From positions 296,174,001 to 296,238,000 of the forward strand of contig OZ024741.1 in assembly GCA_964016885.1 (NCBI GenBank): 64,000 nucleotides of DNA. Reading direction: 5' to 3'. The notes below the pieces were generated by a model. It searched no databases. It had not been told where the DNA came from and saw nothing but the letters and a program-made list of their open reading frames with translations. The position numbers and the translations under genes are program-made. Source of the DNA: Eledone cirrhosa (taxonomy: Eukaryota). Positions 1 through 64,000 of this stretch are shown here, in pieces. Numbering within the stretch: position 1 is the stretch's first letter; each line of letters starts with the position of its first letter.

Positions 1-224
1 TTGGTATACAACCAACATAAACTCAAAATCTATCTATATATATATATATATATATGGTCCCGTAACTCCTGATGATGTCGTAGGGACACCGCATTGACAT
101 ACGGCGTTTCTAGGACATTTTATAAAACCCGGTGGAGCCCATCTCCTCTCCAGATCTATATACAGCATTCTTCCAGAGAAGGAGAAGGAAAGCGAGAGTG
201 AGAGAATGGAAATAAGAAAGAAAT

Positions 225-305
225 ATAAAGGAAGAATCGACCCCAGTATTAGACTGGTACTTTTTTATCGACCTCGAAAGGATGAAAGGTAAAGTTGACC
301 TCGGA
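225..305 (-). mobile_element. Partial SINE (Nin/Deu-domain-like core)
   Basis: ctggtacttttttatcgacctcgaaaggatgaaaggtaaagttgacctcgg matches the core of the SINE copies at 432-609 and 29471-29660. Confidence 0.6.
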
Positions 306-431
306 CTAGCTCTATACGGACGTTCAAATTGATTGAATAAATAACTAGAAACCCTATTTAATAGGTGATTTTGATTCGTAGGACCAGAGTCAGTTTGGAA
401 CAAATTGGTATCAAAAGTGTTAATAGTAATA

Positions 432-609
432 ATTGTTTAGCACAAGGCCAGCAATTACCCAGTGCATTACTGGTACTTTATTTTATTGACCTCGTAAGGA
501 TGAAAGGCAAAGTTAACCTCGGCGGGATTTGAACTCAGACCCTAAAGAGCCGTAACTCTATGCTGCAAAGCATGGCGTCCGACCCTCTATCGATACTGCC
601 AATCCACCA
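432..609 (-). mobile_element. tRNA-derived SINE, family A
   Basis: Reverse complement of the copy at 29471-29660. It has an A-box-like tggcagtatcg, a B box gagttcaaatccc and the core gcctttcatcc...ataaaataaagtaccag. Confidence 0.8.
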
Positions 610-1116
610 ATAGTAATAATAAAGGTAATAGTGGTTGTAACCCATCATAATCAAAGACAGATCATACATCTGAAGAAGTTTCTTTTTTCACTCTCAGACG
701 ATAGCTTATCTGACTTTAATAGAACGTGCTCCTAGTTCAAGTGGCACCCATGGCAAGTGCCACGCTTGTCATTCCTTTGTTACCCCACAACTCGAGAATT
801 GTAATTCTATATATAACTCCACAAATATGTAGTACCCTGACACTGAACAAGTGTGTGCGGGTCGCTTTCGCTGCTCTGCGTGAATCTCGGACAGGTCTGA
901 CGAACCGAACGGTACTTCTTCCGTGGCTGTAAAGCAGTCATGGGAAAACTGCAGCCCACGAACCGCATGCGGCCGTTTGGCTTTCTGAATGGCGCATCTA
1001 ATTTCAAAATTGCCTTGAATATCTTAGTCGTGCGGCTGGCCTTATGATGAATCACATCCTATGCGGCCTACTGCCAGAAAAAGGTTGCACTTCGGTAGTA
1101 CGGATGCGTTAAAGAT

Positions 1117-1167
1117 AATGATGATGGTGATGATGATGTTGACGATGATGATGACGACGACAATGGC

Positions 1168-1208
<41 letters not shown>

Positions 1209-1221
1209 CGATGGCGATGAC

Positions 1222-1261
<40 letters not shown>

Positions 1262-1313
1262 TTGATGACGACGATGATGATGATGACGATGATGATGATG
1301 ATGACGATGATAT

Positions 1314-1352
<39 letters not shown>

Positions 1353-1365
1353 CGATGGCGATGAC

Positions 1366-1402
<37 letters not shown>

Positions 1403-1530
1403 TTGATGACGACGATGATGATGATGACGATGATGATGATGATGACGATGATATTGATGATGATGATGATGATATTGATGACGACGATGATGATGATGAT
1501 GATGATGATGATGACGATGACGAGACGATA

Positions 1531-1561
<31 letters not shown>

Positions 1562-1580
1562 CGGTGATGATGATGATGAC

Positions 1581-1614
<34 letters not shown>

Positions 1615-1620
1615 GTGATA
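1117..1620. repeat. (GAT/GAC)n microsatellite
   Basis: Direct reading. It explains the poly-Met and poly-Ser ORFs. Confidence 0.95.
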
Positions 1621-1864
1621 GAGATGATAGACAACCGCTTCCGCAAAAGCCTCACATCACAATAACAACAACAACAGCAGCACTCCCACCCCTCCTCGGT
1701 CTTACTCTGTGAACTTTAGTTGATAAAGCTTATAAAGAATGTGATAAAGAAGGTGGTGTGTTGTAAGGTGGGCGGTTTAAGGTTCGAATTTAAGGTGGGT
1801 TGACATTAAGGAGTATTTCAAGAATGTATGTGTCTATTCATCGTAATTAGAATGTCATGTTCGA

Positions 1865-2592
1865 CATCACCGCCGCCGCCGCCACCAACACCACCAACAC
1901 CACCAACAACAACAACACCCCCACCACTACCAACAACAACATCACCACTACCACTACTACCACCACCACCACTACCACCACCTCCACCACTACTACCATC
2001 AACACCACGACCACCACCACGACCACCACCACGACCACCACCACCACTACCACCACAACCAACACCACCACCAACATCCCCCTCCCACCACCACCTACTT
2101 CTCCAGCACCGTCACCATCTTCGTTGTCCCCACCATATCAACATCATCATCACCACTACCAACACCACTACTACCCCCATCATCAGACTATTATTACCAC
2201 CACCACCAAACCACCATCTCCACTATCACCCCCCCCCCCCCCCCCACCATCTCCACCACCACCACCACCACCATCATCACCACCACCATCTCCACCACCA
2301 CCTCCACCACCACCACCACCACCACCGTGTGGGCAGCTATTAGGAGATACGAGTGAAGGAAATATCTGATATGAGGCTATGTATATATTTCGTAGAAGCT
2401 GAGTTAAATAGTATGAGGTTCACGTGAAGGAGATGATGGTGTTACTGGTGCTGGTGCTTGTGGTGATGGTGATGGTGATGCTGGTGGTGGTGGTGGTGGT
2501 AATGGTGGTGCTGGCTGTAGTGCAGGTACTGGTAGTGGTGCTGGTGCTGGTGCTGGTGCTGGTGCTGGTGCTGGTGATGCTGGTTGTGGTGT
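1865..2592. repeat. Compound (ACC/ACT/AAC)n and (GGT/GCT)n microsatellites
   Basis: Direct reading. Confidence 0.9.
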
Positions 2593-2696
2593 CAATGTTG
2601 CATCAGTTTAAATGAGGTTGTGTGAGTGTGATGGGTTTTAGTGATATGTTCAGAGAAATAACAAGAGGCTTGGTGTGATCTGAGGTAGAGTTATTT

Positions 2697-4222
2697 CAAC
2701 AGACGACAAACAGACGTTGCTGACGTTTGTTCAGGAAATCTTTAGTATTTCCTCTGTAAGCGTGTGGGAGACAGCAGACGTCAGATGGCAGACAACAGAC
2801 GGCAGGCGTTGGTGATATTTGTTAAGGAAATCTTTAATACTTCGTCTGTAAACGTGTAGGGGGCGACAGACGACAGGCCACAGACAACAGACAACAGACG
2901 TTGCTGATGTTTGTTAAGGAAATCTTTAGTATTTCGTCTATAAACGTGTAGGAGACAACAGACGACAGGCGACAGGCGACAACAGACGACGGGCGACAGG
3001 CGACAGACAACAGACAACAGATGTTGCTGATGTTTGTTAAGGAAATCTTTAGTATTTCGTCTGTAAACGTGGTCAACAGACGATAGACAAGAGACAACAG
3101 ATGACAGACGACAGGTGACAAACAACAGACGTTGCTGATGTTTCTTAAGCAAATCATTAGTATTTCGTCTGTAAATGTGTTGGGACAACAGACTGTAGCG
3201 AGAGCTGTCCACGCCTTGAAGCTCGGGTGACACCTAAAGGTCAAACTCTAGGTCACCACCCTTTTGGTGTGAACAGGTTCATGCATGGGCTATCCCCTCA
3301 AGGTGGGAGACAGAAAGCGACAGGTATATAACGCCTATATTTTCCCACCTTAGACACAGAGAGATCAGAGCACCACGATACAGACCAGCTATGTGAAAGA
3401 TTCACCGCTATTTTCAGGCCCCAGAGGTCTACAGACATACAGAGCGATCGGAGCAGTACGCTATTTCAAGCTATGTGAAAGATTCACCGCTATCTACAGG
3501 CCACAATGGTCTACAGTCAACTACAGACCATTCAGAGGTATACAGACCATTACTCTCTCTCTCTCTCACTATGGTCTCAGACTACACCAGCCTCATGAAC
3601 CAACAACAAAAATAACATTGTCAACCTTCGCAACCCATGGTAACTTGTTTATTGTTCTTTTTGACTGAAGTGAAGTAAACCTTTATATATGAAGTAAAAC
3701 GGCCATTCTTGTTATTACATCTAACAACCAGGTTAATCCATTTACGATTTCTTAACTAATACCCTTCGTTACGAGACGACAGACGGCAGACAACAGACAA
3801 CAGACGACAGACAACAGACAACAGACGTTGCTGATGTTCGTTAAGGAAATCTTTAGTACTTCGTCTGTAAACGTGTGGGAGACAACATACGACAGACATT
3901 GCTATGTTTATTAAGAAAGTCTTTAGTATTTCGTCTGTAAACGTGTGGGAGACAAAAGACGACAGATGACAGACAACGGACGACAGACATTGCTATGTTT
4001 ATTAATAAAGTCTTTAGTATTTCGTCTGTAAACGTGTGGGAGACAAAAGACGACAGATGACAGACAACGGACGACAGACATTGCTAGGTTTATTAAGAAA
4101 GTCTTTAGTATTTCGTCTGTAAACGTGTGGGAGACAAAAGACGACAGATGACAGACAACGGACGACAGACATTGCTATGTTTATTAAGGAAGTATTTAGT
4201 ATTTCGTCTGTAAACGTGTGGG
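2697..4222. repeat. Tandem repeat of about 75-120 bp: gttgctgatgtttgttaaggaaatctttagtatttcgtctgtaaacgtgtggg plus a variable (ACAGACG/ACAGACA)n tract
   Basis: About 10 recognisable units in two blocks (2697-3193 and 3774-4222), separated by a solo LTR. Confidence 0.85.
3194..3773 (+). mobile_element. Solo LTR (Gypsy-like)
   Basis: 580 bp insert with near-canonical termini TGTAGCG...CGTTACG and a 4-bp TSD AGAC (3190-3193 and 3774-3777). It contains a TATA-like ggtatataa and AGTAAA signals, and it interrupts a tandem repeat. Confidence 0.7.
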
Positions 4223-4378
4223 TAACAAGGAATGGGGTCACAAGGTTTGATCATGTCCATGGTGGTTGCTTAGGATGGTATATACGTATGTGTCTTTAAT
4301 GCGTTGAACTGTCCAAAGACCCCCAGCAGACAACTGATGAAGGAAGACCTTATCCAGCAACTACACAGCCCGTTTATT

Positions 4379-4454
<76 letters not shown>

Positions 4455-4478
4455 ATGTATAAAAATCAATACAATATA

Positions 4479-4556
4479 ATTACCTCATTACCAGAGGTTT
4501 CCCGAATGAGGCGAATACGAAAGAAACGTCTTCATTCGTTCGTCAGACGAGGCAAT
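4479..4556 (-). ncRNA. Type I hammerhead ribozyme motif (inverted copy)
   Basis: Reverse complement of 4861-4938. Confidence 0.7.
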
Positions 4557-4860
4557 ATAAAACATGGGTAAATACTTGGAAAGTCTCATCAAGAAAAGCA
4601 AAAAAATATAGACAAATGAATTAGAATATGAAATATATAAAAATCTTAATATAATATTATATATTTACGCACACTTTTTCACTATACGTATACATATGTG
4701 CATACACATATATGCACATCTGTGAGCGTATATACATACATATACACACACCTAACTATATTTCTTGAAAGATTTTTATATATTTCATATTCTAATTCAT
4801 TTGTCTATATTTTTTTTGCTTTTCTTGATGAGACTTTCCAAGTATTTACCCATGTTTTAT

Positions 4861-4938
4861 ATTGCCTCGTCTGACGAACGAATGAAGACGTTTCTTTCGT
4901 ATTCGCCTCATTCGGGAAACCTCTGGTAATGAGGTAAT
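4861..4938 (+). ncRNA. Type I hammerhead ribozyme motif
   Basis: Stem I ATTGCCTCGT/ATGAGGTAAT; core CTGACGA; stem II CGAATGA/TCATTCG with an A.G opposition at its base; GAAA; stem III ACC-TCT-GGT; GUA cleavage triplet. Confidence 0.75.
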
Positions 4939-5060
4939 TATATTGTATTGATTTTTATACATTAAATTTTGCTCTGGTACTTACATAGAGCACTCTTCAC
5001 TTCTATGACCTTTTCTGTTTTCAACGGAAATTTCAATACTTATATATATATATATACAGA

Positions 5061-5151
<91 letters not shown>

Positions 5152-5373
5152 ATCCGACCGCAGTTAATATATATATATTATTAGGCAATGAAATAATAAG
5201 ACAAAGTGAAGTAAGTAATTAATTCATTGTTTTACGGTCGTTTCAGAATTATCGATATGCAGACCAATCGATGTCAGTTATGCAACTCCCTCAGACTTAC
5301 CTCGAAAACGTACATCCATTCTACTGTATATCCTAATGGAATGGCGACCACCTTACAAACTAGTGACCAACCA

Positions 5374-6549
5374 TCTTATTATATATATATATATATATAA
5401 AACAGAGGATGTCTGTATGTGTAAATCCCTAAAACTCGAGAAGTACCCAATCGATTTTTTCAAACTTTACACATGCGTTACTTATATTTCTTGAAGTGCA
5501 ATGGGCTAAAAAAATTTAACCTTTTCTGTCGCATTAGGCGAAAAACCGCATTTTTAGGCATTATTTTGCGTTTTTGAGGCGTAACTTAAAGATAATTCAG
5601 CCGATTTCCTCAAAATTTGCAGCACGCATTAATTAGTCCCCTCGCATTCCTGTGGACAAAAACATTTCCGATTCCATGAATGGTTTCTAGGAAATTTACG
5701 AATTAGCATTGAGCATTACATGCCATTTTCATTTTCCATATAAACGCTACTTAAACATTGTCAGTAGCATATAATATTTCGATAAAAATTTGGTTTATTT
5801 AACAGAGGACACAACACTTACTTACTTTTAAGCAGGACCATTTTCGAGGGATTGAGGAAATGAGGAGGACCTTAAAATTTCTGTCGGAGCCCTGTTGACG
5901 ATTCGTGCTTTCATCATGCGCAAATCCGGGTCCTGTGTACGTTGCCGTGTTATTGACACCGTAAAACTCACGTCTGTGCTACTTCTACTAAGACCCCTTT
6001 TGTTGCACCTACACCGCAGTATGAACGCCCTGCACAAGTACGCCGGACAGCAGTTGTGCTAATTCCGCGGTGACCGCTTTTGTCGCACCTTTGTTGCTGT
6101 GTAAACGCAGTGCAGCCAGTGCTGCCCAGCGTTTGTGCTAATTGCACTATGACCCCCTTCTGCTGCAGCTGCGTTGCCACGCTGATTTCGTCATCTCAAT
6201 ATCCCTACTTAAACGTACATCCCTACTTAGTTTTCACACAATTGACTACGTCGCTCATTCAGACTGACGTGTGTTCCCCATCCGTGACATAATTCGTGAA
6301 CAGACTTACGGCATACATCGCCCCGCAACACTTACTTACTCCTTTCGCATACAGGATTTTCGTAATCAGCCCACTGGCACTGCTACTACTGGATTCGGCC
6401 TGCTGGTGTTCTATGTTTTCAGTAGATGAACAATCGTTCCCTGAGAATAAGGGAATTCAAAAAGTACACTGCCAGATTCCTCAATCTTTGCATATGCGTG
6501 TTGCTATTTCACGTTCCCTACCCCGTGCAACACCGGGTCCTGCTGCTAG
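5374..6549 (+). mobile_element. Non-autonomous Helitron-like element
   Basis: 5' end A|TC followed by (TA)n-aaaa. 3' end has an imperfect hairpin cccgtgcaacaccggg, then CTAG|T. No TSD. Same terminal design as 60862-61784. Confidence 0.7.
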
Positions 6550-7189
6550 TGTTACATAAAAATAAATAGAAAGGAGTGCACAAACAGACATAACACCACC
6601 CTTGATAGAATATAGGAATAGAATAAGAACTACTAAGTGACGAGTGAGCGAGAGAATAAAAATTAGTATGACACATAAGAACATACACCAATACAAATAA
6701 CCAGATATGCAGATAAAAATAATAATATAAATAATATAAATAAATAAATAAATAAAAACAAATAAATGGATAAAAATAAACACATAAAAAAACTTGGAGG
6801 AGAATGAGGTAGCAGTAAACAAAGGTATAGATATGCAAATACACCCAGGTACACGTGCACATACACACGCATGCTCACACCACATACACACCACAGAAAG
6901 ACAAGATAAAGTAAATAAAATAAAATCAAAACAAAGAGGAAACACAGAGGAACAAGAATAGTTAGTCATTGAGAAGGTGACAGGATGTGTGACGAAAGAA
7001 CCGAGGAAATGGCTTGGTTACCGAAGTGAAGCGTCAACCGGTGCATATGTTTTCATTGGTAATGTAACAAGTGTGGTCGCCGTTTGCTAGGCACGTATTT
7101 CCACAGCTCATCTCCTTGACAGAGCTACAGTCCTGAATCAAGCGAAGACATGCAGGGAGTGCTTTGAAACTAGAATGTCTTCAAGCTCT

Positions 7190-8095
7190 CACAGCCCTCG
7201 GCCAATCGGGCAGTGCGTTCAGTGGAACTTCACCTTGGCGTTCTATAGAGGGTTAGTGATGGATAAGAACGACGACGTTCTTGAGGTAATTTTTCTAGGC
7301 GCCAACGAAAATCAACTAGCCACTCTTTTACAGAGGACTTTCGGTCTAGAACCCATTAATAACTTCCAGAAATCCACAGATGGCAGTGCTACTGAGGAGC
7401 ATTGCCCGTTCGGAATAAACTCTACAGGCATGGAAGTGCTTTCAGCTGGGCTTGTCCGAGACGAACGCAGGGCGACGAAAACGTTCTGCACGCACTTGTC
7501 GAGTGTCCGAGCATTGCTAAGTTGTGGTTTTATATTGAACATCTACTGTCTCATGTAGGACGAATTCGACCACCAGCTGAGTCCATCATGAAGATTGCAC
7601 CGCCGTCTTCCTTTAGCCACCAAGGACAGGCAATTTTTATCTGCCTGGTGGCCATGGCGAATGAGGTCGTGTGGGGAGACACATTTAAAAGGGTTGAAGA
7701 CAAGAACTGTCTTTTTCAGGTTTCACTTGAAGAGGAAAATCAAGGAAATCAAGTGGGAAGCGATAGCTTCCAACCAGTTTCTTGAAAGGTGGGTGGGACT
7801 GGTGAGCATGGTCCGAGTAGTTGAACCTTAGATTGGAGGAGGGCAACTGGGAGGGGCATTTTGACCTAGCGGTCAGAGGAACGGTGACTTTTTGTGGGCT
7901 TTCTCTGTGTGTGACCCCTGGAGGTCCCCATTATTGGGGAATTTATTTTGTTTGAACTTTTTACATGCTTTTTTTTGTTTACTTGTTTTTACTACAAACT
8001 TTTTATACGCCAAAACCCACACTGGACCGTCCTGGGCCGTCCTTAACGTTTTCTGCATGGCTAATAAAGAAACTATTATTATTATTATTATTATT
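7190..8095 (+). mobile_element. 3' fragment of Tx1/L1-type LINE
   Basis: Homologous to 12900-13206 (LPVRNKLYRHG...CP...DENVLHALVEC zinc-knuckle region). It continues into a 3' UTR, AATAAA at 8063 and a (TAT)n tail at 8074-8095. Confidence 0.85.
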
Positions 8096-8309
8096 GAGTT
8101 TGAACGGATGTCTTTTTGCTCGCTCCCGTAAGTTCACTTATTTACCTATCAAAACTGATTTATTGAATTTTTGTTGTTGTGTAAGGGATACAAGCCCTTG
8201 GACTTTGACCTGTGAAGGGGACAGAATAAAATTTGGGCCTTTTGGCCCAAATATTTGAACTTTTTTACATTTTAAAAAATTATCGAGAAAAAAAAGCAAA
8301 GAAGAAAAC

Positions 8310-10252
8310 ATGGCTGAGCCACGCCCCCCAGCGATGTGTCGGCTGTCGTGCGACAACGACGTAGAAGTTGAGAGGAGCGCTACGGCGAAATTAACACAAA
8401 TTGAAACACAAACACCACCACAAACAATGTAAACAAAGACACCAATGATACCAATGAGAACTCTAATTTTGAAAAAAAAAATGACAGTAACAGCGACAAC
8501 GAAAATACAGATAACAAAAAAAAAATGACAAATGCAACAACAATATCAACACCACTAACATGAAAACAAATAGCGACAACACCAACTGCACCGAGAACAA
8601 CGGTGGCAACAAAGACAACAATGATAACAGCGACAGTGATAACAACAACACCAACAAGAACAACGACAACGACAACAACACCCCCAACGACAACAAGAAG
8701 AACACTTTCGCTGCGGCAGCAGCAAAAAAGAGGCCATGCTTCAACATGGACCTCTCAAACAAAGATGAAAAGTTGGCCCAGGCATAGAAGCTCATCAAGC
8801 AAGAGCAAACCTGGGCCAACTTAACTGTCCCGGTAGAAGCTATTGAGGCAGTGGAGCGCAGAACGGTGCATTATAGATGCATCTCAGCACAAACCAAAAG
8901 AGAAGCTTTAATCCCACAAGCAGATGTCAAATTCGCGCTGAGGTGCATCAGAAAAGACACCGAATACATAGCGAGGGGCAGACAGTACGGCACCATTTCG
9001 GTGCTGTTCAAGTCAGAAGCTCTCGCTATGAAACGCGCTATGACTCCTTGCAAAACCAGCAAGGTCATAATGTACCCCTCCTACATGGGAAAAAGAACGG
9101 CCCGTCTCCGCATTCCCAGAATCCCACCAGGACTTGACATGTGGTGGCTTCTGGGATGTGTGATTGTGGAGGGGACGGATACCGTCCGGATAGAAGTGAC
9201 CAGAACGGCCAGAGAGGACTGGTCCGGGGTTGACCTGGAGATCGTTCTCCAGATCAGGCCCGAGAATGTGAAGACAATCCTGGACCACATCCTCCTTCAG
9301 AATGGGACGGTCATTCATATTATGACCGAGGGGAAAAGGCCGCATTGTTTTGTTTGTGGGGAAAAAACCCATTTGCGAGCCTTCTGCCCTCAACTGCTGA
9401 AAGATGCAAGGGGTCGAAAGGCTCCACTGCTGCCGACGCCGGGGCGAGGACCACAACCAACACCAGCACCGGCAAAACCACCAACAACAACACCAATAGA
9501 AAGACCACCACCAACATTGACCACCCAGGGGGGAAACAAGGAAAGCTGTCAAATTCCCCTCCCCCCCAAAAAATACACACAGACACACTTATAGACACAG
9601 ACCCCTCATCTACCAGTAGTGCAGATGAGGGAAAACCAAAATCCCCCAAAATACAAAAAAGGAAACACAAAAAGAAAAAAAAAAAATCAACAAAGCACAA
9701 AATCACCCACAATAAAAAAACACAGACACCACCCACGCAAACATCTCTCCAATAACACCAACATCAACACCACCATCACCATCACCCCCCAGACGCAAAC
9801 AACCTAAACAGACGCAAGAACAAATATACACACAAACATCTGAAACCACAGACACCGCACTCACAACAAACACAGACACAACCGAAACAACACCACCAAA
9901 ACCATCACCAGCACAACCATGCAAACAAATAAAATCACACCAACAAAACATACAAAACTTCGTGCTCGTCAGGAGGGCCAACAAGGAACTGATGGCCCTC
10001 GTAGCACGAAGTGAAAATATACAAAAAGAGGGGGAAATTTTTAAATCGAGCACATTTCGCGTGCCGGAAGATTTGTTTCTGGTGCGAATGTCACTCGATT
10101 TATACAAAGAAATACGAGACAGCTTTCCTCGGGACGTGGGAATCCCGAACGTAAAACCCACTTCAAGACTTTTAAAGGGGTTTCCAAAAGAAACCCCACC
10201 AACTATGGAGGTCGAACCACCCGACCTTCACAAGAGCCCGGAAGGTAAGTAA
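8310..10252 (+). pseudogene. LINE ORF1 (gag-like nucleic-acid-binding protein), disrupted
   Basis: Asn/Thr-rich N-terminus, a TFAAAA motif, and ORF 8851-9594 with CFVCGEKTHLRAFC (CX2CX4HX4C). In-frame stop at 8785-8787 and frameshifts. Start and end are inferred. Confidence 0.7.
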
Positions 10253-10284
10253 ACCTTTCCTCTCTCTCTTTTTAACCTGCCAAC

Positions 10285-13206
10285 ATGGCCGTATTAAGAG
10301 TAGGAAGTTTAAATGTTCGAGGCCTGGGATCGTCCTGGAAGCAGGGTCACCTGCTCAACGACGACTATCAGATATTTGCATCTGTTAGTCGGCCGGGAAT
10401 GGGAGGCGGGGTGGAAGTGCTGTTTAGGAAAGGCCTGGATCTCGAGGTAAGGTCGATCTTCTGGGACCCGGACGGGAAGTTGGTGGTCCTGGACGTGAAC
10501 AATAATGAAGGTGGTGCCTTTAGACTGGTGGCCGTCTATGCTCCTACTGGGGCAGGACGGCCGGACTTCTTTAGACGCCTGGAAGCCTTTCTGGGTACGT
10601 CTCGCCCTTTACTGTTAGCGGGGGACTGGAACGGCATCTTAGACGCACGCTGGGACTGTGTGGGAGTATCCGATAGGAGCGGGGGGTGCAAAAGCCGCAA
10701 GAACCTGATCAGCCAGTTCCAACTGTCTGACAGGTACCGACTAGATTTCCCTAATGCGCCAGTGTGGACCTGGACTAACCGCATAGGGTCATCTAGATCG
10801 TATATAGACAGGATATTCGTTAGGAAAATAGACAGAAATAGTGTAAGCTGTCCACGTTTTGAAACGGTCGCCTATTCAGATCACAAGTTTGTGATCTGTA
10901 TGGTCGACCTAGATAAGACGCGTAGGTTAGGACCTGGTTACTGGAAACTAAACGTCATTTCCGGCACGTAAGGCTTACAGGGACCAGGTCAACAATTTAG
11001 TTAAGAAAAAGTTGACAGGGGGAGTCGTCAACAATAGATGGTGGGGGCTCTCAAAAGAGAGATTAGAGTAATGTCGATAGAGTTTAGCAAAGAAGTAGCG
11101 TTAGAAAAAAATAGAAAGGAGGGGGAGTTGGTAGATAAGTTAGACGAGGCTATTGGTAGTGGCATTGCAACTGACGTGCTAGCGGCGAGAATGGCATTAG
11201 ACCATTTCTTCAATGCTAAACACGAAGGTTGCATTGTCAGAGCTTGGGCGCGTGCTCTGAGAAACGAGGGAACCAAAGCTGTTCGATGGGCCCGCGTGGC
11301 AGAGGCGCAGCGTGGTAATAAAACCACGATTCGGTTTTTGACGGACCGAGACGGACACGAGCTGAACGATTCGAAGCGAATGTGTGAGGCCGTTCGCCAA
11401 CATTTTGCTCGGTTGTTCGGGGGAAGTGGCGGGTCAGAGATGGTGGCGGACTTCAGTCCCTACCTCGATGGCTTGCCGCAACTCTCGACGGCTGACGCTG
11501 GGCGCTGCGAAAGGCCAATTACTTCAGCCGAGATTCAGGATGCCCTTGTCGGCTGCATGAGGCGCAAGTCACTCGGTTTGGATGGTCTGCCCTACGAGCT
11601 TTACGTAAATATGCCAGACTTGTTCTCCAATCTCCTCGAAGCCCTCTACTGCAACTGGCAGCAAAACGGGAGTATTCCCAGTTCTGTGAGCCGGGGCGTA
11701 GTGACGCTGATAAGGAAAGACGAGAACAAGAGGGACACATTAGACAATTTCAGGCCCATAACTCTGCTCAACACAGAGTTTAAGATTTTGGCCAGGGTGT
11801 TAGCGAAGAGGTTGGCGCTTGTCGTCGGGGATTTGGTTGGGGAGGCGCAAACTTGCGCAATCCCAACCAGGTCCATACACGACAGCCTCCACCTAATGCG
11901 ATACATCATAGAGAGGATAGGGTCGACCATCTGTACCTGCAGGCTGTCCTCAAAGCGGCTGGCTTCGGCCCCGTCTTCAGAAGCTGGATCGCTGCAATGC
12001 ACAGCGGCACCTGCTCGGTGGTCAAAATTAATGGCCACCTCTCGGAACCGTTTCAGGTCTCCCGATCGGTCCGTCAAGGGTGCCCTCTCTCCTCCCTTCT
12101 GTACGTATTGACTCTCGAGCCTTTACTGCGGAAGCTGGAGCTATTGCAGGGCATCCCGCTCGAACCGGAACGCGGAAAGGTTGTGTCGGCTTATGCGGAC
12201 GACATCACCGTGATGGTGTCGGACACCTCAGAAATCGAGGTGGTCGGCAACTTATTGGAGGAATATGAAAGGTTGACGGGAGCAAAACTTAACCCGGAAA
12301 AGTCGGTGGGCTTACAACTCGGCACCTGGAGAGGCAAGTCCATGCCGCCCAACAGCGTCGTTAGGCGCTGGACGGACGGGTAAAGTTGCTCGGGGTTTGG
12401 TTCGGGCCAGACCTCCAGGTGGTTAAGAATTGGGACGAGGTGACGGGCAGGGTAGCCAATCTCACCCAGAAATGGGCTGGGATGAAGCTATCACTGAAAG
12501 GTCGGGCGGAGGTGGCGAACGCGTACATCGCGTCCGTCATCTACTACCGGCTGACCGTCGTCCCTTGCCTCCGTTCGCGCCTCGCCATCTTGGAGCGGCT
12601 CCTCTTCAAATTCTTGTGGAGGGGTCAGGTTCCGCTGGTGAGGCGGTCCATCTGCTGCCAGCCCCCTCTACGTGGAGGGCTGGGCATGTCGTGGCTAATG
12701 ATGCGCAGACACGCGCTGAGGCTGCGGCATCTCCAGATATTCTGCCTAAACGGTGAACAGGTGTGTCGCCGTTTGTCAGACGGGCTTTTCTGCAGCTCGT
12801 TTCTTTGACTGAGCTGCAGTCCTGGGTCAAGAAGAGACCGAGACTGGGTGACTGGCATCTGGAATGTTGCCAGGCACTCAATGCCCTCTACCAGGCAGGC
12901 AATGCGGTCAGTGGAACTTCCACTCTCGAGTTCTATAGAGGATTAGTGGTGGGCAAGTGCGACGACACACTCGGAGAGGCTCTGGGAGTCAACGAATTCG
13001 AACTAACCAGTCTGTACCGGAGGACTTTCGAGCCGGGGATGATGGATAATTTCCAAAATTCCCTCGCTTGGCAGTGCTACCGGGGGGCACTGCCGGTTCG
13101 AGATAAACTCTACAGGCACGGAAGCGCTGTCAGACGGACCTGCCCGAGATGCGCGCAGAGCGACGAAACCGTTCTGCACGCACTCGTTCAGTGTCCGTGC
13201 ATTACT
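10285..13206 (+). pseudogene. LINE ORF2 (APE endonuclease + reverse transcriptase), disrupted
   Basis: APE motifs: SLNVRGL, AGDWN, SYIDRIF, SDH. RT motifs: KSLGLDGLP, FRPITLLNTEFKILA, VRQGCPLS, YADD. C-terminal CPRC..DETVLHALVQC. The QET and KAFD motifs are deleted, and there are several frameshifts. Confidence 0.92.
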
Positions 13207-13352
13207 GACGCCATGCTTTGCAGCACAGTTACGTCCCTTTACGGACTGAGTTCAAATCCCGCCGAGGTTAACTTTGCCTTTCATCCTTACGGGGTCAATA
13301 AAATAAAGTACCAGTAATATAATTGCTGGCCTTGTGCCAAAAGTAGAAACAA
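13207..13352 (+). mobile_element. SINE family A, 5'-truncated
   Basis: gacgccatgctttgcagc...gagttcaaatccc...gcctttcatccttacggggtcaataaaataaagtaccag...gtgccaaaagtagaaacaatt matches 29471-29660. Confidence 0.85.
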
Positions 13353-13729
13353 TTATTATTATTATTATTAGTGGTAGTAGTAGCGGTGGTGGTAGTAGTA
13401 GTAGTAACAGCAGGAGCAGCAGCAGCAGGAGGAGCAGTAGTAGTGGTAGTGGTAGTGGTAGTAGTAGTAGTGCGTTACAATTCAGCAAAGACGGAGCTGA
13501 GGGGTCATTCGGTGCTATTATTTCAACAAATAAACAAATAAACAAATAAATAAATAATAAAATATAAAATGAAATAAAATTGATTTGTCCGCAAATTCCA
13601 AGCGACTGGTTCTGTTTACGTCAATGTCATCCCACCCACAAACTCTGTAACACCCCCTCCCCAGGCCCTGCATGTCACATGGACAACAACTTCATTCCTG
13701 TCTCCTCTTATCTCCATAGACACTACCTC

Positions 13730-16700
13730 GCTACCACCATCTCCAGCCTCAGTACTGGGCCTATTATACCACCACCACCACCACCATCTCCAGCCTCAGT
13801 ACTGGGCCTATTATACCACCACCACCACCACCCTCCCCAACCTCAGTACTGGGCCTATTATACCACCACCACCACCACCCTCTCCAGCCTCAGTACTGGG
13901 CCTATTATACCACCACCACCACCACCATCTCCAGCCTCAGTACTGGGCCTATTATACCACCACCACCACCACCCTCCCCAACCTCAGTACTGGGCCTATT
14001 ATACCACCACCACCACCACCCTCCCCAACCTCAGTACTGGGCCTATTATACCACCACCACCACCACCCTCTCCAGCCTCAGTACTGGGCCTATTATACCA
14101 CCACCACCACCACCATCTCCAGCCTCAGTACTGGGCCTATTATACCACCACCACCACCACCCTCCCCAACCTCAGTACTGGGCCTATTATACCACCACCA
14201 CCACCACCCTCTCCAGCCTCAGTACTGGGCCTATTATACCACCACCACCACCACCATCTCCAGCCTCAGTACTGGGCCTATTATACCACCACCACCACCA
14301 CCCTCCCCAACCTCAGTACTGGGCCTATTATACCACCACCACCACCACCCTCTCCAGCCTCAGTACTGGGCCTATTATACCACCACCACCACCACCCTCT
14401 CCAGCCTCAGTACTGGGCCTATTATACCACCACCACCACCCTCCCCAACCACAGTACTGGGCCTATTATACCACCAGCACCACCACTATCTCCAGCCTCA
14501 GTACTGGGCCTATTATACCACCACCACCACCACCCTCCCCAACCTCAGTACTGGGCCTATTATACCACCACCACCACCACCATCTCCAGCCTCAGTACTG
14601 GGCCTATTATACCACCACCACCACCACCATCTCCAGCCTCAGTACTGGGCCTATTATAACACCACCACCACCACCCTCCGCAACCACAGTACTGGGCCTA
14701 TTATACCACCACCACCCTCCCCAACCACAGTACGGGGCCTATTATACCACCACCACCACCACCCTCCCCAACCTCAGTACTGGGCCTATTATACCACCAC
14801 CACCACCACCACCCTCTCCAGCCTCAGTACTGGGCCTATTATACCACCACCACCACCACCATCTCCAGCCTCAGTACTGGGCCTATTATAACACCACCAC
14901 CACCACCCTCCGCAACCACAGTACTGGGCCTATTATACCACCACCACCCTCCCCAACCACAGTACTGGGCCTATTATACCACCACCACCACCACCCTCCC
15001 CAACCTCAGTACTGGGCCTATTATACCACCACCACCACCACCACCACCCTCTCCAGCCTCAGTACTGGGCCTATTATACCATCACCACCACCACCCTCTC
15101 CAGCTTCAGTACTGGGCCTATTATACCACCACCACCACCACCCTCCCCAACCTCAGTACTGGGCCTATTATACCACCACCACCACCACCACCACCACCCT
15201 CCCCAACCTCAGTACTGGGCCTATTATACCACCACCACCACCACCACCACCACCCTCTCCAGCCTCAGTACTGGGCCTATTATACCACCACCACCACCAC
15301 CACCACCACCCTCTCCAGCCTCAGTACTGGGCCTATTGTACCACCACCACCACCACCACCACCACCCTCTCCAGCCTCAGTACTGGGCGTATTATACCAC
15401 CACCACCACCACCACCACCACCCTCTCCAGCCTCAGTACTGGGCCTATTATACCACCACCACCACCACCACCATCTCCAGCCTCAGTACTGGGCCTATTA
15501 TACCACCACCACCACCACCACCCTCCCCAACCACAGTACTGGGCCTATTATACCATCACCACCACCACCCTCTCCAGCCTCAGTACTGGGCCTATTATAC
15601 CACCACCACCACCACCCTCCCCAACCTCAGTACTGGGCCTATTATACCACCACCACCACCACCACCATCTCCAGCCTCAGTACTGGGCCTATTATACCAC
15701 CACCACCACCACCCTCCCCAACCTCAGTACTGGGCCTATTATACCACCACCACCACCACCATCTCCAGCCTCAGTACTGGGCCTATTATACCACCACCAC
15801 CACCACCATCTCCAGCCTCAGTACTGGGCCTATTATACCACCACCACCACCACCCTCCCCAACCTCAGTACTGGGCCTATTATACCACCACCACCACCAC
15901 CACCACCAAACCTCTCCAGCCTCAGTACTGGGCCTATTATACCACCACCACCACCACCATCTCCAGCCTCAGTACTGGGCCTATTATACCACCACCACCA
16001 CCACCATCTCCAGCCTCAGTACCGGGCCTATTATACCACCACCACCACCACTCTCCCCAACCTCAGTACTGGGCCTATTATACAACCACCACCACCACCA
16101 TCTCCAGCCTCAGTACCGGGCCTATTATACCACCACCACCACCACCCTCCCCAACCTCAGTACTGGGCCTATTATACCACCACCACCACCATCCTCCCCA
16201 ACCTCAGTACTGGGCCTATTATACCACCACCACCACCACCACCACCACCATCTCCAGCCTCAGTACCGGGCCTATTATACCACCACCATCACCACCATCT
16301 CCAGCCTCAGTACTGGGCCTATTATACCACCACCACCACCACCACCACCACCACCATCTCCAGCCTCAGTACTGGGCCTATTATACCACCACCACCACCC
16401 TCCCCAACCACAGTACTGGGCCTATTATACCACCACCACCACCACCCTCCCCAACCTCAGTACTGGGCCTATTATACCACCACCACCACCACCCTCCCCA
16501 ACCTCAGTACTGGGCCTATTATACCACCACCACCACCACCCTCCCCAACCTCAGTACTGGGCCTATTATACCACCACCACCCTCCCCAACCTCAGTACTG
16601 GGCCTATTATACCACCACCATCACCACCACCACCCTCTACAGCCTCAGTACTGGGCCTATTATACCACCACCACCACCACCCTCTCCAGCCTCAGTACTG

Positions 16701-19700
16701 GGCCTATTATACCACCACCACCACCACCCTCCCCAACCTCAGTACTGGGCCTATTATACCACCACCACCCTCCCCAACCACAGTACTGGGCCTATTATAC
16801 CACCACCACCACCACCCTCCCCAACCTCAGTACTGGGCCTATTATACCACCAGCACCACCCTCCGCAACCACAGTACTGGGCCTATTATACCACCACCAC
16901 CACCACCCTCCCCAACCTCAGTACTGGGTCTATTATACCACCACCACCACCACCATCTCCAGCCTCAGTATTGGGCCTATTATACCACCACCACCCTCCC
17001 CAACCACAGTACTGGGCCTATTATACCACCACCACCACCACCCTCCCCAACCTCAGTACTGGGCCTATTATACCACCACCACCACCACCCTCCCCAACCT
17101 CAGTACTGGGCCTATTATACCACCACCACCACCACCATCTCCAGCCTCAGTACTGGGCCTATTATACCACCACCACCACCACCCTCCCCAACCACAGTAC
17201 TGGGCTTATTATACCACCACCACCACCACCACCCTCCGCAACCTCAGTACTGGGCCTATTATACCACCACCACCACCACCCTCTCCAGCCTCAGTACTGG
17301 GCCTATTATACCACCACCACCACCACCCTCCCCAACCTCAGTACTGGGCCTATTATAACACCACCACCACCCTCCCCAACCACAGTACTGGGCCAATTAT
17401 ACCACCACCACCACCACCCTCCCCAACCTCAGTACTGGGCCTATTATACCACCACCACCCTCCCCAACCACAGTACTGGGCCTATTATACCACCACCACC
17501 CTCCCCAACCTCAGTACTGGGCCTATTATACCACCACCACCACCACCATCTCCAGCCTCAGTACTGGGCCTATTATACCACCACCACCACCACCCTCCCC
17601 AACCTCAGTACTGGGCCTATTATACCACCACCACCACCACCATCTGCAGCCTCAGTACTGGGCCTATTATACCACCACCACCACCCTCCCCAACCTCAGT
17701 ACTGGGCCTATTATACCACCACCACCACCACCATCTCCAGCCTCAGTACTGGGCCTATTATACCACCACCACCACCACCATCTCCAGCCTCAGTACTGGG
17801 CCTATTATACCACCACCACCACCACCCTCCCCAACCTCAGTACTGGGCCTATTATACCACCACCACCACCACCGTCTCCAGCCTAAGTACTGGGCCTATT
17901 ATACCACCACCACCACCACCCTCCCCAACCTCAGTACTGGGCCTATTATACCACCACCACCACCACCATCTCCAGCCTCAGTACTGGGCCTATTATACCA
18001 CCACCACCACCCTCCCCAACCACAGTACTGGGCCTATTATACCACCACCACCACCACCACCATCTCCAGCCGAAGTACTGGGCCTATTATACCACCACCA
18101 CCACCACCCTCCCCAACCTCAGTACTGGGCCTATTATACCACCACCACCACCACTGTCTCCAGCCTAAGTACTGGGCCTATTATACCACCACCACCACCA
18201 CCCTCCCCAACCTCAGTACTGGGCCTATTATACCACCACCACCACCACCCTCCCCAACCTCAGTACTGGGCCTATTATACCACCACCACCACCACCCTCC
18301 CCAACCTCAGTACTGGGCCTATTATACCACCACCACCCTCCCCAACCTCAGTACTGGGCCTATTATACCACCACCATCACCACCACCACCCTCTACAGCC
18401 TCAGTACTGGGCCTATTATACCACCACCACCACCACCCTCTCCAGCCTCAGTACTGGGCCTATTATACCACCACCACCACCACCCTCCCCAACTTCAGTA
18501 CTGGGCCTATTATACCACCACCACCACCACCCTCCCCAACCTCAGTACTGGGTCTATTATACCACCACCACCACCACCATCTCCAGCCTCAGTACTGGGC
18601 CTATTATACCACCACCACCACCACCCTCCCCAACCACAGTACTGGGCCTATTATAACACCACCACCACCACCATCTCCAGCCTCAGTACTGGGCCTATTA
18701 TACCACCACCACCACCACCATCTCCAGCCTCAGTACTGGGCCTATTATACCACCACCACCACCACCCTCCCCAACCACAGTACTGGGCCTATTATAACAC
18801 CACCACCACCACCATCTCCAGCCTCAGTACTGGGCCTATTATACCACCACCACCACCACCATCTCCAGCCTCAGTACTGGGCCTATTATACCACCACCAC
18901 CACCACCATCTCCAGCCTCAGTACTGGGCCTATTATACCACCACCACCACCACCCTCCCCAACCACAGTACTGGGCCTATTATACCACCACCACCACCAC
19001 CCTCCCCAGCCTCAGTACTGGGCCTATTATACCACCACCACCACCACCATCTCCAGCCTCAGTACTGGGCCTATTATACCACCACCACCACCACCCTCCC
19101 CAACCACAGTACTGGGCCTATTATACCACCACCACCACCACCTTCCCCAGCCTCAGTACTGGGCCTATTATACCACCACCACCACCACCATCTCCAGCCT
19201 CAGTACTGGGCCTATTATACCACCACCACCACCACCATCTCCAGCCTCAGTACTGGGCCTATTATACCACCACCACCACCCTCCCCAACCACAGTACTGG
19301 GCCAATTATACCACCACCACCACCACCCTCCCCAACCTCAGTACTGGGCCTATTATACCACCACCACCCTCCCCAACCACAGTACTGGGCCTATTATACC
19401 ACCACCACCCTCCCCAACCTCAGTACTGGGCCTATTATACCACCACCACCACCACCATCTCCAGCCTCAGTACTGGGCCTATTATACCACCACCACCACC
19501 ACCATCTCCAGCCTCAGTACTGGGCCTATTATACCACCACCACCACCACCATCTCCAGCCTCAGTACTGGGCCTATTATACCACCACCACCACCACCCTC
19601 CCCAACCTCAGTACTGGGCCTATTATAACACCACCACCACCACCCTCCCCAACCACAGTACTGGGCCAATTATACCACCACCACCACCACCCTCCCCAAC

Positions 19701-22700
19701 CTCAGTACTGGGCCTATTATACCACCACCACCCTCCCCAACCACAGTACTGGGCCTATTATACCACCACCACCCTCCCCAACCTCAGTACTGGGCCTATT
19801 ATACCACCATCACCACCATCTCCAGCCTCAGTACTGGGCCTATTATACCACCACCACCACCACCCTCCCCAACCTCAGTACTGGGCCTATTATACCACCA
19901 CCACCACCACCATCTGCAGCCTCAGTACTGGGCCTATTATACCACCACCACCACCACCCTCCCCAACCTCAGTACTGGGCCTATTATACCACCACCACCA
20001 CCACCATCTCCAGCCTCAGTACTGGGCCTATTATACCACCACCACCACCACCATCTCCAGCCTCAGTACTGGGCCTATTATACCACCACCACCACCACCC
20101 TCCCCAACCTCAGTACTGGGCCTATTATACCACCACCACCACCACCGTCTCCAGCCTAAGTACTGGGCCTATTATACCACCACCACCACCACCCTCCCCA
20201 ACCTCAGTACTGGGCCTATTATACCACCACCACCATCTCCAGCCTCAGTACTGGGCCTATTATACCACCACCACCACCACCACCATCTCCAGCCTCAGTA
20301 CTGGGCCTATTATACCACCACCACCACCACCCTCCCCAACCTCAGTACTGGGCCTATTATACCACCACCACCACCACCCTCCCCAACCACAGTACTGGGC
20401 CTATTATACCATCACCACCACCACCCTCTCCAGCCTCAGTACTGGGCCTATTATACCACCACCACCACCACCCTCCCCAACCTCAGTACTGGGCCTATTA
20501 TACCACCACCACCACCACCACCATCTCCAGCCTCAGTACTGGGCCTATTATACCACCACCACCACCACCCTCCCCAACCTCAGTACTGGGCCTATTATAC
20601 CACCACCACCACCACCATCTCCAGCCTCAGTACTGGGCCTATTATACCACCACCACCACCACCATCTCCAGCCTCAGTACTGGGCCTATTATACCACCAC
20701 CACCACCACCCTCCCCAACCTCAGTACTGGGCCTATTATACCACCACCACCACCACCACCACCACCCTCTCCAGCCTCAGTACTGGGCCTATTATACCAC
20801 CACCACCACCACCATCTCCAGCCTCAGTACTGGGCCTATTATACCACCACCACCACCACCATCTCCAGCCTCAGTACCGGGCCTATTATACCACCACCAC
20901 CACCACCCTCCCCAACCTCAGTACTGGGCCTATTATACCACCACCACCACCACCATCTCCAGCCTCAGTACCGGGCCTATTATACCACCACCACCACCAC
21001 CCTCCCCAACCTCAGTACTGGGCCTATTATACCACCACCACCACCACCCTCCCCAACCTCAGTACTGGGCCTATTATACCACCACCACCACCACCACCAC
21101 CACCATCTCCAGCCTCAGTACCGGGCCTATTATACCACCACCATCACCACAATCTCCAGCCTCAGTACTGGGCCTATTATACCACCACCACCACCACCAC
21201 CACCATCTCCAGCCTCAGTACTGGGCCTATTATACCACCACCACCACCCTCCCCAACCACAGTACTGGGCCTATTATACCACCACCACCACCACCCTCCC
21301 CAACCTCAGTACTGGGCCTATTATACCACCACCACCACCACCCTCCCCAACCTCAGTACTGGGCCTATTATACCACCACCACCACCACCCTCCCCAACCT
21401 CAGTACTGGGCCTATTATACCACCACCACCCTCCCCAACCTCAGTACTGGGCCTATTATACCACCACCATCACCACCACCACCCTCTACAGCCTCAGTAC
21501 TGGGCCTATTATACCACCACCACCACCACCCTCTCCAGCCTCAGTACTGGGCCTATTATACCACCACCACCACCACCCTCCCCAACCTCAGTACTGGGCC
21601 TATTATACCACCACCACCCTCCCCAACCACAGTACTGGGCCTATTATACCACCACCACCACCACCCTCGCCAACCTCAGTACTGGGCCTATTATACCACC
21701 AGCACCACCCTCCGCAACCACAGTACTGGGCCTATTATACCACCACCACCACCACCCTCCCCAACCTCAGTACTGGGTCTATTATACCACCACCACCACC
21801 ACCATCTCCAGCCTCAGTATTGGGCCTATTATACCACCACCACCCTCCCCAACCACAGTACTGGGCCTATTATACCACCACCACCACCACCCTCCCCAAC
21901 CTCAGTACTGGGCCTATTATACCACCACCACCACCACCCTCCCCAACCTCAGTACTGGGCCTATTATACCACCACCACCACCACCATCTCCAGCCTCAGT
22001 ACTGGGCCTATTATACCACCACCACCACCACCCTCCCCAACCACAGTACTGGGCTTATTATACCACCACCACCACCACCACCCTCCCCAACCTCAGTACT
22101 GGGCCTATTATACCACCACCACCACCACCCTCTCCAGCCTCAGTACTGGGCCTATTATACCACCACCACCACCACCATCTCCAGCCTCAGTACTGGGCCT
22201 ATTATACCACCACCACCACCACCCTCCCCAACCTCAGTACTGGGCCTATTATAACACCACCACCACCCTCCCCAACCACAGTACTGGGCCAATTATACCA
22301 CCACCACCACCACCCTCCCCAACCTCAGTACTGGGCCTATTATACCACCACCACCCTCCCCAACCACACTACTGGGCCTATTATACCACCACCACCCTCC
22401 CCAACCTCAGTACTGGGCCTATTATACCACCACCACCACCACCATCTCCAGCCTCAGTACTGGGCCTATTATACCACCACCACCACCACCCTCCCCAACC
22501 TCAGTACTGGGCCTATTATACCACCACCACCACCACCATCTGCAGCCTCAGTACTGGGCCTATTATACCACCACCACCCTCCCCAACCTCAGTACTGGGC
22601 CTATTATACCACCACCACCACCACCATCTCCAGCCTCAGTACTGGGCCTATTATACCACCACCACCACCACCATCTCCAGCCTCAGTACTGGGCCTATTA

Positions 22701-25700
22701 TACCACCACCACCACCACCCTCACCAACCTCAGTACTGGGCCTATTATACCACCACCACCACCACCGTCTCCAGCCTAAGTACTGGGCCTATTATACCAC
22801 CACCACCACCACCACCCTCCCCAATCTCAGTACTGGGCCTATTATACCACCACCACCACCACCATCTCCAGCCTCAGTACTGGGCCTATTATACCACCAC
22901 CACCACCCTCCCCAACCACAGTACTGGGCCTATTATACCACCACCACCACCACCACCATCTCCAGCCTCAGTACTGGGCCTATTATACAACCACCACCAC
23001 CACCCTCCCCAACCTCAGTACTGGGCCTATTATACCACCACCACCACCACCGTCTCCAGCCTAAGTACTGGGCCTATTATACCACCACCACCACCACCCT
23101 CCCCAACCTCAGTACTGGGCCTATTATACCACCACCACAACCACCCTCCCCAACCTCAGTACTGGGCCTATTATACCACCACCACCACCACCCTCCCCAA
23201 CCTCAGTACTGGGCCTATTATACCACCACCACCCTCCCCAACCTCAGTACTGGGCCTATTATACCACCACCATCACCACCACCACCCTCTACAGCCTCAG
23301 TACTTGGCCTATTATACCACCACCACCACCACCCTCTCCAGCCTCAGTACTGGGCCTATTATACCACCACCACCACCACCCTCCCCAACCTCAGTACTGG
23401 GCCTATTATACCACCACCACCCTCCCCAACCACAGTACTGGGCCTATTATACCACCACCACCACCACCCTCCCCAACCTCAGTACTGGGTCTATTATACC
23501 ACCACCACCACCACCATCTCCAGCCTCAGTATTGGGCCTATTATACCACCACCACCCTGCCCAACCACAGTACTGGGCCTATTATACCACCACCACCACC
23601 ACCCTCCCCAACCTCAGTACTGGGCCTATTATACCACCACCACCACCACCATCTCCAGCCTCAGTACTGGGCCTATTATACCACCACCACCACCACCCTC
23701 CCCAACCACAGTACTGGGCCTATTATACCACCACCACCACCACCACCCTCCCCAGCCTCAGTACTGGGCCTATTATACCACCACCACCACCACCATCTCC
23801 AGCCTCAGTACTGGGCCTATTATACCACCACCACCACCACCCTCCCCAACCTCAGTACTGGGCCTATTATAACACCACCACCACCCTCCCCAACCACAGT
23901 ACTGGGCCAATTATACCACCACCACCACCACCCTCCCCAACCTCAGTACTGGGCCTATTATACCACCACCACCCTCCCCAACCACAGTACTGGGCCTATT
24001 ATACCACCACCACCCTCCCCAACCTCAGTACTGGGCCTATTATACCACCACCACCACCACCATCTCCAGCCTCAGTACTGGGCCTATTATACCACCACCA
24101 CCACCACCCTCCCCAACCTCAGTACTGGGCCTATTATACCACCACCACCACCACCATCTGCAGCCTCAGTACTGGGCCTATTATACCACCACCACCACCC
24201 TCCCCAACCTCAGTACTGGGCCTATTATACCACCACCACCACCACCATCTCCAGCCTCAGTACTGGGCCTATTATACCACCACCACCACCACCATCTCCA
24301 GCCTCAGTACTGGGCCTATTATACCACCACCACCACCACCCTCCCCAACCTCAGTACTGGGCCTATTATACCACCACCACCACCACCGTCTCCAGCCTAA
24401 GTACTGGGCCTATTATACCACCACCACCACCACCACCCTCCCCAACCTCAGTACTGGGCCTATTATACCACCACCACCATCTCCAGCCTCAGTACTGGGC
24501 CTATTATACCACCACCACCACCACCACCATCTCCAGCCTCAGTACTGGGCCTATTATACCACCACCACCACCACCCTCCCCAACCTCAGTACTGGGCCTA
24601 TTATACCACCACCACCACCACCCTCCCCAACCACAGTACTGGGCCTATTATACCACCACCACCACCACCCTCCCCAACCTCAGTACTGGGCCTATTATAC
24701 CACCACCATCACCACCATCTCCAGCCTCAGTACTGGGCCTATTATACCACCACCACCACCCTCCCCAACCACAGTACTGGGCCTATTATACCACCACCAC
24801 CACCACCATCTCCAGCCTCAGTACTGGGCCTATTATACCACCACCACCACCACCATCTCCAGCCTCAGTACTGGGCCTATTATACCACCACCACCACCAC
24901 CCTCCCCAACCTCAGTACTGGGCCTATTATACCACCACCACCACCACCATCTCCAGCCTCAGTACTGGGCCTATTATACCACCACCACCACCACCATCTC
25001 CTGCCTCAGTACTGGGCCTATTATACCACCACCACCACCACCCTCTCCAGCCTCAGTACTGGGCCTATTATACCACCACCACCACCACCATCTCCAGCCT
25101 CAGTACTGGGCCTATTATACCACCACCACCACCACCATCTCCAGCCTCAGTACTGGGCCTATTATACCACCACCACCACCACCATCTCCAGCCTCAGTAC
25201 TGGGCCTATTATACCACCACCACCACCACCATCTCCAGCCTCAGTACTGGGCCTATTATACCACCACCACCACCACCATCTCCAGCCTCAGTACTGGGCC
25301 TATTATACCACCACCACCACCACCCTCCCCAACCTCAGTACTGGGCCTATTATACCACCACCACCACCACCATCTCCAGCCTCAGTACTGGGCCTATTAT
25401 ACCACCACCACCACCCTCCCCAACCACAGTACTGGGCCTATTATACCACCACCACCACCATCTCCAGCCTCAGTACCGGGCCTATTATACCACCACCACC
25501 ACCACCCTCCCCAACCTCAGTACTGGGCCTATTATACCACCACCACCACCACCATCTCCAGCCTCAGTACTGGGCCTATTATACCACCACCACCACCACC
25601 CTCCCCAACCTCAGTACTGGGCCTATTATACCACCACCACCACCACCCTCCCCAACCTCAGTACTGGGCCTATTATACCACCACCACCACCACCACCACC

Positions 25701-26110
25701 ACCACCACCCTCTCCAGCCTCAGTACTGGGCCTATTATACCACCACCACCACCACCATCTCCAGCCTCAGTACTGGGCCTATTATACCACCACCACCACC
25801 ACCACCACCACCACCACCCTCCCCAACCTCAGTACTGGGCCTATTATACCACCACCACCACCACCACCACCACCACCCTCTCCAGCCTCAGTACTGGGCT
25901 TATTATACCACCACCACCACCACCACCACCACCCTCTCCAGCCTCAGTACTGGGCCTATTATACCACCACCACCACCCTCCCCAACCTCAGTACTGGGCC
26001 TATTATACCACCACCACCACCACCAGCCTCCCCAACCTCAGTACTGGGCCTATTATACCACCACCACCACCACCACCACCACCACCACCACCACCACCAC
26101 CACCACCACT
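13730..26110. repeat. 12.4 kb satellite; unit = (ACC)n + 29-bp core (atctccagcc or ctccccaacc)tcagtactgggcctattat, modal 44-47 bp
   Basis: Direct reading; roughly 270 units by length estimate. It generates the long QPQYWAYY/STGPII/VLGLLY ORFs. Confidence 0.97.
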
Positions 26111-26116
26111 CTCTGC

Positions 26117-26362
26117 AACCATATTAGACATAGTAACATGATATAAAAAACATATTACATATAGTAACATTAATATAAAAAAAACATATTTAACATAGTG
26201 ACATTAATATAAAAACCATATTAGACATATTAACATTAATATAAAAACTATATTAACACAGTAACAATGTAAAAAACCATATTAGACACAGTAACATTAA
26301 TATAAAAGCCATATTACCATAGTAACATTAATATAAAAACCATATTAGACATAGTAACATGA
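26117..26362. repeat. AT-rich minisatellite of about 31 bp (aaccatattagacatagtaacattaatataaa)
   Basis: About 8 imperfect copies. Confidence 0.8.
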
Positions 26363-26544
26363 AGTAATGTTAAATAATATTAATAATAAAGAAAACCACA
26401 AAGATAGTTAAAACGTTACATGTAGTCCACTCTACTGTATGACACTAAAACAAGGACATTAGCAAAAGTAATTTTTTTTAATTAGTGAATTTTTAAACTT
26501 AATGTTTACTATATTTTACAAACAGAAGGTAATCAGAAGGAGGT

Positions 26545-27052
26545 AGGTGTAAAAGCCATCTTCAGTTCGGTATTCGTGCCAACCCTTACCTATGGTCATG
26601 AATCTTGGGTAATGACCGAAAGAATACGATCTGGAATACAAGCGGCCTAAATGGACTTCCTCCGATAGAGTGCGTAGCTTGGAGATCAGAGAGTCACTCC
26701 AGGTAGAGCGGCTACTTCTACGAATTGAGAGGTTACAGCTCCAATACTTTGGGCACGTGGTTAGAATGTCTCAAGAAAGAATTGCTGGACAGATTTTACT
26801 GGCAAAATCAACCGGCAGTAGACACAGGGGTAGACCCCGAGCAAGATGGTTGGATAATGTCCAAGAGACTGGCTGGTCTTGCTTGGGGATCCAGGTGGAT
26901 CAGTTGGAGACGGTTGCTTCTGACAGGACCCACTGGAGGGAGTGTTTGAGGACTCTGTCTCCATGACCATCGCATAAATGGGCAAATAAGAAGATAAATG
27001 GGCAAATAAGAAGATAAATGGGCAAATAAGAGGATAAATGGGCAAAGAAGAA
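26545..27052 (+). mobile_element. RTE-clade LINE 3' fragment
   Basis: Translations FVPTLTYGHESWVMTERIRS and LLLRIERLQLQYFGHVVRM...GRPRARW...DRTHWR are typical RTE C-terminal motifs. It ends in about three copies of ataaatgggcaaataagaag. Confidence 0.85.
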
Positions 27053-27126
27053 GAAGAGTGCTGATTTTTGTACCTTCCTCAGCAAACCATGAATCTACTG
27101 AACCATCTAATATATAAATATATATA

Positions 27127-27229
27127 CAGGGTGTCCCCTAAAAATGTATTTGATTACCTGTACAGGCAATATTTATTAGAATGCTGTTGAAGTATGTATA
27201 CATTTTTTGCGGGGGGGGGGGACACCCTG
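27127..27229. mobile_element. Tc1/mariner-type MITE
   Basis: TIRs CAGGGTGTCCCC / GGGGACACCCTG flanked by TA on both sides. Confidence 0.75.
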
Positions 27230-27463
27230 TATATATCTGTTCCTAAACAGACCCTTTATATTAATTCTTTGTTCTTTTCAATAAACACATCTTATCATTT
27301 CTGAGGACAGCATGTATATGTGAAGGTATGTATATTTCCTCTGATAATTTGTAATATTTTTACATAGATCTATGATATACATACCAACACACATATACAT
27401 CCCAGAAACGATGGTAAAATGATGAATTTTTTAATATAACGAACTTGTTCTTTGTGTTTATTT

Positions 27464-27678
27464 CATTGCTCACCGACATCCAGAGTTGACATTGCACTCA
27501 GTGCTCCTTTGGGAGCCCCTACATGGACACACTAGAAGAAGAAGACCAAGGTTAACGTATGTTGATGCCCTAAGGACAGACACTGGTCTGTTGGAGACGC
27601 AGGACATGGCAGCGATAATGAGGGACAGAGACCGCTGGAGAGAACTCGTCCATGGATCTCGGGAATTTTACCCGCCTT

Positions 27679-27680
<2 letters not shown>
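27464..27680 (+). mobile_element. RTE/RTEX-like LINE 3' fragment
   Basis: LLWEPLHGHTRRRRPRLTYVDAL...MRDRDRWR resembles the C-terminal motif of RTE-type RTs. Confidence 0.7.
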
Positions 27681-27709
<29 letters not shown>

Positions 27710-27712
<3 letters not shown>

Positions 27713-28137
27713 CCAAAGATTAATATGGTTCGTTGATTACTCAACGAATACAATATTACAATAGATTAGAAGCACTCAACTAGAGATTTTCCTGCAGTTT
27801 TTAATATTATTCAAAATGTAAATAAATGAAAAATATTCTCATAATCAAAATATATATTTCATTATACATATTTCAAAGGTACAATGGTGTTTAAGTATGT
27901 TTTCATCAGACAAAATATATGATTTGATATGTGACATAGCGCTACAGTTTTGATTAGTCAATTCTAGTATTAGCAATACTGGAATTGAATAATCAAATCC
28001 GTAGCGCTATGTCACATATCAAATCATATATTTTGTCTGATAAAAACGTACTTAAACACCATTGTACCTTTGAAATATGTATAATAAAATATATATTTTG
28101 ATTATGAGAATATTTTTCATTTATTAACATTTTGAAT
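27710..28137 (-). mobile_element. Fold-back PLE pLTR-like remnant (329 bp palindrome 27809-28137 + tail 27710-27808) with degenerate HHRs
   Basis: Near-perfect hairpin centred at about 27973. On the minus strand the left arm reads ATATATTTTGT-CTGATGA-stem II-GAAA-TATGTA-TA-ATGAAATATAT. The right arm has the core mutated to CTGATAA. Confidence 0.7.
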
Positions 28138-28311
28138 CCATACGTACATATATATATGTGTGTATGTATGTATATATATACATACTAGTGTACGTCTGTA
28201 TACATGTATACATACTTATATTTAAGTATCAGCCGTACTAAGAGTGAGAAATGAAATTTCATTTTTTCCATTTACCGTTTTCGGTACACCCGGCCGACTA
28301 ACTCACTCGAT

Positions 28312-28319
28312 ATGCAAAT
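28312..28319 (+). promoter_or_regulatory. Octamer motif ATGCAAAT, conserved in both retrozyme-like subfamilies
   Basis: actcactcgatATGCAAATtaggctg here; actcacactctATGCAAATtagtctg on the minus strand of every full 466-bp unit (first at 33063-33070). Function is inferred. Confidence 0.45.
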
Positions 28320-28393
28320 TAGGCTGCTCAGCCGTTAATATGCATAAGTAAAGTATATACTTTCAAACGTTCAATCGACTGACAGGAAGGTAT

Positions 28394-28436
28394 ACGGTGC
28401 TGATGACAGCTAATACGCTAGAAACTAGTTCATCGT
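28394..28436 (+). ncRNA. Minimal type I hammerhead ribozyme
   Basis: ACGGTG-CTGATGA-cAGC taatac GCTa-GAAA-CTAG-TT-CATCGT. Stem I is 6 bp with one G-U pair, stem III is the palindrome ACTAGT, the triplet is GUU, and there is a C.A mismatch at the base of stem II. Confidence 0.8.
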
Positions 28437-28647
28437 TCCTTAGTCAGTGTTGAACAAAAGGGCAACGATGGTTGCCGAACACTGTACGGCTACTAATTCG
28501 GGCTGTTTGTTTACAAACAAACCGAGCATTATAATAAATGTTCGATGAACCCATACGTACATATATATATATATATGTGTGCATATATGTATGTATATAC
28601 ATAGTAGTATACGTCTGTATACATATATGTATGTACGTATACAAACT

Positions 28648-28714
<67 letters not shown>

Positions 28715-29347
28715 GTGTGTGTGTGTGTAAAATACGGACGTCGATTAATAAAATCGGATCTTGTATTTAGACAAGTACTATTACGTATTCTCTGAAAGAC
28801 ATTTATTCGTTCGTCAATGAGCCGACAGGACAAATTCATCGCCACCAACCCCAAGAGCTCAAGCCCACCTGGATGCTCTTGTAGAAACCCAGAAACACCT
28901 CCTTCAACAACAGTGTAACGCACCCGCAATACTCTATGAAGCTGAAGTTACATCTACTCGACCAAACCAACAACAGGAGGTCAACACATATGTTCTGGGC
29001 CTGACACTAACAAGTTAGAATGTGTTCTGTGCCTACGATGAGATGACGGTGCAGAGTCGGGTCCCGAGCACTATGATTGAACCTAAGCTGATCGATATCG
29101 AAACAATTGTTATATGTAATAAAGTTCATTTACGGTGCAATTTAGATTTCGTTCTTGCTTAGTTGTATTTACACTCTGCACGTTACAGCCGCTTTAGCCC
29201 TGAAATACACTGAAGTATAGGGTTTACTCTACACAACACGGAACCGCCTAATAGCATTGAGTGCTTTAACTGACGAACGGCTTGTAACTATAGTTTTCCT
29301 TTTTCCTTTTACACACCTACAAATACTGCTACACAGTATGTGTGTGT

Positions 29348-29385
<38 letters not shown>

Positions 29386-29470
29386 CAGTATTTGTAGGTG
29401 TGAAAAGGAAAAAAGGAAACTAGTGCTCAATCGGGAAGAGAGCAGAAATATATTATTTATTTATGTTCAT

Positions 29471-29660
29471 GCGGCGGTGAATTGGCAGTATCGGTAGAGG
29501 GTCGGACGCCATGCTTTGCAGCAAAGTTACGGCCCTTTACGGTCTGAGTTCAAATCCCGTCGAGGTTAACTTTGCTTCTCATTGTTATGGGGTCGATAAA
29601 ATAAAGTACCAGTAATGCTTTGAGTAATTGCTGGCCTTGTGCCAAAAGTAGAAACAATTA
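29471..29660 (+). mobile_element. tRNA-derived SINE family A, full length
   Basis: Head ggcggtgaattggcagtatcggtag, B box gagttcaaatccc, Nin/Deu-like core ggggtcgataaaataaagtaccag, and an (ATTT)-type tail. Confidence 0.85.
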
Positions 29661-29840
29661 TTTATTTAGGTTTATACAAGGAACAAAGGCACTACCCTAG
29701 GTTTCGAGGCCTAAATTTGACCATAATACAAGAGACATCAAACTAGTGACCTTTCTTCAGGTGTTTATACGAGTGAATAAGATACAGTTAAAAGTAAAGC
29801 TTGTTAAAAACTTTTAACGGTATCTTATAAACATATATAC

Positions 29841-30000
29841 TCGAGGGTCAGGGTCCGACGGCTGAGTTTTGGGAACTTTCTGTCGAAACGGCAAGAGTTC
29901 AGCCGTCGGGCCATGACTCTCTACAGTCTACTATTCCAAGTATCGAGTACTCTGCTGAATTATAGTCTTACTAGTTTAAAACTGGTGTAATCCTGATACC
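29841..30000 (+). mobile_element. Short fold-back element, family H (copy 1)
   Basis: Hairpin ccgacggctgag...ttcagccgtcgg, then tctacta..ccaagtatcgagtactctg, shared with the copies at 45908 and 63315. Confidence 0.6.
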
Positions 30001-30244
30001 ACCAATACCCCACCACCTCCACCACAATAACTACTAGTACTTTACCACCACCACCACCACCACTACCACCACATAAAGCCAGCAACAGTACCGTTATGTG
30101 AGAGCCACACCTGGATATGACAGGTAGGGTTAGAAAGTAGAGGTCATTCAGTACACATTCCAGCTCACACCGAGAAAACAAGGAAAGGATAAAAGACAGG
30201 TGTCATTTAGTGCAGTTTTGTTATGGATGACTTGTGTCCTGTAA

Positions 30245-30472
30245 TATATAAATACACATACGTACACATACACATACACGTACACACATACACACTCACA
30301 CACACACATATACACCCACACACAAACATACACATATACACTCACACATACAAATACACTCACACACATACGCACATACACATACACATACACATATATA
30401 TGTGTCTGTATATGTATACATATATACATATATATATATATATGCATATATATGCATGCATATATGTATGTA

Positions 30473-30540
<68 letters not shown>

Positions 30541-30636
30541 TACATACATATATGCATGCATGCATACATACATTTATACATAAATACATACGTACATATA
30601 GACATACATTCATAAATACATTCATAAATACACACA

Positions 30637-30667
<31 letters not shown>

Positions 30668-30870
30668 CATACATACATACATACATACATACATACATAC
30701 ATACATACATACAGTGTCCTTGGAAGGTCATCACGTAGTTTATACAGTTGTTTACTCATATAATGTCTCATACACACATACATAGACATACACACAGATA
30801 CATATGCATACACACACATTAACATACACATCACAGACAAAAATACATATATGCACACATGCATATACTA
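30245..30870. repeat. Compound (CA)n/(TA)n/(CATA)n microsatellite
   Basis: Direct reading. Confidence 0.9.
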
Positions 30871-30937
30871 ACAGACGCTTATCTAAATACAATCACATAC
30901 GTTTCTACATTAGTATGCCACAGACACACAACATAGA

Positions 30938-32285
30938 TAATGAAAATAACACTTTCTTTATTGGCCACAAGGGCCGACATATAGGGGACAATACAAAAGA
31001 CAGGGACAGTTGGGGTTTACATGAATACGTGTAAACAATATAAATAACAATAAATAAGTAGAAAAATACAACAATGAAAATTCCCCAATAGGGGATAACC
31101 ACCCAGGGTCGACTCATGTACCCCACCAATCCTGAACCACCCGACACTTCATGGGCACCCGGGAAGGACACGCCTCTCCTCCTCCAATTCACCAGCCTAC
31201 AGGCGCCTGATCAGAGAGGCCCACTCACACGGGCCATTCTCACCACATTCACCCACCGTTTAGCAAATGTACTAGGGGCAGCACTTCTCTCTCCACCCTC
31301 ACCTTCCTTTCCAAGTGAAACTTGATGAGGGCTTGGCCGAGGAGGAAAGTCTTCAGACTTTTCAGTAGCACCCACCACACAACATCTTTCGCTACATCTA
31401 TCAGACTGAGGAAAACTGCCTGCTCTTCCCGACCAAAAGAAGGCGACGAGGCGATCTTCACTATAGACTCGGATCCGTCCCACACGCGATAACAGCTGTT
31501 CGACATAACTACATAAGTTAGCATACACGGGCACTGGACGAATGCGTGCAAAACAGTTTCATCGCTCTGCGCGTATCTCGGACAGGTCCCTCTGACAGTC
31601 CTACCGTGCATGTAGAAATTATCTCGAACCAGCAGGGTTCCTCGGTAGCACTGCCAAGCGAGGGATTTCTGGAAATTGTCTATAGTCCCCGGCTCGAAAA
31701 TCCTCCGGAAAAGACTGGCTAGAATCTCTCCGAGAGCGTCGTCACACTTGCCGAAAAACTAATCCTCTATAGCACTCTAGAGTGGAAGTTCCACTGACTG
31801 CATTGCCCACTTTGTAGAGGGCAGTTAGTGCCTGGCAACATTCCTGATGCTAAGCACCCAGTCTCGGTTTCTTTTTGACCCAGAACTGCAGCTCAGTCAG
31901 AGAGACAAGCTGCGGAAAGGCCCGTCTCACAAACAGCGACCACACCTGTTCACCGTTAAGGCAGAATATCTGGAGATACCACAGCATCAGCGCATGTTTG
32001 CTTATCATTAGCCACGGCATGCCAAGCCCTCCGCGTACAGGGTACTGACAGCAGATGGACCGCCTCACCAACGGAACCTATCCCCTCCACAAGAATTTGA
32101 AGAGGAACCGCTCCAATTTGGTGAGGCACGAGTACGGGGGCAAGGCACGACGGTCAGGCGGTAGTAGATGACGGACGCGATGTATGCGTCCGCTACATCC
32201 ACCCGACTTTTCAGAGACAGCTTCCTCGCAGCCCACTTCTGAGTGAGAGTGGCCACCCTGATCGTAACTTCATCCCAATTTCTAT
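30938..32285 (-). mobile_element. 3' fragment of the Tx1/L1-type LINE family
   Basis: The minus-strand translations NWDEVTIRVATLTQKW...YIASVIYYRLTVVPC, GGLGMPWLM and CPRYAQSDETVLHAFVQC match 12420-13206. AATAAA lies near 30957-30962 on the minus strand. Confidence 0.9.
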
Positions 32286-32673
32286 CCACATGGATAGTCA
32301 GGCTGGCTGTTTTTGAAACTAACATACAATAGACATCACCGCTCAGCCTGTTTTCCTCTATTACCTCTTCTTACCTTCTTCTTTGCCTGTATGTTGGACT
32401 ACACTCCTTGTTATTCTCTTCTGTTTTACTATTTCCCTCCTTTCTATATTTTTTTCTCCTTTGGCTAAACCGTTGAGCACTATATTTTTGTAATTTTCCT
32501 AATGGTATAATATGTTTCTACCTGTTTTGTTATGTCCCAATGTGCACTGGAATGAACGGTTAGACCTTGAAGAACCGAAACCGTAGTGATTCCCTGAAGT
32601 CGACTCAGGAGATGGGATTGTCTGTCTTTCCGTTGATTTTTTTTTGCATTGTTTTTTCCTGTGCGCCTCTACT

Positions 32674-32711
<38 letters not shown>

Positions 32712-32717
<6 letters not shown>

Positions 32718-35700
32718 GTTAAAAATGTACATCCACATATGTATACTGAAATACTAGTATGCATATGAATACACACACGTATACATATGTAGATGTACCG
32801 AGTTTTTCACTGGTCACTTTACTGTGCGTGTCCAGCTATTCTGTATGTAAACACACAGACAAACCGGTTTTTAGAGTCATACTGGTTTTTGAGGAAACAC
32901 CTTTCCTCTATTCTCCAGAAAGCCAGACAAGGAATATTGAACTAGTTTCGATGTTGTTACATCTCATCAGCAATATTTACCTATCTTCCGGCCTCTCTAG
33001 AGAATCGTAAAAGCACATATCGTTATATGCTTTTTCTATGAAAATTAGTAGTGGGCAGACTAATTTGCATAGAGTGTGAGTACGTACCGGTTCAACGGAG
33101 ACGATAAAAACAAATAACGAAACGAAATTAAATTTCGTTTCGTTTGTAACTCACTTTTGTATGACTGACGCTTAAACAATTAAGTTAAAAATGTACATCC
33201 ACATATGTATACTGAAATACTAGTATGCATATGAATACACACACGTATACATATGTAGATGTACCGAGTTTTTCACTGGTCACTTTACTGTGCGTGTCCA
33301 GCTATTCTGTATGTAAACACACAGACAAACCGGTTTTTAGAGTCATACTGGTTTTTGAGGAAACACCTTTCCTCTATTCTCCAGAAAGCCAGACAAGGAA
33401 TATTGAACTAGTTTCGATGTTGTTACATCTCATCAGCAATATTTACCTATCTTCCGGCCTCTCTAGAGAATCGTAAAAGCACATATCGTTATATGCTTTT
33501 TCTATGAAAATTAGTAGTGGGCAGACTAATTTGCATAGAGTGTGAGTACGTACCGGTTCAACGGAGACGATAAAAACAAATAACGAAACGAAATTAAATT
33601 TCGTTTCGTTTGTAACTCACTTTTGTATGACTGACGCTTAAACAATTAAGTTAAAAATGTACATCCACATATGTATACTGAAATACTAGTATGCATATGA
33701 ATACACACACGTATACATATGTAGATGTACCGAGTTTTTCACTGGTCACTTTACTGTGCGTGTCCAGCTATTCTGTATGTAAACACACAGACAAACCGGT
33801 TTTTAGAGTCATACTGGTTTTTGAGGAAACACCTTTCCTCTATTCTCCAGAAAGCCAGACAAAGAATATTGAACTAGTTTCGATGTTGTTACATCTCATC
33901 AGCAATATTTACCTATCTTCCGGCCTCTCTAGAGAATCGTAAAAGCACATATCGTTATATGCTTTTTCTATGAAAATTAGTAGTGGGCAGACTAATTTGC
34001 ATAGAGTGTGAGTACGTACCGGTTCAACGGAGACGATAAAAACAAATAACGAAACGAAATTAAATTTCGTTTCGTTTGTAACTCACTTTTGTATGACTGA
34101 CGCTTAAACAATTAAGTTAAAAATGTACATCCACATATGTATACTGAAATACTAGTATGCATATGAATACACACACGTATACATATGTAGATGTACCGAG
34201 TTTTTCACTGGTCACTTTACTGTGCGTGTCCAGCTATTCTGTATGTAAACACACAGACAAACCGGTTTTTAGAGTCATACTGGTTTTTGAGGAAACACCT
34301 TTCCTCTATTCTCCAGAAAGCCAGACAAGGAATATTGAACTAGTTTCGATGTTGTTACATCTCATCAGCAATATTTACCTATCTTCCGGCCTCTCTAGAG
34401 AATCGTAAAAGCACATATCGTTATATGCTTTTTCTATGAAAATTAGTAGTGGGCAGACTAATTTGCATAGAGTGTGAGTACGTACCGGTTCAACGGAGAC
34501 GATAAAAACAAATAACGAAACGAAATTAAATTTCGTTTCGTTTGTAACTCACTTTTGTATGACTGACGCTTAAACAATTAAGTTAAAAATGTACATCCAC
34601 ATATGTATACTGAAATACTAGTATGCATATGAATACACACACGTATACATATGTAGATGTACCGAGTTTTTCACTGGTCACTTTACTGTGCGTGTCCAGC
34701 TATTCTGTATGTAAACACACAGACAAACCGGTTTTTAGAGTCATACTGGTTTTTGAGGAAACACCTTTCCTCTATTCTCCAGAAAGCCAGACAAGGAATA
34801 TTGAACTAGTTTCGATGTTGTTACATCTCATCAGCAATATTTACCTATCTTCCGGCCTCTCTAGAGAATCGTAAAAGCACATATCGTTATATGCTTTTTC
34901 TATGAAAATTAGTAGTGGGCAGACTAATTTGCATAGAGTGTGAGTACGTACCGGTTCAACGGAGACGATAAAAACAAATAACGAAACGAAATTAAATTTC
35001 GTTTCGTTTGTAACTCACTTTTGTATGACTGACGCTTAAACAATTAAGTTAAAAATGTACATCCACATATGTATACTGAAATACTAGTATGCATATGAAT
35101 ACACACACGTATACATATGTAGATGTACCGAGTTTTTCACTGGTCACTTTACTGTGCGTGTCCAGCTATTCTGTATGTAAACACACAGACAAACCGGTTT
35201 TTAGAGTCATACTGGTTTTTGAGGAAACACCTTTCCTCTATTCTCCAGAAAGCCAGACAAGGAATATTGAACTAGTTTCGATGTTGTTACATCTCATCAG
35301 CAATATTTACCTATCTTCCGGCCTCTCTAGAGAATCGTAAAAGCACATATCGTTATATGCTTTTTCTATGAAAATTAGTAGTGGGCAGACTAATTTGCAT
35401 AGAGTGTGAGTACGTACCGGTTCAACGGAGACGATAAAAACAAATAACGAAACGAAATTAAATTTCGTTTCGTTTGTAACTCACTTTTGTATGACTGACG
35501 CTTAAACAATTAAGTTAAAAATGTACATCCACATATGTATACTGAAATACTAGTATGCATATGAATACACACACGTATACATATGTAGATGTACCGAGTT
35601 TTTCACTGGTCACTTTACTGTGCGTGTCCAGCTATTCTGTATGTAAACACACAGACAAACCGGTTTTTAGAGTCATACTGGTTTTTGAGGAAACACCTTT

Positions 35701-36664
35701 CCTCTATTCTCCAGAAAGCCAGACAAGGAATATTGAACTAGTTTCGATGTTGTTACATCTCATCAGCAATATTTACCTATCTTCCGGCCTCTCTAGAGAA
35801 TCGTAAAAGCACATATCGTTATATGCTTTTTCTATGAAAATTAGTAGTGGGCAGACTAATTTGCATAGAGTGTGAGTACGTACCGGTTCAACGGAGACGA
35901 TAAAAACAAATAACGAAACGAAATTAAATTTCGTTTCGTTTGTAACTCACTTTTGTATGACTGACGCTTAAACAATTAAGTTAAAAATGTACATCCACAT
36001 ATGTATACTGAAATACTAGTATGCATATGAATACACACACGTATACATATGTAGATGTACCGAGATTTTCACTGGTCACTTTACTGTGCGTGTCCAGCTA
36101 TTCTGTATGTAAACACACAGACAAACCGGTTTTTAGAGTCATACTGGTTTTTGAGGAAACACCTTTCCTCTATTCTCCAGAAAGCCAGACAAGGAATATT
36201 GAACTAGTTTCGATGTTGTTACATCTCATCAGCAATATTTACCTATCTTCCGGCCTCTCTAGAGAATCGTAAAAGCACATATCGTTATATGCTTTTTCTA
36301 TGAAAATTAGTAGTGGGCAGACTAATTTGCATAGAGTGTGAGTACGTACCGGTTCAACGGAGACGATAAAAACAAATAACGAAACGAAATTAAATTTCGT
36401 TTCGTTTGTAACTCACTTTTGTATGACTGACGCTTAAACAATTAAGTTAAAAATGTACATCCACATATGTATACTGAAATACTAGTATGCATATGAATAC
36501 ACACACGTATACATATGTAGATGTACCGAGTTTTTCACTGGTCACTTTACTGTGCGTGTCCAGCTATTCTGTATGTAAACACACAGACAAACCGGTTTTT
36601 AGAGTCATACTGGTTTTTGAGGAAACACCTTTCCTCTATTCTCCAGAAAGCCAGACAAGGAATA
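32712..36664 (-). repeat. Tandem array of 8 full + 1 partial (225 bp) 466-bp hammerhead-containing units (retrozyme-like)
   Basis: Units start at 32712 + 466n. Only two substitutions were noticed across the array (about 33863 and 36065). Each full unit has one HHR. The left end abuts (TA)n. Confidence 0.95.
32933..32977 (-). ncRNA. Minimal type I hammerhead ribozyme, first of 8 (others start at 33399, 33865, 34331, 34797, 35263, 35729, 36195)
   Basis: Minus strand reads AATATTG-CTGATGA-GATGT aaca ACATC-GAAA-CTAG-TT-CAATATT. It has a perfect 7-bp stem I, a 5-bp stem II, an intact core and the palindromic stem III ACTAGT. The GUU cleavage site falls between 32940 and 32939. Confidence 0.9.
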
Positions 36665-36762
36665 CCTTAGAGTAATAACATTACGTTTAGACAGCTTTGC
36701 AAATTGAAAATTGCCACCGGTAAGCCAGCCGCAGGGACCAAAGCAACGAGAAAACTGACTCA

Positions 36763-36856
<94 letters not shown>

Positions 36857-37364
36857 ATACTTGGGGAGGGTCATATTTGTGTAATATTGCCAGAATTAAG
36901 AACAGAACACACTCACTGTTCGGTTGGTTTTCGCTTTTCGCTTCTGTGTCTTTTATATCGGTAATTTAATTTATTCGGTCCTCAATGTTGCCATTGACTG
37001 ACCAACGGTCAAAAATAATACAGATACAATATAGACACAAACACATATATATAGTTTATCATAAATCTTTCGTTGCACATCTGCAACATCGTCAGTGGTG
37101 CTATTGTTTCCTCCTGTTGAATTGTATGGCTACGCCATTTTTTTCAGTCTGTCTATATATTTATTTATTTATTTGCTTGTTTGTTTATTTTATTTTGTCT
37201 TCTTTGCGCATGCGTTTGCGTGTGTGTATAGTGTTTTGTTTGATGTGTGATGTGTGTTCGTGATTGGGTGACTAATGTGTGTTTATGTGTTTGTTGTTAT
37301 TGTGCTTGTGTATGTATTTATTTATTTATTTATTTATTTATTTTATTTTATTTTATTTACTTAT

Positions 37365-38046
37365 TTATACTTCTCTTAGGTCAGTGTTGTTTGTTTGGGT
37401 GTTGTTGTTATTCCATTCATTCTTTCTGTTTAGTCTTGGTCTTCTAAGTTCTATTTCACTGGCCTCTCTGATTTGCCTATCTGCTGGGTCATTTCTATGT
37501 TTAGATATTATTCTAATTTCTATGTTGTCTATGTTACCGTCATGTTGTTGTCTGGCATGTTCGTATAGTACTGACCCGTTTTTTCGTCCTTTTAGTTCCC
37601 CCCAATGTTGGTCTATCCTTTCACCTATGCTACGAGCTGTCTCACCTATGTATGTTGTTGTCATGTTTCTGCAGGTACCCTCTGTACATCTTATGCTATA
37701 GACTACGTTTCTAGTTTTACAGTTTATCCGGTGCTTTACCTTACATATGATACACTTCCTATTGGTACAGTGGGTTTTCTTAAAAGGGTAGGTTTTGGTG
37801 ATCAGGGATTTTATGGTGGTTCCTGGCTTTTCTACCACCTTAATTTTTAAGTGGGTCTTTCTCAGGGCCTTTCTACACTGGTTAGCTAATTTCCCTCCAG
37901 GGGTAGCGTCCACAAACATGATACTCTGGTATCTCTGGTTGTCGTACCATGAGGTGGCTTTCCCTATCTTATGTCTAGCCCTATCTAAGCTATTCCATGA
38001 TTTGCTCCTGTATAATGGGCAAATTCCTTTCATGTCCAGTTCTATG
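37365..38046 (-). pseudogene. Inverted duplicate of the PLE GIY-YIG coding region
   Basis: The 222-aa ORF is almost identical to the C-terminus of ORF 38615-39982. Confidence 0.92.
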
Positions 38047-39982
38047 CCAACAACTTCCAGGCGTCTAACAATGGCATACTACCCTTGTATGGGTTCCGCA
38101 AAGACCACAAGACAGTCGACGACCCGACAACAGGACCACCAACAAGACCCGTATGCGGAGCTAATATAGCTAGTAACTACAGGATCTCCTACTTCCTCTC
38201 AATGGTTATACGCCCCATAATCAAGATGTCCCCGGATGTATGTGACAGTACAGAGTACCTCCTCAGCAGAATCAGTGAGTGCAACAAAAACAGGAACCTA
38301 TCCAACTGCATAATAGGCAGCATGGATGTTGTGTCACTGTACCCATCCATTAACATTGATTTTGCTGTGAAAAAATGTGTGGAGATGATCATTGAGAGTG
38401 AGGTGGAGTTCTGCGACGTCGACACAGACGAACTGGGCCTCCTACTTAGACTTACCTACGACACTGACTACCTAGACAGCCATGACCTTAGACGTTTCTG
38501 CCCTAGTAGACCCATAAGAGGTAGACCCCCCACCATAACCTCAATGGCAAAAAAGACTCCCATGGGTGGACCAAAGCTATACGGACCCCCCAAAACAATG
38601 ATCAGGTAAGAAAAATGGTCGCACATGCAATAGGAGCTAGTATCAAAACTACCCTCAAGGGCCACATATTTAAGTTCAACGAGAAGATCTACACCCAAAA
38701 TGAAGGAGCAGCCATTGGCGTCAGCATAGCTGATGATGTTGCCAACCTTTTCATGGTTTGGTGGGAAAGGAGACTTAAATATCTCCTTAATGAGAGCTCC
38801 ATAGACCTCATCATGTACTCTCGTTATGTAGACGATATCAATATAGTTATAAGAACATCCCCACTAGAGAGCACTAACAAGTTTGATTTAGAACGTAGCA
38901 CAATGGAAAGCATCCAGCAGATAGCTAATTCCATACACCAGAGTATAACTGTAACTATCGACTTCCCTTCCAAACACCCTAACAATAGACTACCTGTATT
39001 AGACACAGAACTCTGGATTAACACTATAGACGAGAGAGCCCAAATTCTCCACTCACACTATGCTAAACCCATGGCCTCCAAATACCTGATACTCAAAAAC
39101 TCAGCAATGTCCAGTAGTGCTAAGTTTAATATTCTGATCGCAGATTTGGTACGAGTGATGAAGAATGTGTCCCGCATGTGCGATCCAACAGAAATGGAAA
39201 GACACATCCAACACTTCATCAACCGCATGCAGTTCTCTGGCTACAACCAAAGAGACAGAGTCAGAGTATACGAAGGAGCCATGGAGAAGTATAAGACCCT
39301 CATAGAACTGGACATGAAAGGAATTTGCCCATTATACAGGAGCAAATCATGGAATAGCTTAGATAGGGCTAGACATAAGATAGGGAAAGCCACCTCATGG
39401 TACGACAACCAGAGATACCAGAGTGTCATGTTTGTGGACGCTACCCCTGGAGGGAAATTAGCTAACCAGTGTAGAAAGGCCCTGAGAAAGACCCACTTAA
39501 AAATTAAGGTGGTAGAAAAGCCAGGAACCACCATAAAATCCCTGATCAGCAAAACCTACCCTTTTAAGAAAACCCACTGTACCAATAGGAAGTGTATCAT
39601 ATGTAAGGTAGAGCCCCGGATAAACTGTAAAACTAGAAACGTAGTCTATAGCATAAGATGTACAGAGGGTACCTGCAGAAACATGACAACAACATACATA
39701 GGTGAGACAGCTCGTAGCATAGGTGAAAGGATAGACCAACATTGGGGGGAACTAAAAGGACGAAAAAACGGGTCAGTACTATACGAACATGCCAGACAAC
39801 AACATGACGGTAACATAGACAACATAGAAATTAGAATAATATCTAAACATAGAAATGACCCAGCAGATAGGCAAATCAGAGAGGCCAGTGAAATAGAACT
39901 TAGAAGACCAAGACTAAACAGAAAGAATGAATGGAATAACAACAACACCCAAACAAACAACACTGACCTAAGAGAAGTATAA
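38047..39982 (+). pseudogene. PLE reverse transcriptase + C-terminal GIY-YIG endonuclease (5'-truncated, one frameshift near 38545-38615)
   Basis: RT motifs: PLYGFRKDHK, RPVCG, MDVVSLYPSI, QNEGAAIG, YSRYVDD, LPVLD. Linker CTNRKCIIC...NC. GIY-YIG motifs: NVVYSIRC...YIGETARSIGERIDQH...REASEI...PRLN. Confidence 0.93.
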
Positions 39983-40256
39983 ATAAGTAAATAAAATAAA
40001 ATAAAATAAATAAATAAATAAATAAATAAATAAATACATACACAAGCACAATAACAACAAACACATAAACACACATTAGTCACCCAATCACGAACACACA
40101 TCACACATCAAACAAAACACTATACACACACGCAAACGCATGCGCAAAGAAGACAAAATAAAATAAACAAACAAGCAAATAAATAAATAAATATATAGAC
40201 AGACTGAATAAAAATGGCGTAGCCATACAATTCAACAGGAGGAAACAATAGCACCA

Positions 40257-40296
40257 CTGACGATGTTGCAGATGTGCAACGAAAGATTTATGATAA
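40257..40296 (+). ncRNA. HHR-like core in the PLE pLTR (inverted copy about 37056-37095)
   Basis: CTGACGA-t-GTTGCA gatg TGCAAC-GAAA followed by a bulged stem III ending in CUA. The stem I partner is not adjacent, so the fold is incomplete. Confidence 0.45.
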
Positions 40297-40568
40297 ACTA
40301 TATATATGTGTTTGTGTCTATATTGTATCTGTATTATTTTTGACCGTTGGTCAGTCAATGGCAACATTGAGGACCGAATAAATTAAATTACCGATATAAA
40401 AGACACAGAAGCGAAAAGCGAAAACCAACCGAACAGTGAGTGTGTTCTGTTCTTAATTCTGGCAATATTACACAAATATGACCCTCCCCAAGTATAACAA
40501 TATTTGTTTCGACACACGATTTCATATAAAAAACCTCGCAAAACTAAATCACCGCCGTTATATATATA

Positions 40569-40655
<87 letters not shown>

Positions 40656-41136
40656 GAAACATAGCTTTTTTTTTTAGAGTTTGGTGATAAAAGAAAGAAA
40701 ATATAGATTGCACTCCCAAAAGGCTTAAAGGACTCAATGCTATAATAAAAGAGCAAAGAAGTATTATAATGACACAGTAACTCATGACAATGTACTAGCG
40801 GTGGCGGGGAGGGGTGGGTAGGCTCCGTCAAATTGAATAATATCATCAAAATTCTTCTCCAGTCACCACAGACCCATTCACCCACCCACCCACACACATA
40901 TAAGGGGTGATTATCTGCCCTGTATTACCGATTTTGGGGGGTCAATTATACACTTTGCCTATATGGTTATCTCTAAATTATACTCCACACAGGAGATATA
41001 CGGTTATCTTCAATGAATCGTGAGAGGACTTTAAGTTGTAGATGAGGAGGGGAGTAGTTAAAATGTTTGTCTTATCACTTCACACACAGAATTAGGACGG
41101 GCCAAGTAGACATAGATTAAACATGAAGAGCAACAC

Positions 41137-41138
<2 letters not shown>

Positions 41139-41194
<56 letters not shown>

Positions 41195-41202
41195 AGTGGA
41201 GA

Positions 41203-41253
<51 letters not shown>

Positions 41254-41300
41254 GGGTAGTAGTGGTGGTGGAGATAGTAGTAGTAGTAATAGTGGTGTTG

Positions 41301-41352
<52 letters not shown>

Positions 41353-41411
41353 AGATAGTAGTAGTAGTAGTAGTGTTGGTGGAGATAGTAGTAGTAGTAA
41401 TAGTGGTGTTG

Positions 41412-41454
<43 letters not shown>

Positions 41455-41531
41455 TGGAGATAGTAGTAGTAGTAGTAGTGGGGGTAGTAGTGGTGGTGGA
41501 GATAGTAGTAGTAGTAATAGTGGTGTTGGTG

Positions 41532-41577
<46 letters not shown>

Positions 41578-42017
41578 GGCAAGTAGTGGGGGTAGTAGTA
41601 GTAGTAGTAGTGGGGCTAGTAGTGGGGGTAGTAGTAGTAGTAGTAGTAGTAGAGGTGGTGGTGGTGGTGGTGGTGGTGGTGGTGGTGGTGGTGGTGGTAG
41701 TAGTAGTAGTAGTGGGGATAGTAGTGGGGGTAGTAGTAGTAGTAGTAGCAGTAATAGTAATAGTAGTAGTAATAGTGGTGGTGGTGGTGATAGTAGCAGT
41801 AGTAGTAGTAGTAGTAGTGGTGGTGGTGGTGGTGGTGGTGGTGGGGAGTACTATTGGTGCTGGTGCTGGGAGTGGTGCTTGTTCAGGTGGTGCTGGTGCT
41901 GGTAGTGGTGCTGGTGATAGTGGTGCTTGTTCAGGTGGTGCTGGTGCTGGTAGTGGTGCTGGTGATAGTGGTGCTGGTGGTGGTGCTGGTGGTAGTGGCG
42001 CTGGTGGTAGTACTAGT
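41139..42017. repeat. Compound (AGT/GGT/GCT)n microsatellite
   Basis: Direct reading. Confidence 0.92.
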
Positions 42018-42049
42018 GTTGACTGAGAAGGAAAAATCGATTAAATTTG

Positions 42050-42150
42050 CCCGGTGTTTGACTAGTATTTTATTTATATTGACCTCCGGAAGAATGAAAA
42101 GAAAAGTTGACCTCAGAACGTAAACAACAGGAACAAATACAGCAAGTATT
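42050..42150 (-). mobile_element. Degenerate SINE (family A-related core)
   Basis: actagtattttattt..attgacctccggaagaatgaaaagaaaagttgacctc resembles the family A core. Confidence 0.5.
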
Positions 42151-42159
42151 TTTTAGAGT

Positions 42160-42481
42160 ACAAAACAAAAACAAATGATGTAACAAAAAATCGAAACTAA
42201 AGAAAATTCCCCAATAGAGGGGAGAGTTCCGAGGGTTAACCGTGGAGAAAGCCCACAAAAACCACAGTCAACCTGATCGCCAGGGCAAGTTCCTCTCCCA
42301 GGTGTCCTCCTTCAGAGCATGCACATTTACTCGGGTCATTCTCGCCTCTTTCACCCACATTTCAACAAATTGCTTTGAAGGCAGCACTTCCTTCTCCACC
42401 CTGATTTTCCTCTTCAAGTGAAACCTGAAGAAGTTAATCAAGGGGTCGCCGAAAACAAAAGTTCCCGTCTTCAGCCAATTC
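42160..42481 (-). mobile_element. Tx1/L1-type LINE 3' fragment
   Basis: Minus-strand FFRFHLKRKIRVEKEVL and a 3' UTR similar to 7710-7960. Confidence 0.8.
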
Positions 42482-42483
42482 AA

Positions 42484-43275
42484 ATAATAATAATTTCTTT
42501 ATTAGCCACAAGGGCCGATATATGGGGGACAACACAATAGACAGAGACAGTGGGCGTTTTACAAAAAAAATCGAGTAAACAATATAAAAACAATAACAAT
42601 AAGCAATATGATTATAACAATACAAATTCCCCAACCGGGGGACTCAGGAACCTTACCAATCCTGAACCACCCGACACTCCGAGAGCACCCGAGGAGGGTG
42701 CTCCTCTCCTCTCCAAGTCAGCCAACTTGCAGGCGGATGGTAAGTGTAGGCCCATTCACACAGGCCATCCTCTCCATATTCACCCACCTTTTAGCAAAGT
42801 GAAACTTGAAAAAGTTGATGAGAGATTGGCCGAACGAAGAAAAACATATTCCGTCTTCAGTCGTTTCAGCCTCGTCCACCACACAACCTTTTTCGCTACA
42901 GCTACTAGGCAGAGGAAAAGTGTCTGCTCTTCTCGACCAAAAGAAGGCGGAGGAGTGATCTTCATGGTGGACTCAGCCGATAGCCGAATCCCACATGCGA
43001 TAACAGCTGTTCGACATAATTCCACAAGTCAGTAATGCATAGACACTGGACGAATGCGTATAGAACGGTTTCGTCGCTCTGCACGATCTTGGACAGGGAT
43101 TTCTGGAAGTTACTCATAGTCCCCTGCTCGAAAGTCCTCCCGAGCAGACTGGTCAGTTCGATTTCGCCGGCACCCAGCACCTCTTAGAAAGCGTCGTCGC
43201 ACTTACTCACTACTAATTGTCTATAGAACTCTAGAGTGGAATTTCCACTGACCGCATTGTCCGCCTGGTAGAGGA
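42484..43275 (-). mobile_element. Tx1/L1-type LINE 3' fragment with (ATT)n tail
   Basis: QSDETVLYAFVQC region and 3' UTR. The minus strand reads ctaataaagaaattattattattt at about 42484-42505. Confidence 0.85.
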
Positions 43276-43710
43276 TAGCACTGCGCAAAGACCTCTTTAG
43301 AATTGATTGTTAGCATTGTGTAGAGAAAAGGGAAAAAATAGAAGAAAAGTTGGACAGAAAATAGCAGATTAGAGAAATGGGTCTAGATATAGTTATGGAA
43401 CAGGAGAGATAGTGAATAAGTACAAAGAGTGTAAAACTTCATTAATATACACGAAGAATGTTTCAGTTCCATCAGTTTCAACTGAAATTATTATTTGTGC
43501 TGCTAGGGTTCCACTTACTCTTCTCGCTTGTCCGGTGCGGGAACCTATTTAGTCGCTGACTACTCGACCATGAAACAGGTTGTATTGGGTTACATGGTAC
43601 TGGTAGCAGGCAGAAGTCTGACCTGACTATTCAGTATTTCTCTAAGAGACAGAAATGATAAGGGATGGCAGAGACTTTTATTAAAGAAAGGAGTATTGAA
43701 GAAAAGTGGA

Positions 43711-43980
43711 AGCGCGTGACCTAGTGGTAACGGTGTTGGACTTACGGTCATATTGTGGTGGGTTCGATTCCTGGACTGGGTTCAATGTTGTGTTTTTGAG
43801 CAAAAAACTTTATTTCAGCTGAAAATGAGTACCAGCAGCAGCTGGGGGTTTAACCCTACGATGGACTGGCGTTCTGTCTAGTGGGGACTTTTGTACTCTC
43901 AGTCAGTTAACACCACGGAAACCGGGATAAGTACCGGCCTGATGAGCCTCCTGGCTCGTGACAGACTTTAGACTTTTAGA
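43711..43980 (+). mobile_element. tRNA-derived SINE family B (V/Meta-domain-like centre)
   Basis: A box tgacctagtgg, B box ggttcgattcc, centre cgatggactggcgttctgtc, and 3' end ggaaaccgggataag..ccggcctgatgagcc with an (agacttt)n tail. Confidence 0.8.
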
Positions 43981-44805
43981 TTGAAGAAAAAGACCGAAGA
44001 ATTAATGTTAGCAGCAGGTGAAGAGGCTCTAATAGTAAACTGGATCAACGGAATGCTGAGTAAACAGGCGGACTATTTTGTTAGATGTAGAATGTATAAT
44101 GGAACAGATGTCACTGTAATTCACAGTTTCAGAATGCTCACAGTTGGCTCAAAATGAGTACTCTCGTGTCTTGAATAATCGACCCTAGCCCACTTATTAA
44201 TTTTGCTAATCTATCTCCGGCGATATTTTATTTTAAGTGGTATCATTCCTACGACAATTAATTTTCTTTAGACATAAAAAAATATTATGCATTACAAAAA
44301 AGTACATTACGAGAAATCTCAATAAAATAAATAGGATGGTTTGGGGTCTCAATATGTAAACTAAACGACGAATTCTGGTTTTAAAAAAAAACAAGGGAGT
44401 AAACCTAGAAAAATTACCGATTTTCCACACCTCCCTCTTATTCCAACTCCCCTGCTTATCCCCCCCCCCCTATTATTTGAGACCCGAGAGTACAAAAAGT
44501 GTAAACACGATAAAATAACTGCACTAGTTCACTGGTATTTATAGTTTTACATGCACTGAAAAAAGCTATGAGCTTTTTTTGTGGAGGTGGTGATGGTGTT
44601 GGTGGTAGGGCGTGGAAGTCTTTGAAATCAAATTCAGGCTTCAACAACAAAATCATTATCATCATCATCATCATCAACAATAACAGCAACAGCAACAACA
44701 ACAAGGTATCTTCATCTTGTTGAGGGAAGATTAGATGAGGCGATCTTTACGCCGGATACGGACCACACACGATTGAATAATTACGATTAATCAGATTGCT
44801 ACTAA

Positions 44806-44966
44806 ACTGAAAATGCGTACCAGCGATAGCTGGGGATTTAACCCTGAAATGGACTGGCGTCCTGTACAGGGGTTAGTTTTGAATTCTCAGTCGCTTCACG
44901 ATACGGAAACCGGGATAAGCCTCGGCCTGATACGCCTCCGGGTTGATATAGACTTTAGACTTTAGA
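44806..44966 (+). mobile_element. SINE family B, 5'-truncated
   Basis: Homologous to 43818-43980, including the agacttt tail. Confidence 0.8.
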
Positions 44967-45250
44967 TTGGATAATATAGTCCAAGATGCAATATGGTTGA
45001 ATAAAAGACATGATGGTCACGGCTGCAATGCATGTGATCACATGGGGTTGTCAGTTCGTGACTGGTCTTGGGCTAGAAAAGAAACAACAGTAATAACTAC
45101 AACAATTACGCCCAACAACAATTACAATAGTAACAGCAACAACTACTACATGACCAATGACATTAAACAAAGAAAAGAAGAGAAAGAAAAGAAAAAAGAG
45201 AGCGAGAAAGAAAGTGAGAGAAAGAAACGATAAGTACCTGTATATATATA

Positions 45251-45892
45251 GGAGGTTGTTTTTCGTTATTTCGTGGGCCGAAATGCGAATCTCGATAATT
45301 TATGTTTGTATTTATCTCCAGACTCTAGCTATTGACCAGTTAATTTTCTTGATTTTTTAGTTGATTCTATTGACTGATGAATAGCTTATGTTAATTTTAA
45401 CCCTTCTGTTGAGAACTCTATTCGATTTGTGATGTTTTTGCATTCTTGCAAAAATATACACAACTGAATTTATTCGCCTGATATAGGGGCTGCCTCCCTT
45501 GCCGACCCCCACGTGGAGTCAGCAATAGTCAGTCCTTGTATTAACATTGAACTAAAACCTGTTGAGAAAGTGGCTTCCTTGTTCAATCATCTTACTAGAA
45601 GCCTGACATTATTTATGTAAGCGGACGGTACTTGATTTAGGAGCCGCAGAAACCCAAATACTGGATTTTACCAACTTTCCAGGGGTCCGGGTAAATTTTC
45701 AATACCCGAATTACTTGATCGTTTTTTTGGCTATGCGAATGATTGTTTTAACCATCGTCTCAGTGTGTTTGGCATTTAACGTTTGTTATAGCTCTGGTTC
45801 ATCTGAACCATTGAGCACTTGCCTCACATCTCGGAGGTTGTTTTTCGTTATTTCGTGGGCCGAAATGCGAATCTCGATAATTTATGTTTGTA
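45251..45892. mobile_element. Unclassified element with about 60-bp terminal direct repeats, inserted in (TA)n
   Basis: ggaggttgtttttcgttatttcgtgggccgaaatgcgaatctcgataatttatgtttgtat occurs at 45251 and 45833 (period 582). Confidence 0.6.
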
Positions 45893-45907
45893 TATATATA
45901 TATATAT

Positions 45908-46058
45908 ATGAAAAGTTTCAGGACCCCGACGGTTGAGCTCCGGTCGTTTCGACCGCCGTCGGGGTCCTGAATCTTTTCATATTACCCACTCTACTACCCA
46001 AGTATCGAGTACTCTGGTGGGCTATGGTCCACCTGGTATTTTACCACACCCTATCTGA
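45908..46058 (+). mobile_element. Short fold-back element, family H (copy 2)
   Basis: Hairpin atgaaaagtttcaggaccccgacgg...ccgtcggggtcctgaatcttttcat plus the shared tail; (TA)n flanks. Confidence 0.65.
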
Positions 46059-46231
46059 TATATATAAATATATATATATATAGTGCAAAATTGGACGGGA
46101 ACGAAAACAGAGAGGCAGACAAATAAAGGTTTATTAGGTTCACGCTCTTGAGAGTGTGTGTGTGTGGGGGGGGGTTATATATATATATATACGATATTAA
46201 CAAATGGAAACTATATTTATAAAACCATATT

Positions 46232-46296
46232 TATTTCATTATGCATATTTCAAGGACACCAAGTTAAATTATGGTGTGCTTTCATCAGATAAAATA
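46232..46296 (-). ncRNA. Type I HHR motif in a PLE-like remnant
   Basis: Minus strand reads TATTTTAT-CTGATGA-AAGcACACCA...TGGTGTcCTT-GAAA-TATGCA-TA-ATGAAATA. Its flank aatggaaactatatttataaaaccat is shared with 60820 and 63613. Confidence 0.65.
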
Positions 46297-46421
46297 TAAT
46301 ATAGATCAGTTTTATAAATAAATATTGACATACCCTTAAAAAATGCAACCATTTGTTGTGTGCTTTATATCAGTTATAAAAATATTTGCTTGTTGTATCC
46401 CAACAATTTAAATAGAACTTT

Positions 46422-46480
<59 letters not shown>

Positions 46481-46688
46481 CTTCTCATTCATATATATAT
46501 ATGTACCCACGCGTCCCCTTTATTTACGTGTCCCAACGACTTTTTTTAGCCGTTGTTCGCACCAACCGGAGGTATATGGTCTTTAAAGCGATGAAATGCC
46601 TATGATGGTTGGAAGATCACTGATGAAGGACAAACTTTTTTCATATGTAACCCATTTGCAACGCCGCAGCTCCATTATTTTCATATAT

Positions 46689-46724
<36 letters not shown>

Positions 46725-47005
46725 ACATACATACATATATATATTGTGTAATTTTTCTGAACACTGCAGTTTCAATATCTGTAGTTGTGAAGTATATTGC
46801 ACTGAAACAGATTTCGTCCAAAAGAAAGATACTTATCGTATCTGTACCAAAACACAGCCACTGCAATTGCTATTAACTAACATGTGTGTACTCTGAAAAA
46901 CGGGATGCAGTTTCACTATTACAATCTTATAGATTCATTGAGTGGGTGAGCCATGGCCGAGGATCGATGGATTACTATCAACGATTTTCGTAAACCTTTT
47001 ATATA

Positions 47006-47094
<89 letters not shown>

Positions 47095-47532
47095 GCGTGT
47101 GTGTGATTACACACATGCCTATATATACAACCACACACACACACACGTGTACATTCATATACATGTATGGAAAGATATATATATAGAGAGAGAGATATAT
47201 AGATAGAGAGGGAGAGAGAGAGAAAGAGAGAGTGAGAGAGAGAGAGAGAGTGTGTGTGAGAGAGAGAGAGAAAGAGATAGCTATCTAGATAGATAGAGAG
47301 AGAAGGGGGGGGGGGTTTAGACATATTGACAGTGTGATATTGTTGAACCGGAAATGGAGAGATGTGGAGGAGAATTAACCGGATATGTTTATCAAAACAA
47401 CTTAACCTAGTAAATCTTATTGAATACGTTGTTTTGAGTGTGATAAGGCGGTTCGTTTGACAGGATATCGTGCTTGACCTCACACTAGATCACTCACCCA
47501 CCCCACTTCCTTCTTCACCCTCTTTCTATTCA

Positions 47533-47716
47533 GACGTCCCTTGCGGCATTTGATACGGTTCTTTACATTGTGAGTTCAAATCCCGCAGAGATCAACTTTG
47601 CTTCTCATCATTCCAAGATCGATAAAATGAAGTACCAGTCATATAGCAAGGTCGGTTTAATTGACATTATCCTCTACCCAACACCAATTGCTGACTTTGT
47701 GTCTAAATTAGAAACC
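47533..47716 (+). mobile_element. SINE family A-related copy
   Basis: gagttcaaatcccgc..tcaactttgcttctcatc..gatcgataaaatgaagtaccag...aaattagaaac. Confidence 0.7.
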
Positions 47717-47959
47717 GAGTGCAATCATTAGTAATCGGGAGGGGGGTCTGAAGTGTGCGATGAGAGTAGCAGACCTGTCAACTCTCCCCGTCCGACGGGA
47801 AGATCTCCCACCAGCTTTGGAGTGAGTGAGAGATGTCTTCTATTGTGAAAATGGGTATAGCTTTCATCATGTAAAATCTCCTTATTTTGCCTCATTTCTC
47901 CCTGTTTGGGTTTTTAGAAGTTGACAGGTTTGGAGCAAAGTCGATAAGGTTCAGTTAAG

Positions 47960-49544
47960 AAGTTGGGGTACAGCAGGGCGATCCTTTGGGACCCCTGCTG
48001 TTCACTCTTGGTATTGACCACATCGACCGGAGTATCACGGCCCCTCTCAACGTCTGGTATCTGGATGATGCTACATTGGGCGGGCCCGTACGGACGGTCT
48101 GCCATCGGTGGTTCCTGCCCTGGCGGGAATCGGCCTCCAGGTCAACTCGGCCAAGTCGGAGGTGGTGAATGTCAGCCTCGATGCTGCGAGCTTTGCAGCC
48201 TCCATCTTGGACGTGCGGTCCATTCTCCGCCAGGTTCAGGTAACCCCCAAAGAGGATGTCCTCATCCTCGGGTCACCGATCCACCCGCCGGCCATCCGTT
48301 CCACCATCAGGTCCAGGCTTCAACAGCTCCAGACTCTCACAAGCCGACGGCTTGATTGACGGCCACCCAGCTCTCTTTCTGCTGAGGAACTGCTTCGCCA
48401 TGCCGAAGCCCCTCGATACACTCCGAAGCGCTCCATGCTACACCCAGACATCTCTCCTCGCTGACCTCGATACTTGTATCCGAGCAGTAGCCGAAGGGAT
48501 ATGCAACGTCAAGTTTGTCGACATAGGGTGGGAACAAGCCACTTTACCTGACAGGTATGGCGGCCTTGGCTTCCAGTCCCCATTCTCACTAGCTTTGCCG
48601 GCGTATCTTTCGTCGGTAACCTCGTGCCGCGTTCTCGTCAGCAGGGTTCTTCAAAATCCAACAGAACTCTCTGTGTTCAGAGAACGTGAGGCCGCCTGTG
48701 AGACGTGGGACCGGCTGGGACTTAGCCCAGTAGACGTACCTCCTCCTTCTCCCCAACGCACTTGGGATGCCATCCAGTGCAGCCTGACCTCAGACAGGCT
48801 CACGCGCCAGCTCGACCAGCACCACCTTGCTTGTTTTCGTGCGGCCTCCAAACCCCACAGTGGTGCCTGGCTCCATGCCCTGCCCTCCTTCTCCTCTGGC
48901 TCGCAGCTAGACAACCATAGCCTGCACATCGGCGTTTCCCTGAGGCTCGGCCTCCGGATCTGCCAACCACACCAATGTCGCTCCGGTTCCACCGTGGACT
49001 CTTTCGGCCTCCATCCGCTTTCCTGTCGCCACAGTGCCGGCCGCATTCCACGCCATGTTGCCCTCAACGAGGTCATTAAGCGTGGCTTGGACGCTGCAGG
49101 CTTCCCTTCCCAGCTCGAGTCGGTGGGGATGGATCGAGGGGACGACAAAAGGCCAGATAGCATGACCATCTTCCCGTTCCGCGGTGGCAAACCCCTCGTC
49201 TGGGATGCCACTTGCACCGACACTTTCTGCAGCCGCAACCTGGTGCAGTCTGCGACTGACCCAGGTTCTGCTGCACGTCGGGCTGAGGGGCCAAACTCCT
49301 TAAATACCGATCGCTCTCCGACAGGTTTGCGGTCGTACCCCTGGCAGTGGAGACTTCTGGTGTCCTCGGCCACAGGGCTACCTCCTTACTCACCACTATA
49401 GGTGCTGAGCTGGCCAGCCGCAGGTGTGAGCCCCGCGAGTTGGAGTGGCTCTTCCAGCGCGTCTCCCTCGCCGTCCTTCGGGGAAACGCCTTCTCCAGTC
49501 TGCCCGCCGGGGCTGTGGGTGGGCCCCATCGCGTACCGTTGTAG
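47960..49544 (+). mobile_element. CRE-clade (RLE-encoding) non-LTR retrotransposon, 5'-truncated and frameshifted
   Basis: GVQQGDPLGPLLF, WYLDD, GLQVNSAKS, QATLP.RYGGLG and SGAWLHALP; a degenerate Cys/His knuckle (H.LSC); RH..LNE, RPD, WDATCTD, ETSG and QRVSLAVLRGNA. Confidence 0.9.
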
Positions 49545-49589
49545 TTGTTGTAGATAACTAGGGAGTAGAAGACAATATATACTGGACAT

Positions 49590-49746
49590 TGTTATTGAGA
49601 AAAATAGGCTAGAGGAAGAGCTAGTAAATAAATTAGAAGAAGCAATTGGAAAAGGCATCATTACCGGCTTGCTTAGCGATGGAAATGGCCCACGATCATT
49701 TCTTCAACGCGAAACAAGAAGGATGCGTTGTCAGAGCTAAGGCGTT
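49590..49746 (+). mobile_element. Internal fragment of the Tx1/L1-type LINE
   Basis: gaaaaataggctagaggaagagctagtaaataaattagaagaagc...catttcttcaacgcgaaacaagaaggatgcgttgtcagagct is homologous to 11100-11250. Confidence 0.7.
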
Positions 49747-49834
49747 GTCAGCAGCGATGCCGGTTGTCACGGTTAGTCGTAAGAACTGAGAGATAAAGAT
49801 AGATAGAGAGGAGAGAGAGAGAGAGAGAGTGCGT

Positions 49835-49901
<67 letters not shown>

Positions 49902-50444
49902 AAAGAGAAAGTAGTGTTATTCGTGGTAGTGGTGGCTGTGATTGTGGTAGTGTTGGTTGCGATGGTTGTGGTAGTTGCGGTTGTGGGGTGGGGGTTGTGG
50001 TAGTGATGGTTTTGGTGGTAGGGGTCGTGGTGGTTGTGGTAGTGGTTATTATGGTAGTGGTGATTGTGGTAGTGGTGGTGGTGGTTGCGGTAGTGATGGT
50101 TGTGGTAGTGATGGTAGTGGTGGTAGTGGTGGTTGTGGTAGTGATGGTTTTGGTGGTAGTGGTCTGGTGATTGTGGTAGTGGTGGTTGTGGTGGTTGTAG
50201 TGGTTTTGTTAGTGGTGGTGGTGGTTGTGGCAATGATGGTTGGTGATTGTTGGTGATTGTGGTAGTGGTGATGGTAGTAGTGGTTGTGGTAGTTGTGGTA
50301 GTGGTGATGGTAGTAGTGGTTGTGGTAGTTGTGGTAGTGGTGGATGTGATCGTGGTAGTGTTGGTTGTGGTGGTTGTGGTAGTGGTGATCGTGATAGTGG
50401 TGATTGTGGTAGTGATGATTGTGATAGTGATGATTGTGGAAGTT

Positions 50445-53400
50445 GAGGTAGTGGTAGTAGTGGTTGTGACAGTGGTGGCTGAGGTGGTGGTAGTAGTGGT
50501 TGTGACAGTGGTGGTTGTGGTAGTGGTAGTAGTGGTTGTGACAGTGGTGGTTGAGGTGGTGGTAGTAGTGGTTGTGACAGTGGTGGCTGAGGTGGTGGTA
50601 GTAGTGGTTGTGACAGTGGTGGTTGAGGTGGTGGTAGTAGTGGTTGTGACAGTGGTGGATGTGGAAGTGGTAGTAGTGGTTGTAACAGTGGTGGTTGTGG
50701 TGGTGGTAGTAGTGGTTATGACAGTGGTGGTTGTGGTAGTGGTAGTAGTGGTTGTGACAGTGGTGGTTGAGGTGGTGGTAGTAGTGGTTGTGACAGTGGT
50801 GGTTGTGGTAATGGTAGTAGTGGTTGTGACAGTGGTGGTTGTGGTAGTGGTAGTAGTGGTTGTGACAGTGGTGGTTGTGGTAATGGTAGTAGTGGTTGTG
50901 ACAGTGGTGGTTGAGGTGGTGGTAGTAGTGGTTGTGACAGTGGTGGTTGTGGTAATGGTAGTAGTGGTTGTGACAGTGGTGGTTGTGGTAGTGGTAGTAG
51001 TGGTTGAGACAGTGGTGGTTGTGGTAGTGGTAGTAGTGGTTGTGACAGTGGTGGTTGTGGTAATGGTAGTAGTGGTTGTGACAGTGGTGGTTGAGGTGGT
51101 GGTAGTAGTGGTTGTGACAGTGGTGGTTGTGGTAATGGTAGTAGTGGTTGTGACAGTGGTGGTTGAGGTGGTGGTAGTAGTGGTTGTGACAGTGGTGGTT
51201 GTGGTAATGGTAGTAGTGGTTGTGACAGTGGTGGTTGTGGTAGTGGTAGTAGTGGTTGAGACAGTGGTGGTTGTGGTAGTGGTAGTAGTGGTTGTGACAG
51301 TGGTGGTTGAGGTAGTGGTAGTAGTGGTTGTGACAGTGGTGGTTGTGGTAATGGTAGTAGTGGTTGTGACAGTGGTGGTAGTGGTAGTGGTAGTAGTGGT
51401 TGTGACAGTGGTGGTTGTGGTAATGGTAGTAGTGGTTGTGACAGTGGTGGTTGAGGTGGTGGTAGTAGTGGTTGTGACAGTGGTGGTTGAGGTAGTGGTA
51501 GTAGTGGTTGTGACAGTGGTGGTTGAGGTGGTGGTAGTAGTGGTTGTGACAGTGGTGGTTGTGGTAATGGTAGTAGTGGTTGTGACAGTGGTGGTTGAGG
51601 TGGTGGTAGTAGTGGTTGTGACAGTGGTGGTTGTGGTAATGGTAGTAGTGGTTGTGACAGTGGTGGTTGAGGTAGTGGTAGTAGTGGTTATGACAGTTGT
51701 GGTTGTGGTAGTGGTAGTAGTGGTTGTGACAGTGGTGGTTGAGGTGGTGGTAGTAGTGGTTGTGACAGTGGTGGTTGTGGTAGTGGTAGTAGTGGTTATG
51801 ACAGTTGTGGTTGTGGTAGTGGTAGTAGTGGTTGTGACAGTGGTGGTTGAGGTGGTGGTAGTAGTGGTTGTGACAGTGGTGGTTGAGGTAGTGGTAGTAG
51901 TGGTTATGACAGTTGTGGTTGTGGTAGTGGTAGTAGTGGTTGTGACAGTGGTGGTTGAGGTGGTGGTAGTAGTGGTTGTGACAGTGGTGGTTGTGGTAAT
52001 GGTAGTAGTGGTTGTGACAGTGGTGGTTGTGGTAGTGGTAGTAGTGGTTATGACAGTGGTGGTTGTTGTAGTGGTAGTAGTGGTTGTGACAGAGGTGGTT
52101 GAGGTGGTGGTAGTAGTGGTTGTGACAGTGGTGGTTGTGGTAGTGGTAGTAGTGGTTGTGACAGTGGTGGTTGAGGTGGTGGTAGTAGTGGTTGTGACAG
52201 TGGTGGTTGTGGTAGTGGTAGTAGTGGTTGTGACAGTGGTGGTTGAGGTGGTGGTAGTAGTGGTTGTGACAGTTGTGGTTGTGGTAGTGGTAGTAGTGGT
52301 TGTGACAGTGGTGGTTGAGGTGGTGGTAGTAGTGGTTGTGACAGTGGTGGTTGTGGTAATGGTAGTAGTGGTTGTGACAGTGGTGGTTGTGGTAGTGGTA
52401 GTAGTGGTTATGACAGTGGTGGTTGTTGTAGTGGTAGTAGTGGTTGTGACAGAGGTGGTTGAGGTGGTGGTAGTAGTGGTTGTGACAGTGGTGGTTGAGG
52501 TAGTGGTAGTAGTGGTTATGACAGTGGTGGTTGAGGTGGTGGTAGTAGTGGTTGTGACAGTGGTGGTAGTGGTGGTGGTAGTAGTGGTTGTGACAGTGGT
52601 GGTTGTGGTAATGGTAGTAGTGGTTGTGACAGTGGTGGTTGTTGTAGTGGTAGTAGTGGTTGTGACAGAGGTGGTTGAGGTGGTGGTAGTAGTGGTTGTG
52701 ACAGTGGTGGTTGTGGTAGTGGTAGTAGTGGTTGTGACAGTGGTGGTTGAGGTGGTGGTAGTAGTGGTTTTGACAGTTGTGGTTGTGGTAGTAGTGGTTG
52801 TGACAGTGGTGGTTGTGGTAGTGGTAGTAGTGGTTGTGACAGTGGTGGTTGTGGTAGTGGTAGTAGTGGTTGTGACAGTGGTGGTTGAGGTGGTGGTAGT
52901 AGTGGTTGTGACAGTGGTGGTTGTGGTAGTGGTAGTAGTGGTTGTGACAGTGGTGGTTGAGGTGGTGGTAGTAGTGGTTGTGACAGTGGTGGTTGTGGTA
53001 ATGGTAGTAGTGGTTGTGACAGTGGTGGTTGTTGTAGTGGTAGTAGTGGTTGTGACAGAGGTGGTTGAGGTGGTGGTAGTAGTGGTTGTGACAGTGGTGG
53101 TTGTGGTAGTGGTAGTAGTGGTTGTGACAGTGGTGGTTGAGGTAGTGGTAGTAGTGGTTGTGACAGTGGTGGTTGAGGTAGTGGTAGTAGTGGTTGTGAC
53201 AGTGGTGGTAGTGGTGGTGGTAGTAGTGGTTGTGACAGTGGTGGTTGAGGTAGTGGTAGTAGTGGTTGTGACAGTGGTGGTTGTGGTAGTGGTAGTAGTG
53301 GTTGTGACAGTGGTGGTTGAGGTAGTGGTAGTAGTGGTTGTGACGGGGCTGGTTGTGGGAGTGGTAGTGGTAGTTGTGACAGTGGTGGTTGAGGTAGTCG

Positions 53401-56400
53401 TAGTAGTGGTTGTGACAGTGGTGGTTGAGGTAGTGGTAGTAGTGGTTGTGACAGTGGTGGTTGAGGTAGTGGTAGTAGTGGTTGTGACAGTGGTGGTTGT
53501 GGTAGTGGTAGTAGTGGTTGTGACAGTGGTGGTTGTGGTAGTGGTAGTAGTGGTAGTGACAGTGGTGGTTGAGGTAGTGGTAGTAGTGGTTGTGACAGTG
53601 GTGGTTGTGGTAGTGGTAGTAGTGGTTGTGACAGTGGTGGTTGAGGTAGTGGTAGTAGTGGTTGTGACAGTGGTGGTTGAGGTAGTGGTAGTAGTGGTTG
53701 TGACTGTGGTGGTTGAGGTGGTGGTAGTAGTGGTTGTGACAGTGGTGGTTGAGGTAGTGGTAGTAGTGATTGTGACAGTGGTGGTTGTAGTAGTGGTAGT
53801 AGTGGTTGTGACAGTGGTGGTTGTGGTAGTGGTAGTAGTGGTTGTGACAGAGGTGGTAGTGGTAGTGGTAGTAGTGGTTGTGACAGTGGTGGTTGTGGTA
53901 GTGGTAGTAGTGGTTGTGACAGTGGTGGTTGTGGTAATGGTAGTAGTGGTTGTGACACTGGTGGTAGTGGTGGTGGTAGTAGTGGTTGTGACAGTGGTGG
54001 TAGTGGTAGTGGTAGTAGTGGTTGTGACAGTGGTGGTTGTGGTAGTGGTAGTAGTGGTTGTGACAGTGGTGGTTGTGGTAATGGTAGTAGTGGTTGTGAC
54101 AGTGGTGGTAGTGGTGGTGGTAGTAGTGGTTGTGACAGTGGTGGTAGTGGTAGTGGTAGTAGTGGTTGTGACAGTGGTGGTAGTGGTAGTGGTAGTAGTG
54201 GTTGTGACAGTGGTGGTTGTGGTAATGGTAGTAGTGGTTGTGACAGTGGTGGTAGTGGTGGTGGTAGTAGTGGTTGTGACAGTGGTGGTAGTGGTAGTGG
54301 TAGTAGTGGTTGTGACAGTGGTGGTAGTGGTGGTGGTAGTAGTGGTTGTGACAGTGGTGGTTGTGGTAATGGTAGTAGTGGTTGTGACAGTGGTGGTAGT
54401 GGTGGTGGTAGTAGTGGTTGTAACAGTGGTGGTTGTGGTAGTGGTAGTAGTGGTTGTGACAGTGGTGGTTGTGGTAGTGGTAGTGGTAGTAGTGGTTGTG
54501 ACAGTGGTGGTAGAGGTAGTGGTAGTAGTGGTTGTGACAGAGGTGGTAGTGGTGGTGGTAGTAGTGGTTGTAACAGTGGTGGTTGAGGTAGTGGTAGTAG
54601 TGGTTGTGACAGTGGTGGTTGTGGTAGTGGTAGTAGTGGTTGTGACAGTGGTGGTAGTGGCAGTGGTAGTAGTGGTTGTGACAGTGGTGGTAGTGGTAGT
54701 GGTAGTAGTGGTTGTGACAGTGGTGGTTGAGGAAGTGGTAGTAGTGGTTGTGACAGTTGTGGTTGTGGTAGTGGTAGTAGTGTTTGTGACAGTGGTGGTT
54801 GTGGTAGTGGTAGTAGTGGTTGTGACAGTGGTGGTTGAGGTAGTGGTATTAGTGGTTGTGACAGTGGTGGTTGTGGTAGTGGTAGTAGTGGTTGTGACAG
54901 TGGTGGTTGTGGTAGTGGTAGTAGTGGTTGTGACAGTGGTGGTTGAGGTAGTGGTATTAGTGGTTGTGACAGTGGTGGTTGTGGTAGTGGTAGTAGTGGT
55001 TGTGACAGTGGTGGTTGTGGTAGTGGTAGTAGTGGTTGTGACAGTGGTGGTTGTGGTAGTGGTAGTAGTGGTTGTGACAGTGGTGGTTGTGGTAATGGTA
55101 GTAGTGGTTGTGACAGTGGTGGTTGAGGTAGTGGTATTAGTGGTTGTGACAGTGGTGGTTGTGGTAGTGGTAGTAGTGGTTGTGACAGTGGTGGTTGTGG
55201 TAGTGGTAGTAGTGGTTGTGACAGTGGTGGTTGTGGTAGTGGTAGTAGTGGTTGTGACAGTGGTGGTTGTGGTAGTGGTAGTAGTGGTTGTGACAGTGGT
55301 GGTTGTGGTAATGGTAGTAGTGGTTGTGACAGTGGTGGTTGAGGTAGTGGTAGTAGTGGTTATGACAGTGGTGGTTGAGGTGGTGGTAGTAGTGGTTGTG
55401 ACAGTGGTGGTAGTGGTGGTGGTAGTAGTGGTTGTGACAGTGGTGGTTGAGGTAGTGGTAGTAGTGGTTGTGACAGTGGTGGTAGTGGTGGTGGTAGTAG
55501 TGGTTGTGACAGTGGTGGTTGTGGTGGTGGTAGTAGTGGTTGTGACAGTGGTGGTAGAGGTAGTGGTAGTAGTGGTTGTGACAGTGGTGGTAGAGGTAGT
55601 GGTAGTAGTGGTTGTGACAGTGGTGGTTGAGGTGGTGGTAGTAGTGGTTGTGACAGTGGTGGTAGTGGTGGTGGTAGTAGTGGTTGAGACAGTGGTGGTT
55701 GTGGTAATGGTAGTAGTGGTTGTGACAGTGGTGGTAGTGGTGGTGGTAGTAGTGGTTGTGACAGTGGTGGTTGAGGTGGTGGTAGTAGTGGTTGTGACAG
55801 TGGTGGTAGTGGTAGTGGTAGTAGTGGTTGTGACAGTGGTGGTAGTGGTAGTGGTAGTAGTGGTTGTGACAGTGGTGGTTGTGGTAATGGTAGTAGTGGT
55901 TGTGACAGTGGTGGTAGTGGTAGTGGTAGTAGTGGTTGTGACAGTGGTGGTAGTGGTAGTGGTAGTAGTGGTTGTGACAGTGGTGGTTGTGGTAATGGTA
56001 GTAGTGGTTGTGACAGTGGTGGTTGTGGTAGTGGTAGTAGTGGTTGTGACAGTGGTGGTAGTGGTAGTGGTAGTAGTGGTTGTGACAGTGGTGGTAGTGG
56101 TAGTGGTAGTAGTGGTTGTGACAGTGGTGGTAGTGGTAGTGGTAGTAGTGGTTGAGACAGTGGTGGTAGTGGTAGTGGTAGTAGTGGTTGTGACAGTGGT
56201 GGTTGTGGTAGTGGTAGTAGTGGTTGTGACAGTGGTGGTTGTGGTAGTGGTAGTAGTGGTAGTGGTAGTGGTAGTAGTGGTTGTGACAGTGGTGGTAGTG
56301 TTGGTGGTAGTAGTGGTTGTGACAGTGGTGGTTGTTGTAGTGGTGGTGGTAGTGGTTGTGACAGAGGCGGTTGTGGCAGTGGTAGTAGTGGTTGTGACAG

Positions 56401-57352
56401 TGGTGGTAGTGTTGGTGGTAGTAGTGGTTGTGACAGTGGTGGTTGTGGTAGTGGTAGTAGTGGTTGTGACAGAGGCGGTTGTGGCAGTGGTAGTAGTGGT
56501 TGTGACAGTGGTGGTAGTGTTGGTGGTAGTAGTGGTTGTGACAGTGGTAGTAGTGGTGGTGGTAGTAGTGGTTGTGACAGAGGTGGTAGTGGTAGTGGTA
56601 GTAGTGGTTGTGACAGTGGTGGTAGTGGTGGTGGTAGTAGTGGTTGTGACAGAGGTGGTAGTGGTGGTGGTAGTAGTGGTTGTGACAGAGGTGGTAGTGG
56701 TGGTGGTAGTAGTGGTTGTGACAGAGGTGGTAGTGGTGGTGGTAGTAGTGGTTGTGACAGAGGTGGTAGTGGTGGTGGTAGTAGTGGTTGTGACAGAGGT
56801 GGTAGTGGTGGTGGTAGTAGTGGTTGTGACAGAGGTGGTAGTGGTGGTGGTAGTAGTGGTTGTGACAGTGGTGGTTGTGGTGGTGGTAGTAGTGGTTGTG
56901 ACAGTGGTGGTAGTGGTGGTGGTAGTAGTGGTTGTGACAGAGGTGGTAGTGGTGGTGGTAGTAGTGGTTGTGACAGTGGTGGTTGTGGTGGTGGTAGTAG
57001 TGGTTTCGACAGTGGTGGTAGTGGTGGTGGTAGTAGTGGTTGTGACAGAGGTGGTAGTGGTGGTGGTAGTAGTGGTTGTGACAGTGGTGGTTGTGGTGGT
57101 GGTAGTAGTGGTTGTGACAGTGGTGGTAGTGGTGGTGGTAGTAGTGGTTGTGACAGTGGTGGTAGTGGTGGTGGTAGTAGTGGTTGTGACAGAGGTGGTA
57201 GTGGTGGTGGTAGTAGTGGTTGTGACAGTGGTGGTTGTGGTGGTGGTAGTAGTGGTTGTGACAGTGGTGGTAGTGGTGGTGGTAGTAGTGGTTGTGACAG
57301 AGGTGGTAGTGGTGGTGGTAGTAGTGGTTGTGACAGTGGTGGTTGTGACAGA
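50445..57352. repeat. 6.9 kb satellite with a 36-bp unit (gtgacagtggtggttgtggtagtggtagtagtggtt)
   Basis: About 190 units. The minus strand reads (VTTTTTTTTTTT)n and the plus strand (TVVVVVVVVVVV)n. Confidence 0.97.
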
Positions 57353-57469
57353 GGCGGTGGGATGAGAAGAGTTACTCTCAGTTACAGGAACCATCAGAGA
57401 TTTCCATTCACGTGTTTTCGGACGTTTCATGTTTGTCTGTCTGACTGTCTGTCTGTTTCTTGATCTAAT

Positions 57470-57609
57470 TATCTCCCACTCACTCTATCTCTCTCTCACT
57501 CTCTCTCTCCTCCTCTCTCTCTCACCCTCTCTCACTCTCCTCCTCTCTCCCACTCTCTCTCCTCCGCTCTCTCACTCACTCCCCTCCTCTCTCCCACTCT
57601 CTCTCTCAT

Positions 57610-57658
<49 letters not shown>

Positions 57659-57790
57659 ACTCTCTCTTTCTCACTTCACTCTCTCTCTCTCGCCCACTCT
57701 CTCTTTCTCACTCTCTCCTCCCTCCTCTCTCTCACCCGCGCTCTCTCATTCACTCTCTATCTCCCCCCCTCTCTCTCTCTCTCTTACCCT

Positions 57791-57825
<35 letters not shown>

Positions 57826-58348
57826 CTTTTCCTTCTCTGTTTTGTATCTTACCATCTCACACATGTTTATCTGTTCTCCCAGCCACCTCCCTCTCTCATT
57901 CATACTTTCTCTCTCTTTCACTCCCTCTCTCATTCATACTTCCTCTCTTTCCCCCCTCTCTATCTCTCTCCATTTCTCTCTCTTTCTTTGTATATATGTT
58001 TTGTCTGTTTGTCTGTCTCACTCTATATTTGTTTAGTGGTCTCTCTCTTCTATATATATTTATGTTTGTGTTTTTGCGTCTGTGTGTGTGTGTGTGTATG
58101 TGTGTTTGTGTGCGTAGGTGTGTGTATGTGTGTATATGTGTGTGTATATGAGTGTGTTTGTGAGTGTGTGTATATATGTATGTGTATGTGTGTGTATGTG
58201 TATGTCTTTGTATATGTATGTGTATGTGTATGTGTATGTCTTTGTATATGTATGTGTATGTGTGTATATGTGTATGTGTTTGTATATGTATGTGTATGTG
58301 TGTGTACGTGTATGCGTTTGTGTGTGTATGTGTATATGTAGGTGTGTG
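57470..58348. repeat. (CT)n-rich then (GT/GTAT)n low-complexity tract
   Basis: Direct reading. Confidence 0.9.
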
Positions 58349-58683
58349 TAACTTTCCATCTATATTAACTATTATGTTTACTAAAGACAAACACTCGTAA
58401 CTAAACTTACAATTCTATATACATTAACGCCTGCTAATGTTTCTATTAATTGATTATAATTAGTAAATTAATTATTCATTCACGTTGCCAAAGATTATAC
58501 TGTTACACAGGTTTGTGTATAATAACAGCAACTATAAAATACTATTATTATAACAAGGAGTAATCGATCTCTGATAAAGCTGCAAAAAAAGGTGAAACCA
58601 GTCAGGTTGATTTTCGCCTTTTCGTAGCTACATCATGCAAGCGGGGACTTGGCTAGTTGGGACACGTCACATGACTCCCAAGG

Positions 58684-60619
58684 AGACACATGAGGCAGCT
58701 AAAGTGCTCTAATGACCACGGTCAGTTGCATTTATCAATACATCCCACGTATTGAGACACATGAGGCAGCCAAGGTGCTATAATGGCCACGATCAGTTGC
58801 ATCTATCAATATATCATTCCAACTTTTGTTGACGGGTTTCAGGTCTCTGTCGTCAAAATTGTCTGCCGCCAGTTCATCTTGGATCGTGTTATTCGCCTCT
58901 TTCCGTGGGGAAATACTAATCGGGTTCCGTATTGGTACCCCCGTAGAAAGAGGTGAAGAAGCCGTCCCAAGATGAACTGACGGCAGACAATTGAGAGAGA
59001 CTTGAAATCCGTCAACAAAAGTTGGAACGATGTATTGATAGATGCAACTGACCGTGGTCATTAGAGCACTTTAGCTGCCTCATACGTCACAATACGTGGA
59101 ATATATTGATAGATGCAACTGACCGTGGTCATTAGAGCACTTTAGCTGCCTCATACGTCACAATACGTGGGATATATTGATAGATGCAACTGACCGTGGT
59201 CATTAGAGCACTTTAGCTGCCTCATACGTCACAATACGTGGGATATATTGATAGATGCAACTGACCGTGGTCATTAGAGTACTTTAGCTGCCTCATACGT
59301 CACAATACGTGGGATATATTGATAGATGCAACTGACCGTGGTCATTAGAGTACTTTAGCTGCCTCATACGTCACAATACGTGTTGATATATTGATAGATG
59401 CAACTGACCGTGGTCATTAGAGTACTTTAGCTGCCTCATACGTCACAATACGTGTTGATATATTGATAGATGCAACTGACCGTGGTCATTAGAGCACTTT
59501 AGCTGCCTCATACGTCACAGTACGTGGGATATATTGATAGATGCAACTGACCGTGGTCATTAGAGTACTTTAGCTGCCTCATACGTCACAATACGTGTTG
59601 ATATATTGATAGATGCAACTGACCGTGGTCATTAGAGCACTTTAGCTGCCTCATACGTCACAATACGTGTTGATATATTGATAGATGCAACTGACCGTGG
59701 TCATTAGAGCACTTTAGCTGCCTCATACGTCACAATACGTGGGATATATTGATAGATGCAACTGACCGTGGTCATTAGAGCACTTTAGCTGCCTCATACG
59801 TCACAATACGTGGGATATATTAATAGATGCAACTGACCGTGGTCATTAGAGCACTTTAGCTGCCTCATACGTCACAATACGTGTTGATATATTGATAGAT
59901 GCAACTGACCGTGGTCATTAGAGTACTTTAGCTGCCTCATACGTTACAATACGTGGGATATATTAATAGATGCAACTGACCGTGGTCATTAGAGCACTTT
60001 AGCTGCCTCATACGTCACAATACGTGGGATATATTGATAGATGCAACTGACCGTGGTCATTAGAGTACTTTAGCTGCCTCATACGTCACAATACGTGGGA
60101 TATATTGATAGATGCAACTGACCGTGGTCATTAGAGCACCTTGGCTGCCTCATGTGTCTCAATACGTGGAATATATTAATAGATGCAACTGACCGTGGTC
60201 ATTAGAGCACTTTAGCTGCCTCATACGTCACAATACGTGGGATATATTGATAGATGCAACTGACCGTGGTCATTAGAGTACTTTAGCTGCCTCATACGTC
60301 ACAATACGTGGGATATATTGATAGATGCAACTGACCGTGGTCATTAGAGCACTTTAGCTGCCTCATACGTCACAATACGTGTTGATATATTGATAGATGC
60401 AACTGACCGTGGTCATTAGAGCACCTTGGCTGCCTCATGTGTCTCAATACGTGGAATATATTAATAGATGCAACTGACCGTGGTCATTAGAGCACTTTAG
60501 CTGCCTCATACGTTACAATACGTGGGATATATTAATAGATGCAACTGACCGTGGTCATTAGAGTACTTTAGCTGCCTCATACGTTACAATACGCTAGAGC
60601 TTCTAAGTCTAAGTCTAAG
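58684..60619 (+). mobile_element. RTE-type LINE 3' end with an inverted 5' segment, an amplified terminal 71-bp unit and a (TCTAAG)3 tail
   Basis: The plus strand reads RPKMN*RQTIERDLKSVNKSWNDVLIDATDRGH*STLAAS, similar to an RTE C-terminus. 58684-58883 is an inverted copy. The tail is at 60602-60619. Confidence 0.7.
59031..60593. repeat. 71-72 bp tandem repeat, about 22 copies
   Basis: gatgcaactgaccgtgg recurs at 59041, 59112, 59183, 59254 and onward. Confidence 0.95.
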
Positions 60620-60766
60620 GAAGTGGCTACATCATGAAAACACTTTATTTAACTACAATATTTTTTTGTGACAGAGAGGGTAAAATAAGTTTATTAAAAA
60701 AACCCATGTTAGTAAGTATATCGCACTCTAAATATGCCGTTTGAAAATAGCAGTAGAGCGTGAAAG

Positions 60767-60806
<40 letters not shown>

Positions 60807-60861
60807 ATAATATTAATAAATGGAAACTATCTTTATAAAACCATATTTATTTTATTATATA

Positions 60862-61784
60862 CTAGCAGCGGTACCCAGCGTTGCCTGGGTAGGTAAAATA
60901 ATATCTGCTTTGATGAAAATGTGTTGACCTTAGCGACTGCGAGTTTCTTGAAAATCGGTCGTAAGGTGTAGCAAATGGCGAAATGTTGAGTGAAATCGTA
61001 TGGAATATGTGGGAGGTGGAAAAAATCGTATTTTGAAGAGTTAAACGGCTGCCACGCCGTCCCTGAACAAAAAATGAAAAGTGTAAAGCTACTATAAGAT
61101 GTGAAATGATAGGTTTTATCATAGTATAAAAGTTGAACCAAATAAATTGATTTATGTGTGAGGGGGAGACGAAGTTTCGAATTTGAACGAAATCGGTTGA
61201 AAAATGTAGGAGCTAAAACCGAAAAGGCAGAAATTTGAGCGAAAAGATGGTGTTTTTGAACATTTAAGCGGCTGCTACGCCGTTCCTGAACAAAAAAAAT
61301 CCAAAATGTAAAGCCCCTTTAAGACGTGAAATAATCAGATCTAGCGTAGTGTAAAAGTTGAACAAAGTAGGTTGATTAATGTGGGAGCTAGAGCCGAAAA
61401 AATTGAAATTTGAATCTAAAAGTGGTATTTTTGAATATTTAAGCGGCTGCCACGCCGTCCCTGACCAACAAATGCAAAATATAAAGCCATTACAGGATGT
61501 ACAATGATAAATTCTATTTTGCTTTAAAATTTGAACGAAATCGGTGGCAAAATGTGGGAGCTAGAGCCAAAAATCTTATTTTTCGATACCTAAAAAAGGT
61601 GACCCCCCCTCCCCCTATCGATTTTTATCTGCAGAATGACCCCGGAATAAAAAAAAACGACACACTGATATATAGAAAACACTCCCCGATGACTAATCTA
61701 TGAACCTGTAAGATGTAGGCCCCTATAGGTAATACACAGACACACACACACACACACATATACTTAATTTTATATATATACAGA
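60862..61784 (-). mobile_element. Non-autonomous Helitron-like element
   Basis: The minus strand starts A|TCTGTATATATATAAAA and ends with the hairpin acccaggcaacgctgggt + CTAG|T. It has three internal subrepeats of about 175-225 bp. Removing it rejoins a recognisable HHR-family sequence. Confidence 0.85.
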
Positions 61785-61914
61785 TATTTCAAGGGTACCA
61801 ACATTTTTGGTACGCTAAATAGTTTCCATTACTCCAGAAGAGTGCTTCGAATCTGTTATAAATAAATTTGTTGAATAACCAACAAATTAAATAATTCTTT
61901 GCTTATATACATAC

Positions 61915-62060
<146 letters not shown>

Positions 62061-62572
62061 ACGCGTGCGCGTGCGCGATTTATTTTTAGATACCTTGAGC
62101 GGATATGTATTTATTGAAAATTTAGAAGCTTCAACGTATTTGTTTTTTACTGTGAAAAATAGTTTAACAAATTGGGCATAAAGGCTTCGAGACGAAAAAA
62201 AGTTGACAGCGACGGTGTGTGTGTGTGTGTGTGTGTTTGCCAAGCTCAACTTTGGATGACATATAAACGCATAAAGTTAGTAAATATCCAGAGCTGGATT
62301 AAGTCCTTTTGAAGCCTTAAGTACTTAAAAGATTAGGGTGCCCCCTTATATAAAGTCTGCAATTTTTTTTCCGTTTGAATAGCAAATAGCTTTAATTTCA
62401 ATAAAATGGTACCCCATTTCTTTGATGACTTAAACATGTGATTAAATTATTTAATGGTTCATCCTTCTTGATACCAAAGAGAAAAGGTTAACATTGGGAA
62501 AATTCATATATATAGAATTTATATATCCTGTGATATATAAACCCACCTGGGTTTATATATCAACCGTACATA

Positions 62573-62838
62573 CGGGGGTGGGCTGAAAAGTTCATAGGCT
62601 GACTAGGAAGTAATGAAATCTTGCAAAATTTCATCTCCTCTTATTGATAGCTGGATTGTTTTTTCTTCCAGGTAAACTGACATCTGACTGTCCAAATAAG
62701 ACTTCAACAATAACGAGTAGCGACTTCTCTTGAAAATGGCCAAGTTTTGCCATCGTGATGTTATCAAGTACTTCCAGAAAAAGGGTTAAGCCCCCAAGGA
62801 CATTCATGCTAATATGATTGCTATATTAGTGGATGAAC
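62573..62838 (+). mobile_element. Mariner 5' fragment (TIR + transposase N-terminus)
   Basis: TA|CGGGGGTGGGCTGAAAAGTTCATAGG is TIR-like. From 62736 it reads MAKFCHRDVIKYFQKKG*APKDIHANM, resembling a mariner HTH N-terminus. Confidence 0.7.
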
Positions 62839-63037
62839 CTTTCAGGTGAGCGTTGTACATATACGGGGACCAGCACCACTGATAAACCCCGAACTTTCTG
62901 CCACAATCATTGGATACTCATCGTCATGCAAGCATAGATACACGCCTACACCTACACCCATCAAGACCTGAGGCAGCTGTTAATAATGTTGGGTAGGAAC
63001 TGAGATATTGGAGTACACACACACTCACACACACACA

Positions 63038-63155
<118 letters not shown>

Positions 63156-63213
63156 ATATAGAAACGGCTTCTACAGGACCAGAACTGTTTCATTCGGGAG
63201 AAATCATCAGGAA

Positions 63214-63252
<39 letters not shown>

Positions 63253-63314
63253 ACATATATTTATCTATCCCGACACACACACACAGACATATTTATATAT
63301 ATATACTGTATATA

Positions 63315-63610
<296 letters not shown>

Positions 63611-63642
63611 ATAAATGGAAATTATATTTATAAAACCATATC

Positions 63643-63708
63643 TATTTCATTATATATATTTCGGGGATATCATATTAACAATATGCTATGCCTTCCTCAG
63701 ACAAAATA
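63643..63708 (-). ncRNA. Type I HHR motif in a PLE-like remnant
   Basis: Minus strand reads TATTTTGT-CTGAGGA-(imperfect stem II)-GAAA-TATATA-TA-ATGAAATA, with palindromic stem III ATATATAT and an AUA triplet. Confidence 0.65.
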
Positions 63709-64000
63709 CAATATAAACAGTTTTATAGATAAATAGATTCGACATACCGTAACAACACCGACTTGCATTTGGAGAGGTTGAGCTGGCAGTGAAAAAATTT
63801 TACACAGAGAGAAAGAAAGAGAGAAAGAAGAAAGAAAGACAGAAAACGAAGAAAAGGAAGAAAAAGAAGAAATGCATGGAACAAAGTAGAGAGATGGAGA
63901 GATAGATAAGGAGAAGAGCTTCATGTAAAGAAACAGAAAGGGATATATATATATAGAGAGAGAGGAAATAGAGATAGATACATATATATATAGAAAATTA

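Follow-up and report, generated by a model that had tools for sequence, protein, structure and literature searches.

The DNA element at positions 28138-28650 of a 64,000-nt window from Eledone cirrhosa (the whole stretch analysed here, on contig OZ024741.1) is a member of a new family of animal non-LTR retrozymes, classed by motif and covariation, and selection on the RNA fold of its whole unit is supported by covariation, folding scores and sense-strand bias in combination. We consider it likely that this high-copy, protein-free repeat, with a fold kept across its lineages, is a non-autonomous retroelement. Its RNA would likely be cut by paired ribozymes, and a Penelope-like enzyme with reverse transcriptase and endonuclease domains would likely insert the copies into TA microsatellites.

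The element and its family

The element consists of about 1.2 units of a protein-free repeat of ~425 nt, so arranged that 28138-28220 recurs at 28551-28650 (Table 1). As the original prediction held, it is collinear over its whole length with the reverse complement of the 466-nt unit of the tandem array at 32712-36664: the local alignment of the two cores (A, the element; B, the array unit), with TA-rich and simple ends removed, scores 453, compared to a mean of 119 +/- 18 and a maximum of 193 in 300 dinucleotide shuffles, and is identical in 221 of 316 columns. All motifs, stems and coordinates named in that prediction were recovered, including stem I (ACGGTG at 28394, CATCGT at 28431), the octamer at 28312 and CTGATGA at 28400. 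The element had been called a diverged second member of the family of the array; it does belong to the same family, and it is not a lone copy but one of a lineage with thousands of copies.

Table 1. Features of the element and of the related array (window coordinates)
Feature	Positions	Strand	Remarks
Solo insertion, lineage A1, ~1.2 units	28138..28650	+	Truncated at the 5' end; stops at the first of the family's fixed 3' sites and runs into (TA)n
Long-range helix, first arm	28231..28238	+	AGCCGTAC at 28231; partner 28484-28491
Second helix, GAGTGAG 28242-28248 / CTCACTC 28302-28308	28242..28308	+	Two hairpins and the second fixed 3' site (~28274) lie inside it
Octamer box ATGCAAAT at 28312 and TATA-like box at 28354	28311..28360	+	Candidate internal snRNA-type promoter
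Type I hammerhead, extended stem I	28369..28455	+	By motif; predicted cut after 28430 (GUU)
Hairpin GGCAAC (28461) / GTTGCC (28471)	28461..28476	+	6-pair stem, sequence differing, in 7/7 lineages
Long-range helix, second arm	28484..28491	+	GTACGGCT at 28484
Two more hairpins, kept across lineages	28504..28544	+	
Partial second unit, TA-rich hairpins	28551..28650	+	Stops at the fixed 3' site
(TA)n tract, likely target	28651..28711	.	
Lineage B array, 8.5 x 466 nt, eight hammerhead cores	32712..36664	-	Starts 3 nt behind the predicted cut; ends in (TA)n
B array counterpart of long-range helix			AGTCATAC 32875 / GTATGACT 33159

In the genome of 3.0 Gb, the A1 element has 2382 candidate relatives (40 of them scored) and array unit B has 468. 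Searches with patterns gave 7,770 exact matches versus 1 in the control, 26,159 versus 6 for the octamer combined with the hammerhead, and 12,940 versus 0 for an exact 21-mer. The fetched loci hold distinct hammerhead segments of eight lineages (A1, 37; A2, 28; A3, 17; B1, 33; B2, 23; F, 24; D, 44; G, 3), the majority sequences of which are 44-83% identical to one another. Units were measured at 429-494 nt, in round figures 425-500 nt, and occur both in tandem arrays and as solo copies; the longest Met-started frame has 60 aa in the A unit and 83 aa in the B unit. Locus L115 and its kin, as well as a few single loci, were left out of the lineage set, because no alignment with the unit could be made by eye; L115, L171-L175 and L177-L180 form an older octamer-plus-hammerhead family with a conventional stem III.

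Seven full units of the B array differ from its first unit by 0-2 bases. Over 337 nt, the copy at 28138-28650 departs from the A1 majority by 7 listed differences, of which loop 2 contains one, and by a single indel; its first TA hairpin is shortened. With a single hammerhead this copy is a monomer, whereas the B array has eight and other A loci contain tandems; at least two complete hammerheads in tandem, by which Li et al. define an 'active' copy, are found in the family and not in this copy. A solo copy with one dimer-dependent hammerhead is probably a dead end, the inert offspring of its lineage.

The element is directly adjoined, at 27809-28137, by an inverted pair (163-nt arms, 95%) of another hammerhead-core family, here called C, with a mutated core in the right arm. 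Family C has relatives at 46288 and 63700 (both on the minus strand) and at many other loci; at one of these, L070, a copy is found ~240 nt before a long open frame that looks Penelope-like, although Pfam gives no support for this. A template switch between A and the neighbouring C was considered and rejected, the shared junction at locus L030 being better read as insertion of C into A's own TA run. On the other side lies a short, rearranged piece (28720-28990) that is similar to the C-terminal portion of the Penelope-like frames at two other loci (L013 and L051).

The predicted hammerhead ribozyme

Stem I of the predicted hammerhead (28394-28399/28431-28436) carries a bulged extension to 28369/28455. 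The core is made of CTGATGA (28400-28406) and GAAA (28421-28424; GAAACTAGTT at 28421), stem II consists of three pairs (28408-28410/28417-28419) above a C.A mismatch, and stem III is reduced to one pair with the loop CUAG, within the palindrome AACTAGTT at 28423-28430. The core, stems I-III and the NUH triplet are present in all eight lineage majorities, and the mismatch at the base of stem II is shared by A1-A3, F and D. In lineage F the stem III loop has changed from CUAG to CAUG, a double change that leaves a palindrome; self-pairing of either palindrome is worth about -6.5 kcal/mol. No Rfam family, hammerhead or other, reaches its gathering score in the window, and what matches near the element are hairpin families with low scores; therefore the ribozyme is assigned by motif and covariation. 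The predicted hammerhead fits the axolotl and newt type, which cleaves as a dimer (PMC7229834; PMC4209133). According to Li et al. 2026 (bioRxiv 10.64898/2026.07.22.740005), only one in nine predicted retrozyme dimers was cleaved.

Covariation and the fold of the whole unit

RNAalifold, given a sequence-only alignment of 13 real copies, recovers unprompted the long-range helix, stems I and II and a second helix (28242-28248/28302-28308) that was absent from the original prediction; 16 of the 37 pairs found are changed on both sides. In the three helices that were predicted originally, 88% of cells pair (75% in shuffles) and double-sided changes are seen at 11 of 20 pairs, as in 2 of 500 shuffles; in the two helices outside the ribozyme the corresponding values are 89% and 7 of 15 pairs (5 of 500 shuffles). 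Such shuffles ignore kinship among the copies, and the lineage majorities were therefore tested against a tree-aware null. Over seven lineages, 55 of the 56 cells of the long-range helix are paired, and 6 of its 8 pairs have changed on both sides. A tree null with independent columns and the same number of changes expects 13.4 or 11.1 unpaired cells, depending on which of two transition biases is used, which corresponds to P of 4e-6 and 6e-5, by a sum statistic over pairs and in a small sample of seven lineages related by one uncertain tree. When D and G, the arms of which were anchored by hand, are set aside, 39 of 40 cells are paired, with P of 2e-5 and 4e-4.

Stem I is paired in 42 of 42 cells across the lineages. 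Covariation is weaker in the second helix, where 38 of 42 cells are paired; one of its pairs in A2 is G-C or A-U in all 17 readable segments out of 28, and never a mismatch. The hairpin at 28461-28476 keeps six pairs in each of the seven lineages with differing sequences, and the next two hairpins were tabulated in six lineages each, the arms of these local hairpins having been picked by eye in divergent lineages. The compensatory changes of the original prediction are thus real and reach outside the ribozyme in the tree-aware test; they arose between the source lineages, and not in the copy at 28138-28650.

Paired changes could also be produced by mutation, if the polymerase switched template from one inverted repeat to the other while making DNA or cDNA, and so transferred the sequence of one arm to its partner. 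Local hairpins readily undergo such switching, and inversions and template jumps are frequent in this family. In the best-supported helix, however, 250 nt separate the two arms (~170 nt if counted across the unit junction); moreover, G.U pairs of the sense strand are kept in many stems, the sense strand folds better than the antisense, and the octamer stays fixed while the strand opposite varies. A mutational origin is in our estimate highly improbable, and selection on the fold is the reading that we follow below.

Circular monomers fold with z scores of -6.8 (A) and -8.5 (B), relative to 40 shuffles each, and the two predicted folds share one architecture, in agreement with the original expectation. 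In both monomers the stems of the original prediction form with a mean pair probability of 0.98-1.0, stem I excepted (0.50 in A, 0.87 in B). The outer shape of the fold is common to A, A2, A3 and B, and differs in the unit of locus L003. In seven of the eight lineage segments the sense strand folds better than the antisense, the exception being G, with its three copies. Every helix can form both in a circle and in a linear read-through multimer, and therefore covariation cannot choose between these two forms.

What the present analysis adds is the covariation test. The literature on animal retrozymes, surveyed mostly by title, yielded no report of covariation outside the ribozyme, with the proviso that supplements may hold suitable alignments; likewise, no listed title on octopus hammerhead ribozymes concerns the family of 28138-28650. 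In the pDo500 satellite of Dolichopoda crickets, also a ribozyme-bearing repeat, the abstract of PMC2837043 places the compensatory changes in the hammerhead stems, whereas in the present family they are found in helices outside the ribozyme as well.

Insertion anatomy and the copied form of the RNA

Among 30 A1 loci, the 3' ends in front of (TA)n fall at the first site (equivalent of ~28224) in 15 and at the second (~28274) in seven, the other eight lying elsewhere. The 5' ends are scattered, and 17 of the 30 loci have an inverted 5' arm. Craig et al. 2021 (PMC8557442) report for Penelope-like elements 5' truncation, partial tandems, inverted 5' copies, a tail of 30-40 bp and a bias for microsatellites, and the copies of our family have this anatomy of Penelope-type retrotransposition.

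The form of the copied RNA was approached with the first 100 of the 12,940 matches of the pattern just behind the cut, which gave 93 distinct segments. The predicted cleavage site is crossed in 91 of them, and 61 run on for at least 110 nt. The RNA copied is therefore either a circle closed by ligation or a multimer left uncut, and only seldom a linear monomer released by the cut; this read-through is compatible with a circle and does not prove one. Contigs from two sequencing runs of unrecorded kind showed variants of the family and nothing further on expression. Linear cut monomers were rejected as the main template, given that 2 of the 93 segments stop at the cut and 5 of 158 5' ends lie within -3..+5 of it, versus 3.2 expected. 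RNA-editing scars were not accepted either: A>G changes outnumber T>C by 117 to 77 over seven lineages, being higher in four of the seven and reversed in B1.

The original prediction explained the fold by a replicating structured circRNA. In its strongest form, this would make the unit a viroid-like circular RNA, replicated from RNA to RNA and selected for a fold serving that cycle, and the strong, conserved branched fold would suit it, as would copies that cross the cut site as if made from a circle. Retrozymes of mussel, coral and axolotl are circular RNAs, and RNA-RNA replication is mentioned for them as a possibility. Yet ribozymes are not found in both polarities, the antisense hammerhead core being missing from all eight lineage majorities and from both units in the window, and the insertions have the anatomy of retrotransposition, which already needs a folded RNA. 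The claim is not supported as worded, and viroid-like replication is extremely improbable.

A different alternative keeps the same insertion anatomy and makes the unit the pLTR of an autonomous Penelope-like element, the copies being its 5'-truncated remnants. Li et al. relate vertebrate retrozymes to pLTRs (bioRxiv 10.64898/2026.07.22.740005), and at locus L070 a different hammerhead-core family does sit before a long open frame. Upstream of the unit in the 30 A1 loci, however, there is more unit, an inverted unit or unrelated flank, with no coding sequence common to them and a joined RT-GIY-YIG frame in none; nor is the unit the 3' end of Penelope-like elements in 30 loci of one family and 8 of a younger one, the two families checked. 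We regard the pLTR origin as very unlikely, and favour a non-autonomous element.

Penelope-like helper candidates

Frames of 796 aa with RVT_1 and GIY-YIG domains are open in six of the eight loci fetched, and the copies carrying them end in (TA)n at two sites. The linker in these frames (L301-L308, a young family) has the form CX4CxxC described from Neptune and Nematis, two clades of such elements. The 3' region of this family is long and TA/TG-rich, and a search by pattern finds no canonical hammerhead core in the family. Simple repeats aside, the unit and the 796-aa elements are not homologous, and neither of the two Penelope-like families (30 and 8 loci) yielded an autonomous element with the unit, or a homologue of it, as terminal repeat. 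A likeness of the tail to that of one family is marginal, reached in 45 of 1000 shuffles and being one of 15 comparisons.

The window itself contains a Penelope-like element at 36853-40560, with an inverted 5' part and both ends in (TA)n. Its 485-aa frame (38525-39979) has a weak RVT_1 match (E 0.015) and, by eye, a GIY-YIG-like end, and the element has hammerhead-like cores of its own at 37095 (-) and 40257 (+).

A candidate internal promoter

The octamer at 28312 is fixed while its pairing partner strand varies, although in F, D and G its conservation is partly built in, because these lineages were first found via the octamer pattern. Among 12 distinct regions upstream of host U6 genes, two contain the octamer unchanged at -76/-77, and eight that belong to one cluster contain a variant differing by one base. 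The box at -80..-62 of three host U6 promoters matches the octamer box of A1 (0-2 of 100 shuffles reach the match), but the spacing from the octamer box to the TATA box is 42 in A1 against 46-47 in host U6. Projected from this match, transcription would start 10-12 nt before the core, i.e., at the 5' edge of the ribozyme. On these sequence grounds the octamer/TATA block is a lead for an internal snRNA-type promoter. Read-through by Pol III is doubtful, because the units hold runs of T4-T6. Newt satellite 2 has an internal snRNA-type promoter, according to a citing passage in PMC2220036; promoter activity is demonstrated there, whereas the present unit has a candidate by sequence.

The host U6 genes with the octamer or its one-base variant at about -77 (L146-L165) have a compact layout. 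No octamer was seen within 300 nt of the host U2 genes fetched, and the match of a U2-type promoter block in A1 is not significant, 16-27 of 100 shuffles reaching it. In lineage D (L097, L141 and kin) the octamer box is repeated in tandem about three times at 33-nt spacing, and the block after these repeats resembles one host U2 promoter (2 of 100 shuffles).

A possible life cycle

We propose that the cycle begins with transcription of tandem arrays, perhaps driven by the octamer/TATA block of every unit; that adjacent hammerheads then exchange their palindromic stem III in pairs and release a unit-length RNA; that this RNA would then be ligated, or else remain multimeric; and that reverse transcription may start at one of two sites beside the long-range helix. 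Under this proposal selection would act on source lineages, because only RNAs that fold would be processed and copied. The two fixed 3' ends flank one arm of the covarying long-range helix, and this leads to a bolder reading, in which the fold serves as a scaffold for docking and offers the priming site to a Penelope-type, telomerase-related reverse transcriptase, and the unit is a complete, self-promoted RNA transposon copied from a circle. We offer it tentatively, as possible and rather unlikely. If true, a single unit would combine an snRNA-type promoter, a dimer ribozyme and a domain for loading of the reverse transcriptase.

Comparison with known systems

Animal non-LTR retrozymes (PMC7229834; bioRxiv 10.64898/2026.07.22.740005) likewise have short, non-coding, AT-rich units with one type I hammerhead each, range from monomers to long arrays with thousands of copies, share the genome with Penelope-like elements, and have strongly self-paired predicted monomers. 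Units of the present family (425-500 nt) are above the 170-400 nt given in the 2020 paper (PMC7229834) and inside the 51-972 bp of the 2026 preprint. Circular RNA has been demonstrated for animal non-LTR retrozymes (PMC7229834), and is a candidate form in the present family. The axolotl HHR_Amex1/2 retrozymes and newt satellite 2 (PMC7229834) resemble the family in a helix III that is reduced to one pair, closes a palindromic tetraloop and depends on a dimer, and Amex2 also in the mismatch at the base of helix II, a likeness of ribozyme architecture.

Penelope-like elements and pLTR hammerheads (PMC8557442; PMC4209133) share with our family 5' truncation, partial tandems, inverted 5' arms, alternative 3' ends with a tail, microsatellite targets and a palindromic helix III. 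Unlike Penelope-like elements, the unit has no reading frame, and its tail is ~50-60 nt in A and ~75 nt in B.

Animal retrozymes being known, the interest of the family lies in the role of the sequence outside the ribozyme and the pickup of the RNA by a Penelope-like enzyme. Seven lineages that have the same helices at 44-83% identity amount to a structure model with ready-made rescue mutations. Lineage helices, young arrays and intact candidate helpers occur in one genome, and template recognition by Penelope-like reverse transcriptases is therefore testable in this system. Elsewhere in the window there are long satellites with periods of 47, 36/72 and 71 nt, at 13733-25694, 49923-57347 and 59029-60593, respectively.

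Follow-up and report, generated by a model that had tools for sequence, protein, structure and literature searches.

Introduction

Metazoan non-LTR retrozymes have been described with units in the range of 150-450 nt, and PLEs have been proposed as their mobilisers (Cervera & de la Pena 2020, PMC7229834). According to the same paper, the enzyme that mobilises animal retrozymes and the way in which it is primed are an open question. A more recent preprint describes retrozymes as non-autonomous derivatives of PLEs, based on their co-occurrence in vertebrates and on pLTR homology (Li, Clavereau & Pollet, bioRxiv 10.64898/2026.07.22.740005). The protein of Poseidon_Ac, a PLE of Anolis, was shown to cut AT-rich DNA and to extend both strands, and its RT starts at two internal RNA sites, so that some copies carry a tail and others do not (Frangieh et al. 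2024, PMC11167929). Naiads have been reported with a bias for (TA)n and Neptune with a bias for microsatellites, together with inverted 5'-truncated copies and one-sided tails (Craig et al. 2021, PMC8557442).

Published work already covers retrozymes, their proposed dependence on PLEs, the PLE tail and the bias for (TA)n. In a literature search that took in few subscription papers and no supplements, which may hold such junctions, we found no report that retrozymes have fixed 3' ends, a tail or junctions with (TA)n, or that they occur in octopods. Here we describe two related repeats, a short copy (A) and a tandem array (B), in a window of 64 kb, which is the whole stretch of DNA that was analysed. 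What appears to be new is the junction evidence for the mobilisation of retrozymes by PLEs, which is a useful confirmation more than a surprise.

As far as they are described in PMC7229834, the known retrozymes resemble A and B: their non-coding units measure a few hundred bases and stand in tandem, with a GC content under 50%, one type I hammerhead each and a highly paired monomer. The stem III of A and B is very short and palindromic as in HHR_Amex1 of the axolotl, and the B unit of 466 nt is slightly over the range of unit lengths given there. As in the retrozymes of Li et al., tandem hammerhead units were found alongside EN+ PLEs. The evidence of that study consists of co-occurrence and pLTR homology, with no junction analysis in its main text, whereas A and B provide a junction signature and the pLTR of the neighbouring PLE is not homologous to them.

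Results and discussion

A and B are related hammerhead repeats

A and B were homologous, with 285 of 398 aligned bases identical (72%) and a local score of z=33 against shuffles, and in the shuffle comparison the similarity persisted without the TA-rich hairpin. The GC content of the units was about 0.35. A type I hammerhead was predicted in both (Table 1), with a CUGAUGA core, a stem II of 4-5 bp, a stem III of 2 bp and a stem I extended beyond a bulge. All eight full B units passed a structured hammerhead scan, which gave 0 matches in 20/20 shuffles. A carries one hammerhead, which the strict scan misses because of the C-A mismatch in stem II. When the hammerheads of A and B were compared, 5 of the 15 pairs were changed on both sides and 29 of the 30 cells were paired, for two sequences only, while the slid controls for this covariation gave at most 1. 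An Rfam search of B returned HH9 with 36.5 bits and an E value of 2.3e-6, short of the gathering score of 52, and an Rfam search of A returned no hammerhead row. The miRNA and sraA rows from Rfam were rejected as compositional and far below gathering.

Table 1. Features of the window and of the B unit discussed in the text.
Feature	Position	Strand	Remarks
Copy A, retrozyme	28138..28650	+	1.24 units (513/413) of 413 nt
Type I hammerhead of A	28388..28440	+	predicted cut after 28430; C-A mismatch at base of stem II; found by core-motif search
Terminal repeat of A	28551..28650	+	repeats 28138-28217; long hairpin with closing GTAC 14 nt before 3' end (fold)
(TA)30	28651..28711		at 3' junction of A
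Array B, retrozyme	32712..36664	-	8.48 units of 466 nt; 8 complete hammerheads
Type I hammerhead of B	32917..32988	-	every 466 nt; predicted cut after 32940; stem III with palindromic ACUAGU
(TA)17	32678..32711		at 3' junction of B
Unique segment, 100 nt	36665..36764		between 5' end of B and (TA)44 (36765-36852)
Short-end zone of B unit	33173..33178	-	run X1 records: 33173 = 6, 33178 = 2; (TA)n consensus
'Tail' of B unit	33104..33172	-	3' end 33104: 12 records of run X1 (+1 of X4), (TA)n consensus; after long perfect-stem hairpin
Head-to-head inverted dimer of family X	27809..28137		arms 163 nt, 95%; type I fold on left arm
Y, 97-nt extension of left X arm	27712..27808	-	ends on (TA)15 at 27681-27711
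Copies of family X	27809-28137, 46192-46334, 60805-60858, 63604-63748		AT-rich type I hammerhead repeat
5'-truncated PLE	36853..40558		189 bp from B; (TA)n at both 3' ends
Inverted arm of PLE	36853-38046	-	1.2-kb inverted copy: 1190 matches, 4 mismatches
Direct-copy frames of PLE	38016-38609, 38606-39982		RT to GIY-YIG, frameshifted

The fold of the A unit had an energy of -125.6 kcal/mol (z -6.5), and that of the B monomer was -163.2 kcal/mol (z -10.9). No stop-to-stop frame of at least 100 aa was found over B, the 167-aa frame over A had no Pfam match, and an ORF for RT plus GIY-YIG was absent from the frames over both units. Judged from their sequences, A and B are animal non-LTR retrozymes, hammerhead-bearing and non-coding, and the hammerhead motif predicts self-cleavage of their RNA.

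An octamer, ATGCAAAT, was seen in A at 28312-28319 (+) and in every B unit, at 33063-33070 (-) for example. It sits in a block, TATGCAAATTAG, which is identical in A and B and precedes the hammerhead core by about 90-100 nt. We take it to be the octamer motif of snRNA-gene enhancers, and it is possible that it acts as an internal promoter element. An exact 30-mer of B gave 0 matches in genome contigs and 0 in viral contigs. In metagenomes, all three matches to the hammerhead-core pattern (3/3) fell in the region of a bacterial pilin-like gene with no BLAST match to the units, and they were therefore dismissed as chance.

The 3' ends of A and B lie on (TA)n

The start of A at 28138, CCATACGTAC, was found again at 28551, confirming the terminal redundancy that had been claimed in the initial annotation. 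The two terminal repeats were not identical, with 74 matches and 6 substitutions (6/80) plus microsatellite-type indels. The 3' end of A, ...CAAACTTAA at 28650, was directly on (TA)30, and the minus-strand 3' end of B, ...TTAACTTAATT at 32712 (in another rendering of the terminal letters, ...AACTTAATT), was on (TA)17. The initial annotation had placed both ends at the same position of the unit; the units are indeed homologous and both ends are on (TA)n, but the positions are 2 nt apart and not identical. By simple arithmetic, two random ends would fall within +/-2 nt of each other on a unit of ~440 nt in about 1% of cases. The 64 kb contain 26 merged runs of at least six TA repeats, and since only about 0.2-0.3% of strand positions are within 3 nt of such a run, the location of the A and B ends on (TA)n is not due to chance. 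Eight of the nine 3' ends of hammerhead- or PLE-type arms in the window adjoined (TA)n and the ninth adjoined A; three outlying copies of family X were located by BLAST and not by their flanks.

Neither retrozyme 5' end was on (TA)n (0/2, A and B), and A and B began at different unit positions. No target-site duplication, which in non-LTR retrozymes exceeds 4 bp where one is present, was observed at the A junctions, and for B there was only one 6-mer, off the junction; such duplications are hard to see because microsatellite targets hide them. The 5' start of A was joined directly to an inverted dimer of the hammerhead repeat X (27809-28137), and hence the length of '1.2 units' does not mark a free 5' end. 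The 5' end of B was 3 nt past the predicted hammerhead cut, a coincidence of about 1.5% that was spotted post hoc. Since no multi-record pile of 5' ends near the cut (33402-33405) was present among the 10 of 45 loose-end entries listed for the public runs described below, it stays a single case. The 100-nt segment next to this end had no other copy within the 64-kb window.

The B units were 99% alike, with 2 private substitutions in the whole array. At unit position 33293 all nine B units had a C, and the base A made up 181566 of 181572 of the depth in run X1. As this C is common to all nine units, the array goes back to a single monomer. Either rolling-circle copying or a later amplification at the DNA level would explain this. 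The initial annotation had proposed more than one round of copying on a circular or multimeric template, with which B is compatible; for B, however, such copying is not separable from DNA amplification after insertion, and the terminal repeats of A differ by 6 of 80 bases.

Ends of the B family in public runs

Contigs of four public runs were aligned to one B unit (33060-33525), with the junction site inside. In run X1, which may be the window's own sample, 57 of the 1104 contigs were only partly on the B unit, contigs being junction variants and not loci, from which unique non-TA junctions may have been pruned. Among the 10 of 45 loose-end entries listed, three had more than one record, and all three were on the RNA-3' side with a (TA)n consensus (Table 1); the (TA)n junctions are known by consensus, with an agreement of 0.73-1.0. 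The most-recorded end was the tail end, 74 nt beyond the site used in the window, whose equivalent in the unit is 33178, and the two zones were 69-74 nt apart. These multi-record (TA)n entries made up 20 of the 57 partly aligned contigs of X1. Entries with a (TA)n consensus held 21 of the 23 3'-side records among the 10 of 45 entries listed, including one record from X4, which was not counted as independent. The single 3'-side entries at 33298 and 33299, by eye diverged unit sequence, were kept in the denominator. For 12 of 57 to share a single position out of 466, the nominal P is 3e-18. The 5'-side entries among the 10 of 45 listed were all single and scattered (4/4).

Hence, beyond the window, the 3' ends of the B family were not random and carried (TA)n, piling up in run X1. 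The initial annotation had called for one fixed priming site, and of this the non-random 3' ends stand, but there are at least two end zones, not one. The outcomes that it had named as refuting, random 3' ends or a lack of (TA)n enrichment at other loci, were not observed. A short end plus a tail end suggests internal initiation at two sites, as in PLEs, instead of one fixed site. In the fold, the ends lie just 3' of long hairpins. They miss all nine words of two or more TA in the unit, and therefore their position is not set by microhomology alone. Microhomology was rejected as their cause, since the ends avoid the TA-like words of the unit; with TA or AT endings at 19% of unit positions, small microhomologies are weak evidence.

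Part of B was contained in 20 of the 24 runs listed, from 17 coded organisms, and no contig of run X23 aligned to the B unit (0 contigs). Runs carrying the labels of 16 other organisms contained words of B, with shares of 0.04-0.52. The raw reads of organism D gave 0 of 12.8 million for B, and two same-sample runs had a share of 0.00, and thus B in the runs of other organisms is probably carry-over of a very abundant repeat. Horizontal spread of B is the less probable reading.

A PLE next to array B

The protein of the neighbouring PLE showed RT motifs and a CX4CxxC linker, of the CX2-5CxxC form expected in Neptune/Nematis PLEs, followed by YSIRC...YIGET, a GIY-YIG-type end. In Pfam it matched RVT_1 with an E value of 0.079 and had no match to GIY-YIG; 3 of the 8 homologs scanned matched GIY-YIG, below the cut-off, and the atlas clusters near it carry HTH_animal, RVT_1 and GIY-YIG. 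The best match of its RT, 65% identical, is labelled Octopus vulgaris, which makes an octopod the probable host. On these sequence features we classify it as a young PLE of the Neptune/Nematis type. One arm had a tail of ~55-59 nt, and the element thus has a short-end/tail-end pair, both on (TA)n. No homology was observed between A or B and its terminal repeat (z -0.8 to 1.4); with z at most 1.4, the neighbour was rejected as their parent. A hammerhead-like core was also seen near 40257 of the PLE (CUGACGA, 6-bp stem II, GAAA), which fails the strict type I scan.

Proposed mobilisation and alternative explanations

Since the two ends of the B family on (TA)n match the PLE signature, we consider it likely that A and B are two diverged non-autonomous retrozyme subfamilies and that an endonuclease-positive Neptune/Nematis-type PLE moves them in trans. 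The lack of homology to the terminal repeat of the neighbouring PLE, the two 5' ends away from (TA)n and the length of the tail count against this. The B family resembles Poseidon_Ac in its AT-rich target and in having one 3' end that includes a tail and another that lacks it; its tail of 74 nt compares to 30-40 nt in Poseidon_Ac and PLEs. In contrast to A and B, Poseidon_Ac as described there is autonomous, starts at an AC-rich stem-loop and cleaves at ATT and not at (TA)n (PMC11167929). With Naiad and Neptune the elements described here share the microsatellite bias, 5' truncation, an inverted truncated copy, a tail at one end and duplications that are hard to see, whereas those elements are autonomous, and the Naiads, according to the same account, are without canonical hammerheads and long inactive in cephalopods (PMC8557442). 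We regard the short-end/tail-end pair on (TA)n as a mechanistic fingerprint of PLE enzymes.

In the proposed mechanism, tandem units would be transcribed and able to self-cleave or circularise, as members of the retrozyme family are. A GIY-YIG endonuclease would nick (TA)n, as the PLE literature and the neighbouring elements suggest, and the nicked strand may then prime RT inside the RNA, at either of two structure-defined sites, whose positions are those of the observed ends. Site 1 would be 3' of the long hairpin closed by GTAC, at a distance of ~13-20 nt, and site 2 a further 74 nt on, after the next long hairpin. If copying on a circular or multimeric template continues past one unit and halts at scattered points, the inserts would be terminally redundant or tandem, which is the structure observed. 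The 5' end would finally be joined to other cDNA or to the flank, without visible duplication (2/2 copies). With the two RNA positions given exactly and a single DNA target named, the question of the mobiliser becomes a defined in vitro test, for which the Poseidon_Ac assay is published.

In a more speculative version, which we hold only tentatively and think rather doubtful, the PLE enzyme primes both strands of one (TA)n, for which it can use two different non-coding RNAs, and copies a monomeric retrozyme circle repeatedly, beginning at the structure-defined site. It would stop when the circle is reopened by the hammerhead or when it jumps to another RNA. The reopening is suggested by the 5' end of B, 3 nt from the cut, and the jump to the start site of another RNA by the exact fusion of A to the canonical 3' end of X. 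If true, rolling-circle target-primed reverse transcription would be recorded directly in the arrays, and a guild of hammerhead RNAs would be stacking at (TA)n runs, which would act as its hubs.

The proposed trans-mobilisation treats (TA)n as a target that probably existed before insertion and not as an added tail, on the strength of the PLE literature and the neighbouring elements. The ends could instead be fixed and the (TA)n made at insertion, by slippage or telomerase-like addition at a UA-rich start, or grown later from a short AT seed. Such an origin would fit the lack of (TA)n at either 5' end and of a duplication, the several end sites with 1-4 nt of TA-type microhomology, the restriction of TA-adjoining ends in the window to 3' ends, and the position of PLE RTs as sister to telomerase (PMC8557442). 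We nevertheless find it unlikely, given that no end site of the unit encodes (TA)n, that the PLE endonuclease cuts AT-rich DNA in vitro (PMC11167929), and that PLE papers take (TA)n as the target; in places, elements also enter the same run from both sides, as at the (TA)44 that separates the 100-nt segment from the PLE arm, which fits a shared target but is only suggestive. A second alternative takes A and B for solitary terminal repeats derived from the pLTR of an autonomous PLE, A being a 5'-truncated end and B having been amplified as DNA to 8.5 units after a 1.5-unit insertion, with no circular RNA. Li et al. (bioRxiv 10.64898/2026.07.22.740005) proposed local amplification of inserted terminal sequences, and the PLE-like end signature, the single hammerhead of A and the variant common to the nine B units, for which DNA-level amplification accounts, all agree with this. 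The coding results do not: no ORF of at least 100 aa lies over B and the frame over A is without a Pfam match. Moreover, the whole B monomer is strongly paired (z -10.9) with a hammerhead of canonical size, as in retrozymes, and A repeats its own start, so that unit follows unit with no ORF between. We thus regard the origin from solitary terminal repeats as quite improbable.

Coincidence or recombination, with breakage or conversion of TA-rich units at the (TA)n of a TA-rich genome, would draw on the 26 (TA)n runs in the window and on units with TA-like hairpins. This explanation is largely refuted, and we give it hardly any credence, because the ends avoid the TA-like tracts of the unit and pile up to 12 and 6 records at single positions against a background of 0.2-0.3%.

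Family X and other repeats of the window

In the inverted dimer of family X, the 3' end of the right arm was fused to the first base of A, in register with the three other X copies. The X copies ended ~47-54 nt after the predicted cut, and on (TA)n in all three outlying ones (3/3). The mismatches between the X arms (8/163) and between the terminal repeats of A (6/80) are compatible with one age (P 0.40). Y is possibly the tail of X. The segments 27712-27785 and 61832-61901 were related (70-90 nt, 72%), and both end at or near (TA)n; they too may be tails of X. In 32 comparisons of A or B with other elements, the best match, A against the X hairpin, had a score of 35 and z 4.0 and was too short for kinship to be claimed.

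A dispersed family at 29880-29967, 45884-46037 and 63289-63529 formed a strong hairpin around GTCGAAAC near (TA)n, and a hammerhead-core-like motif was seen with it at 63218 (-). Large satellites were located at 13733-25694, 49923-57347, 59029-60593 and 3880-4222, with units of 47, 36/72/108, 71 and 91 nt, and the structured scan detected no hammerheads in them. Decayed LINE copies (Exo_endo_phos, RVT_1, zf-RVT; BLAST) were observed at 10276-13317, 30945-32294, 42312-43274 and 7066-7674. Between an L1/Tx1-like LINE fragment and (TA)17, the stretch 32295-32677 contained a CTTGAAGA...CGAAAC motif, and this may be a further 3' end of PLE type, oriented towards array B.

Follow-up and report, generated by a model that had tools for sequence, protein, structure and literature searches.

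The window analysed here (the whole 64-kb stretch of DNA) contains a retrozyme array made of 8.5 units of 466 bp, with its RNA sense on the minus strand. The features of the array and its right-hand neighbours are listed below; unit positions are numbered so that +1 is the base right after the predicted GUU cut.

32678 to 32712, no strand: (AT)n target microsatellite adjoining the RNA-sense 3' end of the array
32712 to 36664, minus strand: retrozyme arm, 8.5 units of 466 bp, running from unit position 228 back to +4
36202 to 36239, minus strand: last complete type I hammerhead, assigned on sequence, spacing, folds and core invariance; the motif recurs every 466 bp down to 32940
36663 to 36664, no strand: 2-nt microhomology at the array's 5' junction
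36665 to 36764, plus strand: 100-nt internal piece of family X, a second dispersed (TA)n-anchored repeat
36765 to 36852, no strand: (TA)n run between the family X piece and the Penelope-like element
36852 to 40558, plus strand: 5'-truncated Penelope-like element with a reverse transcriptase (RT) plus a GIY-YIG-type domain at the C terminus, frame broken

The unit is a short, low-GC (167/466, 36%), non-coding tandem repeat that is dispersed over many loci. Eight hammerhead cores were found in the focal array at a spacing of exactly 466 bp. The last complete one consists of a stem I 5' strand, CUGAUGA, stem II, GAAA, a minimal palindromic stem III and GUU, and its predicted cut falls between 36202 and 36201. 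An Rfam scan of this hammerhead returned nothing at the gathering score. Among about 211 family arms, core positions were about 100% conserved, the base at the cut was U or C only, and the allele counts of a stem II pair matched (122/89). The predicted fold contains a long helix formed by unit positions 1-30 and about 404-435 (z -5.7 and -10.9). Judged from its sequence, the hammerhead of the focal unit is predicted to self-cleave. Elsewhere in the window, a minus-strand fragment at 31000-32300 resembles, by eye, the 3' portion of an RT gene from a non-LTR retrotransposon, and large minisatellites with a strong strand skew occupy 13733-25694, 49923-57347 and 59029-60593 (periods of 47 bp, 36/72 bp and 71 bp).

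We take the neighbouring open reading frame to be Penelope-like from motifs read in its translation. Its look-alikes in Atlas carry RT and GIY-YIG families; Pfam and PDB searches with it gave nothing significant. The element sits between two (TA)n runs and its inverted arm (36852-38046) begins about 59 nt inside the forward 3' end, leaving a 59-nt tail; this insertion geometry is also that of the retrozyme family. The 3' 600 nt of this one element showed no likeness to the retrozyme unit (best E 0.24), and this comparison yielded no autonomous partner whose terminal repeat matches. A degenerate, minimal hammerhead-like motif lies within it near 40257, and close copies of the element were seen near retrozyme arms at four other loci (L100, L157, L205 and L228).

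At its RNA-sense 3' end the focal array starts at unit position 228, the "short" one of two fixed starts, and abuts the (AT)n run. At the other end, identity to the unit stops at 36664 (unit position +4), and the base after the next predicted cut would be 36667. The original prediction had placed the array end 3 nt from this cut; its coordinates were right, and the offset is amended to 3-5 nt (an end at +4 to +6) because of the 2-nt microhomology with family X: in 16 of 19 copies of family X the same two bases as at the array end stand just before the joined segment. On the side facing the array, other copies of this repeat extend about 92 nt further and carry a TA run (82-99 nt upstream of the junction point in 17/19 of them), and the focal copy lacks both. 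The junction was found once in the whole genome, and a chimeric source element was rejected on that ground. The inverted partner arm that is usual in the retrozyme family is also missing from the focal locus. Family X itself is non-coding, (TA)n-anchored and has a fixed end, with a period of about 577 bp at two loci (L034, L038) and 1,403 first-look candidates genome-wide; no hammerhead motif was found in the scanned pieces (36665-36764 of the window and L032-L050).

The patterns of the unit ends matched the genome 399 times (position 228), 440 times (233) and 2,266 times (302), a few of these being substitutions inside arrays, and the family comprises about 2,300 or more insertions. We sampled 180 loci, taking all 100 matches listed for position 228 and, for position 302, 80 of the 100 listed; loci already covered, large clustered arrays and the last entry were skipped. 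One locus (L179) was dropped as a duplicate of L178; 178 loci yielded 303 arms, 5 of which were censored, giving 298 5' ends in a sample that misses arms under 28 nt. The insertions have their 3' starts at two fixed places in the unit (226-234 and 296-303), abutting (TA)n, and the 3' flank was A/T-rich in 303/306 arms. Target-site duplications are unreadable in such (TA)n targets, and the right flank of the focal array is another repeat. An apparent third fixed end at unit position 50 was an artefact of hit cutting, its pattern giving only 3 matches.

Most insertions consist of two tail-out arms, one per start. An inverted arm adjoins 241/303 arms, and arms under 28 nt adjoin several more. All 114 complete inverted pairs combined one start at 226-234 with one at 296-303, and partner arms shared variants, differing by a median of 0.5% as against 3.2% between loci (88 pairs). 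The two 5' ends of an insertion were not correlated (10 vs 7.6), and nine long arms stopped at the start of the other primer (226-236). Most arms (213/298, 71%) traverse at least one cleavage site with the core intact. The 33 rare fixed variants included 10 A>G and 4 T>C changes, numbers too small to judge editing scars by. The family also has a second subfamily, which shares about 90% identity with the focal unit, carries a small insertion close to position 326 and begins at the same pair of 3' starts (examples are L160, L162, L165, L174 and L178).

An ordinary satellite, generated by unequal crossing-over at the DNA level and having chance ends, would leave unexplained the fixed 3' starts at thousands of dispersed loci, the paired arms and the invariant catalytic core, and the seven complete focal units carry only two private (unshared) substitutions in all. 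Long arrays do occur more often than a geometric tail allows (at least 8 crossings in 7 of the 218 crossing arms, at a step ratio of about 0.41-0.45), and one large array of the same family (L014-L018, G000:C1:81.85-81.88 Mb) shows a recurring, shorter variant unit, as in higher-order repeats. These two observations indicate that DNA-level expansion occurs in the family. We consider it highly improbable that the focal array arose in this way, and we rejected unequal crossing-over as its origin because fixed starts on (TA)n, tail-out paired arms with common variants and an invariant core need an RNA step. An RNA-mediated origin of the family is thus well supported by family-wide features, and the focal end contributes nothing to it. 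The original prediction had set an RNA origin against unequal crossing-over; the RNA origin stands and the exclusivity does not, because a later change in unit number keeps the phase of the ends and the two processes are compatible. Another large array with recurring variant units lies at G000:C1:95.94-95.97 Mb, and the variant-unit arrays suggest higher-order expansion of DNA after insertion.

The closeness of the focal end to the predicted cut had been considered unlikely by chance. Among the sampled loci, 5/298 ends lay within 3 nt of the site where 4.3 were expected, and in a family of about 2,300 or more insertions such a coincidence is unremarkable. The 5' breakpoints at other loci, proposed earlier as a check, were scattered over the whole unit (270/298 outside +1..+25), yet their density stepped up at the site. 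There were 28 ends at +1..+25 (15.8 expected) and 5 at 442-466 (15.2 expected), the largest up-step in the unit (25-nt windows; scan-corrected p 0.003), ranking 1-5 of 466 cuts for windows of 15-50 nt. This step was first spotted in the first 60 loci, and in the 120 held-out loci it was 13 vs 4 (p 0.028), while the excess at +1..+25 alone was unreplicated (13 vs 10.4 expected, p 0.24). Ends were scarce at 400-466, which comprises the partner strand of the helix and the core (22 vs 39.5 expected), indicating that structure or a joining bias also shapes the distribution.

Junctions were also counted genome-wide in five 14-nt windows, with normalisation for anchor frequency (taken from the 180-locus sample) and capture, and with indels and duplicates removed by eye.

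462 to +9: 43 matches, 41 true; density 0.6 of the control mean
+10 to +23: 123 matches, about 110 true (100 seen); density 1.5-1.8 of the control mean
444 to 457: 60 matches, 51 true; density 0.5 of the control mean
57 to 70 (control): 80 matches, 72 true; density 0.8 of the control mean
355 to 368 (control): 99 matches, 97 true; density 1.2 of the control mean

The excess sat at +7 to +23, with 25 ends at +7..+9 (14.4 expected), and the density at +10..+23 was only 1.2-1.6 times that of the higher of the two controls. Ends within 3 nt of the site (464..+4) were about threefold rarer than at the mid-unit controls (11 vs 33.7 expected), as were ends at +1..+6 rare (8 vs 28.9 expected). Given these window counts, the focal end at +4..+6 falls in a sparse zone and marks no peak.

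The original prediction had attributed the focal end to hammerhead cleavage. A cDNA that ran off a hammerhead-made 5' end or nick, on a multimer whose only cut was the 5' one or on a circle cleaved during copying, would have to have lost 3-5 nt on joining. This small offset speaks for it, as do the up-step at the site (28 vs 5), the apparent existence of cleaved templates at other loci, the position of the focal end within the short stretch where such templates end, and the fact that 8 of the 12 arms ending at 462..+9 after an earlier crossing do so between 464 and +6. A hammerhead whose stem III is minimal could plausibly leave a nine-unit linear RNA cut solely at the 5' end. However, the focal arm reads through 8 intact predicted sites, and an insert from cleaved RNA is expected to have an arm that stays inside one monomer and stops at +1 or just within it. 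The ±3-nt interval held no excess in the sample and a threefold deficit genome-wide. Previously crossed arms ended at +1..+9 less often than controls predict (9 vs 22 expected, 0.4 of the control density; 9 vs 11.7 at the density of the adjacent core window), and arms with at least three crossings stopped near the site twice in 101 arrivals. The junction itself is unique, carries microhomology and joins the array, with no partner arm, to an unrelated repeat truncated by about 92 nt. We regard a cleavage-set focal end as doubtful.

We consider it likely instead that a Penelope-like RT copied an uncut, probably circular RNA 8.5 times into (TA)n, and that the array end results from end-joining or a later deletion and not from a cut. 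The eight intact sites crossed imply that the template was a circle or an uncut multimer, or that the array grew later, placing the focal arm in what would be the read-through class. Microhomology, a truncated repeat and a missing partner arm favour end-joining or later deletion; about 92 nt of family X, its TA run and the partner arm of the array would have been lost at or after insertion. Neither an empty site nor a second haplotype was seen. The focal junction itself supports neither an RNA origin nor cleavage in vivo.

Copies at other loci carry better evidence of cleavage. Of 41 near-site ends, 29 belonged to first-pass arms, which had never crossed a site, and 12 to crossed arms, against a baseline of 49% first-pass (p 0.004). 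The partner arm was confined to one monomer in 21/26 first-pass cases and in 0/10 crossed ones (Fisher p 1e-5; 67/228 in the sample as a baseline), although one microhomology junction recurs in 5 of these 21 confined pairs. Thirteen arms at 12 loci stuttered, repeatedly re-copying about five bases at +7..+9. All 13 were first-pass (p 2e-4), and none traverses an intact site. Four of them then stopped exactly at +1 (L263, L269, L271 and L275). Only two loci contained core-less units; they have four junctions between them, each linking 438/439 to +1. The first (L261, G000:C1:218585943-218588973) is a two-armed insert whose long arm shows six stutters near +8, passes from +1 to 438 and from +1 to 439, and ends at +1; its two junctions differ, and its tandem units were formed without the catalytic core. 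The second (L262, G000:C5:81644760-81647789) is a single arm with two identical junctions. It holds two copies of a shortened unit without 136-235 (including the short start site) and without the core (439-466), and resembles what copying a small circle devoid of the core would give. No similar deletions spanning a control hairpin were found. The second subfamily yielded 0 core-less junctions, there were likewise 0 with left breaks lying later, and the pattern for re-copying from +1 gave 0 matches.

A cleaved linear monomer as template would explain the arms that never cross a site, that stutter, that stop at +1 or that jump from there to 438/439. On the simplest reading, such monomers were the template for a few percent of insertions, given some 8 stops in excess among 234 first-pass arrivals. 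The excess at +7..+23 and the stutter could also reflect stalling at the folded ribozyme or extended stem I of uncut RNA, or a transcription start near +1. Positions 1-30 do lie in the long helix, the peak is 7-23 nt inside the site and not at +1, the scarcity of ends at 400-466 is unexplained by run-off alone, and one arm (L263) stuttered and then continued to +1. However, other helices showed no excess of ends on the helix arm met first (ratio 0.97 vs 1.14), and a barrier should act at every pass, whereas the 13 stuttering arms were all first-pass and the partner arms confined. Core-less junctions and post-stutter ends exactly at +1 (L261, L262, L269, L271, L275) also argue against stalling, two of these ends carrying 3-nt microhomology. 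We consider stalling or a nearby start unlikely. The original prediction of genomic evidence for cleavage in vivo thus fails at the focal junction and gains moderate support from copies elsewhere. We hold the cleavage reading of this minority class as moderately probable, because the stutter and partner-arm tests were designed after the data were seen, a junction was reused, and structure or joining bias contributes to the ends.

The focal-unit family is newly found among the non-LTR retrozymes and bears the insertion footprint of Penelope elements. In the parts of Cervera and de la Pena 2020 (PMC7229834) and of Li, Clavereau and Pollet 2026 (10.64898/2026.07.22.740005) drawn on here, metazoan non-LTR retrozymes are described as tandem, low-GC, non-coding units, each with a type I hammerhead, for which copying of circular RNA by a Penelope-like RT is the proposed route. 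The family shares these features, and the weak palindromic stem III of the focal hammerhead resembles the axolotl motif described there. Its 466-bp unit compares with 150-450 (PMC7229834) and 51-972 (10.64898/2026.07.22.740005). Insertion ends are mapped here (two fixed starts, paired arms and a minority of copies that seem templated by cut linear monomers), and the same parts of the two papers contain no such mapping. A search of the open-access literature, supplements aside, found no published mapped retrozyme ends, linear templates or template jumping.

As far as the sections used here go, endonuclease-containing Penelope-like elements have an inverted 5'-truncated copy and a one-sided "tail" (Craig et al. 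2021, PMC8557442; PMC3846280), and Poseidon from Anolis has two internal RT starts, with both target strands extended in vitro (Frangieh et al. 2024, PMC11167929). The retrozymes resemble them in the AT-rich target, the tail at one end only and the head-to-head inversion (PMC8557442; PMC3846280; PMC11167929). They differ in having no open reading frame, a tail of 69-74 nt as against 30-40, and strict pairing of starts (114/114). The portion of Frangieh et al. (PMC11167929) considered here describes uncut RNA as the dominant substrate, cleavage as dispensable in vitro, and no RNA-seq reads ending at the cleavage site. Our read-through majority matches this preference for uncut RNA; unlike the RNA-seq reads of that study, some of the genomic copies here, a minority, have ends or jumps at +1.

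In L1 twin priming, too, two primers on a single RNA yield inverted, tail-out arms; unlike in L1, the second start here is fixed and not variable. Short, repeated re-copying near a template boundary recalls realignment of the telomerase type, but here it is a rare junction accident and not a programmed repeat.

Collectively, we propose that a Penelope-like RT likely inserts this non-coding hammerhead retrozyme into (TA)n runs, where both nicked target strands would prime on the same RNA, the arms that traverse the site having been copied from a circle or an uncut multimer. Conceivably, though we think it improbable, the RT copies cleaved, unligated monomers held together by stem I, jumping from the cut 5' end to the monomer's own 3' end and re-copying a few bases telomerase-style if it hesitates. 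If so, tandem arrays, the focal one included, would need no covalent circle; precise jumps would be invisible and imprecise ones would be kept as core-less junctions, such as the two different ones in a row at L261.

These results bear on whether the hammerheads of Penelope-type elements and animal retrozymes cut in vivo, and on whether cut or circular RNA is the template for transposition. The genomic copies fall into two sets: most read through the site, and a small group shows signs of copying from cut linear templates. This split yields testable predictions: a 5'-OH at +1, and stutter on linear, not circular, RNA.
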